Notes under the pieces: generated by a model
The model's input: the letters and a program-made list of their open reading frames with translations, nothing else
The model's database searches: none
What the model was told of the DNA's origin: nothing
Part shown: in pieces, positions 1 to 26,168 of the stretch
Layout of the letters: every line of letters begins with the position of its first letter
Position numbering within the stretch: the stretch's first letter is position 1
Virus record (IMG/VR): IMGVR_UViG_2671180921_000027
Span: 1 to 26,168 of that record
Reading direction: 5' to 3' (one strand)
Length of the DNA stretch: 26,168 nucleotides
From: a virus
Taxonomy: Duplodnaviria > Heunggongvirae > Uroviricota > Caudoviricetes
Translations under genes and position numbers: made by a program

Positions 1-9105: not shown

Positions 9106-10011
9106 TTATGCCGGGGTGGTGATGTACGGGCTGTCCACGATCTCCACATCCTTGTACCAGATGTTGGAATCGCCGCCGTTAACCAGCATGGCGTCAATAA
9201 TGAGCTTCGCGTCCGCACGGTTTTTCGGCCCCACCACAAGGGTGGTCGGGCGGATGCCCAGCGGCTCACCGTTGGTGCCCTTCATGCCCCGCAGCAACTC
9301 ATTGGCTTTTTTGTAGTTCTCCACCGTCAGTGCTGCACGGGAACCGACGGCGGTCTGCCAGAAGCCGAAGCCCGCATTACAGCGACCGTCCACGCCGTAC
9401 AGGAACTCGTGGTTCTTGAAGGTGTGCTCGCTGTTCAGATCGTCCAGGGCTTCAAATTTAAAGGCGCGTCGCGTCTGCCAGATGATGGGTTTCAGCACCT
9501 GCGACTCATCAATCAGAAACCACGGTTCGCCCTGGTCCGTTCCTGGTGTACCGACAACGTTGCTGTAGGTGCCGTCGCCCAGCGGGTGGTCTTCATCAAA
9601 GAAGTTCTGGCCGTCAAAGCACAGGGTGTTAAACCCGGCACACAACAGGGCGTAACACAGCTTGTCCGGGAACACAGCAGTCATACGGCCATAGCGTTCG
9701 GCGGTAATGCTGTACTGACCTATCTGGTCATCTTCAATGTGTTCGCGCTTAACGCGAATGGAACTTTCCCAGAGTTTGTTGGTGATGGTGTAACCATAAC
9801 CGTCCAGCGTTGCCAGCTGACGCTCACCGACCCATTCTTTGATGTCCGGTAAATCTTTCATCCAGCCGTAGGTGTTGGAGGCGGACGAACTCGGCACCTC
9901 AGAAGCAATACGATTCCACTGCGGTTCGACACCACTCAGTCCACGGGTAAAGGCGGCGCTCAGGCAGGTGGTCAGCGCGTGAAGGATTTCAGAACTGACA
10001 GTCTGTCCCAT
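9106..10011 (-). CDS. Major capsid protein (Mu gpT-like)
   Basis: 301-aa ORF directly after protease/scaffold frame; TAATG junction at 10011. Confidence 0.8.
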   Translation of the reverse strand: MGQTVSSEILHALTTCLSAAFTRGLSGVEPQWNRIASEVPSSSASNTYGWMKDLPDIKEWVGERQLATLDGYGYTITNKLWESSIRVKREHIEDDQIGQYSITAERYGRMTAVFPDKLCYALLCAGFNTLCFDGQNFFDEDHPLGDGTYSNVVGTPGTDQGEPWFLIDESQVLKPIIWQTRRAFKFEALDDLNSEHTFKNHEFLYGVDGRCNAGFGFWQTAVGSRAALTVENYKKANELLRGMKGTNGEPLGIRPTTLVVGPKNRADAKLIIDAMLVNGGDSNIWYKDVEIVDSPYITTPA

Positions 10012-10721
10012 TAGTTATTCTCCTGTTTTGGTTTAGCGGCGAGGAACTCTTCCCCGGTAATACCCATGCTGCGGCACATCGCCAGTTCGGCGTCAGTCAG
10101 TGTCTGCGCGGGTTTATCCTTGCCCTGGCTGGGCTTGTCGTTGTTCACCAGCGGCTGTGCACCTTTGGTGTACTCCGCAAACTGTTTGCGGCCTTCTTCC
10201 GTGCGGCAGGTGGCAAGGAACATGTCACGGTTTGCCGGGGCCACTTTTCCGGCCTCAATGGCCGCATCCACAAGCGCTTCTGCTTCCTTCTCTTCCAGTT
10301 GCTGAAGGCGTTGTTCTGCGGTTTCGGCACGGTTCAGTGCCAGATTGTGGGTTTCCACCGGTACAAACTTCGTCAGGTCAGGTGTCTGTGCGCGGTTCAG
10401 CGCCACCTGTTCGTTCTCCTGAAGTTGTTTAATGGCGGCCACGGTATCGTCCACCGTGGCAGATTCAGCCAGCCCAAGCAGGCCGGTGATTTGCACAGGT
10501 ACTGTCATCGGGTTTTTCTCCGTATTCAGTGCAGGAAAGTCCAGGTTAGGTTTGTTGGTCAGCCCGACGCTGGACAGGCGCGTCACCACACCGTCTGCGT
10601 CAAAGAAAAACGCCGGGCTGTAATAGCGGTAACGGCGTTCGCTCAGCATCCACCGGGCGTACTTGCTCCAGACAACACGGCCTTCAATGGTGCCGCTGTC
10701 CGTCACGCGCAGTTCTTCCAC
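10011..10721 (-). CDS. Head protease/scaffold, C-terminal segment (begins at GTG immediately after the in-frame TGA)
   Basis: 236 codons in the same frame as 10722..10973; no convincing RBS before the GTG. Confidence 0.6.
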   Translation of the reverse strand: MEELRVTDSGTIEGRVVWSKYARWMLSERRYRYYSPAFFFDADGVVTRLSSVGLTNKPNLDFPALNTEKNPMTVPVQITGLLGLAESATVDDTVAAIKQLQENEQVALNRAQTPDLTKFVPVETHNLALNRAETAEQRLQQLEEKEAEALVDAAIEAGKVAPANRDMFLATCRTEEGRKQFAEYTKGAQPLVNNDKPSQGKDKPAQTLTDAELAMCRSMGITGEEFLAAKPKQENN

Positions 10722-10973
10722 TCAGCCATACGCCGGGGCTTCATCACCGCGTTGCCCTTTAATTTCGGTGGCGTGTTCAATGTCCACCGGAATTTTGATG
10801 TCGGACGAACGGGCGACCACCTCATGCGGATTACGGTTAATCCACGTCCGGCCATCGCGCCCGGTGAACTCACCCGCAGGGACGAGTTCAAGCCATTCCG
10901 GCAGTTGAGCGGGTGTCAGCTCAGGGATGGGTTCTGGCAGGGAAAAACACAGCGCCAGCAGTTCCGGTTGCAT
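10722..10973 (-). CDS. Head protease (Mu gpI family), N-terminal segment ending at in-frame TGA 10722..10724
   Basis: 83 codons with LVPAGEFTGRDGRTWIN motif; GGAGA RBS 6 nt upstream of ATG at 10973; stop TGA read directly. Confidence 0.6.
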   Translation of the reverse strand: MQPELLALCFSLPEPIPELTPAQLPEWLELVPAGEFTGRDGRTWINRNPHEVVARSSDIKIPVDIEHATEIKGQRGDEAPAYG

Positions 10974-11020
10974 GTCAGTCTCCGTCGTTTGGGGTTACCG
11001 ACGGTCAGTATGCGGAAGGC

Positions 11021-11048
11021 AGAAAAAAAGCCGGATTTACCGGCTTCA
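11021..11048 (-). terminator. Intrinsic terminator hairpin (AAGCCGG-UAAAU-CCGGCUU followed by U7), copy 2
   Basis: 7-bp perfect stem, 5-nt loop, run of 7 A on plus strand = U-tract on minus transcript; 26 nt identical to 18759..18784. Confidence 0.6.
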
Positions 11049-11069
11049 CTGAAAACGGGAAGAACACCC

Positions 11070-11109
11070 CCTTCAAAACCCCTTCAAAAACGCCACAGCA
11101 CCTTCAAAA
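11070..11109 (-). promoter_or_regulatory. Three direct repeats of CCTTCAAAA (TTTTGAAGG on the coding strand) in the F-I intergenic region
   Basis: Repeats start at 11070, 11081 and 11101 (spacing 11 and 20 bp); non-coding on the minus strand. Confidence 0.35.
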
Positions 11110-11187
11110 AAGTCAGAATGCACATTCACGCCATCAGAATAAAAAACGCGTTTCTGATGCGTTTCAGGGGGATTTACGGCGGGAGGT

Positions 11188-11952
11188 TTACTCACTGTCA
11201 AAACGGGCCTGTTTTGTCGCCAGCTGGCGCGCCAGCTCCTGCTCACGGTTTATGCCGGGATTGTAGTTCCAGCCCGGATCAATCCCTTCCGGCACATCTT
11301 CCTCTTCGCCCGTGCGTTTGTTCACCCAGCGGACAGTTCTGATTTCCGGCGCTTCGGTGTGAATGGTGCCCTGTGCCGCCAGTTGCGCATATTCACCACG
11401 GCTGACCTGACGAATGGTGCATTTGCAGCCCCAGCCGTTAGGAGCAAAATGTGTCTGCCAGAACGGATGATCTACCGGCAGACACAGACGCGCCCATTTC
11501 ACATGCTCCGCCCGGTGCTCGCGGGATGGCCCCAGCTCGTAAATCAGATACGGCATGGCCCGCTTTGTCCGTTGAATGCGTTCCCACTGGCCCGCCGCGC
11601 GGGCGGTGCGCATGTTGGTGTCAAAAATCGTGCGGAGGCGGCGGTCGCTGCCCAGCTGTACGGTTCGGGTTTCGCCCGTCAGCGGATCATCCATCTCCTG
11701 TACGCCCCACCATCCGCGTTTTATCAGCAGTGGTTGCAGCGCCTCCCGGAACTCACTGAACGTCTGCCCGCTTTGCAGGGCGTCTTCCACAAGGGTTTTC
11801 ACATCCGACAACAAATCCAGTTGCAGCATTTTTGCCACGGTGAAGCTGTTCCGGTGCTCTTCCCGCCACACATCCCGGTAATCAAAACCGGGGCGCAGCT
11901 TCTTCGCCTTCAGCCACGCCAGCGCCTCTTTCGGGATGAGGGTTTCACGCAT
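11188..11952 (-). CDS. Head morphogenesis protein (Mu F-like)
   Basis: ATG at 11952 overlapping portal stop (ATGCGTGA); ORF-track N-extension begins at TTG and is rejected. Confidence 0.7.
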   Translation of the reverse strand: MRETLIPKEALAWLKAKKLRPGFDYRDVWREEHRNSFTVAKMLQLDLLSDVKTLVEDALQSGQTFSEFREALQPLLIKRGWWGVQEMDDPLTGETRTVQLGSDRRLRTIFDTNMRTARAAGQWERIQRTKRAMPYLIYELGPSREHRAEHVKWARLCLPVDHPFWQTHFAPNGWGCKCTIRQVSRGEYAQLAAQGTIHTEAPEIRTVRWVNKRTGEEEDVPEGIDPGWNYNPGINREQELARQLATKQARFDSE

Positions 11953-13516
11953 GACCGGTGTCCCCCAGCGCACGCGCCTTAAAGCACACCTCCGCCAGTT
12001 GCAGGGCAAAGTCGTCCGCGTTCAGCGTTTCCTGAAGCTCAGGCAGGCGTTTCAGAAAGTCATCAAAACTGTCGCATTCCTGCGCCAGTGTCAGCACCGG
12101 GTTCGTGAACGCTTCGCCGGTTTTCTGCCAGTCACGCAGGGCATCATCCACCATCTGTGCCAGTTCGTCGGGGTGTTCCCGGTTCAGGGCGACGCGCTCG
12201 CGGTTCATCGCCATATCACCTGACATTCCGGCAGACACCGGATGCAGAACTTCCGCCCCTTCGTCCGGTTCAGCCAGGCCGAACCGGTCCCGCAGCTCCG
12301 ATTCCTGAACCCGCATCCCCCGGTCAATCAGCGGCACCAGAGCATCTGTCAGCGCCTTCAGATCTTCCGCTTCACTGATACGCAGAACAACACGGGGGTA
12401 GTGCGCCTGTGGCCCGTAGTTGGCCTCGATATAAGGACGCACCAGATATTCATTCAGCGTGTTAGCCAGTTGCCGCGCGTCCCAGCGCACAATGTCCATG
12501 CGCACCTGATTGTGCACGTCCGCCTGTGAACGCGAACTGCCGTTATCTGTGGTCATGGTCTGCCCCAGCACAGCCTTACTGATTTGCGCATCACACCATT
12601 CCGCCATTTCACGGAACAGTGCGCCGCCGTTATTCCGGCTGGCGATTTCCTGCATCTCCAGTTGCATGGACTGCGGGATGGCACACCCGGCATCCGAGGC
12701 AATGGAGGCAATCGCATCAATCAGCACGCGGATTTGCTCCTCCGTGGCGTTGGGACCGTATTTCCCCACCGTGACCGGAATGCCGAATTTTTCCGCAAAT
12801 GCCCACCAGTCGCGCACGGTAAAGGATTTCAGCATGTACATCACCGCCACCAGACGGGCCAGACCGTTACGCAGCGGCAGACCGGATTTCAGACGCGGCT
12901 GGTGAACAATGAATTTTCCCGGTGTCAGCGGTACGCCATCCACAGGTTCATCGTCCGTCAGCAGACGAAACTGGCGCAGCGTGGGCTTTTCGGCTTTCAG
13001 AAAACGGGGATCAACCCACTCATAATCACGGGGCATCCAGTGGTTGTTGCGGGTGTCCCACAGGATTTCACAGACCGCCACGCCTTTTCCCAGCCCGTCG
13101 AGCAAATCAAACATCAGCTCAGGGATTTGCGGGGCTTCCATCAGCGCACGGATGGCGTCCGCCAGTTGCACGTCAGCATCGTCATCACTGGCGGCCACCA
13201 CCACCGGTTCGATACCCGCCACCGTCAGCTTGCGGGTGCGCAGCACCGAGGCGTAATGCAAATCGCGTTCTTCCATCTCTTCAGCAAGGATAAAAAAATC
13301 ACGCGTGATGCCGTCGGCGGCATTGCGCAGAATGCCTGCCAGCCTGCCGGGGTTCAGCCCGGAAGCGATACTGATGCCCGGCGAGGCCGAGCGCACACCC
13401 GCCTGACGCGGACGGGCCTGTACTTCATCGAGCCTCTCTTTTTTCAGCGTATCTTCCTCACCGGTTGCCGGGTTCAGCAGACGGCGAACGGCTCCGGCCA
13501 GTTGTTTCAGGTTCAC
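11945..13516 (-). CDS. Portal protein (Mu gp29-like)
   Basis: 523-aa ORF after terminase large; GTG start at 13516 overlapping terminase stop (GTGA) with GGGAGG RBS. Confidence 0.8.
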   Translation of the reverse strand: MNLKQLAGAVRRLLNPATGEEDTLKKERLDEVQARPRQAGVRSASPGISIASGLNPGRLAGILRNAADGITRDFFILAEEMEERDLHYASVLRTRKLTVAGIEPVVVAASDDDADVQLADAIRALMEAPQIPELMFDLLDGLGKGVAVCEILWDTRNNHWMPRDYEWVDPRFLKAEKPTLRQFRLLTDDEPVDGVPLTPGKFIVHQPRLKSGLPLRNGLARLVAVMYMLKSFTVRDWWAFAEKFGIPVTVGKYGPNATEEQIRVLIDAIASIASDAGCAIPQSMQLEMQEIASRNNGGALFREMAEWCDAQISKAVLGQTMTTDNGSSRSQADVHNQVRMDIVRWDARQLANTLNEYLVRPYIEANYGPQAHYPRVVLRISEAEDLKALTDALVPLIDRGMRVQESELRDRFGLAEPDEGAEVLHPVSAGMSGDMAMNRERVALNREHPDELAQMVDDALRDWQKTGEAFTNPVLTLAQECDSFDDFLKRLPELQETLNADDFALQLAEVCFKARALGDTGHA

Positions 13517-15048
13517 AGTAAACCTCCCTCATTTTTCAGGCCGCGTGTCAGCTTCATCTGGCGGCGCGTGTTGCCTTCTTCCGGTTTCGCCAGGCGGTTC
13601 AGGCGGTGCAGCTCGTAACGGTGGCAGTCATCCTTGCTGGCAAGGAAGCCCAGGAAAATGGCCACAGCGGCGTCGCCGTGACGCTTGCGGCCATCACTAC
13701 CTTTAGTACGGGCATCGTCAATGCCGGGAACACCACGCAGTAACTGAATGGCCCCGAGGTCATTGATCACGTCTTCATGCTTCGGAAGGATCAGCTCATC
13801 ATCTTCAAACGCTGCACGGAAACGGGGCATGTTTTCACGGTAGAACGCCACGGACAGCATCACCTGTTCCACCTCATCGCCGTACCGCTCCGCCGCCTGT
13901 TCTGCCAGATACTGACCATTCCCCCGTGCATCCATTTTGATACCGTCACGACGGGGCAGACGATCGCAAAGCCAGAACAGCACCTGCTCCTGCTGTTTAA
14001 ACGGCACATTGCCAAGCTCAACCAGGAACGGCACCTCGCGGGTGGTGTCATCGTTCACCGTCACAGGGGCCAGTACGGTCAGGTCACCCGAACGCGCAAA
14101 GTCTTCCCCCAGACAGTGGCGCAGGTTCTTCGGGAGTTTTTCCAGCTCGGGGCGCACCACCGTCTCCAGCCATTCCCGGATTTCTGCCCGGCGCTGGCTT
14201 TCCGTCAGTGCGTTAAATTCCGGTGTGCCGGTAAAGCGCAACACTTTCCCGGTGCCACGGGCCGCACGTTCACGCAGTGAGCGAGGGATATACGTGCCGC
14301 CGCCGTTTTTCGGGACGCAGTAGTATTCCTCCAGGGCGTCTTCGCGGGTGGCGGTATTTCTCAGCAGACCTTCTTTCCATTCCGCCTCGGCCTCCGGTGA
14401 CCACACCATGCCGCGCACCTGACAGATACGCCGGTACAGCCCGTCATTGCAGGCATCATCCAGCGTGATGGTGTGAATACGGTAATCTTTTTTGCCTGCG
14501 CGGCTTTCCTGAATCAGCTGGTTAAACGGGTTGTCCACGCCGTCATGGGTAGAGATAAGGCGAACCTTACCGCCCCACGTGGTCAGTGGTGTGACCGCCT
14601 TGAGTACCTCATCCCGTTGTTCATGAAACGCCGCTTCGTCGATGGTGACATTCCCCTGCATCCCGCGAATGTTGCCCGGATTACTGGACAGCGCCTTGAC
14701 CTTAAATCCGCTGGCGAAGTACACGACGAACGTCAGAATGTCCTTGTCTTCGTCGGTGATCACTTCCTCGCGGATTTCTTCTGCTGCCGCATTAAACGCT
14801 TTCGCCCACATTGCCACGGCGTCGATAAATTCGCGGGCCATCTCCTTATTCGAACCGATATAAAAGTGATCGCGCCCGCCGTTTTCCTTCTTCAGTGATG
14901 CGGTCAGTGCCGCATCTGCCGCTTCTGCCCAGGTTAAACCGGTACGGCGGGATTTCTCGGCGATTTTCAGTTTTGAATCATCAGCAACCCAGCGTTTCTG
15001 ATACGGCAGCAGAACATCGGATTCACTGAACGTGTTCATCTGTGTCAT
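13513..15048 (-). CDS. Terminase large subunit (Mu gp28-like)
   Basis: 511-aa ORF; ATGA coupling with upstream gene; size and position. Confidence 0.85.
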   Translation of the reverse strand: MTQMNTFSESDVLLPYQKRWVADDSKLKIAEKSRRTGLTWAEAADAALTASLKKENGGRDHFYIGSNKEMAREFIDAVAMWAKAFNAAAEEIREEVITDEDKDILTFVVYFASGFKVKALSSNPGNIRGMQGNVTIDEAAFHEQRDEVLKAVTPLTTWGGKVRLISTHDGVDNPFNQLIQESRAGKKDYRIHTITLDDACNDGLYRRICQVRGMVWSPEAEAEWKEGLLRNTATREDALEEYYCVPKNGGGTYIPRSLRERAARGTGKVLRFTGTPEFNALTESQRRAEIREWLETVVRPELEKLPKNLRHCLGEDFARSGDLTVLAPVTVNDDTTREVPFLVELGNVPFKQQEQVLFWLCDRLPRRDGIKMDARGNGQYLAEQAAERYGDEVEQVMLSVAFYRENMPRFRAAFEDDELILPKHEDVINDLGAIQLLRGVPGIDDARTKGSDGRKRHGDAAVAIFLGFLASKDDCHRYELHRLNRLAKPEEGNTRRQMKLTRGLKNEGGLL

Positions 15049-15626
15049 GCGCTAATCCCCAGAATGTCCCGTTTGATGGTGTCAGCCGCACCGCCTGACA
15101 GACCGCCCGTTCTGACCAGCTCTTCGGTTTTTTCTGCCATCTCCTGCGCAAACGCATCGCGGATCGCTTTCTCGCGTTTATGGCTGGTCATGGCGGCCGC
15201 TTCCAGACGCTGGGCAACCAGCGCCAGTTGGCCCAGCGCCTTCGGTGCAACGGGCTTGTCGTCTTCTGCCATCGACATGGACGTTTCAAAGGCCAGCGTT
15301 TTTACAAACTCCATCAGCAGCTTGCCGACGTCTGACGTCGGCGCGGAACCCAGCTTTGCCGCCCAGACCTCGGCCATCTCGCGGGAGGCGCGGATTTTGG
15401 CCCCGACTTTTTCCATGCGGATGGCATAGCGGTTTAAGCCCGTCCGGCTTAACTGCATCTCTTCCGGCAGGTTGTGTTCGTCAATCAGGGCGTTGATGGC
15501 TTCGCGGATTTCTTCCTGCGTGTGCCGCTTTTCCCGCAGCATCTGATGCAACTGCTCCCGGATGCTGTCCGGGAGTAAATCCACTTTGGAAAGACGACCA
15601 CGGGTGGGGCGTTGTTCATTTTCCAT
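15045..15626 (-). CDS. Terminase small subunit-like protein (Mu gp27 position)
   Basis: ATG at 15626 with AGGAG RBS 7 nt upstream; ORF track extends to a GTG at 15647. Confidence 0.6.
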   Translation of the reverse strand: MENEQRPTRGRLSKVDLLPDSIREQLHQMLREKRHTQEEIREAINALIDEHNLPEEMQLSRTGLNRYAIRMEKVGAKIRASREMAEVWAAKLGSAPTSDVGKLLMEFVKTLAFETSMSMAEDDKPVAPKALGQLALVAQRLEAAAMTSHKREKAIRDAFAQEMAEKTEELVRTGGLSGGAADTIKRDILGISA

Positions 15627-15763
15627 GTGTGCGCTCCTGTTGCTCACTACGCTGTAAACTTTCGTATGCAGATTTCAGTGCGCCGTTCTGGATTTCCCGC
15701 CATGTCAGGTTATGCGCCAGACGGCGGAGTTCATCACGGGACGCTTTACTTATCGGATTCTTT

Positions 15764-16063
15764 TTACGGTTCACGACGGCCCCCGTCTTCAGTTCCCGGT
15801 GTTTTCAGACCGGCGTATATTTCTTCGCGAACGGAGCGGATATCCTTACCCAGCAGCTTCCACAGCCGCGCACATGCCGGTGATGAACGCAGGGCACGTT
15901 TCATGGGGGTATCCGGTGCATCCGGGTTCCAGGGCTTTCCGGTCTGTTGTTCATATGCACGGGCGATGGCGTTTTTCTCAATATCCGCGAGCACAAAACA
16001 GTACGCCAGCTGCCGCACGACGGCCCGTTCTCCGCGACTTAACGGCTTCAGTTTTCGCGCCAT
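15764..16063 (-). CDS. Hypothetical protein upstream of packaging genes
   Basis: 99-aa ORF; ATG at 16063; followed by a 137-bp non-coding gap. Confidence 0.45.
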   Translation of the reverse strand: MARKLKPLSRGERAVVRQLAYCFVLADIEKNAIARAYEQQTGKPWNPDAPDTPMKRALRSSPACARLWKLLGKDIRSVREEIYAGLKTPGTEDGGRREP

Positions 16064-16065
16064 GC

Positions 16066-16359
16066 TCAGTCCCTCGCACGGGGTTTTTTAACGCCCGGAA
16101 CGCTGGACAGGCCGTTTGCCACATCCTCGCCGCTGCCGGTGATTTCAGCCACGTAACAGCCGCCCACATCAGACAGACGAACCAGCCCCTGCTCGCGAAG
16201 CCATGCAAGCTGGGTGCGCACCACATCACGGGATACCTTATGACCGTAAGCCTGAAGGCAGGTCTGCAACACGGATTCATTCGCGCTGTCGCCACAGTCC
16301 AGCAGGGAACGCAGCAACACCAGACGACGGTCTTCAGTGAGGATCTCTTTCATCGCCAT
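16066..16359 (-). CDS. Hypothetical protein, possible winged-helix DNA-binding fold
   Basis: 97-aa ORF; TAATG junction at 16359. Confidence 0.45.
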   Translation of the reverse strand: MAMKEILTEDRRLVLLRSLLDCGDSANESVLQTCLQAYGHKVSRDVVRTQLAWLREQGLVRLSDVGGCYVAEITGSGEDVANGLSSVPGVKKPRARD

Positions 16360-16664
16360 TAATTTTTTTCCTTTAACTCGTTCTCTAATAACAAATCGCT
16401 GATGCGGGATACCTGGCGGATGGATGGCCCCAGCTCTTTGATTTCTCCCCGCAGGTTGCTGATATCCAGTTGCAGGCGGTGGAACTCATCACGATCAGGT
16501 AGCTGATGTACCTGGCTTTCCATCACCGACACGCGGGAACGCAGCAAATCAAACTCTTCGCGTTTGACGTAGGTCTTTGCCAGAATCAACTGAAGCAGGT
16601 TTATTCCTGTCATCAGCAATGCCCACAGAATGGGCCAGTTAGCTCTGATCATTTCCCAGGACAC
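16359..16664 (-). CDS. Membrane protein with N-terminal TM helix and coiled-coil tail (lysis accessory candidate)
   Basis: Hydrophobic WPILWALLMTGINLLQLILA near N-terminus; GTG start at 16664 with AGGAGG RBS 5 nt upstream. Confidence 0.5.
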   Translation of the reverse strand: MSWEMIRANWPILWALLMTGINLLQLILAKTYVKREEFDLLRSRVSVMESQVHQLPDRDEFHRLQLDISNLRGEIKELGPSIRQVSRISDLLLENELKEKN

Positions 16665-16876
16665 GTTTTCCTCCTGCGTTCCCGAATATGCTGACAGTCA
16701 ATACAGGTCACCACATCCGGCAGCGCCGCAAGGCGTTGTGCCGGAATAACGTTCCCACAGTCATTGCAGCAGCCCCGACTATGGGGCGCTTCTTTTGTCC
16801 GCGTCTGCCAGGCGTTAACGACGCTCTGACGTTCGTTCATAACCACTTCACTGATGCGGTCGATTTCGTCGGTCAT
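16649..16876 (-). CDS. TraR/DksA-family C4 zinc-finger protein
   Basis: 75 aa with CNDC...17 residues...CIDC; ATGA junction at 16876. Confidence 0.7.
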   Translation of the reverse strand: MTDEIDRISEVVMNERQSVVNAWQTRTKEAPHSRGCCNDCGNVIPAQRLAALPDVVTCIDCQHIRERRRKTCPGK

Positions 16877-17481
16877 TTCGGCCCCGCAGAGATTTTGTGA
16901 CGGCTCGATTTGCTGTACCGGGCAAAGCCGTCCATGGTTCTTACTCCGAGATAGCCCAGCGCCGGGGTAAGCAACATCAGCGTGATATCCCAGTCCGGTG
17001 ACGGCATATGCAGTGTGATACCTCTGGCACCGGCAATGGCTCCGGCAATCTGGCCACAGGAGAGCAACAGCACATAGGTCAGACTGCTGTAACAGGAAAG
17101 ACGGGCCAGCAGCGGGCGCGTCTGGCGCACATAGCTGTCCGCAGCGTTGTCACCATTGCGGATGGTTTCCTGCTGTTCGTGGTGTGCGGCCTGCTGGTCA
17201 GCCAGCACCAGCTTCTGCCGTTCCACCTCCAGCTGTTGCAGCTGAACTTTCAGGGTTTCCATCTGCATCAGTTGCTCCGGTGACAGCATCACCAGTTTTT
17301 GTTCCAGAATGCGTTGCTGTTCAGCCACCGGCAGGCTTTCCCGGACGCTTTCCACCATACCGGCCACCGAGTCAGCGGCGGCAGATGTGCTGCCACCAAA
17401 CCAGCGCCCGACGGAACGAATCAGCCCCGGCCCGGCTTTCAGCAGAACAGAGGCGATGCCTGAAAGGGTTAACGGATCCAC
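16873..17481 (-). CDS. Coiled-coil protein with two C-terminal hydrophobic segments
   Basis: GTG at 17481 preceded by GGAGG at 6-nt spacing; ORF-track upstream extension overlaps neighbouring gene and is rejected. Confidence 0.5.
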   Translation of the reverse strand: MDPLTLSGIASVLLKAGPGLIRSVGRWFGGSTSAAADSVAGMVESVRESLPVAEQQRILEQKLVMLSPEQLMQMETLKVQLQQLEVERQKLVLADQQAAHHEQQETIRNGDNAADSYVRQTRPLLARLSCYSSLTYVLLLSCGQIAGAIAGARGITLHMPSPDWDITLMLLTPALGYLGVRTMDGFARYSKSSRHKISAGPK

Positions 17482-17879
17482 GGGAAACCTCCATACAGAT
17501 AACGCTGAAGACAGAGCAGACCGCCGCAACTGCCACCACACAGCCAGAACACCGGATGCACCGGTGACATCATCATCAGCGTGCTGAAGACGCAGCAGAA
17601 ATATCCCAGCGCCCAGACCACCCATGACCACACGATGATGTGGCGACCAAAAGCCCGGTAACGGACCTCAGGCAGCAGGCGAAATGGCACATTCCCGAGG
17701 CTTGCGCTGTATGAAAACAACACCACCCCGGCAAAGGACAACAACATCAACACGAACGATCGCCAGCCACATAACATGCTGATGATGAACATGCAGAGTG
17801 TCAGTCCGGCCAGCGGCCATGGGGTTCTCATCAGTCGGGAACAAAGCAGCCAGTCACACAGTTTTAAAATTTTGTTCAT
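17469..17879 (-). CDS. Cys/Trp-rich multi-pass membrane protein (holin-like candidate)
   Basis: ATG at 17879; about four hydrophobic segments; first ~60 codons of the ORF-track entry look like out-of-frame overlap and are rejected. Confidence 0.45.
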   Translation of the reverse strand: MNKILKLCDWLLCSRLMRTPWPLAGLTLCMFIISMLCGWRSFVLMLLSFAGVVLFSYSASLGNVPFRLLPEVRYRAFGRHIIVWSWVVWALGYFCCVFSTLMMMSPVHPVFWLCGGSCGGLLCLQRYLYGGFPWIR

Positions 17880-18105
17880 TACCTTTTTCCACATTGAATT
17901 TTTCCCTGTACTTCTGGCACTGCCAGAAAATGTCCCGTGTATCCACGGAGTTCCAGCCACGCATGTAGTAGCTGGCGTGTGTGCCGTCATGACCGGTATA
18001 GTCCAGCGGTTTCGGGGGCGGACCTCCGGCCATGCGGTGCAGAACCTCCTGACGCAGGCGGTCACGCCGCCCGGCTTTCAGTGAGGCATCCCAGCCTTTA
18101 CCCAT
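17854..18105 (-). CDS. Small hypothetical protein translationally coupled to endolysin
   Basis: 83-aa ORF; ATG at 18105, 2 nt after endolysin stop; Trp/Tyr/Cys-containing, non-repetitive. Confidence 0.4.
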   Translation of the reverse strand: MGKGWDASLKAGRRDRLRQEVLHRMAGGPPPKPLDYTGHDGTHASYYMRGWNSVDTRDIFWQCQKYREKFNVEKGNEQNFKTV

Positions 18106-18106
18106 A

Positions 18107-18703
18107 TCACCCCCGCGTGGCGGACATGATGCCTAGAGGGGTATCGATGATTTCCAGACAGGCGTCGGTCAGCTTTTCCATGCGGTTAAACCAGCCGTTC
18201 AGGTATTTACCCTGGGCGGGTTTTGACTTGATGATGTCGGCATAAAAGCGGGAACGACGGACAATGCAGCGGGCCAGCAACCAGTCCGGGGTGGACAGAC
18301 TCACGGCCTTACGGGTACGTGGGCCGATGATGCCGTCAGCATCCACATCAGCGGCTTCCTGCAAAATTTTGATGGCTTTTTTAACGCCATGCTGAACCGC
18401 TGCATCGAACACAAACATCGCCACGCCATCAGGCCACTGGTCACATCCGGCAGGCAGCCAGTAATCGCGCCAGTAAATCTGCGCAACCTGTTCGCGGGTT
18501 AAATCCTTAATGCGGGTATCCGGTTTGCCGTCGCCGTTGACATCGGTTTTGCCGTCAATCACACCGTCGCGGCGGTCAGAAATGCCGTATTTGGTTTCGC
18601 CGCCACGGTCAGAGGGGTCATTGACATAGACGCCTTCGATATCGGGACGCAGAATGAAATTCAGCGCATGTTCAAAGGCCGGGGAGAGTTTTTGATTTTC
18701 CAT
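18107..18703 (-). CDS. Endolysin, GH108-type muramidase with C-terminal peptidoglycan-binding region
   Basis: GGETKYGIS motif near N-terminus; AGGTG RBS 5 nt upstream of ATG at 18703. Confidence 0.7.
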   Translation of the reverse strand: MENQKLSPAFEHALNFILRPDIEGVYVNDPSDRGGETKYGISDRRDGVIDGKTDVNGDGKPDTRIKDLTREQVAQIYWRDYWLPAGCDQWPDGVAMFVFDAAVQHGVKKAIKILQEAADVDADGIIGPRTRKAVSLSTPDWLLARCIVRRSRFYADIIKSKPAQGKYLNGWFNRMEKLTDACLEIIDTPLGIMSATRG

Positions 18704-18756
18704 AAAAGCACCTGTGAAGCAGATTTAAACGTGGTCTGCTTCATGGTGCCGGAGGC

Positions 18757-18784
18757 ATAAAAAAAGCCGGATTTACCGGCTTCA
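18757..18784 (-). terminator. Intrinsic terminator hairpin 4 nt after the Mor/C-family stop codon, copy 1
   Basis: Same 26-nt sequence as 11023..11048; 7-bp stem, 5-nt loop, U7 tract on minus transcript. Confidence 0.65.
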
Positions 18785-18788
18785 TTGA

Positions 18789-19238
18789 TTAAGGGCGGCG
18801 TGGCGGACGACGAACGGGGTGAGGCAGGTTCGGGGAGTGGTAGAACAAATCCGGCTGGTATTTATTACGCTCCAGACGTCGCATCCGTTTGATGGCCTTG
18901 TAGACGGTTTTATACGTCACTCCGTAACGCTGAACCAGTTCAGGAATATTATGGCCGTTAAAATCACGCCAGATACGCATATCCCGGACAAGATTCTCCA
19001 GAATATTCCCCCTCGGAACATAAACCTGCATCCCGCCGATATGGCGACAAATCGCCACAACCAGCTCAAGGGAATGGGCAGGGTCTGCGCCAATCCGGGC
19101 CAGCTCTTTACGCAGCAGTGCGTTCAGTTCAGAAAGTAACGCCGGATAAGCGGTGTTTTCCTGGTAATCGTTAAGGTATTCCAGAACGCTGTCGTCCCGA
19201 AGGTCTTCGAATAAATCCTGCTCTTTCATCTGTTTCAT
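18789..19238 (-). CDS. mor: Mor/C-family transcriptional activator
   Basis: 149-aa ORF; ATGA coupling to GemA-like gene; sequence resembles remembered Mor (FPALLxELNxLLRxEL...DPAHSLE..VAIC). Confidence 0.7.
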   Translation of the reverse strand: MKQMKEQDLFEDLRDDSVLEYLNDYQENTAYPALLSELNALLRKELARIGADPAHSLELVVAICRHIGGMQVYVPRGNILENLVRDMRIWRDFNGHNIPELVQRYGVTYKTVYKAIKRMRRLERNKYQPDLFYHSPNLPHPVRRPPRRP

Positions 19239-19786
19239 ACAGCAATTCTCCCGCTGTTTCGTGCGCGGGCATATGCACTGGTCAGTGCATCATATCCGCG
19301 CAGTTCCCGCCCGGATGGGCTTACAGGTAAAGGCACACCATGTCGGGCAAAGGCTTCCCGGATGCAGCGCATATGCCACTGTTTGAGCGTTTCGAGCACA
19401 ACCTGCAACGATTCCCCGTGACACCAGGCCAGTGTGGAAACACCCTGACCGCCATTACGTCTGGCCGTCAGGCGCTCAACGTATTTGTCCAGCGCGGCGT
19501 CGCTGGTATCGGAGACGAAACCATCAAGAAACATCTGTTGCCAGATTTTATAAATCTTCTCGCGCGGTGTGACATGCCCCTTAAAGCGACGGCGGGGATG
19601 TTTTTTCTGCTTCTTAAAACCGCGCTCTTTCATGGCATCGAGCACACGTTCCAGTTGTGCAACGGACAGCTCGCGGCAACTGGTCTTGCCCGTGCACTGC
19701 ACCAGAAAGGCGCGGTAAGTGTCATCGTCGAGTTGTAGATCACGACGGGCGACATGAATTAACTTAATAAGCGATGTGCGACTCAT
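19235..19786 (-). CDS. gemA: GemA-like protein (Mu gp16 family)
   Basis: Start refined to ATG 19786 with GAGAGGTGA RBS; LIKLIHVARRDLQLDDDTYRAFLVQCTGKTSC matches remembered GemA motif. Confidence 0.65.
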   Translation of the reverse strand: MSRTSLIKLIHVARRDLQLDDDTYRAFLVQCTGKTSCRELSVAQLERVLDAMKERGFKKQKKHPRRRFKGHVTPREKIYKIWQQMFLDGFVSDTSDAALDKYVERLTARRNGGQGVSTLAWCHGESLQVVLETLKQWHMRCIREAFARHGVPLPVSPSGRELRGYDALTSAYARARNSGRIAV

Positions 19787-19816
19787 TTTGTCACCTCTCA
19801 TATTAAGGAATGAGAT

Positions 19817-20221
19817 ATGAAAATTGATTACGATGAACTGGCAAGAATCCTTGATACTTTTCTGAATGCAGACAGCGCATTTATTACCCTTAAGGATGTT
19901 GGAATCGACACAACCGACGATGAAGATAAACTGATATTTCATTTATTACTGCTCGTCGAAAATGGTCTTATCGGTAACAGAGAACTGCAAACTGGCACCC
20001 CGGAGTGCATCGGTCTGAAGTTCACCACAACAGGTATTGGCTGGCGAAACATACCAATAAGGCTGACTCAGGACGGACATGATTTTGCCAATGCATTGCA
20101 TCAAAAACCTATTCTTGAACGAATCAAAAAAGAATTTGCCGAAGCCCCGTTTGATGTTGTCAAAGACCTCGGCAAGGGGTTTTTAACTCAGTTATTTAAA
20201 AAGAAACTCGGTATTGAATAA
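19817..20221 (+). CDS. Hypothetical protein, possibly DUF2513-like; AT-rich opposite-strand gene
   Basis: 134-aa ORF, the only convincing plus-strand gene; ATG 19817 after AAGGAA; 22 G+C in first 60 nt by hand count; RLTQDGHDFANAL resembles a remembered DUF2513 motif (unverified). Confidence 0.6.
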   Translation: MKIDYDELARILDTFLNADSAFITLKDVGIDTTDDEDKLIFHLLLLVENGLIGNRELQTGTPECIGLKFTTTGIGWRNIPIRLTQDGHDFANALHQKPILERIKKEFAEAPFDVVKDLGKGFLTQLFKKKLGIE

Positions 20222-20494
20222 CTCCTTACTCATTCGCTGTAGCACATCAAGGGCGGCAACTGCTGCCACTTTATCCTGACCGGCAATGATTTTTCGTAAT
20301 TCCTCAATAATCCAGGCATGGCTTAATGATTCAGCAATCATCGTGCGCTTTTCTGAAATTAAATTTTCTCTGGCCTGCTCATAGTGCTGGTATACGACAT
20401 TATCCAGAAAATCATTTACATTTTGTTCTGGCATGCCACTGGAAATTAAGGTTGCAGCCATTAAATCAGCATCAGTAATCATCTGTATTTTCAT
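20192..20494 (-). CDS. Hypothetical protein, AT-rich, convergent with and overlapping 19817..20221 by 30 nt
   Basis: 100-aa ORF; GAGGAGGT RBS 9 nt upstream of ATG at 20494; 22 G+C in first 60 nt by hand count. Confidence 0.55.
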   Translation of the reverse strand: MKIQMITDADLMAATLISSGMPEQNVNDFLDNVVYQHYEQARENLISEKRTMIAESLSHAWIIEELRKIIAGQDKVAAVAALDVLQRMSKELFNTEFLFK

Positions 20495-20554
20495 TTCTTA
20501 ATACCTCCTCGCAATAAAAAACTTCATTCGGATGGCGTTTCTGCATGTGCTCCA

Positions 20555-20668
20555 TCACCTGCATACATGCCTGCTCTGTGGGCCAGATTTTTCTGTCACC
20601 GGAATGGCATCACAGGCATCATTCCCACAGGTGCCAACCAGCAGGACAAAGCCAATTGACTTAATCAC
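20555..20668 (-). CDS. Candidate small ORF (37 aa) with hydrophobic N-terminus and near-lipobox LVGTC
   Basis: Hand translation MIKSIGFVLLVGTCGNDACDAIPVTEKSGPQSRHVCR from GTG 20668 with GGAG 7 nt upstream; below ORF-track size cut-off. Confidence 0.2.
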   Translation of the reverse strand: MIKSIGFVLLVGTCGNDACDAIPVTEKSGPQSRHVCR

Positions 20669-20945
20669 CGTTCGTCTCCATTTGTTCCAGGCGCTGCGCT
20701 TCGCGCATACACAGCTGCGCAATCATCATCTGGCGGGTAATGCCTGCACGAATAAACGAAGCTGCACGACGGAGATTTTTTGCATTCGCCTGTTGAATCA
20801 ATGCAGGCACTGATGCCAGACATTCGGCGCTGTCTTTAATCAGCGTTGCTGCTGTTATTTCTGTTTTTTGTCGTTCACTCTTTGTGGTCATAAACATCAC
20901 CATTTCAGATTCAGGCGCGAGCAATCCCCTGACGCATCGCGCCAT
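20661..20945 (-). CDS. Hypothetical early protein; start uncertain (possibly ATG at 20891)
   Basis: 94-aa ORF without RBS at first ATG; internal ATG with GGTGA upstream. Confidence 0.45.
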   Translation of the reverse strand: MARCVRGLLAPESEMVMFMTTKSERQKTEITAATLIKDSAECLASVPALIQQANAKNLRRAASFIRAGITRQMMIAQLCMREAQRLEQMETNGD

Positions 20946-20985
20946 AATTAAAAGAAAGTGAATTAATTAAATATTCGTAGTGGTA

Positions 20986-21510
20986 TTAAATACCGGCTTC
21001 CTGTTCAAACGGAATAATGGAAAAATCTTCAATTCCAGACTTAACTGTAATTCCGGCAACACCTGCTACCGCTTTCGGTTCCAGTAAAATTGCTTCCTTG
21101 TTGATTTCCTGTTTCGTGCGAATAAAGCGTTGCAGACCAAGACGCTCCAGCGTTTCCATCACCGCATCCACACCGCGAATACTTACCGATGGTGGGCGCT
21201 GACGCCATGACACATCGCCGGTTACCAGGTTCGCCGTCTTCACCTTGCCGCCGTTCGTCAGTTCGTCACGGTTCGCTTCACACCATCCCTGAACGCCTTT
21301 TGAAAGGGTTTCAATACTGGTTTTAAGCGGCGCAATCTGTGAGGCGTATTTCTCAGTAATTTCAGCGATAGCGTCATTCATTTCCGTTTCAAGTCGTGCT
21401 GCTTCGCGTTGCAGGTCCCCAATCCGGCGGATATCACATACCACGGCATCGCGGGATTGCGGAACATAAGCCGCTGCGGCGTTCTTGATTCGTTTTGCTG
21501 GTTTAGCCAT
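20986..21510 (-). CDS. gam: Gam-like host-nuclease inhibitor (Mu Gam family)
   Basis: 174 aa, MAKPAKRIK...RIGDLQREA...; length and sequence closely match remembered Mu Gam. Confidence 0.8.
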   Translation of the reverse strand: MAKPAKRIKNAAAAYVPQSRDAVVCDIRRIGDLQREAARLETEMNDAIAEITEKYASQIAPLKTSIETLSKGVQGWCEANRDELTNGGKVKTANLVTGDVSWRQRPPSVSIRGVDAVMETLERLGLQRFIRTKQEINKEAILLEPKAVAGVAGITVKSGIEDFSIIPFEQEAGI

Positions 21511-21530
21511 ATAAATAAAGCTCCTGTTAA

Positions 21531-21830
21531 TTAATATTCGCTGTATACAATGCTGGATACAGCACGATTGCTTAATTCCATCTTTTGGGCAATGACATGA
21601 ATAGCCAGCCCTTCTTTATAAAGTTCACGACACAAATATTTGTCGTGCTCACTGACCCGGTATGCACACAACGATATTCCGTGTCTTCTGGCATGTGCCT
21701 GTAGGGCGGTTGGGGCAACGTTCAGTTTCTTCGCCATTTCTTCGACGGTCATTTTCCCGACGCTGGCTTCGATAAATTCCCGGTCTTCGCGTGACCAGCG
21801 TTTACGCTTACACATCATTCCGGTCACCAC
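21531..21830 (-). CDS. Small DNA-binding protein with two helix-turn-helix-like segments; start uncertain
   Basis: WSREDREFIE...MTVEEMAKKLNVAPTALQAHARRHGI plus a second similar segment. Confidence 0.45.
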   Translation of the reverse strand: MVTGMMCKRKRWSREDREFIEASVGKMTVEEMAKKLNVAPTALQAHARRHGISLCAYRVSEHDKYLCRELYKEGLAIHVIAQKMELSNRAVSSIVYSEY

Positions 21831-22250
21831 TCAGTACAACAGGGGGTCGCGCAGTGATGCCGGAATATGCCGCAGCGATAACTGAACCGCTTTCAGGGCA
21901 AGGGAAGAATACGTCCCCTGCGTCCAGCCTTTAGCCATTCGCCGGTAATCGCGCCAGATGTTCTGCCACTGCTCCCGTGCGTCCGGGTCTGACGCGCTGA
22001 TGTATTCACGGTCCATGACGTATTCCCATAAATCCACATTGAAGGCATTGCCAAACGTAATGGCGCGGAATACCGCCTCCCCGCAATAACGCGCACAAAT
22101 GCTGTAATGGTCAAATGCAATCAGGTAAGTCTTTTCGCCATACCCCTCAACTTCGCGCGCGCAAATAAATTCGCGCAAGTCTCCACCATTGCTATTACGC
22201 TCTTTAATCCGAATTAATGCCTGGATTTCGTTTCTGATTCTGGCGTTCAT
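21831..22250 (-). CDS. Hypothetical early protein (139 aa)
   Basis: AAGGAA RBS 8 nt upstream of ATG 22250; no family recognised. Confidence 0.5.
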   Translation of the reverse strand: MNARIRNEIQALIRIKERNSNGGDLREFICAREVEGYGEKTYLIAFDHYSICARYCGEAVFRAITFGNAFNVDLWEYVMDREYISASDPDAREQWQNIWRDYRRMAKGWTQGTYSSLALKAVQLSLRHIPASLRDPLLY

Positions 22251-22270
22251 TGTCAGCGTTCCTTTGTGAA

Positions 22271-22540
22271 TTAATGTTTGGCTGCATCCGGGTTATACCG
22301 GAATAACTCGCCTTCGACTTCCAGCCCAAGTTCTCTGGCTGACTTCAACAACTCCTGGGTTGCTTTTTCAATAATTTCAGGAGCCATGCTCTTGATAATG
22401 CCTGCCATCACGTCATGCGGTCCGATTTGCTCCTTAGGAGACTGTTCTTCCAGTTGCACACTCATTCCTACAAAGAAACCTCCTTTTTTCTGAAACTCAA
22501 CATCTTCCATGCGGTTAAATTCAAAGATTACTTTTGCCAT
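22271..22540 (-). CDS. Hypothetical early protein (89 aa from refined start)
   Basis: ATG 22540 with GAGGAA RBS; ORF-track N-extension rejected. Confidence 0.45.
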   Translation of the reverse strand: MAKVIFEFNRMEDVEFQKKGGFFVGMSVQLEEQSPKEQIGPHDVMAGIIKSMAPEIIEKATQELLKSARELGLEVEGELFRYNPDAAKH

Positions 22541-22572
22541 TTTGTTATTCCTCACAAATAAATAAGCCGTTA

Positions 22573-22800
22573 TTAACGCCAGATAATCTGGCAACCATTA
22601 AGACGGGCCGTCCATACTGAACGGGCAACCCCTGATTTATGCTCCATAATCCTGACAGCGTTTCTGACCAGCTCCGGCGGTGGGCAGGTGATTTCAAGCA
22701 CCGGGCGGGCCACGCCCAGCCATGATTCGTTGACGTGACTGCCGCGCTCCTGTAACCAGGTCTTTACTTCCGTCGCCATTTTGATATTACGAGACATCAT
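22573..22800 (-). CDS. Small early protein in the Kil position, immediately after the MuB-type gene
   Basis: 75-aa ORF; AAGGAA RBS; positional analogy only. Confidence 0.4.
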
Positions 22801-22812
22801 GGTTTGTGTTCC

Positions 22813-23766
22813 TTACTGCCAGTTCAGTAACTTAGGGTTGCTGTAAGCCTCCTTAAAAGCCGCTTTAATGTGACTTTTATTCAGGGATGAACCAGCACCT
22901 TTCGCCGCCAGCCACGCATGATTCAGTGTGTGAGTTAATACACGCAATCCCCCGGGCTTTTCGGCTACCCTCATCAACAGGTCCAGCTCATCTTCCTGTG
23001 TTACTCCCCATGCTTTGGCTACAGCCATCACGTCGGTTTTTTTCACTTTGCGCAGTTGTTTCGTCATGGCAAAACGGCTGAACAGACGGGCCAGCTCATC
23101 AGTCCCACGACGGGTGGCATCCGCCATCTGTTTCGGGTTGCCAATTAAAACCATCCCCACGCCAGTGGCATCCTGAATGGCGCGTAATTGCTCCAGACCA
23201 TCCACACTTAAGTGATCAGCTTCATCAATAATCAGCAGGGGGTTAACACGGCCACTAATTTCTTTACCACCGCCCAGTTTTCTGCGAATGGCGCGGGTTA
23301 TATTCCCCTTATTTCTTCCCGGATTATTAATTTCCAGCGCATATGCTATTTCAAGGAGACATTCCGTAACGCTCGAATGTGCCGGAGCAAGCGTCACCAT
23401 CCAGGCATTAGCTGTTTTGCGGCAATATTCCCGTGCAGCAAAAGTTTTGCCGACACCCGGTACGCCAACAACAACACTAATAATCCCGAGTGAGCGCACT
23501 GTTTTAAACAGCTCATGCAAATCACAAAATGTCTGGGTCTTCACAACGCCGGGGGCACCTGACAAATTCTGCCCTTTTTGCCAGACCCGATACCATTCCT
23601 GTAATTTGTCATGCATGCCTTCAACATTGCCTCTGTACTTTCCTTTACGAAGATCAGAAAGTGTTGCCGGAGACATTCCGGCCTCATCAGCAATATCTTC
23701 CTGGGACTTGTCGCCCTCGTTAATCAAAGCGTTAATAGTGTTGAAAACATCATCAATATCAGTCAT
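22813..23766 (-). CDS. B: MuB-type transposition target-capture ATPase
   Basis: 317 aa; Walker A GVPGVGKT; N-terminal HTH-like segment; GGAGGAG RBS 5 nt upstream of ATG 23766. Confidence 0.85.
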   Translation of the reverse strand: MTDIDDVFNTINALINEGDKSQEDIADEAGMSPATLSDLRKGKYRGNVEGMHDKLQEWYRVWQKGQNLSGAPGVVKTQTFCDLHELFKTVRSLGIISVVVGVPGVGKTFAAREYCRKTANAWMVTLAPAHSSVTECLLEIAYALEINNPGRNKGNITRAIRRKLGGGKEISGRVNPLLIIDEADHLSVDGLEQLRAIQDATGVGMVLIGNPKQMADATRRGTDELARLFSRFAMTKQLRKVKKTDVMAVAKAWGVTQEDELDLLMRVAEKPGGLRVLTHTLNHAWLAAKGAGSSLNKSHIKAAFKEAYSNPKLLNWQ

Positions 23767-23810
23767 AGTATCTCCTCCATCATTACAGATTTACTTTATT
23801 TTCCTTGTTT

Positions 23811-23839
23811 AACAGTCCGTTACCGCGGACTGTTTTTTT
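23811..23839 (+). terminator. Hairpin AACAGTCCG-TTACCG-CGGACTGTT followed by T-run, between transposase and MuB-type genes
   Basis: Perfect 9-bp stem read directly; T-tract on plus strand, A-tract on the coding (minus) strand. Confidence 0.4.
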
Positions 23840-23841
23840 AT

Positions 23842-25929
23842 TCAGGCCAGCGGATCATCTTCTTCCTGCATGGCAAAAAGCTTTTGCATCCCCAGTCTGA
23901 AATCGCGTTCAAATTCTTCGTCATGCTCTTCTTCATATTCCGGTTGCTGAACTGCCACCACATTCCCAACCGGGCGATAAACATTATCCAGCCAGGGTTC
24001 AGCTTGTTTGTGCTCCAGAATCTGAATACCTTCATCTTCAGCATCACGAATTTTTTCCTCAGCGCGTTTGCGCATTCCTTTAATACGCTGTTGCTGTTTG
24101 TGATATTCCGCACTGACAGGGAAGGCTGCGCGTTTATTGCCGTTCCATATCGCCTCACAGATAAAGCTGCCGTCCTTGCGACGTACCGTAATTCGCTCGG
24201 CGTCATGAATGTCATAACTGATAAGCACTTTGCGACCGTGTTCGTCACGCAACTCCGGCGCGTAGTAAATATTGTTCAGCCACTGGATTTCGCAGCGTCT
24301 TACTGGACGCTCCACCATCGGGCGGAACATGTCGCGCAGCTCAAGATCACTCAGCCACTCAATTTCGGTGTCTTCTTCTGCCAGGCGTTTTTTTCTGAAC
24401 TCTGCCGGGCTGTAATGCCGCCCGTTCGGTTTCATCGGCAGCTCAGAATGAGGGCGGTTGTTGTACCATTCCACGCCTTCACGAATAGCCTCAATAAGCT
24501 CCGCCCACGATGGCAGCTCGCGCATTGCCGCTTTCTGGCGGTCGTTCAGAGGCTTGTCCTGTTGCATGGCGTTAAACGCTGAACGCAGATCACGGTTAAG
24601 TACACGCAACGATTCCCGGTCAGCACCCTTGCCAAAATAGGTGCGATACCTCCTGGCTATACGCATCGGCAGTGTCCGGTTCAGGCGTTCAATAATGCCG
24701 CGCCCCTGTGGATTACCGGCAATACCTGTTGGGTGTTTAATCCCCAGGCGGGGCAGAATACCCACGACCTCTTTGTCCAGCATGTCAGCCGTTTCACCAG
24801 AACCGTTATCCGAGTAATACAGAAACGGTTTTCCGTGGTTGCGAATGCCGTGCTGTATCGCACCGGCAACGGCGAACACGTTCTCGGCAAGGTCAAGACT
24901 CCAGCCAACAACAAACCGGGTTCCACCGTCGATCACAAATGTGACTTCCGGTGAGAATGGACGCCCGTGGATCGGATGTGCACATTTCAGCTTCATACCG
25001 TGACCGTCACCAATCCAGACATAATTCACCGGCATAGCTGTCCAGGCGCGGCGGGTGAATCCTTCAAGCTGACGGTATTCACTGCCGGTAACGCGCCCTT
25101 TTTGTTTCACCACTTCCGGCAGTTTTTTCATGGCATACCGGACAACATCATAGGAAGGCATCACCTCCAGCATGTACGGTTCGTCCGCATGACGACGCTG
25201 CCATTCCGCGACAAAATCCTCGTAGGCTTCAGACATAGGTCTGCCGTTCACCTGGCGATACTGCGCCAGAAACTCAGGTAGCCAGCTAATTTGTTCCGGT
25301 TTTATTTCGTCGCGTTTTCCTGGTGCCAGTAACAGCAGCCGTTCTGCGGCATTCTGTGACTGGTTGTATTTCAGCACCCACTGATAAAGCGGGTCACGAC
25401 TGATGGTGCGATTAGCGCCACGTTTTGCATTGGCGTTAACTGCGGCCTGTTGCAGGCGTTCCGGTAGTTCACCTTTACGGGCTTTTTCGACAAGATAGTT
25501 AATGGCTTTCAGCCGCCCGAGATTACCGTCGCTTTCCAGCTTCAGCACTTCCACCACCAGCGCAGCCCTTGCTTCAGATACCCGACGCTGATTTTCGGTC
25601 AGCGCATTCAGGCGTTCTTCCATCAGTTGTGGCGAACCGCGATATGCTTCGATTGCCTGGACAGCATCAGGATTACGCGCCTTCCTGGTAACGACCTGAA
25701 CTTCGGAAACGTTGTTCTCCGTAGCTACCAGTTGTTCCACATAACGTTCACGCAGCGCCTTTTGAGTCGCTTCCGGCAGACAATCAATGTGGTACTCAAT
25801 GGCTTTTGTACCTGCTCGTTTGCGTCGAAAATGCTCTGATGAGGCCAATTTTTTTATAGTGTACCTCACACCTTGCGCACTTCCCGGCATACCAGGCAGC
25901 CCCACGAGTTCGTTGACAGACACAAACAT
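23842..25929 (-). CDS. A: MuA-type DDE transposase
   Basis: 695 aa; candidate catalytic residues in VWIGDGH, YYSDNGSGE and GIIERLNRT; directly follows ner. Confidence 0.9.
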   Translation of the reverse strand: MFVSVNELVGLPGMPGSAQGVRYTIKKLASSEHFRRKRAGTKAIEYHIDCLPEATQKALRERYVEQLVATENNVSEVQVVTRKARNPDAVQAIEAYRGSPQLMEERLNALTENQRRVSEARAALVVEVLKLESDGNLGRLKAINYLVEKARKGELPERLQQAAVNANAKRGANRTISRDPLYQWVLKYNQSQNAAERLLLLAPGKRDEIKPEQISWLPEFLAQYRQVNGRPMSEAYEDFVAEWQRRHADEPYMLEVMPSYDVVRYAMKKLPEVVKQKGRVTGSEYRQLEGFTRRAWTAMPVNYVWIGDGHGMKLKCAHPIHGRPFSPEVTFVIDGGTRFVVGWSLDLAENVFAVAGAIQHGIRNHGKPFLYYSDNGSGETADMLDKEVVGILPRLGIKHPTGIAGNPQGRGIIERLNRTLPMRIARRYRTYFGKGADRESLRVLNRDLRSAFNAMQQDKPLNDRQKAAMRELPSWAELIEAIREGVEWYNNRPHSELPMKPNGRHYSPAEFRKKRLAEEDTEIEWLSDLELRDMFRPMVERPVRRCEIQWLNNIYYAPELRDEHGRKVLISYDIHDAERITVRRKDGSFICEAIWNGNKRAAFPVSAEYHKQQQRIKGMRKRAEEKIRDAEDEGIQILEHKQAEPWLDNVYRPVGNVVAVQQPEYEEEHDEEFERDFRLGMQKLFAMQEEDDPLA

Positions 25930-25931
25930 TT

Positions 25932-26168
25932 TTACGCCACCTTACGAACGTAGCGGCTGGGCCAGATCTCCTCCGGAGCCACACCGATAGCATCAGCAAT
26001 AATGCGTTCATACTTAGGGCATTTGCGGTACAAGGCATTCTTTAAAGAATCCTTGTTTAAACCTGCTTCAACTGATAGCGAACGCAAAGTAAAGCCTTTC
26101 ACATGCACTGCAGCGACAACATGTGCCGGGTGCCAGTCCTGTTTTACAACTTCATTTATAGACATCAT
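25932..26168 (-). CDS. ner: Ner-like DNA-binding regulator
   Basis: 78 aa ending ...EEIWPSRY...; ATG at the window edge, so the true start may be either of the first two ATGs. Confidence 0.75.
   Translation of the reverse strand: MMSINEVVKQDWHPAHVVAAVHVKGFTLRSLSVEAGLNKDSLKNALYRKCPKYERIIADAIGVAPEEIWPSRYVRKVA

What the first reader, a model, noticed from the sequence alone, without database searches (positions are those of the whole stretch)
10719..10727. In-frame TGA splits the head protease/scaffold reading frame
ORFs 10722..10973 and 10011..10721 are contiguous in one frame, separated only by TGA at 10722..10724 (coding strand reads ...GCC TAT GGC TGA GTG GAA GAA CTG CGC...). Together they form a 320-codon protease/scaffold-like frame. 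TGA is one transition from TGG, and a Trp at this spot (AYG-W-VEELR) is what I would expect for this family, which is inference. It is therefore either a nonsense mutation marking a defective prophage, a sequencing error, or a leaky stop, since UGA read-through commonly inserts Trp. The downstream segment lacks a convincing RBS, arguing against two designed genes.
Basis: partly seen in the sequence, partly recalled or inferred. Interest (0 to 1): 0.6.

Follow-up and report, generated by a model that had tools for sequence, protein, structure and literature searches.

The report
Nonsense mutation in prophage head protease
A single G-to-A change has turned an invariant tryptophan codon into a stop codon in the head-maturation protease gene of a Mu-like prophage carried by one E. 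coli clone, which is ordinary early prophage decay and not a new coding device.

Summary
On the minus strand, one frame runs from ATG 10973 to TAA 10013-10011 and is broken only by TGA at 10724-10722 (codon 84).

With Trp restored, the 320-aa product is a Mu gpI-type head protease with a nested scaffold (Pfam PF10123, E 1.6e-44). All sampled relatives read TGG at this codon, and W84 is invariant down to 45% identity.

The TGA is a real allele, not a read error. It appears in 11 independent loci that are 99.97-100% identical to the window. It co-segregates with other SNPs.

Every carrier whose host flank was seen sits at one chromosomal site, the tauB/tauC junction of E. coli. A sister prophage differing at 6 of 21,572 bases still reads TGG. 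Intact relatives occupy more than 20 different host sites.

The stop falls between the invariant His67 and Ser119 of an assemblin/T4 gp21-like fold, so both fragments should be inactive. The nested scaffold start (Met156, with GGAG upstream) is untouched. The 36 other genes checked in the window are intact.

Best reading: a recent loss-of-function mutation in a vertically inherited prophage. Low-level UGA read-through would insert Trp and restore the wild-type protein, and this cannot be excluded. Interest is low.

The parts
10722..10724 (-). Premature TGA stop at codon 84 of the head protease gene. The ancestral codon is TGG (Trp); the change is G>A at the third base, window position 10722.
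   Evidence: sequence. TGG in the more than 30 relatives read at this codon, TGA only in the window's own lineage. W84 invariant.
10725..10973 (-). N-terminal fragment of 83 codons, from ATG 10973. It contains the invariant D64/E66/H67 (His67 codon at 10775-10773) but lacks Ser119.
   Evidence: PHROG 328 positions 4-88; invariant columns; gene callers call this 83-aa ORF on Logan contigs.
10011..10721 (-). Remainder of the protease/scaffold frame (codons 85-320 plus TAA). It holds the rest of the protease fold with invariant Ser119 (10619-10617), a disordered linker (about residues 144-151) and the helical scaffold part. There is no Shine-Dalgarno sequence before GTG 10721.
   Evidence: PHROG 328 positions 91-338. 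AlphaFold model of the 98%-identical intact relative P0001.
10011..10508 (-). Nested in-frame scaffold gene (Mu gpZ-like), starting at Met156 (ATG 10508-10506). GGAG lies at 10521-10518, 9 nt upstream. The TGA does not touch it.
   Evidence: sequence. M156 at least 90% conserved; the 167-position PHROG 15607 begins exactly at this Met; the helical region begins here. PMC2628397: a scaffold gene embedded in frame in the protease gene is usual in Mu-like phages.
10662..10664 (-). Second, later mutation downstream of the stop: GAG>AAG (E104K). It is present only in a sub-branch of the TGA lineage: the window plus L006, L043, L045, L046 and L053.

Best explanation
A genuine TGG>TGA (W84*) nonsense mutation in the gpI-type head-maturation protease gene of a Mu-like prophage. 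The prophage sits at the tauB/tauC junction of one E. coli clone and is inherited vertically. Translation from ATG 10973 ends after 83 residues. That fragment carries the invariant His67, while the invariant Ser119 lies beyond the stop, so neither piece should be an active protease (inference from conservation and fold). The scaffold can still be made from its own internal start at Met156. By analogy with the role of gpI in Mu, proheads would assemble but the scaffold, and the portal C-terminus, would not be processed, so the prophage is probably unable to make infectious heads, or does so very inefficiently. The mutation is recent: a sister prophage 99.97% identical over 21.5 kb still reads TGG, and the 36 other genes checked in the window are intact. 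Shown here: the allele is real, derived, confined to one lineage, and seen at only one site. Inferred: loss of protease activity and of phage production.
For: Sequence and frame. Family: PF10123 at 1.6e-44 and PHROG 328 across both fragments. Gene order F - protease - T major head is as in relatives.

Ancestral state TGG: five-way DNA alignment. More than 30 loci read TGG against 11 loci plus the window with TGA. No exact match to the TGA-spanning 60-mer in 5,426 complete E. coli genomes, where the best hits have one mismatch. W84 invariant in 24 and in 39 homologues.

Real allele: the exact 83-aa product is on 11 contigs from several runs. The carriers are 99.97-100% identical to the window, and the TGA fits a consistent SNP tree: TGA first, then two sub-branches, one with E104K and terL L145R, the other marked by the changes at 17466 and 25046.

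Single site: L042, L043 and L044 carry both the TGA and the tauD-tauC flank. All 17 contigs with the exact transposase share that flank. The flanks are identical over up to 9.7 kb, and the flank is E. coli tauD/tauC/tauB at 99.9%.

Sister with TGG: L052 differs at 6 positions in 21,572 bases. The intact ancestral protein is on 128 contigs. Intact relatives sit at more than 20 host sites.

Purifying selection on intact alleles: 57 synonymous against 21 nonsynonymous distinct changes. In the TGA lineage: 0 synonymous against 2 nonsynonymous in this gene, and 5 nonsynonymous against 2 synonymous across the prophage.

Annotation: NCBI assemblies of this lineage list no protein between F and T, as expected if the annotation pipeline treats the gene as a pseudogene.
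Against: The 36 other genes checked in the window are intact, so there is no independent sign that the prophage is dead.

UGA is the leakiest stop in E. coli and is read mostly as Trp, and a G after the stop lowers termination efficiency (PMC11126739). The context here is UGA-G, so some fully wild-type protease may be made.

The TGA lineage has persisted long enough to split into two sub-branches. That is neutral with respect to function.

[quoted passage not shown] Loss of activity of the two fragments is inferred, not measured.
Confidence: 0.85

Rival explanations
1. Leaky stop. Near-cognate tRNA-Trp reads UGA at a low rate and produces exactly the wild-type protease. Because the protease acts catalytically inside proheads, this could be enough to keep the phage viable, perhaps with a reduced burst, so the prophage would be attenuated and not dead.
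For: TGA is the most read-through stop in E. coli, is replaced mainly by Trp, and a G following the stop decreases termination efficiency (PMC11126739). The context here is UGA-G followed by G-rich sequence. The 36 other genes checked in the window are intact.
Against: Much of the high UGA leakiness is attributed to the weak RF2 of K-12, and strains with the B-type RF2 terminate efficiently at UGA (PMC5373646). The RF2 allele of this host was not examined. There is no stimulatory RNA structure 3' of the stop (z = -0.22) and no tRNA in the window. All TGA carriers with a visible flank are at one site in one clone, whereas intact relatives are at more than 20 sites. The next change in the gene is nonsynonymous.
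Confidence: 0.12
2. Sequencing or assembly error: the true base is G (TGG).
For: It is a single-base difference from all relatives.
Against: The same base appears in 11 loci from separate runs and assemblies (several SRR and ERR accessions and four GCA assemblies). It segregates with linked SNPs in a consistent tree. A sister prophage assembled the same way reads TGG.
Confidence: 0.01
3. Two designed genes, or programmed recoding (selenocysteine or programmed read-through), at this position in this phage family.
For: GTG follows the TGA immediately (UGAGUG), which in principle permits termination-reinitiation.
Against: No homologue carries a stop here. Of the 120 best homologues listed, nearly all are 309-346 aa long, and the few short ones named by a source are partial proteins. 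All 15 intact alleles in related loci read TGG. There is no Shine-Dalgarno sequence before the GTG and no SECIS-like structure. TGA is the normal stop of 16 of 37 genes in the window. The split would separate invariant His67 from Ser119 within one fold.
Confidence: 0.01

Closest known systems
Bacteriophage Mu gene I / Z (gpI head protease with the in-frame nested scaffold gpZ); Pfam PF10123 Mu-like_Pro, PHROG 328
   Same: Same family by profile. Same position between the F-like minor head gene and the T major head gene. N-terminal assemblin/T4 gp21-like protease fold followed by a helical scaffold part. Nested scaffold start with its own GGAG. PMC2628397 describes the embedded scaffold as typical of Mu-like phages. 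PMC11915804 cites Grimaud 1996 for cleavage of the portal C-terminus by protease I.
   Different: Here the protease reading frame is broken by TGA at the invariant Trp84. tblastn against the phage collection found only hits below 60% identity. The early region uses a 695-aa transposase and an HTH_3-type repressor, unlike the Mu c-type repressor seen in many relatives.
Prophage pseudogenes: early decay of resident prophages by point mutation
   Same: One inactivating substitution in a structural gene of an otherwise intact prophage, fixed in a host clone and inherited vertically at one site. Independent frameshift-truncated alleles of the same gene exist in other E. coli (P0122, P0132).
   Different: No deletions, IS insertions or further pseudogenes were seen within the window, so this would be a very early stage. 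Inability to produce phage has not been shown.
Opal (UGA) nonsense mutants that are naturally leaky in E. coli through tRNA-Trp near-cognate decoding
   Same: UGA replaces a Trp codon, so any read-through restores the wild-type protein. The G after the stop favours read-through (PMC11126739).
   Different: There is no evidence that read-through occurs here or is selected. The stop is not conserved in any relative.

Membership tests
Mu gpI-type head maturation protease/scaffold (PF10123, PHROG 328) | Significant match to the family profile over the full length | tested here: met
   PF10123 at E 1.6e-44, 153 bits against a cut-off of 25.2, residues 29-311, with Trp restored. The two fragments cover PHROG 328 positions 4-88 and 91-338.
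Mu gpI-type head maturation protease/scaffold (PF10123, PHROG 328) | Assemblin / T4 gp21-like protease fold with conserved His and Ser | tested here: met
Mu gpI-type head maturation protease/scaffold (PF10123, PHROG 328) | In-frame nested scaffold gene in the 3' part | tested here: met
   Met156 with GGAG 9 nt upstream. M156 is at least 90% conserved. PHROG 15607 (167 positions) starts at this residue. Expression was not tested.
Mu gpI-type head maturation protease/scaffold (PF10123, PHROG 328) | Located between the minor head (F) gene and the major head (T) gene in the late operon | tested here: met
   F at 11188-11952, protease at 10011-10973, gpT at 9106-10011, all on the minus strand.
Mu gpI-type head maturation protease/scaffold (PF10123, PHROG 328) | Uninterrupted reading frame encoding an active enzyme | tested here: not met
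   TGA at codon 84. Enzyme activity itself cannot be tested with these tools.
Programmed UGA recoding (selenocysteine or programmed read-through) | The stop codon is conserved among relatives | tested here: not met
   TGG in every relative outside the clone.
Programmed UGA recoding (selenocysteine or programmed read-through) | Stimulatory or SECIS-like RNA structure just 3' of the UGA | tested here: not met
   The 76-nt fold is no more stable than shuffles, z = -0.22.
Programmed UGA recoding (selenocysteine or programmed read-through) | Dedicated suppressor tRNA | tested here: inconclusive
   No tRNA gene in the window. The rest of the host genome was not available.
Defective (cryptic) prophage | Inactivating lesion in a gene needed for virion production | tested here: met
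   Nonsense codon between invariant His67 and Ser119. That Mu gene I is essential comes from established knowledge of Mu (Grimaud 1996, cited in PMC11915804), not from a test here.
Defective (cryptic) prophage | Further decay: deletions, insertions or additional pseudogenes | tested here: not met
   The 36 other genes checked in the window have full-length frames. The part of the prophage outside the window was not examined.
Defective (cryptic) prophage | No infectious particles on induction | not testable with these tools
   Needs an induction experiment.

The most novel reading that the evidence does not exclude
The opal codon is functionally leaky. In the natural host, tRNA-Trp reads UGA-G often enough to supply wild-type protease, so this widely sampled E. 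coli clone would carry a naturally attenuated but still inducible Mu-like phage whose yield depends on conditions that alter UGA termination (temperature, nutrient state, RF2 allele).
Probability: 0.1. Interest if true: 0.35.

Novelty: already known. Interest (0 to 1): 0.12.

Why it matters
It matters little beyond annotation. The two ORFs should be annotated as one protease pseudogene with an internal stop, not as two genes. The prophage should be scored as probably defective for head maturation, even though it looks complete to tools that count genes. It is a clean, datable example of the first step of prophage decay: a sister prophage 99.97% identical is still intact, and there are two later sub-branches. 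If the leaky-stop reading were true, it would be a natural case of a prophage whose productivity depends on UGA termination efficiency.

Tried and rejected
1. A megablast of the gene region against the phage collection found nothing. Only the protein-level search did.

2. An exact scan for the TGA-spanning 35-mer in one genome per species found nothing.

3. I tried to find the insertion site of the intact sister prophage L052. Look-ups with window proteins Mor, the 134-aa plus-strand protein and the 94-aa protein returned only more distant relatives, because these proteins are too common. They did show many insertion sites with intact proteases. Whether the mutation arose in situ at the tauB/tauC site therefore remains undecided.

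4. A sequence-profile search of the PDB found nothing. Only the fold comparison did.

6. Selenocysteine or programmed recoding was rejected: no conservation of the stop and no structure.

7. An alternative genetic code was rejected: TGA ends 16 of 37 genes in the window.

8. Sequencing error was rejected.

Full report
**1. Observation**

On the minus strand an ORF starts at ATG 10973 and runs 83 codons to TGA at 10724-10722. The next triplet, GTG 10721-10719, continues the same frame for 236 codons to TAA 10013-10011. The only slip is GCC for GCG in the quoted sequence. No Shine-Dalgarno-like motif precedes GTG 10721.

**2. What the gene is**

- With Trp restored, the 320-aa product matches Pfam PF10123 (Mu-like prophage I protein) at E 1.6e-44 over residues 29-311.
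- The two fragments cover contiguous parts of one profile, PHROG 328 head maturation protease: positions 4-88 and 91-338.
- The gene lies between the Mu F-like minor head gene (11188-11952) and the gpT major head gene (9106-10011), as in annotated E. coli prophages where it is a single 963-nt 'phage protease' CDS.
- An AlphaFold model of the 98%-identical intact relative P0001 has three parts:
  - a confident beta-rich N-domain (about residues 25-140, pLDDT 85-97);
  - a disordered linker (residues 144-151);
  - a helical C-terminal part.
- D64, E66, H67, W84 and S119 are invariant in 24 and in 39 homologues down to about 45% identity. Taking H67 and S119 as the catalytic pair is inference from this fold family.
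- A nested scaffold gene starts at Met156 (ATG 10508-10506), with GGAG at 10521-10518:
  - the Met is at least 90% conserved;
  - a separate 167-position family, PHROG 15607, begins exactly there;
  - a scaffold embedded in frame in the protease gene is described as usual for Mu-like phages (PMC2628397).

**3. The codon**

- Four close E. coli prophages read TGG where the window reads TGA.
- Across all loci fetched, more than 30 read TGG, and only the window's own lineage reads TGA.
- None of 5,426 complete E. coli genomes contains the TGA-spanning 60-mer; the best hits have one mismatch.
- W84 begins the beta strand at residues 83-90 in the protease core.
Its refutation condition, homologues with a stop at this position, is not met.

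**4. Real allele or error**

- The exact 83-aa truncated product is found on 11 contigs from several independent runs.
- In all, 11 fetched loci carry TGA and are 99.97-100% identical to the window: L005, L006, L007, L017, L042-L046, L050 and L053, from SRR and ERR runs and four GCA assemblies.
- L043 (GCA_016997975.1) is identical to the window over 8107-26168.
- The SNPs form a consistent tree:
  - the intact alleles (L052, L051, L014, L020 and others) read TGG;
  - the TGA lineage then splits into two sub-branches;
  - one sub-branch carries protease E104K (10664) and terminase L145R (14615), and includes the window;
  - the other is marked by the changes at 17466 (Ile at codon 6 of the 202-aa gene) and 25046 (Asp at codon 295 of the MuA transposase).
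- This rules out a sequencing artefact.

**5. Where the prophage sits**

- L042, L043 and L044 contain both the TGA and the host junction: tauD, tauC, then the prophage repressor end.
- All 17 contigs carrying the exact transposase share this flank.
- The flanks are identical over up to 9.7 kb.
- The flank matches E. coli tauD-tauC-tauB at 99.9%, and the host homology ends at the tauB/tauC boundary.
- In contrast, relatives with an intact 320-aa protease lie next to more than 20 different sets of host genes, as expected for an actively transposing phage group.
- The intact ancestral protein is recorded on 128 contigs; the truncated 83-aa protein is recorded on 10.
- A sister prophage (L052) differs from the window at only 6 of 21,572 positions and reads TGG. 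Its insertion site could not be retrieved.

**6. State of the rest of the prophage**

- The 36 other genes checked in the window have full-length frames.
- TGA is the normal stop of 16 of 37 genes, so the standard genetic code applies.
- Intact alleles of the protease gene differ mostly by synonymous changes: 57 synonymous against 21 nonsynonymous.
- After the stop arose, the changes seen in the lineage are 5 nonsynonymous against 2 synonymous. This is compatible with relaxed constraint, but it is weak evidence at this timescale.
- NCBI assemblies of the lineage list no protein between F and T, consistent with pseudogene annotation.
- Two independent frameshift-truncated alleles of the same gene occur in other E. 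coli, so inactivation of this gene in lysogens recurs.

**7. Mechanism**

- *Most likely:* loss of the protease.
  - The 83-aa fragment has His67 but not Ser119, and any reinitiated C-fragment has Ser119 but not His67.
  - The scaffold can still be made from Met156.
  - By analogy with Mu, where protease I is credited with portal C-terminal cleavage during head assembly (Grimaud 1996, cited in PMC11915804), proheads would form but not mature.
- *Rival:* UGA is the leakiest stop in E. coli, is decoded mainly as Trp, and is leakier with G as the next base (PMC11126739). The context here is UGA-G, so some wild-type protease may be made.
- *Against a designed read-through:*
  - no conservation of the stop;
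  - no stimulatory RNA structure (z = -0.22);
  - no tRNA in the window;
  - efficient UGA termination by non-K-12-type RF2 (PMC5373646);
  - no sign that the TGA allele ever moved to another site.

**8. Verdict**

This is an ordinary, recent nonsense mutation in a resident Mu-like prophage. It should be annotated as one protease pseudogene with an intact nested scaffold gene. Novelty: already known. Interest is low. The only non-trivial residual possibility is a functionally leaky opal codon, which a simple induction experiment would settle.

Noticed in passing
window 14615 (terminase large subunit gene 13513-15048, minus strand, codon 145): The window and its sub-branch (for example L006 and L043) carry CGG (Arg) where every other relative covering this site, including the other TGA carriers, has CTG (Leu). 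This is a second private nonsynonymous change, in another gene needed for packaging.
   Followed up: partly
window 11027-11047, minus strand: A terminator-like hairpin (GAAGCCGG-TAAAT-CCGGCTTT followed by a T run) lies in the 214-bp gap between the F-like minor head gene and the protease start. In Mu the strong gyrase site lies between G and I (PMC2628397); whether this gap holds an equivalent was not examined.
   Followed up: no
window 19817-20221, plus strand: The only called gene on the opposite strand in the window: a 134-aa ORF with no Pfam hit, overlapping the 3' end of the 100-aa minus-strand gene. The exact protein is listed in 140 blocks of the collection and occurs in many related prophages.
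   Followed up: no
proteins P0122 and P0132 (other E. coli assemblies): Independent truncated alleles of the same protease gene. The 109-aa and 89-aa products diverge from the normal sequence near residues 106 and 78, as if by frameshift. This suggests recurrent inactivation of this gene in lysogens.
   Followed up: partly
L041 / L062 (GCA_949281525.1): A related prophage with the same 695-aa-type transposase region ends abruptly after the 202-aa gene and runs into host genes (SafA, a molybdopterin enzyme, fimbrial genes). It is a truncated remnant that lacks the whole head and tail module.
   Followed up: no
window 23842-26168, with L008 positions 8792-9621: The early region is a different module from many relatives. 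It has a 695-aa transposase without DDE_2 or HTH_Tnp_Mu_2 Pfam hits, and a 195-aa HTH_3-type repressor instead of the Mu c-type repressor. The late region is nearly identical to that of phages with the other early module (for example L051), which indicates mosaic recombination. The prophage left end abuts the tauB/tauC boundary of E. coli.
   Followed up: partly

What the first reader, a model, noticed from the sequence alone, without database searches (positions are those of the whole stretch)
10974..11187. F-I intergenic region has no G-like gene but carries phased repeats and a terminator
In Mu a G gene lies between F and I; here the 214-bp gap has no minus-strand ORF longer than about 17 codons. 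It holds three direct repeats of TTTTGAAGG (coding strand) at 11- and 20-bp spacing, a palindrome AAACGCGTTT, then an intrinsic terminator about 45 nt before the protease start. In Mu this neighbourhood carries a late promoter and the centrally located strong gyrase site (established knowledge for Mu; whether it applies here is inference). The phased repeats look like a binding array for an activator or architectural protein.
Basis: partly seen in the sequence, partly recalled or inferred. Interest (0 to 1): 0.5.

Follow-up and report, generated by a model that had tools for sequence, protein, structure and literature searches.

The report
Mu-type gyrase site plus Mor promoter
The gap between the F and protease genes of this Mu-like prophage holds counterparts of two well-studied phage Mu control elements, so it is a new example of known things rather than a new kind of element: the bendable arm of the central strong gyrase site, and a Mor-activated promoter that doubles as a terminator.

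Summary
TTTTGAAGG occurs three times at 20- and 11-bp spacing and nowhere else in the window. A strong hairpin with a T7 run lies 49 nt before the protease ATG. No G gene lies between F and I.

Repeats: they match the right arm of the phage Mu strong gyrase site (SGS). An E. coli prophage (PEC422) has a G-I spacer that aligns end to end with Mu's. It keeps Mu's gyrase cut-site sequence and carries the same 45-bp repeat block where Mu has its own three T-rich repeats, just right of the cut. Similar 11-bp-spaced repeats (TTTAAACGG type) are the most enriched motif upstream of the protease gene in 49 diverse Mu-like loci. Gyrase binding here is inferred, not shown.

Hairpin: it matches Mu's middle promoter Pm. 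It has the Mor-binding dyad, the T run and a -10-like hexamer at Mu's spacing. A second copy precedes the lysin gene. The phage encodes a Mor orthologue (63% identity) and no C protein. The activator site is therefore the hairpin, not the repeats.

Verdict: new member of known kinds, moderate interest. The block also sits mid-way in a 6.9-kb transposase-less mini-Mu-like element.

The parts
11188..12009 (-). F-like head morphogenesis gene (upstream neighbour)
   Evidence: PF04233 Phage_Mu_F, E 3e-15. Relatives annotate it as phage minor head protein.
11128..11162 (-). Hairpin just after the F stop codon, with the palindrome AAACGCGTTT (11153-11144) in its loop. It contains CATCAGAAACGCGT, a probable relic of the 3' end of a deleted G gene.
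   Evidence: Fold dG -11.5 kcal/mol, z -2.6. 14/15 match to the 3' end of Mu G; 2 of 500 shuffles reach the score. Function unknown.
11112..11132 (-). Putative gyrase core (G-segment and cleavage region), GGCGTGAATGTGCATTCTGAC. Placed only by its distance to the right arm.
   Evidence: In Mu the cut site lies 11 nt left of the first T run. This stretch does not match Mu's ATAAAATCA and is the most variable part of the spacer among 19 variants. Inference only.
11066..11110 (-). 45-bp block with the three TTTTGAAGG repeats (11109-11101, 11089-11081, 11078-11070). Homologue of the proximal right arm of the Mu strong gyrase site.
   Evidence: The block is 97.8% identical to the block in the PEC422 G-I spacer, which aligns full-length to Mu's with the block opposite Mu +12 to +58. 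Repeats 2 and 3 are nearly invariant in 19 variants.
11052..11065 (-). Distal continuation of the phased arm (TGTTCTTCCCGTTTT), with T-rich patches at about +60 and +70 from the inferred cut.
   Evidence: Local alignment with Mu TATGAATCCCGTTTT. The 66-bp arm lies at the 99.1th percentile for 10-11 bp A/T periodicity; Mu's arm is at the 99.4th.
11035..11050 (-). Mor-type dyad AGTGA-AGCCGG-TAAAT, the predicted binding site of the phage's Mor orthologue, centred at about -43.5.
   Evidence: Aligns to the Mu Pm dyad AGTAAAGCCGGTTAAT at -51 to -36. Invariant in 19 variants.
11023..11047 (-). Intrinsic-terminator hairpin plus T7 run, overlapping the Mor dyad. It ends the transcript that reads through F.
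   Evidence: The equivalent Mu hairpin is annotated as a terminator inside Pm.
11007..11012 (-). Predicted -10 hexamer CATACT of the head-operon promoter. Predicted start is near 10999; RBS GGAG is at 10983-10980.
   Evidence: It has the same spacing to the dyad and T run as Mu Pm TATCCT at -13 to -8. The start site is not mapped.
10011..10973 (-). Protease/scaffold gene I (downstream neighbour). In this copy it is interrupted by TGA at codon 84 (10724-10722).
   Evidence: PF10123. All 19 relatives have TGG at this codon.
18743..18786 (-). Second copy of the Pm-type element (dyad AATGAAGCCGGTAAAT, T7, -10 CACCAT), between the Mor gene and the lysin gene.
   Evidence: 31/32 identical to the copy upstream of I. 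Only two copies exist in the whole prophage. Alignment.
18789..19238 (-). Mor orthologue, the only Mor/C-family activator of this phage.
   Evidence: PF08765. 63% identical to Mu Mor and 32% to Mu C. It is the only Mor-family gene annotated in the prophage.

Best explanation
The F-I spacer is a composite of two Mu-type cis elements. (1) From about 11132 to 11052 lies the counterpart of Mu's central strong gyrase site. The three TTTTGAAGG repeats and the T-rich patches after them give A/T-rich minor grooves once per helical turn, separated by G-runs. Such a stretch wraps easily around a GyrA C-terminal domain and is presented as the T segment. Gyrase bound near the middle of the prophage would then supercoil processively and help bring the two prophage ends together for transposase, as in Mu. 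(2) From 11050 to about 10999 lies a Mu Pm-type promoter. The phage's Mor orthologue binds the dyad AGTGA-AGCCGG-TAAAT centred near -43.5, replaces the missing -35 contact and starts transcription about 26 nt before the protease ATG. As RNA, the same dyad and its T7 run form an intrinsic terminator for transcripts arriving from F. This phage has no C protein, so Mor drives the lysis-to-F operon and the head operon directly through two copies of this element.

Shown: the sequence features, their homologies, their conservation and their position in the genome. Inferred: gyrase binding and cleavage, the effect on transposition, Mor binding, and the transcription start.
For: Gyrase site. Mu's own record places the cut site, a terminator and P_I in the G-I spacer. 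The PEC422 G-I spacer aligns full-length to Mu's (score 65, 0 of 500 shuffles). It keeps ATAAAATCA at the cut site and carries the window's block (44/45 identical) opposite Mu's TTTTTTAAAACG...TTTTTAAACCGG.TATTTAACGG. The direct window-Mu alignment covers 39 nt, and 10 of 500 shuffles reach its score. The T-rich centres fall at about +16, +37, +48, +60 and +70 in the window and at +16, +28, +37, +49, +60 and +71 in Mu (read). A/T periodicity of the 66-bp arm is at the 99.1th percentile in the window and the 99.4th in Mu. The literature states that the right arm is essential, carries phased bending repeats and wraps a GyrA CTD with A/T minor grooves facing the protein. The block lies at 0.46-0.49 of the element length in four transposable elements. 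TTTAAACGG-type 7-mers are the most enriched words upstream of the protease gene in 49 non-redundant loci (22-45 fold). Pairs of the motif at 10-12 bp spacing, almost all at 11 bp, occur in 20 of the 49 loci and are 26 times denser there than elsewhere. The O157:H7 Sp18-type spacer has the same motif family; a Sakai prophage site is the one reported to replace the Mu SGS.

Promoter. The element aligns to Mu Pm from about -52 to -8, with the stretch AAGCCGGT.AATCCGGCTTTTTTT invariant. A second copy precedes the lysin gene, and there are only two copies in the prophage. The Mor orthologue has a nearly identical C-terminal (predicted DNA-binding) region. The element is invariant in 19 variants.
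Against: No experiment bears on this phage. The inferred core does not resemble Mu's cut site and is the most variable part of the spacer. Two generic gyrase-site scans failed their positive control: Mu's real SGS was not ranked top. They are therefore uninformative. Four of the five Mu-like prophage sites tested by Oram and Pato failed to substitute in Mu. The block is about 95% identical between elements whose proteases share only 32-33% amino-acid identity. That is more conservation than a bendability signal alone would need. The block is also kept in a 6.9-kb element, which may not need a central gyrase site. The site lies 1.4 kb (4% of the length) left of the exact centre. For the promoter, the two half-sites differ from Mu's at one base each, and the -10 hexamers are weak (CATACT, CACCAT).
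Confidence: 0.6

Rival explanations
1. The three repeats are a sequence-specific binding array for a phage or host protein other than gyrase (an activator or an architectural protein).
For: They are direct repeats with helical phasing. The 45-bp block is kept almost base for base in four otherwise unalignable contexts. These include a helper-type prophage and a co-resident mini-Mu-like element.
Against: No other promoter region of the phage has the motif. Among relatives the distance to the start codon varies from 6 to 285 nt and the orientation sometimes flips. No protein is shared at high identity by all block-bearing elements. The few small early ORFs and the lysin shared by the window-type and PEC422-type phages but weak or absent in Mu were not examined further. 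The homologous stretch in Mu is documented as the gyrase right arm.
Confidence: 0.15
2. The phased T tracts are an upstream curved-DNA or UP-like enhancer of the head-operon promoter and have no role in gyrase action.
For: The repeats lie at about -71 to -112 from the predicted start. Mu Pm is known to use an A/T-rich proximal UP subsite.
Against: In several relatives and in the 6.9-kb element the repeats end 6-30 nt before the start codon, which leaves no room for a promoter. In Mu, mutations upstream of -57 had no effect on Pm.
Confidence: 0.07
3. The block has no present function. It is a relic or a recombination joint spread by recent mosaic exchange among E. coli Mu-like elements.
For: The window phage is plainly mosaic: c, ner and A are 98-100% identical to Mu while the late genes are 27-50% identical. 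The spacer also holds a relic of a G gene.
Against: Repeats 2 and 3 are nearly invariant while the flanking spacer positions vary. The same motif family recurs in very distant, G+C-rich relatives.
Confidence: 0.1
4. The block or hairpin region acts as RNA, as a 3' UTR or leader element or a small RNA.
For: The region is transcribed as the tail of the F transcript and ends at a terminator. There is a weak sroD-like Rfam hit (20.7 bits).
Against: The Rfam hit is far below the gathering score of 50 and has E 0.2. The whole-spacer fold is unremarkable, z -1.1. No structure apart from the two hairpins is predicted.
Confidence: 0.03
5. The hairpin is only a terminator, and the head genes are expressed by read-through or from another promoter.
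For: It has a strong stem and a T7 run. The -10-like hexamers are weak.
Against: Homology to Mu Pm extends beyond the hairpin to the -10 hexamer at the same spacing. A duplicate sits exactly where a lysis-operon promoter is needed. No C gene or C-type site is present to provide another late promoter.
Confidence: 0.1

Closest known systems
Strong gyrase site (SGS) of phage Mu, G-I intergenic region, cut at 17879/17880
   Same: It lies in the spacer upstream of protease gene I, near the genome centre. It has three T-rich repeats at about 21 and 11 bp spacing just right of the core, followed by further phased T-rich patches and ...TCCCGTTTT. Homology is bridged by the PEC422 spacer.
   Different: The repeat unit is TTTTGAAGG(GG) rather than TTTTAAA(A/C)C. 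Mu's core ATAAAATCA is not conserved. The upstream gene is F, not G. The site lies at 0.46 of the length rather than 0.49. No biochemical or genetic data exist for it.
SGS-type site of the E. coli O157:H7 Mu-like prophage (Sp18 type)
   Same: It occupies the same position and has three phased repeats of the same motif family, TTTTCTAACCTG-AATTTAACGGGC-TTTAAAATCTG. A Sakai prophage site is reported to replace the Mu SGS.
   Different: The repeat sequence and flanks differ. I could not read the primary paper, so the tested fragment's identity with what I read in strain Z887 is assumed.
Mu middle promoter Pm with its overlapping terminator
   Same: It has a 16-bp dyad with a GC-rich 6-bp spacer, a T7 run, a -10 hexamer at the same spacing and no -35 element. 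The hairpin doubles as a terminator. The cognate activator is 63% identical to Mu Mor.
   Different: The half-sites are AGTGA and TAAAT rather than AGTAA and TTAAT. Here the element drives the lysis and head operons, which in Mu use C-dependent late promoters. It is present twice.
Mu late promoter P_I (C-dependent)
   Same: It has the same job, starting the head operon at gene I, and lies in the same spacer.
   Different: No C gene is present and no C-type site at the right distance. A TAACCCC at 10997-10991 lies downstream of the predicted start.

Membership tests
Mu-type strong gyrase site | Lies in the intergenic region upstream of the protease gene, near the centre of a transposable prophage | tested here: met
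   In the intact relative PSS-15 the site is 15.7 kb from the left end and 18.6 kb from the right end of a 34.3-kb prophage, a fraction of 0.46. Mu's is at 0.487.
Mu-type strong gyrase site | Sequence homology to the Mu SGS right arm | tested here: met
   The block is 44/45 identical to the PEC422 block. The PEC422 spacer aligns full-length to Mu's (0 of 500 shuffles). For the direct window-Mu alignment, 10 of 500 shuffles reach the score.
Mu-type strong gyrase site | Extended set of bending signals phased at about 10.5 bp in one arm | tested here: met
   The T-rich centres fall at the same offsets as in Mu. Periodicity of the 66-bp arm is at the 99.1th percentile against 99.4th for Mu. The measure is not unique to these sites within either genome.
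Mu-type strong gyrase site | Core resembling Mu's cleavage site | tested here: not met
   The window has GGCGTGAATGTGC where Mu has GGCATAAAATCAG. This stretch is the most variable within the family. Whether Mu's site tolerates a different core could not be checked, because the primary papers were not held.
Mu-type strong gyrase site | High score against the Topo-Seq gyrase motif | tested here: inconclusive
   The published matrix was cut from the held file. Scans with the consensus alone ranked Mu's real site only in the top 3% or worse, so the test has no power.
Mu-type strong gyrase site | Efficient gyrase binding and cleavage, processive supercoiling, and a requirement for fast replicative transposition | not testable with these tools
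   Needs cleavage mapping, footprinting and prophage replacement or deletion assays.
Mor-dependent (Pm-type) promoter | Two 5-bp inverted repeats with a G/C-rich 6-bp spacer, and no -35 hexamer | tested here: met
   AGTGA-AGCCGG-TAAAT at 11050-11035 against Mu AGTAA-AGCCGG-TTAAT. No sigma-70 consensus promoter was found in the region.
Mor-dependent (Pm-type) promoter | Dyad centred at -43.5 with a -10 hexamer at -13 to -8 | tested here: inconclusive
   CATACT and CACCAT sit at exactly Mu's spacing from the dyad, but the transcription start is not mapped.
Mor-dependent (Pm-type) promoter | A cognate Mor protein is encoded | tested here: met
   The 149-aa protein matches PF08765 and is 63% identical to Mu Mor; the segment aligned to Mor's C-terminal region is nearly identical.
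Mor-dependent (Pm-type) promoter | Transcription depends on Mor | not testable with these tools
   Needs reporter fusions, EMSA or 5' end mapping.
Intrinsic terminator | G+C-rich hairpin followed by a U run | tested here: met
   8-bp stem, 5-nt loop, seven U residues, dG about -12.6 kcal/mol, z -3.3.
C-dependent late promoter (Mu P_I type) | A C protein and a C-binding dyad about 30-55 bp upstream of the start | tested here: not met
   The prophage has one Mor-family gene, only 32% identical to C. No counterpart of the Mu late-promoter sequence sits at the right distance.

The most novel reading that the evidence does not exclude
The repeat array may be more than generic bendable DNA. It could be a portable module under base-by-base selection, either an optimised gyrase-wrapping arm or the site of an unidentified factor. 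E. coli Mu-like phages with unrelated late regions share it with a 6.9-kb transposase-less mini-Mu-like element that lives beside them. Its wider form, two or three TTTAAACGG-type repeats 11 bp apart upstream of the protease gene, would then be the conserved signature of a central gyrase site across transposable phages. A 2021 paper states that such conservation is unresolved.
Probability: 0.3. Interest if true: 0.65.

Novelty: new member of a known kind. Interest (0 to 1): 0.4.

Why it matters
For this prophage, the result replaces "repeats plus terminator" with a concrete map that can be tested: a candidate central gyrase site, and the promoter that starts the head operon. It also shows a simpler cascade than Mu's, in which a single Mor-type activator drives the late operons and no C protein is involved.

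More widely, the same motif upstream of the protease gene in many distant Mu-like phages gives a sequence handle on an open question: do transposable phages in general keep a central gyrase site? The near-identical block in a small transposase-less element with Mu-type ends points to a possible satellite of Mu-like phages that deserves study.

Tried and rejected
1. I scanned Mu, the window and the PSS-15 prophage with the published 133-bp gyrase consensus, scoring identity and strong/weak base match. Mu's true SGS was not among the top sites, so the method is invalid without the real weight matrix. That matrix was cut from the held supplementary file.

2. A right-arm-only template gave a local maximum in the correct phase at both sites. 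It ranked Mu's site only about 2200th of 73,000 positions, so I did not use it as evidence.

3. A genome-wide Fourier scan of A/T content at 10-11 bp did not pick out Mu's SGS among the top peaks. I report only the percentile of the arm itself.

5. The primary SGS papers (PMC438558, PMC1347280) are not held. What I say about them comes from reviews and later papers.

6. The RNA-element idea was rejected: no Rfam family matches and the fold is unremarkable.

7. A coding gene in the gap was rejected.

8. The idea that the repeats are the Mor or C site was rejected.

9. I first read the second block-bearing element as an integrase island at tRNA-Pro. This was corrected after a second copy showed Mu-type ends and a 5-bp target duplication inside ddpC.

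Full report
**Context**

The window is a Mu-like prophage read on the minus strand. It encodes transposase A (23842-25929), B, a Mor-family gene (18789-19238), a lysin, terminase, portal, F (11188-12009), protease I (10011-10973) and the major head gene. Pfam confirms F, the protease and Mor. About 46 complete E. coli genomes carry the same prophage at 95-99% identity. One intact copy, in strain PSS-15 (locus L002), gave the whole 34.3-kb element with its annotation.

**The observation**

- TTTTGAAGG occurs three times, at 11109-11101, 11089-11081 and 11078-11070, and nowhere else in the window. The chance expectation is 0.22.
- The palindrome AAACGCGTTT is at 11153-11144. It lies in the loop of a second hairpin at 11162-11128.
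- The hairpin GAAGCCGG-TAAAT-CCGGCTTT and its T7 run occupy 11047-11023.

One small correction concerns ORFs. A 23-codon ORF lies in the gap, and a 57-codon ORF starts in F and crosses part of the gap. Neither has a family match or an annotation, and one-base indels among variants argue against coding. The G family is not absent from the phage: a PF05069 gene, 24% identical to Mu G, lies at 7737-8282.

**What the repeats are**

The key lead was a 45-bp match to the repeat block in a different prophage, in E. coli PEC422. That prophage has a G gene and is otherwise too diverged to align with the window. Its G-I spacer aligns along its full length to that of phage Mu (score 65; 0 of 500 shuffles reach it). 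Mu's gyrase cut-site sequence ATAAAATCA is conserved there. The block lies opposite Mu's TTTTTTAAAACG-N-TTTTTAAACCGG-TATTTAACGG, which starts 12 nt to the right of the annotated cut.

The window also aligns to Mu directly over 39 nt: TTTTTGAAGGGGTTTTGAAGGGGGTGTTCTTCCCGTTTT against TTTTTAAACCGGTATTTAACGGTGTATGAATCCCGTTTT. Ten of 500 shuffles reach that score. Mu thus has the same three-repeat layout, at about 21 and 11 bp, with a different unit. Counted from the inferred cut, the T-rich centres lie near +16, +37, +48, +60 and +70 in the window. In Mu they lie near +16, +28, +37, +49, +60 and +71.

The literature I could read says the following.
- Mu's right arm is essential and carries repeat motifs that give phased bending.
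- The arm wraps a GyrA C-terminal domain with A/T minor grooves facing the protein, and it supplies the T segment.
- The site must be central to promote synapsis of the prophage ends.

The 66-bp arm of the window is at the 99.1th percentile of the window for 10-11 bp A/T periodicity. Mu's arm is at the 99.4th percentile of its genome. This is supportive but not diagnostic.

**Wider comparison**

A pattern scan of viral contigs found the block in four different flank contexts, always just upstream of a Mu-type protease gene. A profile search then gave 80 loci with protease homologues. Among 49 non-redundant loci, the most widely shared and most enriched 7-mers in the 300 bp upstream of the gene are TTAAACG, TTTAAAC and TAAACGG (22-45 fold). 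Pairs of TTTAAACGG-like units at 10-12 bp spacing, almost all at 11 bp, occur there in 20 of the 49 loci. They are 26 times denser there than elsewhere in the loci.

The distance from the motif to the start codon varies from 6 to 285 nt. A few cases are inverted, including Pseudomonas phage Ab30. That variation argues against a promoter-bound or translation-bound role. It fits a site whose place in the genome matters more than its place relative to the gene.

The O157:H7 Sp18-type spacer has the same motif family. A review reports that the Sakai prophage site was the only one of several tested that replaced the Mu SGS. A 2021 paper states that it is unclear whether gyrase sites are conserved in transposable phages. 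I have not seen the family-wide motif described, but I could not read the two primary papers.

**What the "terminator" is**

The hairpin has a 31/32 copy at 18784-18753, between the Mor gene and the lysin gene. These are the only two copies in the whole prophage. Printing Mu's annotated promoters showed that the hairpin region is homologous to Mu's middle promoter Pm:
- Mu: AGTAAAGCCGGTTAATCCGGCTTTTTTTACGTCCTCAATATCCT
- window: AGTGAAGCCGGTAAATCCGGCTTTTTTTCTGCCTTCCGCATACT

In Mu, Mor binds a 16-bp dyad at -51 to -36, centred at -43.5. The dyad has two 5-bp inverted repeats and a G/C-rich 6-bp spacer. There is no -35 element. Mu's record also annotates a terminator inside Pm.

With the same numbering, the window has the following.
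- Dyad: 11050-11035.
- -10 hexamer CATACT: 11012-11007.
- Predicted start: near 10999.
- RBS GGAG: 10983-10980.

The lysin copy has CACCAT at the same spacing. The phage's single Mor-family protein is 63% identical to Mu Mor and 32% to C, and its C-terminal region is almost unchanged. The whole element is invariant among 19 variants of the spacer. I conclude that the hairpin is both the terminator of the transcript reading through F and the activator site of the head-operon promoter. This phage runs its late genes from Mor directly.

**A complication and what it adds**

Two of the block contexts belong to a small element found in nine E. coli genomes, mostly the same strains that carry the window-type prophage. 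In strain RIVM_C037166 it is 6,896 bp long (L133 7784-14679) and lies inside ddpC.
- It is flanked by a 5-bp duplication, ATGGA.
- It starts with TGTGATGGTTCATGATAAATACGAAAAG. Mu starts with TGTATTGATTCACTTGAAGTACGAAAAA.
- Its right end aligns to Mu's right-end transposase sites; 0 of 300 shuffles reach the score.
- It encodes ash-like and Icd-like proteins, a gp27-family protein, a Mor-family protein, a protease, a gpT capsid protein and a tape-measure-like protein. It has no transposase.

It therefore looks like a natural mini-Mu-like element that depends on a helper phage. The block sits at 0.46 of its length. The fractions elsewhere are 0.46 in the window-type phage, 0.485 in the PEC422 prophage and 0.487 in Mu. 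This central position fits the gyrase-site model.

The block is about 95% identical between elements whose proteases share only 32-33% amino-acid identity. That is more conservation than bendability alone would explain. A proteome comparison found no protein shared at high identity by all block-bearing elements. No binding factor other than a host protein is therefore suggested. The window phage is plainly mosaic: its early region is 98-100% identical to Mu and its late region 27-50%. Recent exchange of the block is therefore also possible.

**Limits**

Gyrase binding, the cut position, the effect on transposition, Mor binding and the start site are all inferred. The inferred core differs from Mu's and varies within the family. 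Three generic computational gyrase-site tests failed their positive control on Mu and carry no weight. In Ab30 the segment free of insertions, which its authors proposed as the SGS, lies about 0.9 kb from the motif I found there.

**Verdict**

The finding is real and is explained by two known Mu elements in a new combination. It is a new member of known kinds and of moderate interest. The family-wide motif and the small helper-dependent element are the parts worth following up.

Noticed in passing
window 10722-10724 (minus strand, codon 84 of protease gene I): TGG is changed to TGA, splitting the protease gene into ORFs of 83 and 236 codons. All 19 relatives examined have TGG. This copy of the prophage is probably defective, unless the change is a sequencing error.
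   Followed up: yes
L133 7784-14679 (E. coli RIVM_C037166, inside ddpC); also L131, L046 and L026: A 6.9-kb element with Mu-type ends and a 5-bp target duplication (ATGGA) but no transposase. It encodes ash-like, Icd-like, gp27-family, Mor-family, protease, gpT capsid and tape-measure-like proteins. It is found mostly in strains that also carry the window-type prophage, and it carries the same 45-bp repeat block at mid-length. It is a candidate satellite of Mu-like phages. I found no description in the held library.
   Followed up: partly
window 19235-26168 compared with Mu; whole prophage in L002: The phage is a mosaic. Repressor c, ner and transposase A are 98-100% identical in protein to Mu. 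Terminase, portal, F, protease, head and tail proteins are only 27-50% identical.
   Followed up: partly
window 11146-11159: CATCAGAAACGCGT matches the 3' end of the Mu G gene at 14 of 15 positions; 2 of 500 shuffles reach the score. The spacer seems to keep a relic of a G gene that was deleted from this position. A G-family gene now lies at 7737-8282.
   Followed up: partly
window 18743-18786: A second copy of the Mor-dyad/terminator/-10 element sits between the Mor gene and the lysin gene, where Mu has Pm. The lysis operon is therefore probably Mor-driven as well, and the phage lacks Mu's separate C step.
   Followed up: yes
window 10991-10997: TAACCCC, followed by ACTGAC, resembles part of Mu's P_I sequence (ATAACCCC...AACTGAC). 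It lies downstream of the predicted start and too close to the ATG to serve as a C-type promoter. It may be a relic or a chance match.
   Followed up: no
L130 2130-2160 (Pseudomonas phage Ab30, record 19,629-19,659): The repeat motif (CCCCGTTAGAA twice, which is the reverse of TTCTAACGGGG) lies next to the protease gene in inverted orientation. It is about 0.9 kb from the insertion-free segment that the phage's authors proposed as the gyrase site. The G-downstream spacer there holds a different palindromic repeat ahead of three small genes.
   Followed up: no
upstream regions of L067, L068, L078, L083, L088, L089 and L090; window 11167-11152: A dyad of the form CTGA(A/C)-N4-5-(T/G)TCAG recurs 60-100 bp upstream of the protease start in many distant Mu-like loci; CCCCTGA is enriched 16-fold. 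It may be their late-activator site. The window has CTGAAACGCATCAG on the far side of the repeats.
   Followed up: no
window 9028-9105 (spacer after the major head gene; L002 22082-22159): A long inverted repeat, CAGTTAAAAGG...CCTTTTAACTG CCTTTTAAAAGGCAG, follows the head gene. It is probably a terminator. It also produced the only strong off-target hits of the TTTAAACGG pair search in this phage.
   Followed up: no

What the first reader, a model, noticed from the sequence alone, without database searches (positions are those of the whole stretch)
16359..18703. Lysis cassette lacks an obvious holin/spanin pair
The endolysin is GH108-type with a peptidoglycan-binding region and an Asp/Gly-rich insertion (DGVIDGKTDVNGDGKPD) after the GGETKYGIS motif. 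It is followed by an 83-aa soluble-looking ORF coupled 2 nt after its stop, a Cys/Trp-rich multi-pass membrane protein, a 202-aa coiled-coil protein with two C-terminal hydrophobic segments, a TraR-like zinc finger, and a 101-aa protein with one N-terminal TM helix plus coiled coil. I see no canonical lipoprotein outer-membrane spanin. Lysis may use a non-canonical arrangement.
Basis: partly seen in the sequence, partly recalled or inferred. Interest (0 to 1): 0.45.

Follow-up and report, generated by a model that had tools for sequence, protein, structure and literature searches.

The report
Mu-like prophage lysis genes, spanin missing
The lysis genes of this Mu-like E. coli prophage do include a recognisable holin (a relative of the gene-transfer-agent / ICP1 TeaA "3TM" holins) and a relative of the Mu gp25 releasin, but no gene for breaking the outer membrane can be found, which puts it among the already known "spanin-less" phages.

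Summary
On the minus strand, tightly coupled genes encode a soluble GH108 + PG_binding_3 muramidase, an 83-aa soluble protein, a 136-aa four-pass membrane protein, a 202-aa helical protein with two C-terminal membrane segments, a TraR zinc finger and a 101-aa protein with an N-terminal membrane helix.

- **Holin found.** The 202-aa protein belongs to the GTA_holin_3TM / ICP1 TeaA holin superfamily. Evidence: family-level Pfam hits, a 91-pLDDT model whose best viral match is "Holin of 3TMs", and a sister lineage that carries a small two-pass holin in the same slot.
- **DUF2730.** The 101-aa protein belongs to DUF2730, the family of the Mu gp25 releasin.
- **Mu gene 18.** The 83-aa protein is the orthologue of Mu middle gene 18 (69% identity).
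- **No spanin.** None was found in the window, in a 97.8%-identical region of a full-length related E. coli prophage, in two related phage genome records, or beside 80 related viral loci. The same scan recovers Mu gp23.1.

Best reading: a holin-dependent soluble-endolysin cassette, with DUF2730 as an accessory of unknown role and no dedicated outer-membrane gene identified. About 15% of phages lack spanins, and DUF2730 paired with GH108 endolysins is already published. Interest is moderate.

The parts
18789..19238 (-). Mor-family transcription activator, the gene just upstream of the cassette
   Evidence: Pfam Mor 104.6 bits. PGAP names it 'Mor transcription activator family protein' in the near-identical prophage.
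18763..18783 (-). Terminator-like hairpin with a T run directly after the Mor stop codon. The endolysin therefore probably heads its own activator-dependent operon; the promoter in 18704-18762 is inferred, not detected.
   Evidence: 8-pair stem (5 G-C) plus TTTTAT. No sigma-70-like promoter was found in 15500-19400, as expected for activator-dependent Mu promoters (inference).
18107..18703 (-). Soluble GH108 muramidase endolysin with a PG_binding_3 domain and an Asp/Gly-rich loop insertion (residues about 43-62)
   Evidence: Pfam GH108 84.5 bits and PG_binding_3 62.7 bits. phrog_315 'endolysin' 1.3e-54. No hydrophobic segment. Aligns to PDB 2IKB with the loop as extra residues. The loop gives only a weak FG-GAP / EF-hand-like match.
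17854..18105 (-). orf83, the orthologue of phage Mu middle gene 18. A small soluble three-helix protein of unknown function, always immediately upstream of the holin slot.
   Evidence: 69% identity to Mu gp18, E=5e-38. tblastn hits to Mu, D108 and SfMu gene 18. All homologues carry the precomputed domain PF26867. AlphaFold2 pLDDT 79, three helices, no significant fold match. Present in 41 of the 85 viral and phage loci searched; the junction with the orf202 gene overlaps or leaves at most 3 nt wherever no gene is inserted.
17469..17879 (-). orf136, a lineage-specific, fast-evolving four-pass inner-membrane protein (predicted N-in/C-in) inserted between gene 18 and the holin. Role unknown; possibly a holin modulator or a moron.
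   Evidence: Hydrophobic segments. phrog_12596, unknown function. Divergent 109-136-aa counterparts, most ending in WIR, occur only in enterobacterial relatives. No Pfam or NCBIfam hit. Homology to Mu gp19 is not supported.
16873..17481 (-). orf202, the proposed holin. It has a weakly hydrophobic N-terminal helix, a helical domain of about 100 residues predicted to be cytoplasmic, and two C-terminal transmembrane helices. It is a relative of the GTA_holin_3TM / TeaA family.
   Evidence: PF11351 E=1.2e-3, below the cut-off. 21 of 75 family representatives hit PF11351, and one homologue scores above the cut-off. hhalign to ICP1 TeaA gives 75% probability over the N-terminus. AlphaFold2 pLDDT 91.3. 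Best BFVD match is 'Holin of 3TMs', E=9e-8. Family charge and hydropathy profile. Sits beside endolysins in unrelated phages.
16649..16876 (-). TraR/DksA-type C4 zinc-finger protein, a conserved member of the block. Probably not a lysis protein.
   Evidence: zf-dskA_traR 41 bits. TIGR02419 61.8 bits, above its cut-off. Follows the orf202 gene in 53 of the 85 loci searched.
16359..16664 (-). DUF2730 protein (family of the Mu gp25 releasin): an N-terminal transmembrane helix with a C-terminal coiled coil predicted to be cytoplasmic
   Evidence: PF10805 105.6 bits over the full length. 27% identity to Mu-type gp25 and 39% to the Vibrio phage homologue. Hydrophobic helix at residues 10-30, with Lys/Arg after it.
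16066..16359 (-). Orthologue of Mu gp26 (VpaChn25_0724 family). Marks the downstream end of the conserved block before the terminase genes.
   Evidence: NF050184 122 bits. 61% identity to Mu gp26.

Best explanation
This is the late-operon lysis cassette of a Mu-like transposable prophage of E. coli, and it works as a holin-dependent system.

**Proposed mechanism.**
- The GH108 muramidase has no export signal and accumulates in the cytoplasm.
- orf202, a three-segment membrane protein of the GTA / ICP1-TeaA '3TM holin' superfamily, accumulates in the inner membrane. At a set time it permeabilises the membrane and lets the enzyme reach the cell wall.
- The DUF2730 protein, tethered to the membrane and facing the cytoplasm, is a relative of the Mu gp25 releasin. 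Here it most likely modulates the holin or the membrane rather than releasing a membrane-anchored endolysin, because this endolysin has no anchor.
- orf83 (Mu gene 18 orthologue), orf136 and TraR are accessory or unrelated.
- No spanin is encoded. The outer-membrane step is either left to mechanical rupture or carried out by a factor not yet recognised.

**Shown here:** family memberships, predicted topologies, synteny, and absence of lipoprotein or spanin ORFs.

**Inferred:** holin activity of orf202, the role of DUF2730, and the way the outer membrane is breached.
For: **Context.**
- The window is a Mu-like prophage: Mor, Mu gp27, DUF2730 and gp26 homologues, and a terminase.
- It is 97.8% identical over the cassette region to a prophage of E. 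coli KFu019 of about 33 kb that carries transposase, Gam, Com and Mom genes.

**Endolysin.**
- GH108 + PG_binding_3 with no hydrophobic segment, so a holin is needed.

**orf202 as holin.**
- Weak direct PF11351 hit.
- 21 of 75 representatives of its family hit PF11351, best E=8e-9.
- A homologue in a non-Mu phage scores 32.2 bits against a cut-off of 24.8.
- hhalign to ICP1 TeaA gives 75% probability.
- Confident all-helical model, pLDDT 91.3; the best match among viral models is 'Holin of 3TMs, for gene-transfer release', E=9e-8, probability 1.0.
- TeaA collapses the proton-motive force and is triggered by DNP (bioRxiv 10.1101/790493).
- Homologues sit directly beside endolysins of at least three other enzyme types in unrelated phages.
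- In the sister lineage L109/L111/L113 the same slot (GH108, gene-18-like, X, TraR, DUF2730, gp26) holds a 73-aa two-pass protein that matches phrog_34682 'holin'.

**Topology.**
- Conserved Arg before the second hydrophobic segment, acidic residues in the short loop, and an Arg/Lys-rich tail.

**DUF2730.**
- Full-length Pfam hit.
- Chamblee et al. list GH108/DUF2730 pairs in plaque-forming Vibrio Mu-like phages, and state that the role of DUF2730 with endolysins lacking SAR domains is open (PMC9239132).

**No spanin.**
- Searches found none.
- Positive controls recovered the Mu-type o-spanin.
Against: - The window protein itself does not reach the Pfam gathering score for GTA_holin_3TM. It scores 19.8 bits against 24.8 as the 252-aa ORF, and gives no hit at E<=1e-3 as the 202-aa protein.
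- The alignment to TeaA covers only the N-terminal 57 columns.
- Several non-Mu phages have another small membrane protein upstream of the endolysin in addition to the orf202 homologue. One is annotated 'holin protein III' and one resembles class II holins. In those phages the orf202 relative occupies the position where a spanin normally sits and need not be the primary holin.
- orf136 is an alternative membrane protein in the cassette.
- No experiment exists for any member of this subfamily.
- Absence of a spanin is negative evidence from a rule-based scan.
Confidence: 0.6

Rival explanations
1. orf136, the four-pass membrane protein, is the true holin (or a co-holin), and orf202 is an antiholin, regulator or structural accessory.
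For: - orf136 is a small polytopic membrane protein inside the cassette, translationally coupled on both sides.
- It evolves fast, as holins do.
- Some non-Mu phages pair orf202 relatives with another holin-like protein.
Against: - orf136-like genes exist only in part of the enterobacterial branch. One enterobacterial relative (L016) and all Vibrio, Shewanella and other relatives lack any gene in that slot, yet keep a soluble endolysin and orf202. These include the Vibrio phages listed as sequenced from plaques.
- No holin family matches orf136.
Confidence: 0.12
2. The cassette contains an unrecognised outer-membrane-disrupting factor that replaces the spanin. Candidates are the gene-18 protein (orf83), the DUF2730 protein, or a property of the 3TM holin itself.
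For: - Relatives with the same cassette and no spanin anywhere in their genome records include Vibrio phages listed as sequenced from plaques.
- orf83 is cationic (15 Lys/Arg against 10 Asp/Glu) and always travels with the holin slot.
- Non-spanin solutions are known, such as the phiKT disruptin (bioRxiv 10.1101/515445).
- No credible o-spanin was found beside any of the 80 orf202-family loci.
Against: - The orf83 orthologue is present in Mu, which has its own spanin. A Mu plasmid construct lacking genes 18-21 was still the basis of the lysis assays (PMC9239132).
- orf83 folds as an ordinary three-helix protein with no export signal.
- All soluble domains of orf202 and DUF2730 are predicted to be cytoplasmic.
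- The control set of GH108 loci without orf202 also rarely showed lipoproteins (7 of 59), so the absence is not specific to this family.
Confidence: 0.2
3. The cassette is a decayed remnant in a cryptic prophage and no longer supports lysis, so the missing spanin is simply gene loss.
For: - Mu itself carries genes 18 and 19 as apparently dispensable middle genes (PMC9239132).
- One related E. coli copy has a pseudogene in the neighbouring gp16-family (GemA-like) gene.
Against: - All ORFs are intact and tightly coupled.
- The element is full length in E. coli KFu019 and occurs in up to 4 places per genome, which suggests active transposition.
- The same gene order without a spanin is conserved from Vibrio to Klebsiella, including phages listed as sequenced from plaques.
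Confidence: 0.05

Closest known systems
Phage Mu lysis region (lys gp22, spanin gp23/23.1, gp24, releasin gp25, gp26) and Mu middle genes 18-20 (Chamblee et al. 2022, PMC9239132)
   Same: - Same genomic frame: a Mor-family activator upstream and gp26, gp27 and the terminase downstream.
- Orthologues of gene 18 (69% identity) and gp26 (61%), and a DUF2730 protein (27%), in the same order.
   Different: - Mu has a membrane-anchored SAR lysozyme of the PF00959 type, a two-component spanin, a second activator (C) and no holin.
- This element has a soluble GH108 enzyme, a 3TM-holin relative, no spanin and only one Mor-family activator annotated in the full-length related prophage.
- Where this element has orf202, Mu has gp20, C, lys and Rz/Rz1.
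GTA_holin_3TM family (PF11351): Rhodobacter capsulatus gene-transfer-agent holin and Vibrio phage ICP1 TeaA
   Same: - Size of about 180-200 aa.
- A weakly hydrophobic N-terminus with an FGG motif, a long helical middle and two C-terminal membrane helices.
- Adjacency to an endolysin.
- Family-level sequence and fold similarity.
   Different: - The window protein is below the Pfam cut-off, so it belongs to a peripheral subfamily with its own invariant YVRxTRP motif.
- It is embedded in a Mu-like block with TraR and DUF2730.
- No experimental data exist.
Vibrio Mu-like myophages (1.028.O and relatives, Martha 12B12) and Shewanella MuM16-2
   Same: - Most carry the same cassette: GH108 endolysin, gene-18-like protein, orf202 homologue (38% identity), TraR, DUF2730, gp26 homologue, and no spanin.
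- The exception is Martha 12B12, where synteny points to a different soluble enzyme, weakly similar to an L,D-transpeptidase, as the endolysin.
- The GH108/DUF2730 pairing is listed in Table S1 of PMC9239132.
   Different: - They lack the inserted four-pass membrane gene (orf136) and the Asp/Gly-rich loop in the endolysin.
- They carry an extra secreted-protein gene between Mor and the endolysin.
Spanin-less phages and the phiKT disruptin gp28
   Same: No identifiable i/o-spanin or u-spanin despite a Gram-negative host.
   Different: No small, strongly cationic amphipathic peptide comparable to gp28 is evident. The only small soluble protein (orf83) is shared with Mu, which does encode spanins.

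Membership tests
GTA_holin_3TM / TeaA-type holins (PF11351) | Sequence match to the Pfam model at or above its gathering score | tested here: inconclusive
   The window protein scores 19.8 bits against a cut-off of 24.8 as the 252-aa ORF, and gives no hit at E<=1e-3 as the 202-aa protein. However, 21 of 75 representatives of its family hit the model (best E=8.4e-9), and the L061 homologue scores 32.2 bits.
GTA_holin_3TM / TeaA-type holins (PF11351) | Three hydrophobic segments: a weakly hydrophobic N-terminal one and two near the C-terminus, separated by a long helical region | tested here: met
   The family hydropathy profile shows segments at about 1-25, 130-148 and 162-177. The AlphaFold2 model is all-helical with pLDDT 91.3.
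GTA_holin_3TM / TeaA-type holins (PF11351) | Fold similarity to annotated family members | tested here: met
   Foldseek against BFVD: the best match is 'Holin of 3TMs, for gene-transfer release', E=9.2e-8, probability 1.0, 197 aligned columns. Another annotated member is at rank 4.
GTA_holin_3TM / TeaA-type holins (PF11351) | Encoded next to an endolysin gene | tested here: met
   Two genes downstream of the GH108 gene here. Directly adjacent to GH108, M15/VanY-type and LD-endopeptidase genes in other phages.
GTA_holin_3TM / TeaA-type holins (PF11351) | Holin activity: lethal membrane permeabilisation, triggered by energy poisons, that releases endolysin | not testable with these tools
   Shown only for ICP1 TeaA (bioRxiv 10.1101/790493).
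DUF2730 / Mu gp25 releasin | Full-length match to PF10805, including the N-terminal membrane helix | tested here: met
   105.6 bits, residues 4-98 against model positions 1-102 of 102. 27% identity to Mu-type gp25.
DUF2730 / Mu gp25 releasin | Located within five genes downstream of the endolysin in a transposable phage | tested here: met
   Fifth gene after the endolysin. The element has Mor and Mu gp27 here, and transposase and Mom in the full-length relative.
DUF2730 / Mu gp25 releasin | Partner endolysin is a SAR (signal-anchor-release) enzyme whose release depends on the releasin | tested here: not met
   The endolysin has no hydrophobic N-terminal segment. PMC9239132 notes that such pairings exist and that their function is unknown.
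Two-component spanin (Rz/Rz1 type) | o-spanin: a small lipoprotein (lipobox signal, usually Pro-rich) that is embedded in, overlapping or adjacent to the i-spanin gene | tested here: not met
   An all-frame lipobox scan found none in the window, the full-length related prophage, the Vibrio and Klebsiella phage genome records or 80 related loci. The same scan finds Mu-type gp23.1.
Two-component spanin (Rz/Rz1 type) | i-spanin: an N-in/C-out membrane anchor with a periplasmic coiled coil | tested here: not met
   The only protein with an N-terminal anchor plus a coiled coil is the DUF2730 protein. Its Lys/Arg residues follow the helix, which predicts a cytoplasmic coiled coil. This agrees with the topology reported for the family (PMC9239132). 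The orientation is predicted, not measured.
Unimolecular spanin (T1 gp11 type) | N-terminal lipoprotein signal and a C-terminal membrane anchor in one protein long enough to span the periplasm | tested here: not met
   An in-frame internal GTG in orf202 would give MRQTRPLLARLSCYSSLTYVLLLSC... followed by one membrane helix. However, only about 20 residues would lie between the two, and the Cys is absent from the Klebsiella homologue.
GH108 endolysins | Glyco_hydro_108 catalytic domain plus PG_binding_3, above the Pfam cut-offs | tested here: met
   84.5 bits and 62.7 bits. Homologous to the solved GH108-type proteins 2IKB, 2IS5 and 7DNP.

The most novel reading that the evidence does not exclude
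This whole lineage of Mu-like phages breaches the outer membrane without any spanin, using a component of the conserved block (gene 18 protein, 3TM holin, TraR, DUF2730) that has not been recognised as an outer-membrane disruptor. The lineage includes Vibrio relatives listed as sequenced from plaques. A linked possibility is that DUF2730 proteins have a general lysis-control function on holins, of which the Mu 'releasin' activity is a derived special case.
Probability: 0.2. Interest if true: 0.6.

Novelty: new variant of a known kind. Interest (0 to 1): 0.35.

Why it matters
Mu is the textbook "holin-less" phage, and the role of DUF2730 proteins in phages whose endolysins lack SAR domains was left open by the paper that defined the releasin.

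This E. coli prophage offers a tractable host for three experiments:
- testing what a DUF2730 protein does when a holin and a soluble endolysin are present;
- testing whether the 3TM-holin relatives of Mu-like phages are real holins;
- testing how a spanin-less cassette gets through the outer membrane.

The comparison also suggests how the Mu arrangement arose. Genes 18 and 26 and DUF2730 are shared. The Mu block gp20, C, SAR lysozyme and Rz/Rz1 sits where this element has its holin.

Practically, the result corrects "hypothetical protein" annotations for a gene present in many enterobacterial, Vibrio and Shewanella prophages.

Tried and rejected
1. **phrog_2121 as a fusion family.** Its 284 positions match orf83, orf136 and orf202, which suggested fused proteins. 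I found no fused ORF in any locus. The PHROG looks like a heterogeneous cluster, so it was not used as evidence.
2. **Internal in-frame start with a lipobox in orf202 as a u-spanin**. Rejected: the Cys is not conserved and the periplasmic span would be too short.
3. **orf136 as a homologue of Mu gp19.** They share only a CGWR motif. BLASTP gives E=0.011 and hhalign 6.7% probability. They are positional analogues at most.
4. **A 77-aa protein upstream of the orf202 homologue in L061 as a DUF2730 relative.** hhalign gives 3.5% probability. Rejected.
5. **Spanin absence as specific to 3TM-holin cassettes.** In a control set of 80 GH108 loci, only 7 of 59 loci without orf202 had any nearby lipoprotein. 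The low baseline and the relatedness of the loci do not allow that claim.
6. **Fold search for orf83** gave no match with E<=0.001.
   - The afdb50 library was unavailable.
   - tblastn of orf136 against phage records found nothing, although a divergent counterpart exists in Kp4866-3.
   - The first attempt to scan viral contigs with the 75-sequence alignment failed for lack of a conserved stretch.
8. **Literature searches** found no description of this cassette in E. coli.


Full report
**What the window is.** All genes in 13.5-19.3 kb run on the minus strand.
- They encode a GemA-like protein, a Mor-family activator, the cassette in question, a Mu gp27-type small terminase protein and a large terminase.
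- The 3.3-kb stretch 16000-19300 is 97.8% identical to a prophage of E. coli KFu019, and 54 of 5,426 complete E. coli genomes hold a match, with up to four places per genome.
- In KFu019 the element is about 33 kb. It has a repressor, transposase, AAA ATPase, Gam, head and contractile-tail genes, Com and Mom, and lies between ygbI and ltnD.
- It is therefore a Mu-like transposable prophage, only distantly related at the DNA level to Mu itself.

**Observation check.**
- Endolysin (18107-18703): Glyco_hydro_108 plus PG_binding_3, with no hydrophobic segment.
- Its Asp/Gly-rich stretch is a true loop insertion relative to the solved GH108 protein 2IKB and to the Vibrio and Shewanella orthologues.
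- orf83 starts one nucleotide after the endolysin stop codon. All following genes overlap or abut.
- orf136 has 9 Cys, 8 Trp and 3-4 hydrophobic segments.
- orf202 starts at a GTG behind GGAGG and has two C-terminal hydrophobic segments.
- The next two genes are a TraR zinc finger and a protein with an N-terminal membrane helix and a coiled coil.
- A terminator-like hairpin sits directly after the Mor gene (18783-18763), so the endolysin probably opens its own activator-dependent operon.

**The holin.** Homology finds one.
- The long version of the orf202 ORF gives a sub-threshold hit to Pfam GTA_holin_3TM, E=1.2e-3.
- An exhaustive search of 1.8 billion representatives found 129 relatives, mostly 170-210 aa.
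- In an alignment of 75 of them, R122, P123 and R181 are invariant within a conserved YVRxTRP motif. Twenty-one of the 75 hit GTA_holin_3TM on their own, best E=8.4e-9.
- One homologue from a non-Mu viral contig scores above the Pfam cut-off.
- The family profile aligns with the N-terminus of ICP1 TeaA at 75% probability.
- The AlphaFold2 model is confident (pLDDT 91.3) and all-helical. Its best match among predicted viral structures is "Holin of 3TMs, for gene-transfer release", E=9e-8, probability 1.0.
- TeaA collapses the proton-motive force and is triggered by DNP (bioRxiv 10.1101/790493).
- The family hydropathy and charge profile shows a weakly hydrophobic N-terminal segment, a polar helical domain of about 100 residues that ends in conserved arginines, a membrane helix, a short acidic loop, a second membrane helix and a basic tail.
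- By the positive-inside rule the long helical domain and the tail are cytoplasmic. That fits a holin and does not fit a periplasm-spanning protein.

**Comparative anatomy.** I fetched 80 viral contigs that encode orf202 relatives.
- About 50 are Mu-like. Wherever the contig extends far enough, they carry orf202, TraR, DUF2730, the gp26 homologue, gp27 and the terminase in that order.
- Upstream, most have an orf83 homologue whose junction with the orf202 gene overlaps or leaves at most 3 nt.
- Only 30 of the 85 loci searched showed a GH108 endolysin.
- Only enterobacterial members have an extra gene between orf83 and orf202. It always encodes a four-pass membrane protein of 109-136 aa. These proteins are highly divergent and most end in WIR.
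- orf136 is therefore a lineage-specific, fast-evolving insert and not a core component.
- In a sister Mu-like lineage (L109, L111, L113) the order is GH108, gene-18-like, a 73-aa two-pass protein, TraR, DUF2730, gp26. The two-pass protein matches a PHROG annotated as holin, E=3.6e-5.
- The orf202 position is thus a holin slot that different holin types can fill.
- In non-Mu phages, orf202 relatives lie directly beside endolysins of several enzyme classes.
- Some of those phages also have another small membrane protein upstream of the endolysin; one is annotated "holin protein III" and one weakly resembles class II holins. This leaves room for the rival view that orf202 relatives are not always the primary holin.

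**Relation to Mu.**
- orf83 is the orthologue of Mu middle gene 18 (69% identity). All its relatives carry the precomputed domain PF26867 and no functional name.
- The VpaChn25_0724-family protein is the orthologue of Mu gp26 (61% identity).
- The DUF2730 protein is 27% identical to Mu-type gp25.
- Mu order: Mor, 18, 19, 20, C, lys, 23/23.1, 24, 25, 26, 27.
- Order here: Mor, GH108, 18, orf136, orf202, TraR, DUF2730, 26.
- Mu therefore has gp20, the second activator C, a SAR lysozyme and the spanin where this element has its holin.
- Yersinia Muvirus phages keep an orthologous GH108 gene (74% identity, with the same Asp/Gly loop) and gene 18 in the middle operon, in addition to the Mu-type lysozyme and spanin.
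- Homology between orf136 and Mu gp19 could not be shown.

**The spanin.**
- An all-frame scan for lipoprotein signals found nothing credible in the window or in the full-length related prophage.
- It also found nothing in the genome records of Vibrio phage 1.028.O and Klebsiella phage Kp4866-3, or within 3 kb of the orf202 gene in the 80 viral loci.
- The same scan recovered the Mu-type o-spanin gp23.1 in Mu, in a Yersinia Muvirus and in two viral contigs.
- On the coding strand only three proteins have membrane segments: orf136, orf202 and DUF2730. The soluble parts of all three are predicted to be cytoplasmic.
- The absence of a canonical spanin is therefore a conserved property of this lineage, which includes Vibrio members listed as sequenced from plaques.
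- I could not show that the absence is specific to 3TM-holin cassettes. In a control set of GH108 loci without orf202, only 7 of 59 had a nearby lipoprotein.

**Mechanism proposed.**
- The soluble GH108 enzyme accumulates in the cytoplasm.
- orf202 acts as the holin that releases it.
- The DUF2730 protein, whose Mu relative frees a membrane-anchored endolysin, cannot act that way here. It most likely modulates the holin or the membrane.
- Chamblee et al. explicitly left the role of DUF2730 with endolysins lacking SAR domains open, and listed GH108/DUF2730 pairs in Vibrio phages (PMC9239132).
- orf83 is a soluble three-helix protein with no fold match. Its Mu orthologue lies in a region (genes 18-21) that was deleted from the Mu construct used for lysis assays, so a direct role in envelope disruption is unlikely.
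- How the outer membrane is breached remains unknown.

**Verdict.**
The cassette has a recognisable, though unusual and unannotated, holin and a releasin-family protein, but no spanin.
- Spanin-less phages are a known class, reported as about 15% of phages (bioRxiv 10.1101/515445), and the GH108/DUF2730 pairing is published.
- This is therefore a new variant of known kinds rather than a new system. Its main value is as an E. coli model for the open questions about DUF2730 and spanin-independent lysis.

Noticed in passing
window 17854-18105 (-); Mu NC_000929 9248-9466 (L091 1249-1467): The 83-aa ORF is the orthologue of phage Mu middle gene 18 (69% identity). The family carries the precomputed domain PF26867 and has no known function. 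It is widespread in Mu-like prophages of Enterobacterales, Vibrio, Aeromonas, Shewanella and Alteromonadales.
   Followed up: yes
L001 3535-4318 (Yersinia phage vB_YpM_5); L093 3995-4778: Yersinia Muvirus phages carry a GH108 muramidase gene (74% identical to the window's, with the same Asp/Gly loop) plus gene 18 between Mor and C. They also have the Mu-type SAR lysozyme and spanin, so one phage has two muramidases.
   Followed up: partly
window 18521-18580 (-), endolysin residues about 42-61: The inserted loop DRRDGVIDGKTDVNGDGKPD resembles DxDxDG calcium-binding loops. On the isolated peptide the FG-GAP match is E=0.022 and the EF-hand match E=1.8, both far below threshold. It is shared with the Klebsiella and Yersinia orthologues, and a similar loop occurs in L109-L113. 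Calcium-dependent activity is a speculation.
   Followed up: partly
L109 4817-5092, L111 4625-5086, L113 4778-5086: A sister Mu-like lineage has a two-pass protein of about 73 aa (phrog_34682 'holin', E=3.6e-5) exactly where this element has orf202, between a gene-18-like gene and TraR.
   Followed up: yes
window 18763-18783 (-): A strong terminator-like hairpin lies immediately after the Mor stop codon, leaving about 60 nt before the endolysin start for a presumably Mor-dependent promoter. No sigma-70-like promoter was detected in 15500-19400.
   Followed up: partly
window 19817-20221 (+) and about 20000-24000: G+C content falls from about 0.58 to 0.44-0.47. A 134-aa ORF lies on the strand opposite to the phage genes. 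It may be an acquired accessory gene (moron) in the early region.
   Followed up: no
L003 3306-3803 (E. coli RM9088); L004 1122-1571; L007 1139-1591: Some relatives carry an extra gene between Mor and the endolysin. In the Vibrio and Shewanella phages it encodes a protein of about 150 aa with a cleavable-looking signal peptide and no lipobox. The window has no gene there.
   Followed up: no
L041 5733-5909, L045 2507-2740, L072 5730-5963: A few Mu-like viral contigs have a small lipoprotein gene (58-77 aa, MKK..LLGGC, not Pro-rich) between the gp26 homologue and gp27. It does not look like an o-spanin and may be a moron.
   Followed up: no
E. coli genomes: The element occurs in up to four places in a single E. 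coli genome (for example STEC388) and once on a plasmid. This is consistent with recent transposition.
   Followed up: no

What the first reader, a model, noticed from the sequence alone, without database searches (positions are those of the whole stretch)
19787..20494. AT-rich two-gene island with an opposite-strand gene inside the early operon
Every other supported gene in the window is on the minus strand. Between the GemA-like gene and the gam side of the early region sit two convergent genes, 19817..20221 (+, 134 aa) and 20192..20494 (-, 100 aa), whose 3' ends overlap by 30 nt. Both are clearly AT-richer than the flanking GC-rich backbone (22 G+C in the first 60 nt of each by hand count), which suggests acquisition as a unit. 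The plus-strand gene is antisense to early transcription, the usual arrangement for a lysogen-expressed moron, so this is the most plausible place for a defense, exclusion, toxin-antitoxin or anti-defense function. The 134-aa protein may belong to DUF2513 (RLTQDGHDFANAL); that is recollection, not a search result. The 3' overlap would allow antisense interplay between the two transcripts.
Basis: partly seen in the sequence, partly recalled or inferred. Interest (0 to 1): 0.7.

Follow-up and report, generated by a model that had tools for sequence, protein, structure and literature searches.

The report
Swappable reverse-strand gene in Mu-like prophage
One small gene of unknown function, with a winged-helix fold, sits backwards in the early operon of a Mu-like prophage, in the slot where phage Mu keeps its own backwards gene (gp15); its supposed partner is an ordinary backbone gene, so this is a routine accessory-gene swap, not a new two-gene system.

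Summary
19817-20221 (+, 134 aa) and 20192-20494 (-, 100 aa) are real genes under purifying selection. Their 3' ends overlap by 30 nt. They are the most AT-rich genes in the window, and the + gene is the only credible plus-strand gene.

The "two-gene island acquired as a unit" reading does not hold.
- The 100-aa gene (phrog_1988) is a backbone early gene. In close relatives it abuts and overlaps gemA with nothing between them.
- The + gene is a ~407-nt present/absent cassette (19787-20193).
- Phage Mu has the same architecture: gp14, then gp15 on the opposite strand, then GemA.
- In 44 related loci, 29 carry a reverse-strand gene in this slot: 10 of this type and 19 gp15-like.

The + protein belongs to a divergent DUF2513-like family (phrog_585). 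It is a stand-alone, acidic, winged-helix protein with C-terminal helices. It also occurs without the 100-aa partner in other prophage accessory sites.

It gave no match to known defence models, and I found no recognisable promoter. Expression in the lysogen is inferred from the architecture only.

Verdict: a new member of a known kind (a moron-type accessory gene in a known variable slot). Function is unknown and interest is modest.

The parts
19817..20221 (+). Accessory gene for a 134-aa acidic winged-helix protein of a DUF2513-like family (phrog_585); the only plus-strand gene in the window
19787..20193 (.). Present/absent cassette of about 407 nt; related 'empty' phages have only 12 nt (CCGGGGGACATA) here
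   Evidence: DNA alignment of the window with L015 and L002 (empty) and L010 and L003 (filled). Boundaries read from shared flanks TTTTTAAAT and ATGAG(T/C)CGCAC
19787..19816 (.). 30-nt spacer between the divergent gemA and + gene start codons. It holds both Shine-Dalgarno sites and the inverted repeat TCTCAT-N8-ATGAGA (19796-19815). From 19792 onward it is identical across all E. coli-type filled loci (19788-19791 vary)
   Evidence: The - strand RNA fold has z -2.2. The inverted repeat alone is not beyond chance
20192..20494 (-). Backbone early gene for a 100-aa acidic helical protein (phrog_1988), the neighbour on the early-operon side of the slot
20192..20221 (.). In-phase antisense overlap of the two 3' ends (LFKKKLGIE* on +, LFNTEFLFK* on -), flanked by a 10-bp inverted repeat at 20190-20199 / 20214-20223
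19235..19786 (-). gemA (Mu gp16 family), the neighbour on the gemA/mor side of the slot; true start at 19786
   Evidence: Pfam GemA E 3e-33; alignment
20252..20267 (+). Terminator-like hairpin GGCGGCAACTGCTGCC downstream of the + gene, inside the codons for the invariant AAVAA motif of the 100-aa protein; role uncertain
   Evidence: z -2.7 for 20180-20290 +; invariant motif

Best explanation
The + gene is a single-gene accessory cassette of the moron type. It occupies the one reverse-strand slot of Mu-type early regions, just before gemA in the early operon. This is the slot that holds gp15 in phage Mu. The cassette is exchanged among Mu-like prophages independently of its flanks. The 100-aa minus-strand gene is the resident backbone neighbour, not a co-acquired partner. 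Shown: the gene is real and under purifying selection, present in some relatives and absent in others, mosaic relative to its flanks, and it encodes a stand-alone winged-helix domain plus C-terminal helices. Inferred: gemA and mor lie beyond the cassette in the early operon, so early transcription from Pe must read through the whole gene in antisense. The + gene would then be expressed mainly when Pe is repressed (lysogeny) and silenced by convergent transcription after induction. Its product most likely acts as a small, possibly dimeric, winged-helix regulator or adaptor that binds nucleic acid or a protein, to the benefit of the lysogen or the prophage. The confidence of 0.7 applies to the architectural and evolutionary part of this statement. 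Lysogen-specific expression I put at about 0.45, and any specific molecular function at no more than 0.2.
Against: No sigma-70-like promoter scoring 9 of 12 or better lies upstream of 19817, and the 30-nt spacer is too short to hold one. No clean intrinsic terminator follows the gene. Expression is untested. Homologues in three other phages run in the same direction as their neighbours, so reverse orientation is not a family trait. The winged-helix domain is acidic (net -8, pI 5.2) and its presumed recognition helix is hydrophobic (FHLLLLVENG), which is atypical for a DNA-binding repressor. In most Mu-like lineages examined the cassette converges on a phrog_1988-type gene, so some functional link to that gene is not excluded.
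Confidence: 0.7

Rival explanations
1. The two convergent genes form a functional module, such as a toxin/antidote, exclusion or defence pair. They would travel together and regulate each other through their overlapping 3' ends.
For: In Mu-like phages the + gene usually converges on and overlaps a phrog_1988-type gene: the window, the E. coli SE11 type, Citrobacter L020 (phrog_1988 E 1e-21) and Edwardsiella L005 (E 5e-9). Kluyvera L029 gives a weak match (E 0.005; hhalign 76%), and there the pair sits on the mor side of gemA rather than on the gam side. The overlap encodes conserved C-termini of both proteins. Both genes are AT-rich.
Against: phrog_1988 genes are common without the + gene: 7 loci where one abuts gemA, plus copies ahead of gp14/gp15 in Mu-type loci. 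The + gene occurs without phrog_1988 in the Yersinia lambdoid prophage, in Pantoea L021, in three phage genomes and in marine gammaproteobacteria that share no conserved neighbour. Divergence of the two genes is discordant. They are convergent, not co-transcribed. PADLOC found nothing for either. Neither protein looks like a toxin.
Confidence: 0.13
2. The + protein regulates the phage itself. It would bind the conserved spacer and inverted repeat between its own start and the gemA start, autoregulate, and gate transcription or translation into gemA and mor, so setting the early-to-middle switch.
For: The fold is winged-helix with a PadR/MarR-like C-terminal helix. The spacer from 19792 through the first codons is identical in loci whose + genes are only 63-73% identical in protein. 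It contains TCTCAT-N8-ATGAGA overlapping both Shine-Dalgarno sites. The - strand RNA fold across it has z -2.2.
Against: The spacer is not conserved in Edwardsiella, Citrobacter, Kluyvera or Yersinia homologue loci. A 6-bp inverted repeat is not beyond chance: 44 of 100 shuffles gave a match at <= 2 mismatches, and there is no second copy in the window. The domain is acidic. Relatives lacking the cassette still carry gemA and mor in the same order. Homologues live in phages that are not Mu-like.
Confidence: 0.12
3. The + ORF is a chance open frame on the antisense strand of early-operon sequence and is not a gene.
For: No promoter was found. It is the only + ORF. The longest - strand ORF (19235-19942) overlaps its first 126 nt.
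Against: dN/dS is 0.06-0.17 with dS above 1.6. The frame stays open in homologues down to 32% identity across many genera. The AlphaFold model is confident. The Shine-Dalgarno site is good. The overlapping - strand extension of GemA is absent from homologues.
Confidence: 0.02

Closest known systems
Phage Mu gp14 / gp15 (Mup15) / gp16 GemA arrangement
   Same: Same slot directly before gemA in the early operon. One small gene on the strand opposite the early operon, converging on and overlapping the 3' end of a ~100-aa early gene (62 nt in Mu, 30 nt here). Function unknown in both.
   Different: No detectable homology. gp15 is phrog_8747 and gp14 is phrog_6075, against phrog_585 and phrog_1988 here. 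hhalign of the two reverse-gene families gives 16% probability over a 14-residue motif only. The Mu spacer is 70 nt with a GC hairpin; here it is 30 nt without one.
Morons of temperate phages, as defined for lambdoid phages (definition as quoted in PMC4378225)
   Same: A single gene inserted between two genes that are adjacent in related phages. Lower GC than its neighbours. Found in accessory sites of unrelated prophages. Orientation allows expression independent of the operon.
   Different: The defining flanking promoter and terminator were not found. Expression from the repressed prophage is untested. The adjacent backbone gene is equally AT-rich, so composition does not single out the cassette.
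Pfam DUF2513 (PF10711) and phrog_585
   Same: Full-length match to phrog_585 (E 2e-23). 17 of 19 relatives hit DUF2513, and NCBI names relatives DUF2513 domain-containing.
   Different: The window protein scores 18.9 bits against a 29.6-bit gathering cutoff. This clade carries an extra C-terminal helical region (residues 97-131) beyond the 100-position Pfam model. The family has no described function.
PadR / MarR / HxlR / TubR winged-helix DNA-binding proteins
   Different: No significant sequence match to any solved structure (best E 0.21, a ubiquitin variant). The domain is acidic and the recognition helix hydrophobic. No operator was identified. DNA binding is untested.
Opposite-strand overlapping exclusion genes in the transposable Pseudomonas phage Fc02 (PMC9936078)
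   Same: A transposable phage of the Mu lifestyle in which genes on the strand opposite the early operon are transcribed in the lysogen and overlap an early-operon gene. Both partners affected superinfection.
   Different: Different location (next to the repressor), different proteins, extensive rather than 3'-end overlap. Expression and phenotype were shown experimentally there and not here.

Membership tests
Pfam DUF2513 (PF10711) | Whole-protein score at or above the gathering cutoff (29.6 bits) | tested here: not met
   18.9 bits, E 0.002, residues 29-109 against profile positions 29-96 of 100
Pfam DUF2513 (PF10711) | Homology to proteins that are accepted members | tested here: met
   Relatives at 51-66% identity carry PF10711 in the precomputed annotation and are named DUF2513 by NCBI. 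17 of 19 aligned relatives hit at E <= 0.01, best 3e-6
PHROG phrog_585 (+ gene) and phrog_1988 (- gene) | Significant full-length match to the family profile | tested here: met
   phrog_585 E 2.2e-23 over 1-133 of 134 aa; phrog_1988 E 2.1e-41 over 1-100 of 100 aa
Moron (accessory transcription unit of temperate phages) | Present between two genes that are adjacent in closely related phages | tested here: met
   Empty sites in L002, L004 and L015-L018 and in 7 IMG/VR loci have phrog_1988 overlapping gemA
Moron (accessory transcription unit of temperate phages) | Nucleotide composition differs from neighbouring genes | tested here: inconclusive
   GC is 0.405 against 0.545 for GemA, but the backbone neighbour phrog_1988 is 0.386 and stays at 0.41-0.42 in empty-site phages
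Moron (accessory transcription unit of temperate phages) | Own promoter and terminator flanking the gene | tested here: not met
   No promoter-like site upstream of 19817 at 9 of 12 or better. Only a weak terminator-like hairpin at 20252-20267 inside the neighbour's coding sequence. Counts were no higher than in shuffles
Moron (accessory transcription unit of temperate phages) | Expressed from the repressed prophage | not testable with these tools
   Needs strand-specific RNA-seq or reporter fusions in a lysogen
Winged-helix transcription factor (PadR/MarR type) | Winged-helix fold | tested here: met
Winged-helix transcription factor (PadR/MarR type) | Basic or polar DNA-recognition surface, and sequence-specific DNA binding | tested here: inconclusive
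   Residues 1-96 have net charge -8 and pI is 5.2. The helix at the recognition position reads KLIFHLLLLVENG. Binding itself is not testable here
Two-gene toxin-antitoxin or defence system | Obligate co-occurrence, co-transcription, and a match to known defence or TA models | tested here: not met
   Each gene occurs without the other. They are convergent, not an operon. No PADLOC hit at E <= 1
Mu gp15 family (phrog_8747) | Sequence homology to Mu gp15 | tested here: not met
   BLASTP E 1.7. hhalign probability 16%. The position and orientation are the same

The most novel reading that the evidence does not exclude
The reverse-strand slot before gemA is a dedicated hotspot in Mu-type phages for lysogen-expressed genes that act on superinfection or host defence. 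It would be comparable to the P2/P4 defence hotspots. Its occupants, Mu gp15-like proteins and this DUF2513-like winged-helix protein, would be alternative single-gene effectors that are switched off by convergent early transcription on induction. The DUF2513-like protein would then be a new kind of small winged-helix exclusion or anti-defence factor.
Probability: 0.15. Interest if true: 0.65.

Novelty: new member of a known kind. Interest (0 to 1): 0.3.

Why it matters
This corrects the picture from a novel two-gene island to one exchangeable gene in a slot that phage Mu itself has. It maps the cassette boundaries to within a few bases. It also shows that at least two unrelated protein families (Mu gp15-like and DUF2513-like) alternate in that slot.

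The function of Mu gp15 was not described in any paper I could find, so the slot gives a compact and testable set of candidates for lysogen-expressed functions in transposable phages.

The DUF2513-like family is small (370 clusters at 50% identity), consists almost entirely of stand-alone proteins, is associated with mobile elements and has no described function. A phenotype for any member would annotate the whole family. As it stands, this is ordinary phage mosaicism and not a new mechanism.

Tried and rejected
1. Known defence models: PADLOC found nothing for either protein or for the Mu/Tongde slot proteins.
2. NCBIfam gave only noise.
3. Sequence search of solved structures gave no significant hit; the best was a ubiquitin variant at E 0.21.
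4. The viral fold library gave only one weak hit, to an uncharacterised protein.
5. The afdb50 fold library was unavailable.
7. I looked for a conserved neighbour of distant homologues that might reveal a system. All-against-all BLAST of 38 neighbours found no shared family.
8. I looked for domain fusions in the 1.84-billion-protein library. Almost all hits are stand-alone; two giant proteins matched only a 35-residue stretch repeatedly, and I discounted them.
9. I tested whether Mu gp15-like proteins and DUF2513-like proteins are homologous because of a shared L-V-E-N-G-L-I-like motif. hhalign gave 16% probability, so I rejected this.
10. The promoter scan and a manual reading of 19700-19816 found nothing convincing. 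gemA 5' sequences of filled and empty sites show no promoter specific to filled sites.
11. The inverted repeat in the spacer is not statistically remarkable and has no second copy.
12. Rfam found no RNA family in 19000-21200.
13. Literature searches for DUF2513, PF10711, Mup15 and Mu gp14/gp15 found nothing on function.

Full report
**Setting.** The window is a Mu-type prophage with all genes on the minus strand.
- MuA is at 23842-25929 and MuB at 22813-23766.
- Gam is at 20986-21510 and GemA at 19235-19786.
- Mor is at 18789-19238 and a GH108 lysozyme at 18107-18703, followed by the late genes.
- The Gam region is 88-91% identical to Mu, D108 and SfMu.

**Observation.** The two ORFs, their coordinates, the 30-nt 3' overlap and the 22 of 60 G+C counts are all correct.
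- GC is 0.405 for the + gene and 0.386 for the - gene. The neighbouring early genes are 0.50-0.55 and the late genes 0.53-0.59.
- No other plus-strand ORF stands free of a longer minus-strand gene.
- Both are real genes. dN/dS is 0.06-0.17. Both match a PHROG family over their full length. The + protein gives a confident AlphaFold model with pLDDT 89.5.
- GemA starts at 19786, so the divergent start codons are only 30 nt apart.

**The minus-strand gene is backbone.** Its closest relatives are 84-95% identical (P0030 and the genes in L002, L004 and L015-L018). They lie directly ahead of gemA and overlap its start, with no opposite-strand gene between them.
- The DNA alignment places the difference precisely. 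The sequences are shared up to TTTTTAAAT (window 20194) and again from the gemA ATG (19786).
- Between these points the window has about 407 nt and the empty sites have 12 nt.
- The phrog_1988 gene is just as AT-rich in empty-site phages, at 0.41-0.42. Shared AT-richness is therefore no evidence that the two genes arrived together.

**The slot is a Mu feature.** Phage Mu has gp14 (100 aa, early strand), gp15 (88 aa, opposite strand, 62-nt 3' overlap) and then gp16 GemA. Yersinia phage Tongde has the same arrangement. Mu gp14 and gp15 are unrelated to the window pair.

I surveyed 44 IMG/VR loci whose GemA is at least 79% identical to the window's. The set is not dereplicated. L048, L072 and L074 were classed by their identical BLAST hit pattern and were not inspected ORF by ORF.

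| What lies directly before gemA | Loci |
|---|---|
| phrog_1988 gene plus this DUF2513-like reverse gene | 10 |
| Mu gp14 plus gp15 | 14 |
| gp14-like gene plus a divergent gp15-like reverse ORF | 5 |
| No reverse gene | 15 |

- The 15 loci without a reverse gene include 7 where phrog_1988 abuts gemA, 5 where a 129/140-aa protein abuts it, two others (L081, L087), and one with a gp15 remnant (L077).
- Among 5,426 complete E. coli genomes, 74 match the flanking region but only 5 carry a cassette of this clade, all at about 70% nucleotide identity.

**The cassette moves on its own.**
- A 52%-identical homologue sits on the opposite strand inside a lambdoid tail operon, between tail genes K and I, in Yersinia enterocolitica. 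No phrog_1988 gene is present there.
- In Kluyvera the gene lies between gemA and mor. In a metagenome-assembled Enterobacteriaceae contig it sits next to mor. In Pantoea it sits near a gemA-like gene with no detectable phrog_1988 gene.
- Three phage genomes carry it in the same direction as its neighbours, at classic accessory sites: ahead of xis/int, and between the lysis and terminase genes.
- Distant homologues (32-45% identical; mostly marine gammaproteobacteria, plus Kluyvera, an Enterobacteriaceae MAG and a Sulfurimonas MAG) share no conserved neighbour. One lies in a type I restriction locus next to an AAA_13 ATPase, and one lies next to a Tn3 transposase.
- Divergence is mosaic. Against L062 the + gene is 98% identical in nucleotides, while phrog_1988 is 89% and gemA 93%. 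Against L010 the figures are 73%, 87% and 81%.

**A caveat in favour of a link.** In most Mu-like lineages examined, the + gene converges on a phrog_1988-type gene. These are two E. coli types, Citrobacter, Edwardsiella (C-terminus only) and, weakly, Kluyvera. In Kluyvera the pair sits on the other side of gemA. The overlap encodes conserved C-termini of both proteins. Empty sites still keep 21 of 27 nt of the + gene's 3' end. This is my own reading of the alignment, and it hints that some empty sites arose by deletion. I therefore keep a functional pair as a minority rival.

**The protein.**
- The most conserved blocks are FHLLLLVENGLI and IRLTQDGHDFANAL. From general knowledge of PadR/MarR proteins, I read these as the helix-3/strand-2 motif and the wing-strand/helix-4 motif.
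- The domain is acidic, with net charge -8 and pI 5.2. The helix at the recognition position is hydrophobic. DNA binding is therefore not assured.
- The family has 370 clusters at 50% identity, and almost all members are stand-alone proteins of 125-150 aa.
- Pfam DUF2513 is below threshold for this protein (18.9 against 29.6 bits), but 17 of 19 relatives hit at E <= 0.01.
- I found no literature on function.

**How it most likely works.**
- Shown: the architecture, the present/absent state of the cassette, purifying selection and the fold.
- Inferred from the known Mu early operon (Pe through mor): early transcription must cross the entire + gene in antisense to reach gemA and mor. Plus-strand expression should therefore be possible mainly while Pe is repressed, and should be shut down by convergent transcription after induction.
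- Weak points: no promoter scoring 9 of 12 or better lies ahead of the gene. Only a weak terminator-like hairpin follows it, at 20252-20267, inside the codons for the neighbour's invariant AAVAA motif.
- The spacer from 19792 through the first four codons is identical in all E. coli-type filled loci, although their coding sequences have diverged with dS above 1.6. It holds both Shine-Dalgarno sites and a 6-bp inverted repeat. The repeat alone is not beyond chance, and the spacer is not conserved in other genera.

**Verdict.** This is a new member of a known kind: an accessory, moron-type gene in the known reverse-strand slot of Mu-type phages. It encodes an uncharacterised DUF2513-like winged-helix protein. 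There is no evidence for defence, exclusion or toxin-antitoxin function. Interest is modest.

Noticed in passing
window 20475-20668 (-): The apparent 166-nt gap between orf94 and the 100-aa gene holds a small gene with a hydrophobic, signal-peptide-like N-terminus ending in Cys (VIKSIGFVLLVGTCGND...). It is homologous to a 65-aa phrog_16556 protein. In the window it is split across two frames by a 1-nt shorter A-run (GAAAAATCTGG against GAAAAAATCTGG in L015, near 20590), and it starts with GTG instead of ATG. This could be a pseudogene, a sequencing error or a slippage site.
   Followed up: partly
window 19787-19942 (-): The 235-aa ORF 19235-19942 is a spurious N-terminal extension of GemA that overlaps the + gene. 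All homologues and the Pfam model start at the ATG at 19786.
   Followed up: yes
window 20192-20221; L015 about 3290-3320: The C-termini of the two proteins are encoded by the same 30 nt in phase on opposite strands, and each is conserved where the other gene is absent. Empty-site phages keep 21 of 27 nt of the + gene's 3' end, which reads F-K-N-stop. This suggests that some empty sites are deletions rather than never-filled sites. The direction of change is unresolved.
   Followed up: partly
L019 (phage Mu) 4164-4233; L020 3930-4000: The 70-nt spacer between Mu gp15 and gemA contains a conserved GC hairpin, GGCGGTG-N6-CACCGCC. In Citrobacter L020 a similar hairpin is followed by T8 on the early strand. 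That looks like an intrinsic terminator just ahead of the gemA Shine-Dalgarno site. The window's 30-nt spacer lacks it.
   Followed up: no
L006-L009 about 750-5000 (Yersinia enterocolitica lambdoid prophage): An accessory island of about 3.6 kb lies between tail genes K and I. It holds the DUF2513-like gene on the opposite strand, a 115-aa TonB_C / Rz-like-spanin-family gene with a clean terminator (CCCGCCGAGTGCGGG followed by T6), and four ORFs with no Pfam hit.
   Followed up: no
L038 31-6730 (Thiopseudomonas MAG): A distant DUF2513-like gene sits between a type I restriction HsdR plus YgjP-like peptidase and an AAA_13 ATPase. This is a defence-island type of context, seen in a single case.
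   Followed up: no
L047 2195-2437, L071 2072-2431, L073 2188-2511 (all -): Divergent reverse-strand ORFs (80-119 aa) in the gp15 slot share with Mu gp15, and loosely with the DUF2513-like family, an L-(I/V)-K-L-(V/I)-E-(N/K)-G-(V/I)-I type motif. Profile comparison does not support homology (probability 16%).
   Followed up: partly
L068, L075-L080, L085, L086 (for example L075 1619-1915): Many Mu-type loci carry a phrog_1988-like gene (40-43% identical to the window's) immediately ahead of gp14/gp15. phrog_1988 is thus a widespread early-region family, independent of what fills the reverse slot.
   Followed up: partly

What the first reader, a model, noticed from the sequence alone, without database searches (positions are those of the whole stretch)
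20495..22800. Early region of small ORFs without recognisable families
Between the MuB-type gene and the GemA-like gene, apart from Gam, there are at least six small genes (22573..22800, 22271..22540, 21831..22250, 21531..21830, 20661..20945 and the AT-rich pair) that I cannot assign to any family. This is the semi-essential early region of Mu-like phages, where host-takeover and anti-defense functions are expected. The 21531..21830 product has two HTH-like segments and could be a regulator.
Basis: partly seen in the sequence, partly recalled or inferred. Interest (0 to 1): 0.5.

Follow-up and report, generated by a model that had tools for sequence, protein, structure and literature searches.

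The report
Mu-type phage early accessory genes
The small genes are real, but they are ordinary counterparts of the long-catalogued and mostly uncharacterised early accessory genes of phages Mu and D108 (Kil, gp7, gp8, gp9), followed by a shuffled set of small cassette genes.

Summary
They have Shine-Dalgarno sites and evolve under purifying selection. They can be assigned to families:
- 22573-22800 is Mu Kil (85% identity).
- 22271-22540 is the D108-type allele of gene 7 (75%).
- 21831-22250 is Mu gp8 (83%).
- 21531-21830 is Mu gp9/E8 (87%).
- 20661-20945 is a 76-aa cassette gene of E. coli Mu-like prophages. Its true start is probably 20891.

The window lacks Mu gp6, gp11, gp12 and gp13. A further 65-aa Cys-rich cassette gene (20472-20668) is frameshifted in an A-run.

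The two-HTH idea for gp9 is supported: an AlphaFold model (pLDDT 81) shows two three-helix HTH domains resembling bipartite transposase and Myb-type DNA binders. gp8 gave no usable model and has almost no relatives outside Enterobacterales Mu-like prophages.

Nothing matches a known anti-defence or defence family. Across 31 related loci Kil, Gam and gp9 are near-universal, gp8 and gp6 are optional, the gene-7 slot holds three allele types, and the gam-gemA interval has 18 architectures.

Verdict: a typical mosaic Mu semi-essential early region, already known as sequence families. Only Kil and Gam have a known function.

The parts
22573..22800 (-). kil orthologue (75 aa), 12 nt downstream of the B gene
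   Evidence: 85% identical to Mu Kil/gp5 over 74 aa, E 5e-47. PHROG 2743 full length, E 2e-39. 100% identical to E. coli prophage proteins in L003 and L004. PF26843 Kil_protein on near-identical relatives. dN/dS 0.02-0.13. SD AAGGAA.
22271..22540 (-). D108-type gene 7 allele (89 aa), function unknown
   Evidence: 75% identical to D108 gp7 over 89 aa. PHROG 2230 full length. Shares only the first ~13 residues (MAKVI..) with Mu gp7, which is PHROG 10252. 40 homologue clusters, all E. coli or Salmonella where a source names the organism. SD GAGGAA.
21831..22250 (-). gp8 (E7) orthologue (139 aa), function unknown
   Evidence: 83% identical to Mu gp8, full length. PHROG 3690. Only 11 representatives at E<=1e-3 among 1.84 billion proteins. 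AlphaFold pLDDT 49, no usable fold. No PDB sequence match. Present in 24 of 31 related loci. dN/dS 0.13-0.33.
21531..21830 (-). gp9 (E8) orthologue: small protein of two tandem three-helix HTH domains (99 aa from GTG 21830, or 95 aa from ATG 21818)
20986..21510 (-). gam (host-nuclease inhibitor), listed for context
   Evidence: Pfam Phage_Mu_Gam, E 2e-43. 92.5% identical to Mu Gam.
20892..20985 (-). conserved non-coding element after gam: an AT-rich tract plus the hairpin GGCGCGA..TCGCGCC (hairpin at 20914-20943). It marks the boundary between the conserved block and the variable cassettes.
   Evidence: Aligned across Mu, PhiR68_1 and E. coli prophages that carry different downstream genes. 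Mean pairwise identity 95.5%, against 79.7% at gam third codon positions, in 37 unique loci. Predicted RNA fold -24.6 kcal/mol, z -2.67. No T-run follows the hairpin, so it does not look like an intrinsic terminator.
20661..20891 (-). 76-aa cassette gene, function unknown, absent from Mu and D108
   Evidence: PHROG 24376 covers residues 20-94 of the long ORF. 98.7% identical to the 76-aa CDS of E. coli SA53-3 and 82% to that of SE11. No tblastn match in 50,697 phage records. dN/dS 0.06. SD GGTGAT before ATG 20891. Present in 8 of 31 loci.
20472..20668 (-). frameshifted copy of a 60/65-aa Cys-rich cassette gene with a hydrophobic N-terminus (PHROG 16556). The A-run at 20588-20592 is A5 instead of A6.
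   Evidence: DNA alignment with four relatives shows a one-base deletion in the A-run. The intact 65-aa form in L008 and L012 is identical to the downstream piece in the window. Of 25 copies, 21 are intact, one has A7 (L042) and two listed loci carry a nonsense codon. PHROG 16556.
20192..20494 (-).
   Evidence: PHROG 1988 full length, E 2e-41. No similarity to Mu gp14. 90-99% identical in E. coli prophages. A tblastn hit to this protein is present in 20 of 31 loci; some of these are only 43-54% identical.
19817..20221 (+). opposite-strand 134-aa DUF2513-like gene in the slot that holds gp15 in Mu, the other member of the AT-rich pair
   Evidence: PHROG 585, E 2e-23. Pfam DUF2513 below cutoff, 18.9 bits against 29.6. 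63% identical to the PGAP-annotated DUF2513 protein of E. coli SE11. The exact protein is indexed in 140 blocks of the contig collection. GC 0.41-0.46 here against about 0.55-0.60 in the late region.

Best explanation
The region is the kil-to-gam part of the semi-essential early operon of a Mu/D108-type transposable prophage, followed by the start of the variable cassette array that lies between gam and gemA.

Shown here:
- Reading on the minus strand after A and B, the genes are kil, a D108-type gene 7, gp8, gp9, gam, a conserved ~90-nt non-coding element, a 76-aa cassette gene, a frameshifted 65-aa cassette gene and a 100-aa cassette gene.
- An opposite-strand DUF2513-like gene then precedes gemA and mor.
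- Mu gp6, gp11, gp12 and gp13 are absent.
- All genes are tightly packed, each has its own SD site, and some cassette genes overlap by 8 nt at ATGA/GTGA junctions.

Inferred from Mu biology:
- The genes are co-transcribed with A and B from the early promoter Pe once the repressor is lost, and they are dispensable for plaque formation.
- Kil kills the host by blocking cell elongation, giving spherical cells.
- Gam binds DNA ends and protects them from host exonuclease.
- gp9 binds DNA through two HTH domains joined by a flexible linker, like the bipartite DNA-binding domains of Tc3/IS-type transposases and like Myb R2R3. It acts as an accessory regulator or architectural factor. This is inference. 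Its near-universal retention suggests it is the most important of the unknown genes.
- gp7, gp8 and the cassette genes are optional, exchangeable accessory proteins whose activity is unknown.

The differences from Mu arose by recombination at short conserved joints: the start of gene 7, the post-gam element, and ~20-nt SD/ATGA junction repeats.
For: - Orthology: blastp to Mu gives Kil 85%, gp8 83%, gp9 87%, Gam 92.5%, GemA 81% and Mor 63%. D108 gp7 is 75% identical.
- Gene order is the same as in NC_000929 and NC_013594.
- DNA identity with Mu, D108, SfMu and the Yersinia Mu-like phages is ~85-91% over the matched parts of gam..kil.
- The genes are real: SD sites and dN/dS 0.02-0.33.
- gp9 fold.
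- Comparative occupancy in 31 loci: Kil 31, Gam 31, gp9 30, gp8 24 and gp6 12. There are three gene-7 allele types and 18 gam-gemA architectures.
- Kil and gp9 are retained in Klebsiella, Raoultella and Pluralibacter Mu-like prophages, which have DUF3164 instead of Gam.
- Junction repeats flank the 120-aa cassette in L005, and the window carries a hybrid joint.
- Literature: the semi-essential region and its largely unknown functions (PMC3820752; PMC4553209), variability of ORF7, 11, 14 and 15 among Mu, D108 and SfMu (PMC4406740), and the Mu Kil phenotype (PMC3961180).
Against: - No function was tested. Transcription from Pe, the Kil phenotype and DNA binding by gp9 are carried over from Mu or from fold resemblance.
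- The fold matches for gp9 are weak as whole-protein matches (Foldseek E 0.09-0.4 against PDB). Only the individual HTH domains align well.
- gp8 gave no usable structure.
- The B protein is only 40% identical to Mu B, so this prophage is a mosaic and not a simple Mu variant.
- The 31-locus survey is biased towards close relatives. Most loci were retrieved by an exact match to the post-gam hairpin.
Confidence: 0.85

Rival explanations
1. The unknown genes (gene 7, gp8, and the 76-aa, 65-aa and 100-aa cassettes) are host-takeover or anti-defence effectors, and the gam-gemA interval is an anti-defence hotspot.
For: - The genes are early-expressed by position, small, and narrowly distributed.
- The gene-7 slot holds three allele types and the gam-gemA interval has 18 architectures. 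Such diversity is typical of conflict genes.
- Gam next door is a nuclease inhibitor.
- The variable block is bounded by a conserved element.
Against: - There is no similarity to any anti-defence or defence family in Pfam, NCBIfam, PADLOC or PHROGs, and no match to solved structures.
- dN/dS is well below 1.
- Mosaicism of early regions is generic to phages and does not by itself indicate anti-defence.
Confidence: 0.25
2. gp9, possibly together with gp8, encodes one of the genetically defined but unassigned Mu early functions. Candidates are arm (stimulation of Mu replication) or cim (control of immunity). It would act by binding phage DNA, for example at the ends or the operator region.
For: - The tandem-HTH fold is closest to the DNA-binding domains of transposases and recombinases.
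- gp9 is retained in 30 of 31 loci, and also in distant Mu-like prophages that lost gam, gp7 and gp8.
- The literature lists arm and cim in this region (PMC4553209).
Against: - The map positions of arm and cim were not retrieved here, so the link rests on position in the same region only.
- No binding site was identified.
- Many unrelated phages carry similar ~100-aa tandem-HTH proteins of unknown role.
Confidence: 0.2
3. Some of the listed ORFs are chance open frames and not genes.
For: - The N-terminal 18 codons of the 20661-20945 ORF are non-coding.
- The 20472-20668 gene is disrupted.
Against: All five listed ORFs have SD sites, full-length PHROG matches, orthologues in many genomes and dN/dS well below 1.
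Confidence: 0.02

Closest known systems
Bacteriophage Mu semi-essential early region (NC_000929, Mup05-Mup10: kil, gp6, gp7, gp8, gp9, gam)
   Same: Same position after B, same strand and same order. Kil, gp8, gp9 and Gam are 83-93% identical, and DNA identity over the matched parts is ~87%.
   Different: gp6 is absent. Gene 7 is replaced by an allele that shares only its first ~13 residues with Mu gp7. gp11, gp12 and gp13 are absent, and different genes occupy the gp14 and gp15 slots. B is only 40% identical.
Phage D108 early region (NC_013594, genes kil-gam)
   Same: The window's 89-aa gene is the D108-type gene 7 (75% identity). A continuous DNA match at 86.7% runs from the post-gam element, through gam, to gene 7.
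   Different: D108 keeps gp6, gp11, gp12, gp13 and gp14, which the window lacks.
Mu-like prophages of E. coli (for example STEC388 NZ_CP041425, 06-00048 NZ_CP015229, SA53-3 NZ_CP076279, SE11 NC_011415)
   Same: Nearest relatives. B, kil, gp8, gp9 and gam are 97-100% identical at the DNA level to STEC388. The 76-aa gene is 97% identical (DNA) to SA53-3. The 100-aa, DUF2513-like and gemA genes are 99-100% identical (DNA) to L008 and L012.
   Different: No single relative has the same combination. The window is a new permutation of known modules, and it alone has the A5 frameshift in the 65-aa gene.
Bipartite two-HTH DNA-binding domains (Tc3 transposase 1u78, archaeal CRISPR-repeat binder Cbp2 2lvs, Myb R2R3, AraC C-terminal domains)
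   Same: gp9 is predicted to consist of two three-helix HTH units joined by a linker of about 11 residues. There are weak sequence hits to HTH_Tnp_1, Cbp1 and 2lvs.
   Different: No significant sequence homology to any of them. gp9 is a stand-alone 95-99-aa protein with no catalytic or sensor domain. DNA binding and its target are untested.

Membership tests
Mu Kil (PHROG 2743 / Pfam PF26843 Kil_protein) | Full-length sequence similarity to Mu gp5 | tested here: met
   85% identity over 74 of 75 residues, E 5e-47. PHROG 2743 covers 1-75 of 75, E 2e-39. PF26843 is recorded on relatives that are ~95% identical at the DNA level.
Mu Kil (PHROG 2743 / Pfam PF26843 Kil_protein) | Gene lies immediately downstream of B in the early operon | tested here: met
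   12-nt gap after the B stop codon, same strand.
Mu Kil (PHROG 2743 / Pfam PF26843 Kil_protein) | Expression kills the host and gives spherical cells | not testable with these tools
   The phenotype is known for Mu Kil only (Waggoner 1989, as cited in PMC3961180).
Mu gp8 / E7 (PHROG 3690) | Full-length similarity and the same position between gene 7 and gp9 | tested here: met
   83% identity over 139 of 139 residues. PHROG 3690, E 3e-87. Order as in Mu.
Mu gp9 / E8 (PHROG 323) | Full-length similarity and position immediately upstream of gam | tested here: met
   87% identity over 99 of 99 residues. 20-nt gap to gam.
Helix-turn-helix DNA-binding proteins (tandem tri-helical HTH) | Two three-helix bundles with HTH geometry | tested here: met
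Helix-turn-helix DNA-binding proteins (tandem tri-helical HTH) | Sequence match above a curated Pfam HTH threshold | tested here: inconclusive
   The best hit is HTH_Tnp_1 at 23.7 bits against a 24.1-bit cutoff. All other HTH families score below their cutoffs.
Helix-turn-helix DNA-binding proteins (tandem tri-helical HTH) | Binds DNA or regulates transcription | not testable with these tools
Mu gp7 / E6 (PHROG 10252) | Sequence similarity over the whole protein | tested here: not met
   No blastp hit. hhalign aligns only residues 1-13, probability 30%. The two proteins fall in different PHROGs.
D108 gp7 (PHROG 2230) | Sequence similarity over the whole protein, same slot | tested here: met
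   75% identity over 89 of 89 residues, E 4e-52. PHROG 2230 covers 1-89 of 89.
Known anti-defence or defence protein families | Profile match to a described anti-defence or defence family | tested here: not met
   No PADLOC hit apart from a chance-level GajB match (E 0.004, 14 bits) for gp9. No Pfam or NCBIfam anti-restriction or Acr family. All PHROG hits are 'unknown function' except Kil, gp9 and Gam.
Mu-type semi-essential early region | Block of small same-strand genes between B and gemA/mor that contains kil and gam | tested here: met
Mu-type semi-essential early region | Transcribed from Pe and dispensable for growth | not testable with these tools
   Inferred from Mu (PMC3820752). Optional presence of gp6, gp8 and the cassettes in relatives is consistent with dispensability.

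The most novel reading that the evidence does not exclude
The gam-gemA interval, and perhaps the gene-7 slot, may be a cassette-exchange hotspot. It is bounded by an almost invariant ~85-nt non-coding element and by short SD/ATGA junction repeats. At least one of the exchangeable small proteins (D108-type gp7, gp8, or the 76-aa, 65-aa or 100-aa cassettes) would then be an anti-defence or host-takeover effector of a family not yet described. Separately, the conserved tandem-HTH protein gp9 may be the unassigned Mu accessory factor that tunes transposition or immunity.
Probability: 0.3. Interest if true: 0.45.

Novelty: already known. Interest (0 to 1): 0.18.

Why it matters
It matters little as a discovery. 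These gene families have been in the Mu and D108 sequences for decades, and their variability among Mu, D108 and SfMu is published.

The practical gains are these:
- The annotation is now correct: Kil, D108-type gp7, gp8, gp9, corrected starts, and one pseudogene.
- gp9 now has a confident two-HTH model, and comparison shows it is, with Kil and Gam, the conserved core of this region.
- gp7, gp8 and the cassettes are optional, which tells an experimenter which genes to test first.

If one of the optional genes proved to be an anti-defence factor, Mu's well-developed genetics would make it easy to study.

Tried and rejected
- Pfam, NCBIfam and PADLOC scans of all ORFs gave nothing above the curated cutoffs, except Gam, GemA and MuB.
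- PDB sequence searches for gp8 (single sequence and profile), the gp7 profile, gp9, and the 76-aa, 100-aa and DUF2513-like proteins gave no significant match.
- AlphaFold on gp8 with a 14-sequence alignment gave pLDDT 49, so I ran no fold search on it.
- An exhaustive HMMER search for gp8 found only close Mu-type relatives, one 113-aa relative at 34% identity, and a spurious repeat protein.
- A weak blastp similarity of Kil residues 19-47 to the Mu B C-terminus (E 0.002 in a two-sequence comparison) is absent against the window's own B. I treat it as chance.
- Rfam found nothing in 18500-24000 apart from a sub-threshold sroD hit.
- The promoter and terminator scan gave no more sites than shuffled sequence, and no promoter for the opposite-strand gene.
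- tblastn of the 76-aa protein against 50,697 phage records found no match.
- Literature searches for functions of Mu gp7, gp8 and gp9 (Mup07-09) found nothing specific.
- I considered and rejected the long TTG start at 22594 for gene 7. It has no SD site and overlaps kil.
Full report
**What is in the sequence.** The window carries a Mu-type transposable prophage whose early operon runs on the minus strand. The order is ner (25932-26168), A (23842-25929), B (22813-23766), a string of small ORFs, gam (20986-21510), more small ORFs, gemA (19235-19786), mor (18789-19238) and a GH108 lysozyme.

They are genes, not chance frames:
- Each has a Shine-Dalgarno-like sequence 5-10 nt upstream.
- The strand is about 93% coding between 20472 and 22800.
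- Nei-Gojobori dN/dS against orthologues in twelve related loci is 0.02-0.13 for kil, 0.13-0.33 for gp8, 0.15-0.26 for gp9 and 0.06 for the 76-aa gene. For gene 7 it is 0.14-0.5, based on few substitutions.

**Identity of each gene.** A megablast of 19200-23800 finds Mu, D108, SfMu, PhiR68_1 and the Yersinia Mu-like phages at ~85-91% identity over the matched parts of gam..kil. It also finds 93 E. coli records, with up to 96.6% identity over 80% of the query.

Using the annotated Mu and D108 records:
- 22573-22800 is Kil, 85% identical to Mu gp5 (PHROG 2743; Pfam PF26843 on near-identical relatives).
- 21831-22250 is gp8/E7, 83% identical.
- 21531-21830 is gp9/E8, 87% identical.
- 22271-22540 has no blastp match to Mu gp7. 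A profile comparison aligns only the first 13 residues. It is 75% identical over its full length to D108 gp7. The two gene-7 types belong to different PHROGs, 2230 and 10252. That gene 7 differs between Mu/SfMu and D108 is already published (PMC4406740).
- 20661-20945 has no Mu or D108 counterpart. It is 98.7% identical to a 76-aa CDS in E. coli SA53-3 and 82% to one in SE11 (PHROG 24376).

Mu gp6, gp11, gp12 and gp13 are absent from the window. The Mu gp14 and gp15 slots hold a 100-aa gene (20192-20494, PHROG 1988) and an opposite-strand DUF2513-like gene (19817-20221, PHROG 585).

**Corrections to the gene models.**
- The first 18 codons of the 20661-20945 ORF lie in a non-coding element that follows gam in every relative, whatever gene comes next. 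Only ATG 20891 has an SD site, and relatives are annotated from that start.
- gp9 may start at ATG 21818 (95 aa), as PGAP annotates it and as in ~50%-identical homologues.
In the window it is frameshifted by a one-base deletion in an A-run: A5 at 20588-20592, against A6 in relatives.
- Of 25 copies of that gene examined, 21 are intact. One has A7, and one lineage has a nonsense codon at position 37. The gene therefore decays repeatedly, and the A-run is a slippage hotspot. A homopolymer sequencing error in the window cannot be excluded.

**Structure and function.** No curated family in Pfam, NCBIfam or PADLOC reaches its threshold for any of the unknown genes. No solved structure matches by sequence.

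gp9:
- Both halves give weak HTH hits. HTH_Tnp_1 scores 23.7 bits against a 24.1-bit cutoff on residues 6-44. GerE and HTH_23 hit residues 69-94.
- An AlphaFold model from 16 homologues has pLDDT 81. It shows two three-helix bundles, at residues 10-45 and 57-93, joined by a linker.
- The best whole-protein Foldseek matches are bipartite two-HTH DNA binders: Tc3 transposase 1u78, the CRISPR-repeat binder Cbp2 2lvs, and AraC-type C-terminal domains. These matches are weak, E 0.09-0.4.
- Many ~100-aa uncharacterised phage proteins share this architecture.

'Regulator' remains an inference.

gp8:
- It is an orphan. There are 24 clusters in the 5.8-billion-sequence database and 11 representatives among 1.84 billion, essentially all from Enterobacterales Mu-like prophages.
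- Its AlphaFold model is unusable at pLDDT 49.

Kil: the literature reports host killing with spherical cells, which suggests a block of cell elongation. Mu Kil is unrelated to lambda Kil or Rac Kil (PMC3961180).

**Comparative picture.** I collected 39 IMG/VR loci through the post-gam hairpin and added the annotated relatives. Of these, 31 loci span B to gemA:
- Kil and Gam are present in 31, gp9 in 30, gp8 in 24 and gp6 in 12.
- The gene-7 slot is always filled: D108-type in 18, Mu-type in 9, and a third divergent type (PhiR68_1) in 4.
- The gam-gemA interval shows 18 different gene orders.
- The window's combination is unique in this set, but it is built entirely from known modules.
- Its nearest relative changes from gene to gene. 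STEC388 is closest for B-kil-gp8-gp9-gam, L007 for gene 7, SA53-3 for the 76-aa gene, and L008/L012 for the 100-aa, DUF2513-like and gemA genes.

More distant Mu-like prophages of Klebsiella, Raoultella and Pluralibacter keep Kil (43-54% identity) and gp9 (~50%). They have no detectable gp7, gp8 or Gam, and carry DUF3164 instead. Kil and gp9 are therefore the conserved core of this region. These five loci were retrieved through their similarity to gp9, so gp9 is present in them by construction.

Recombination joints are visible:
- the shared MAKVI(F/I)E start of gene 7;
- the post-gam element;
- ~20-nt SD/ATGA junction repeats. These flank the 120-aa cassette in SA53-3 and appear as a single hybrid joint in the window, where that cassette is missing.

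**The post-gam element.** The ~85 nt after the gam stop consist of an AT-rich tract followed by the hairpin GGCGCGA-N16-TCGCGCC at 20914-20943. Mean pairwise identity is 95.5% among 37 non-redundant loci, while gam third codon positions are 79.7% identical. The RNA fold is more stable than shuffles (z -2.67). No T-run follows the hairpin, and Rfam has no match. Its role is unexplained. Candidates are an mRNA processing or stabilising site, an attenuator, or a recombination boundary.

**Conclusion.** This is a typical mosaic semi-essential early region of a Mu/D108-type prophage.

Those three genes are, however, functionally uncharacterised in Mu itself. I found no evidence for or against an anti-defence role beyond the generic pattern of variability. 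Novelty: already known. Interest: low.

Noticed in passing
window 20472-20668 (-), A-run at 20588-20592: A 60/65-aa Cys-rich cassette gene with a hydrophobic N-terminus (VIKSIGFVLLVGTCGNDAC..., PHROG 16556) is frameshifted in the window (A5 instead of A6). Among 25 copies, one has A7 (L042) and one lineage has a nonsense codon at position 37 (L007, L010, L011). The gene is either decaying repeatedly or switching at a slippery A-run. A -1 slip of the lysine tRNA on the A5 run would restore the normal protein. A sequencing error is not excluded.
   Followed up: yes
window 20892-20985 (hairpin 20914-20943): A non-coding element directly after gam is more conserved (95.5% mean pairwise identity) than the third codon positions of gam (79.7%) across Mu, D108 and many prophages. 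It marks the start of the variable cassette block. It consists of an AT-rich tract plus a GC hairpin with no T-run. Its function is unknown.
   Followed up: partly
window 19817-20221 (+): A 134-aa DUF2513-like gene lies on the opposite strand in the slot that holds gp15 in Mu, in the most AT-rich stretch (GC 0.41-0.46). It overlaps the 100-aa gene tail-to-tail by 30 nt, and its start lies about 30 nt from the gemA start. No convincing promoter was found. Among 31 related loci the slot holds the DUF2513-like gene in 9 and gp15 in 7. It may be a lysogen-expressed moron.
   Followed up: partly
window 22813-23766 (-) and 23811-23834: The B protein is only 40% identical to Mu B, while the adjacent kil..gam genes are 83-93% identical, so there is a mosaic joint at the B/kil boundary. 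The 75-nt A-B intergenic region holds a perfect 10-bp hairpin. It scores as an intrinsic terminator only on the plus (antisense) strand.
   Followed up: no
window 20490-20520 (-); L005 1790-1815 and 2130-2155: Cassette genes between gam and gemA are joined by a repeated ~20-nt SD/start-stop junction, GA(A/G)(A/G)(A/G)GGTATTA(A/C)GA(A/G)ATGA. The window has a hybrid joint exactly where relatives carry an extra 120-aa gene. This suggests cassette loss or gain by recombination between junction repeats.
   Followed up: partly
L014-L018 (Raoultella, Klebsiella, Pluralibacter genomes): More distant Mu-like prophages keep A, B, Kil, gp9, gemA and mor. They lack detectable gp7, gp8 and Gam. After gp9 they carry a DUF3164 protein and a 165-aa ORF that looks MazG-like by eye only (no Pfam hit).
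   Followed up: partly
window 22541-22572: Mu gp6, a 76-aa Cys-rich protein that looks zinc-ribbon-like by eye, is absent. Only 32 nt separate kil from gene 7. gp6 is present in 12 of 31 related loci.
   Followed up: yes
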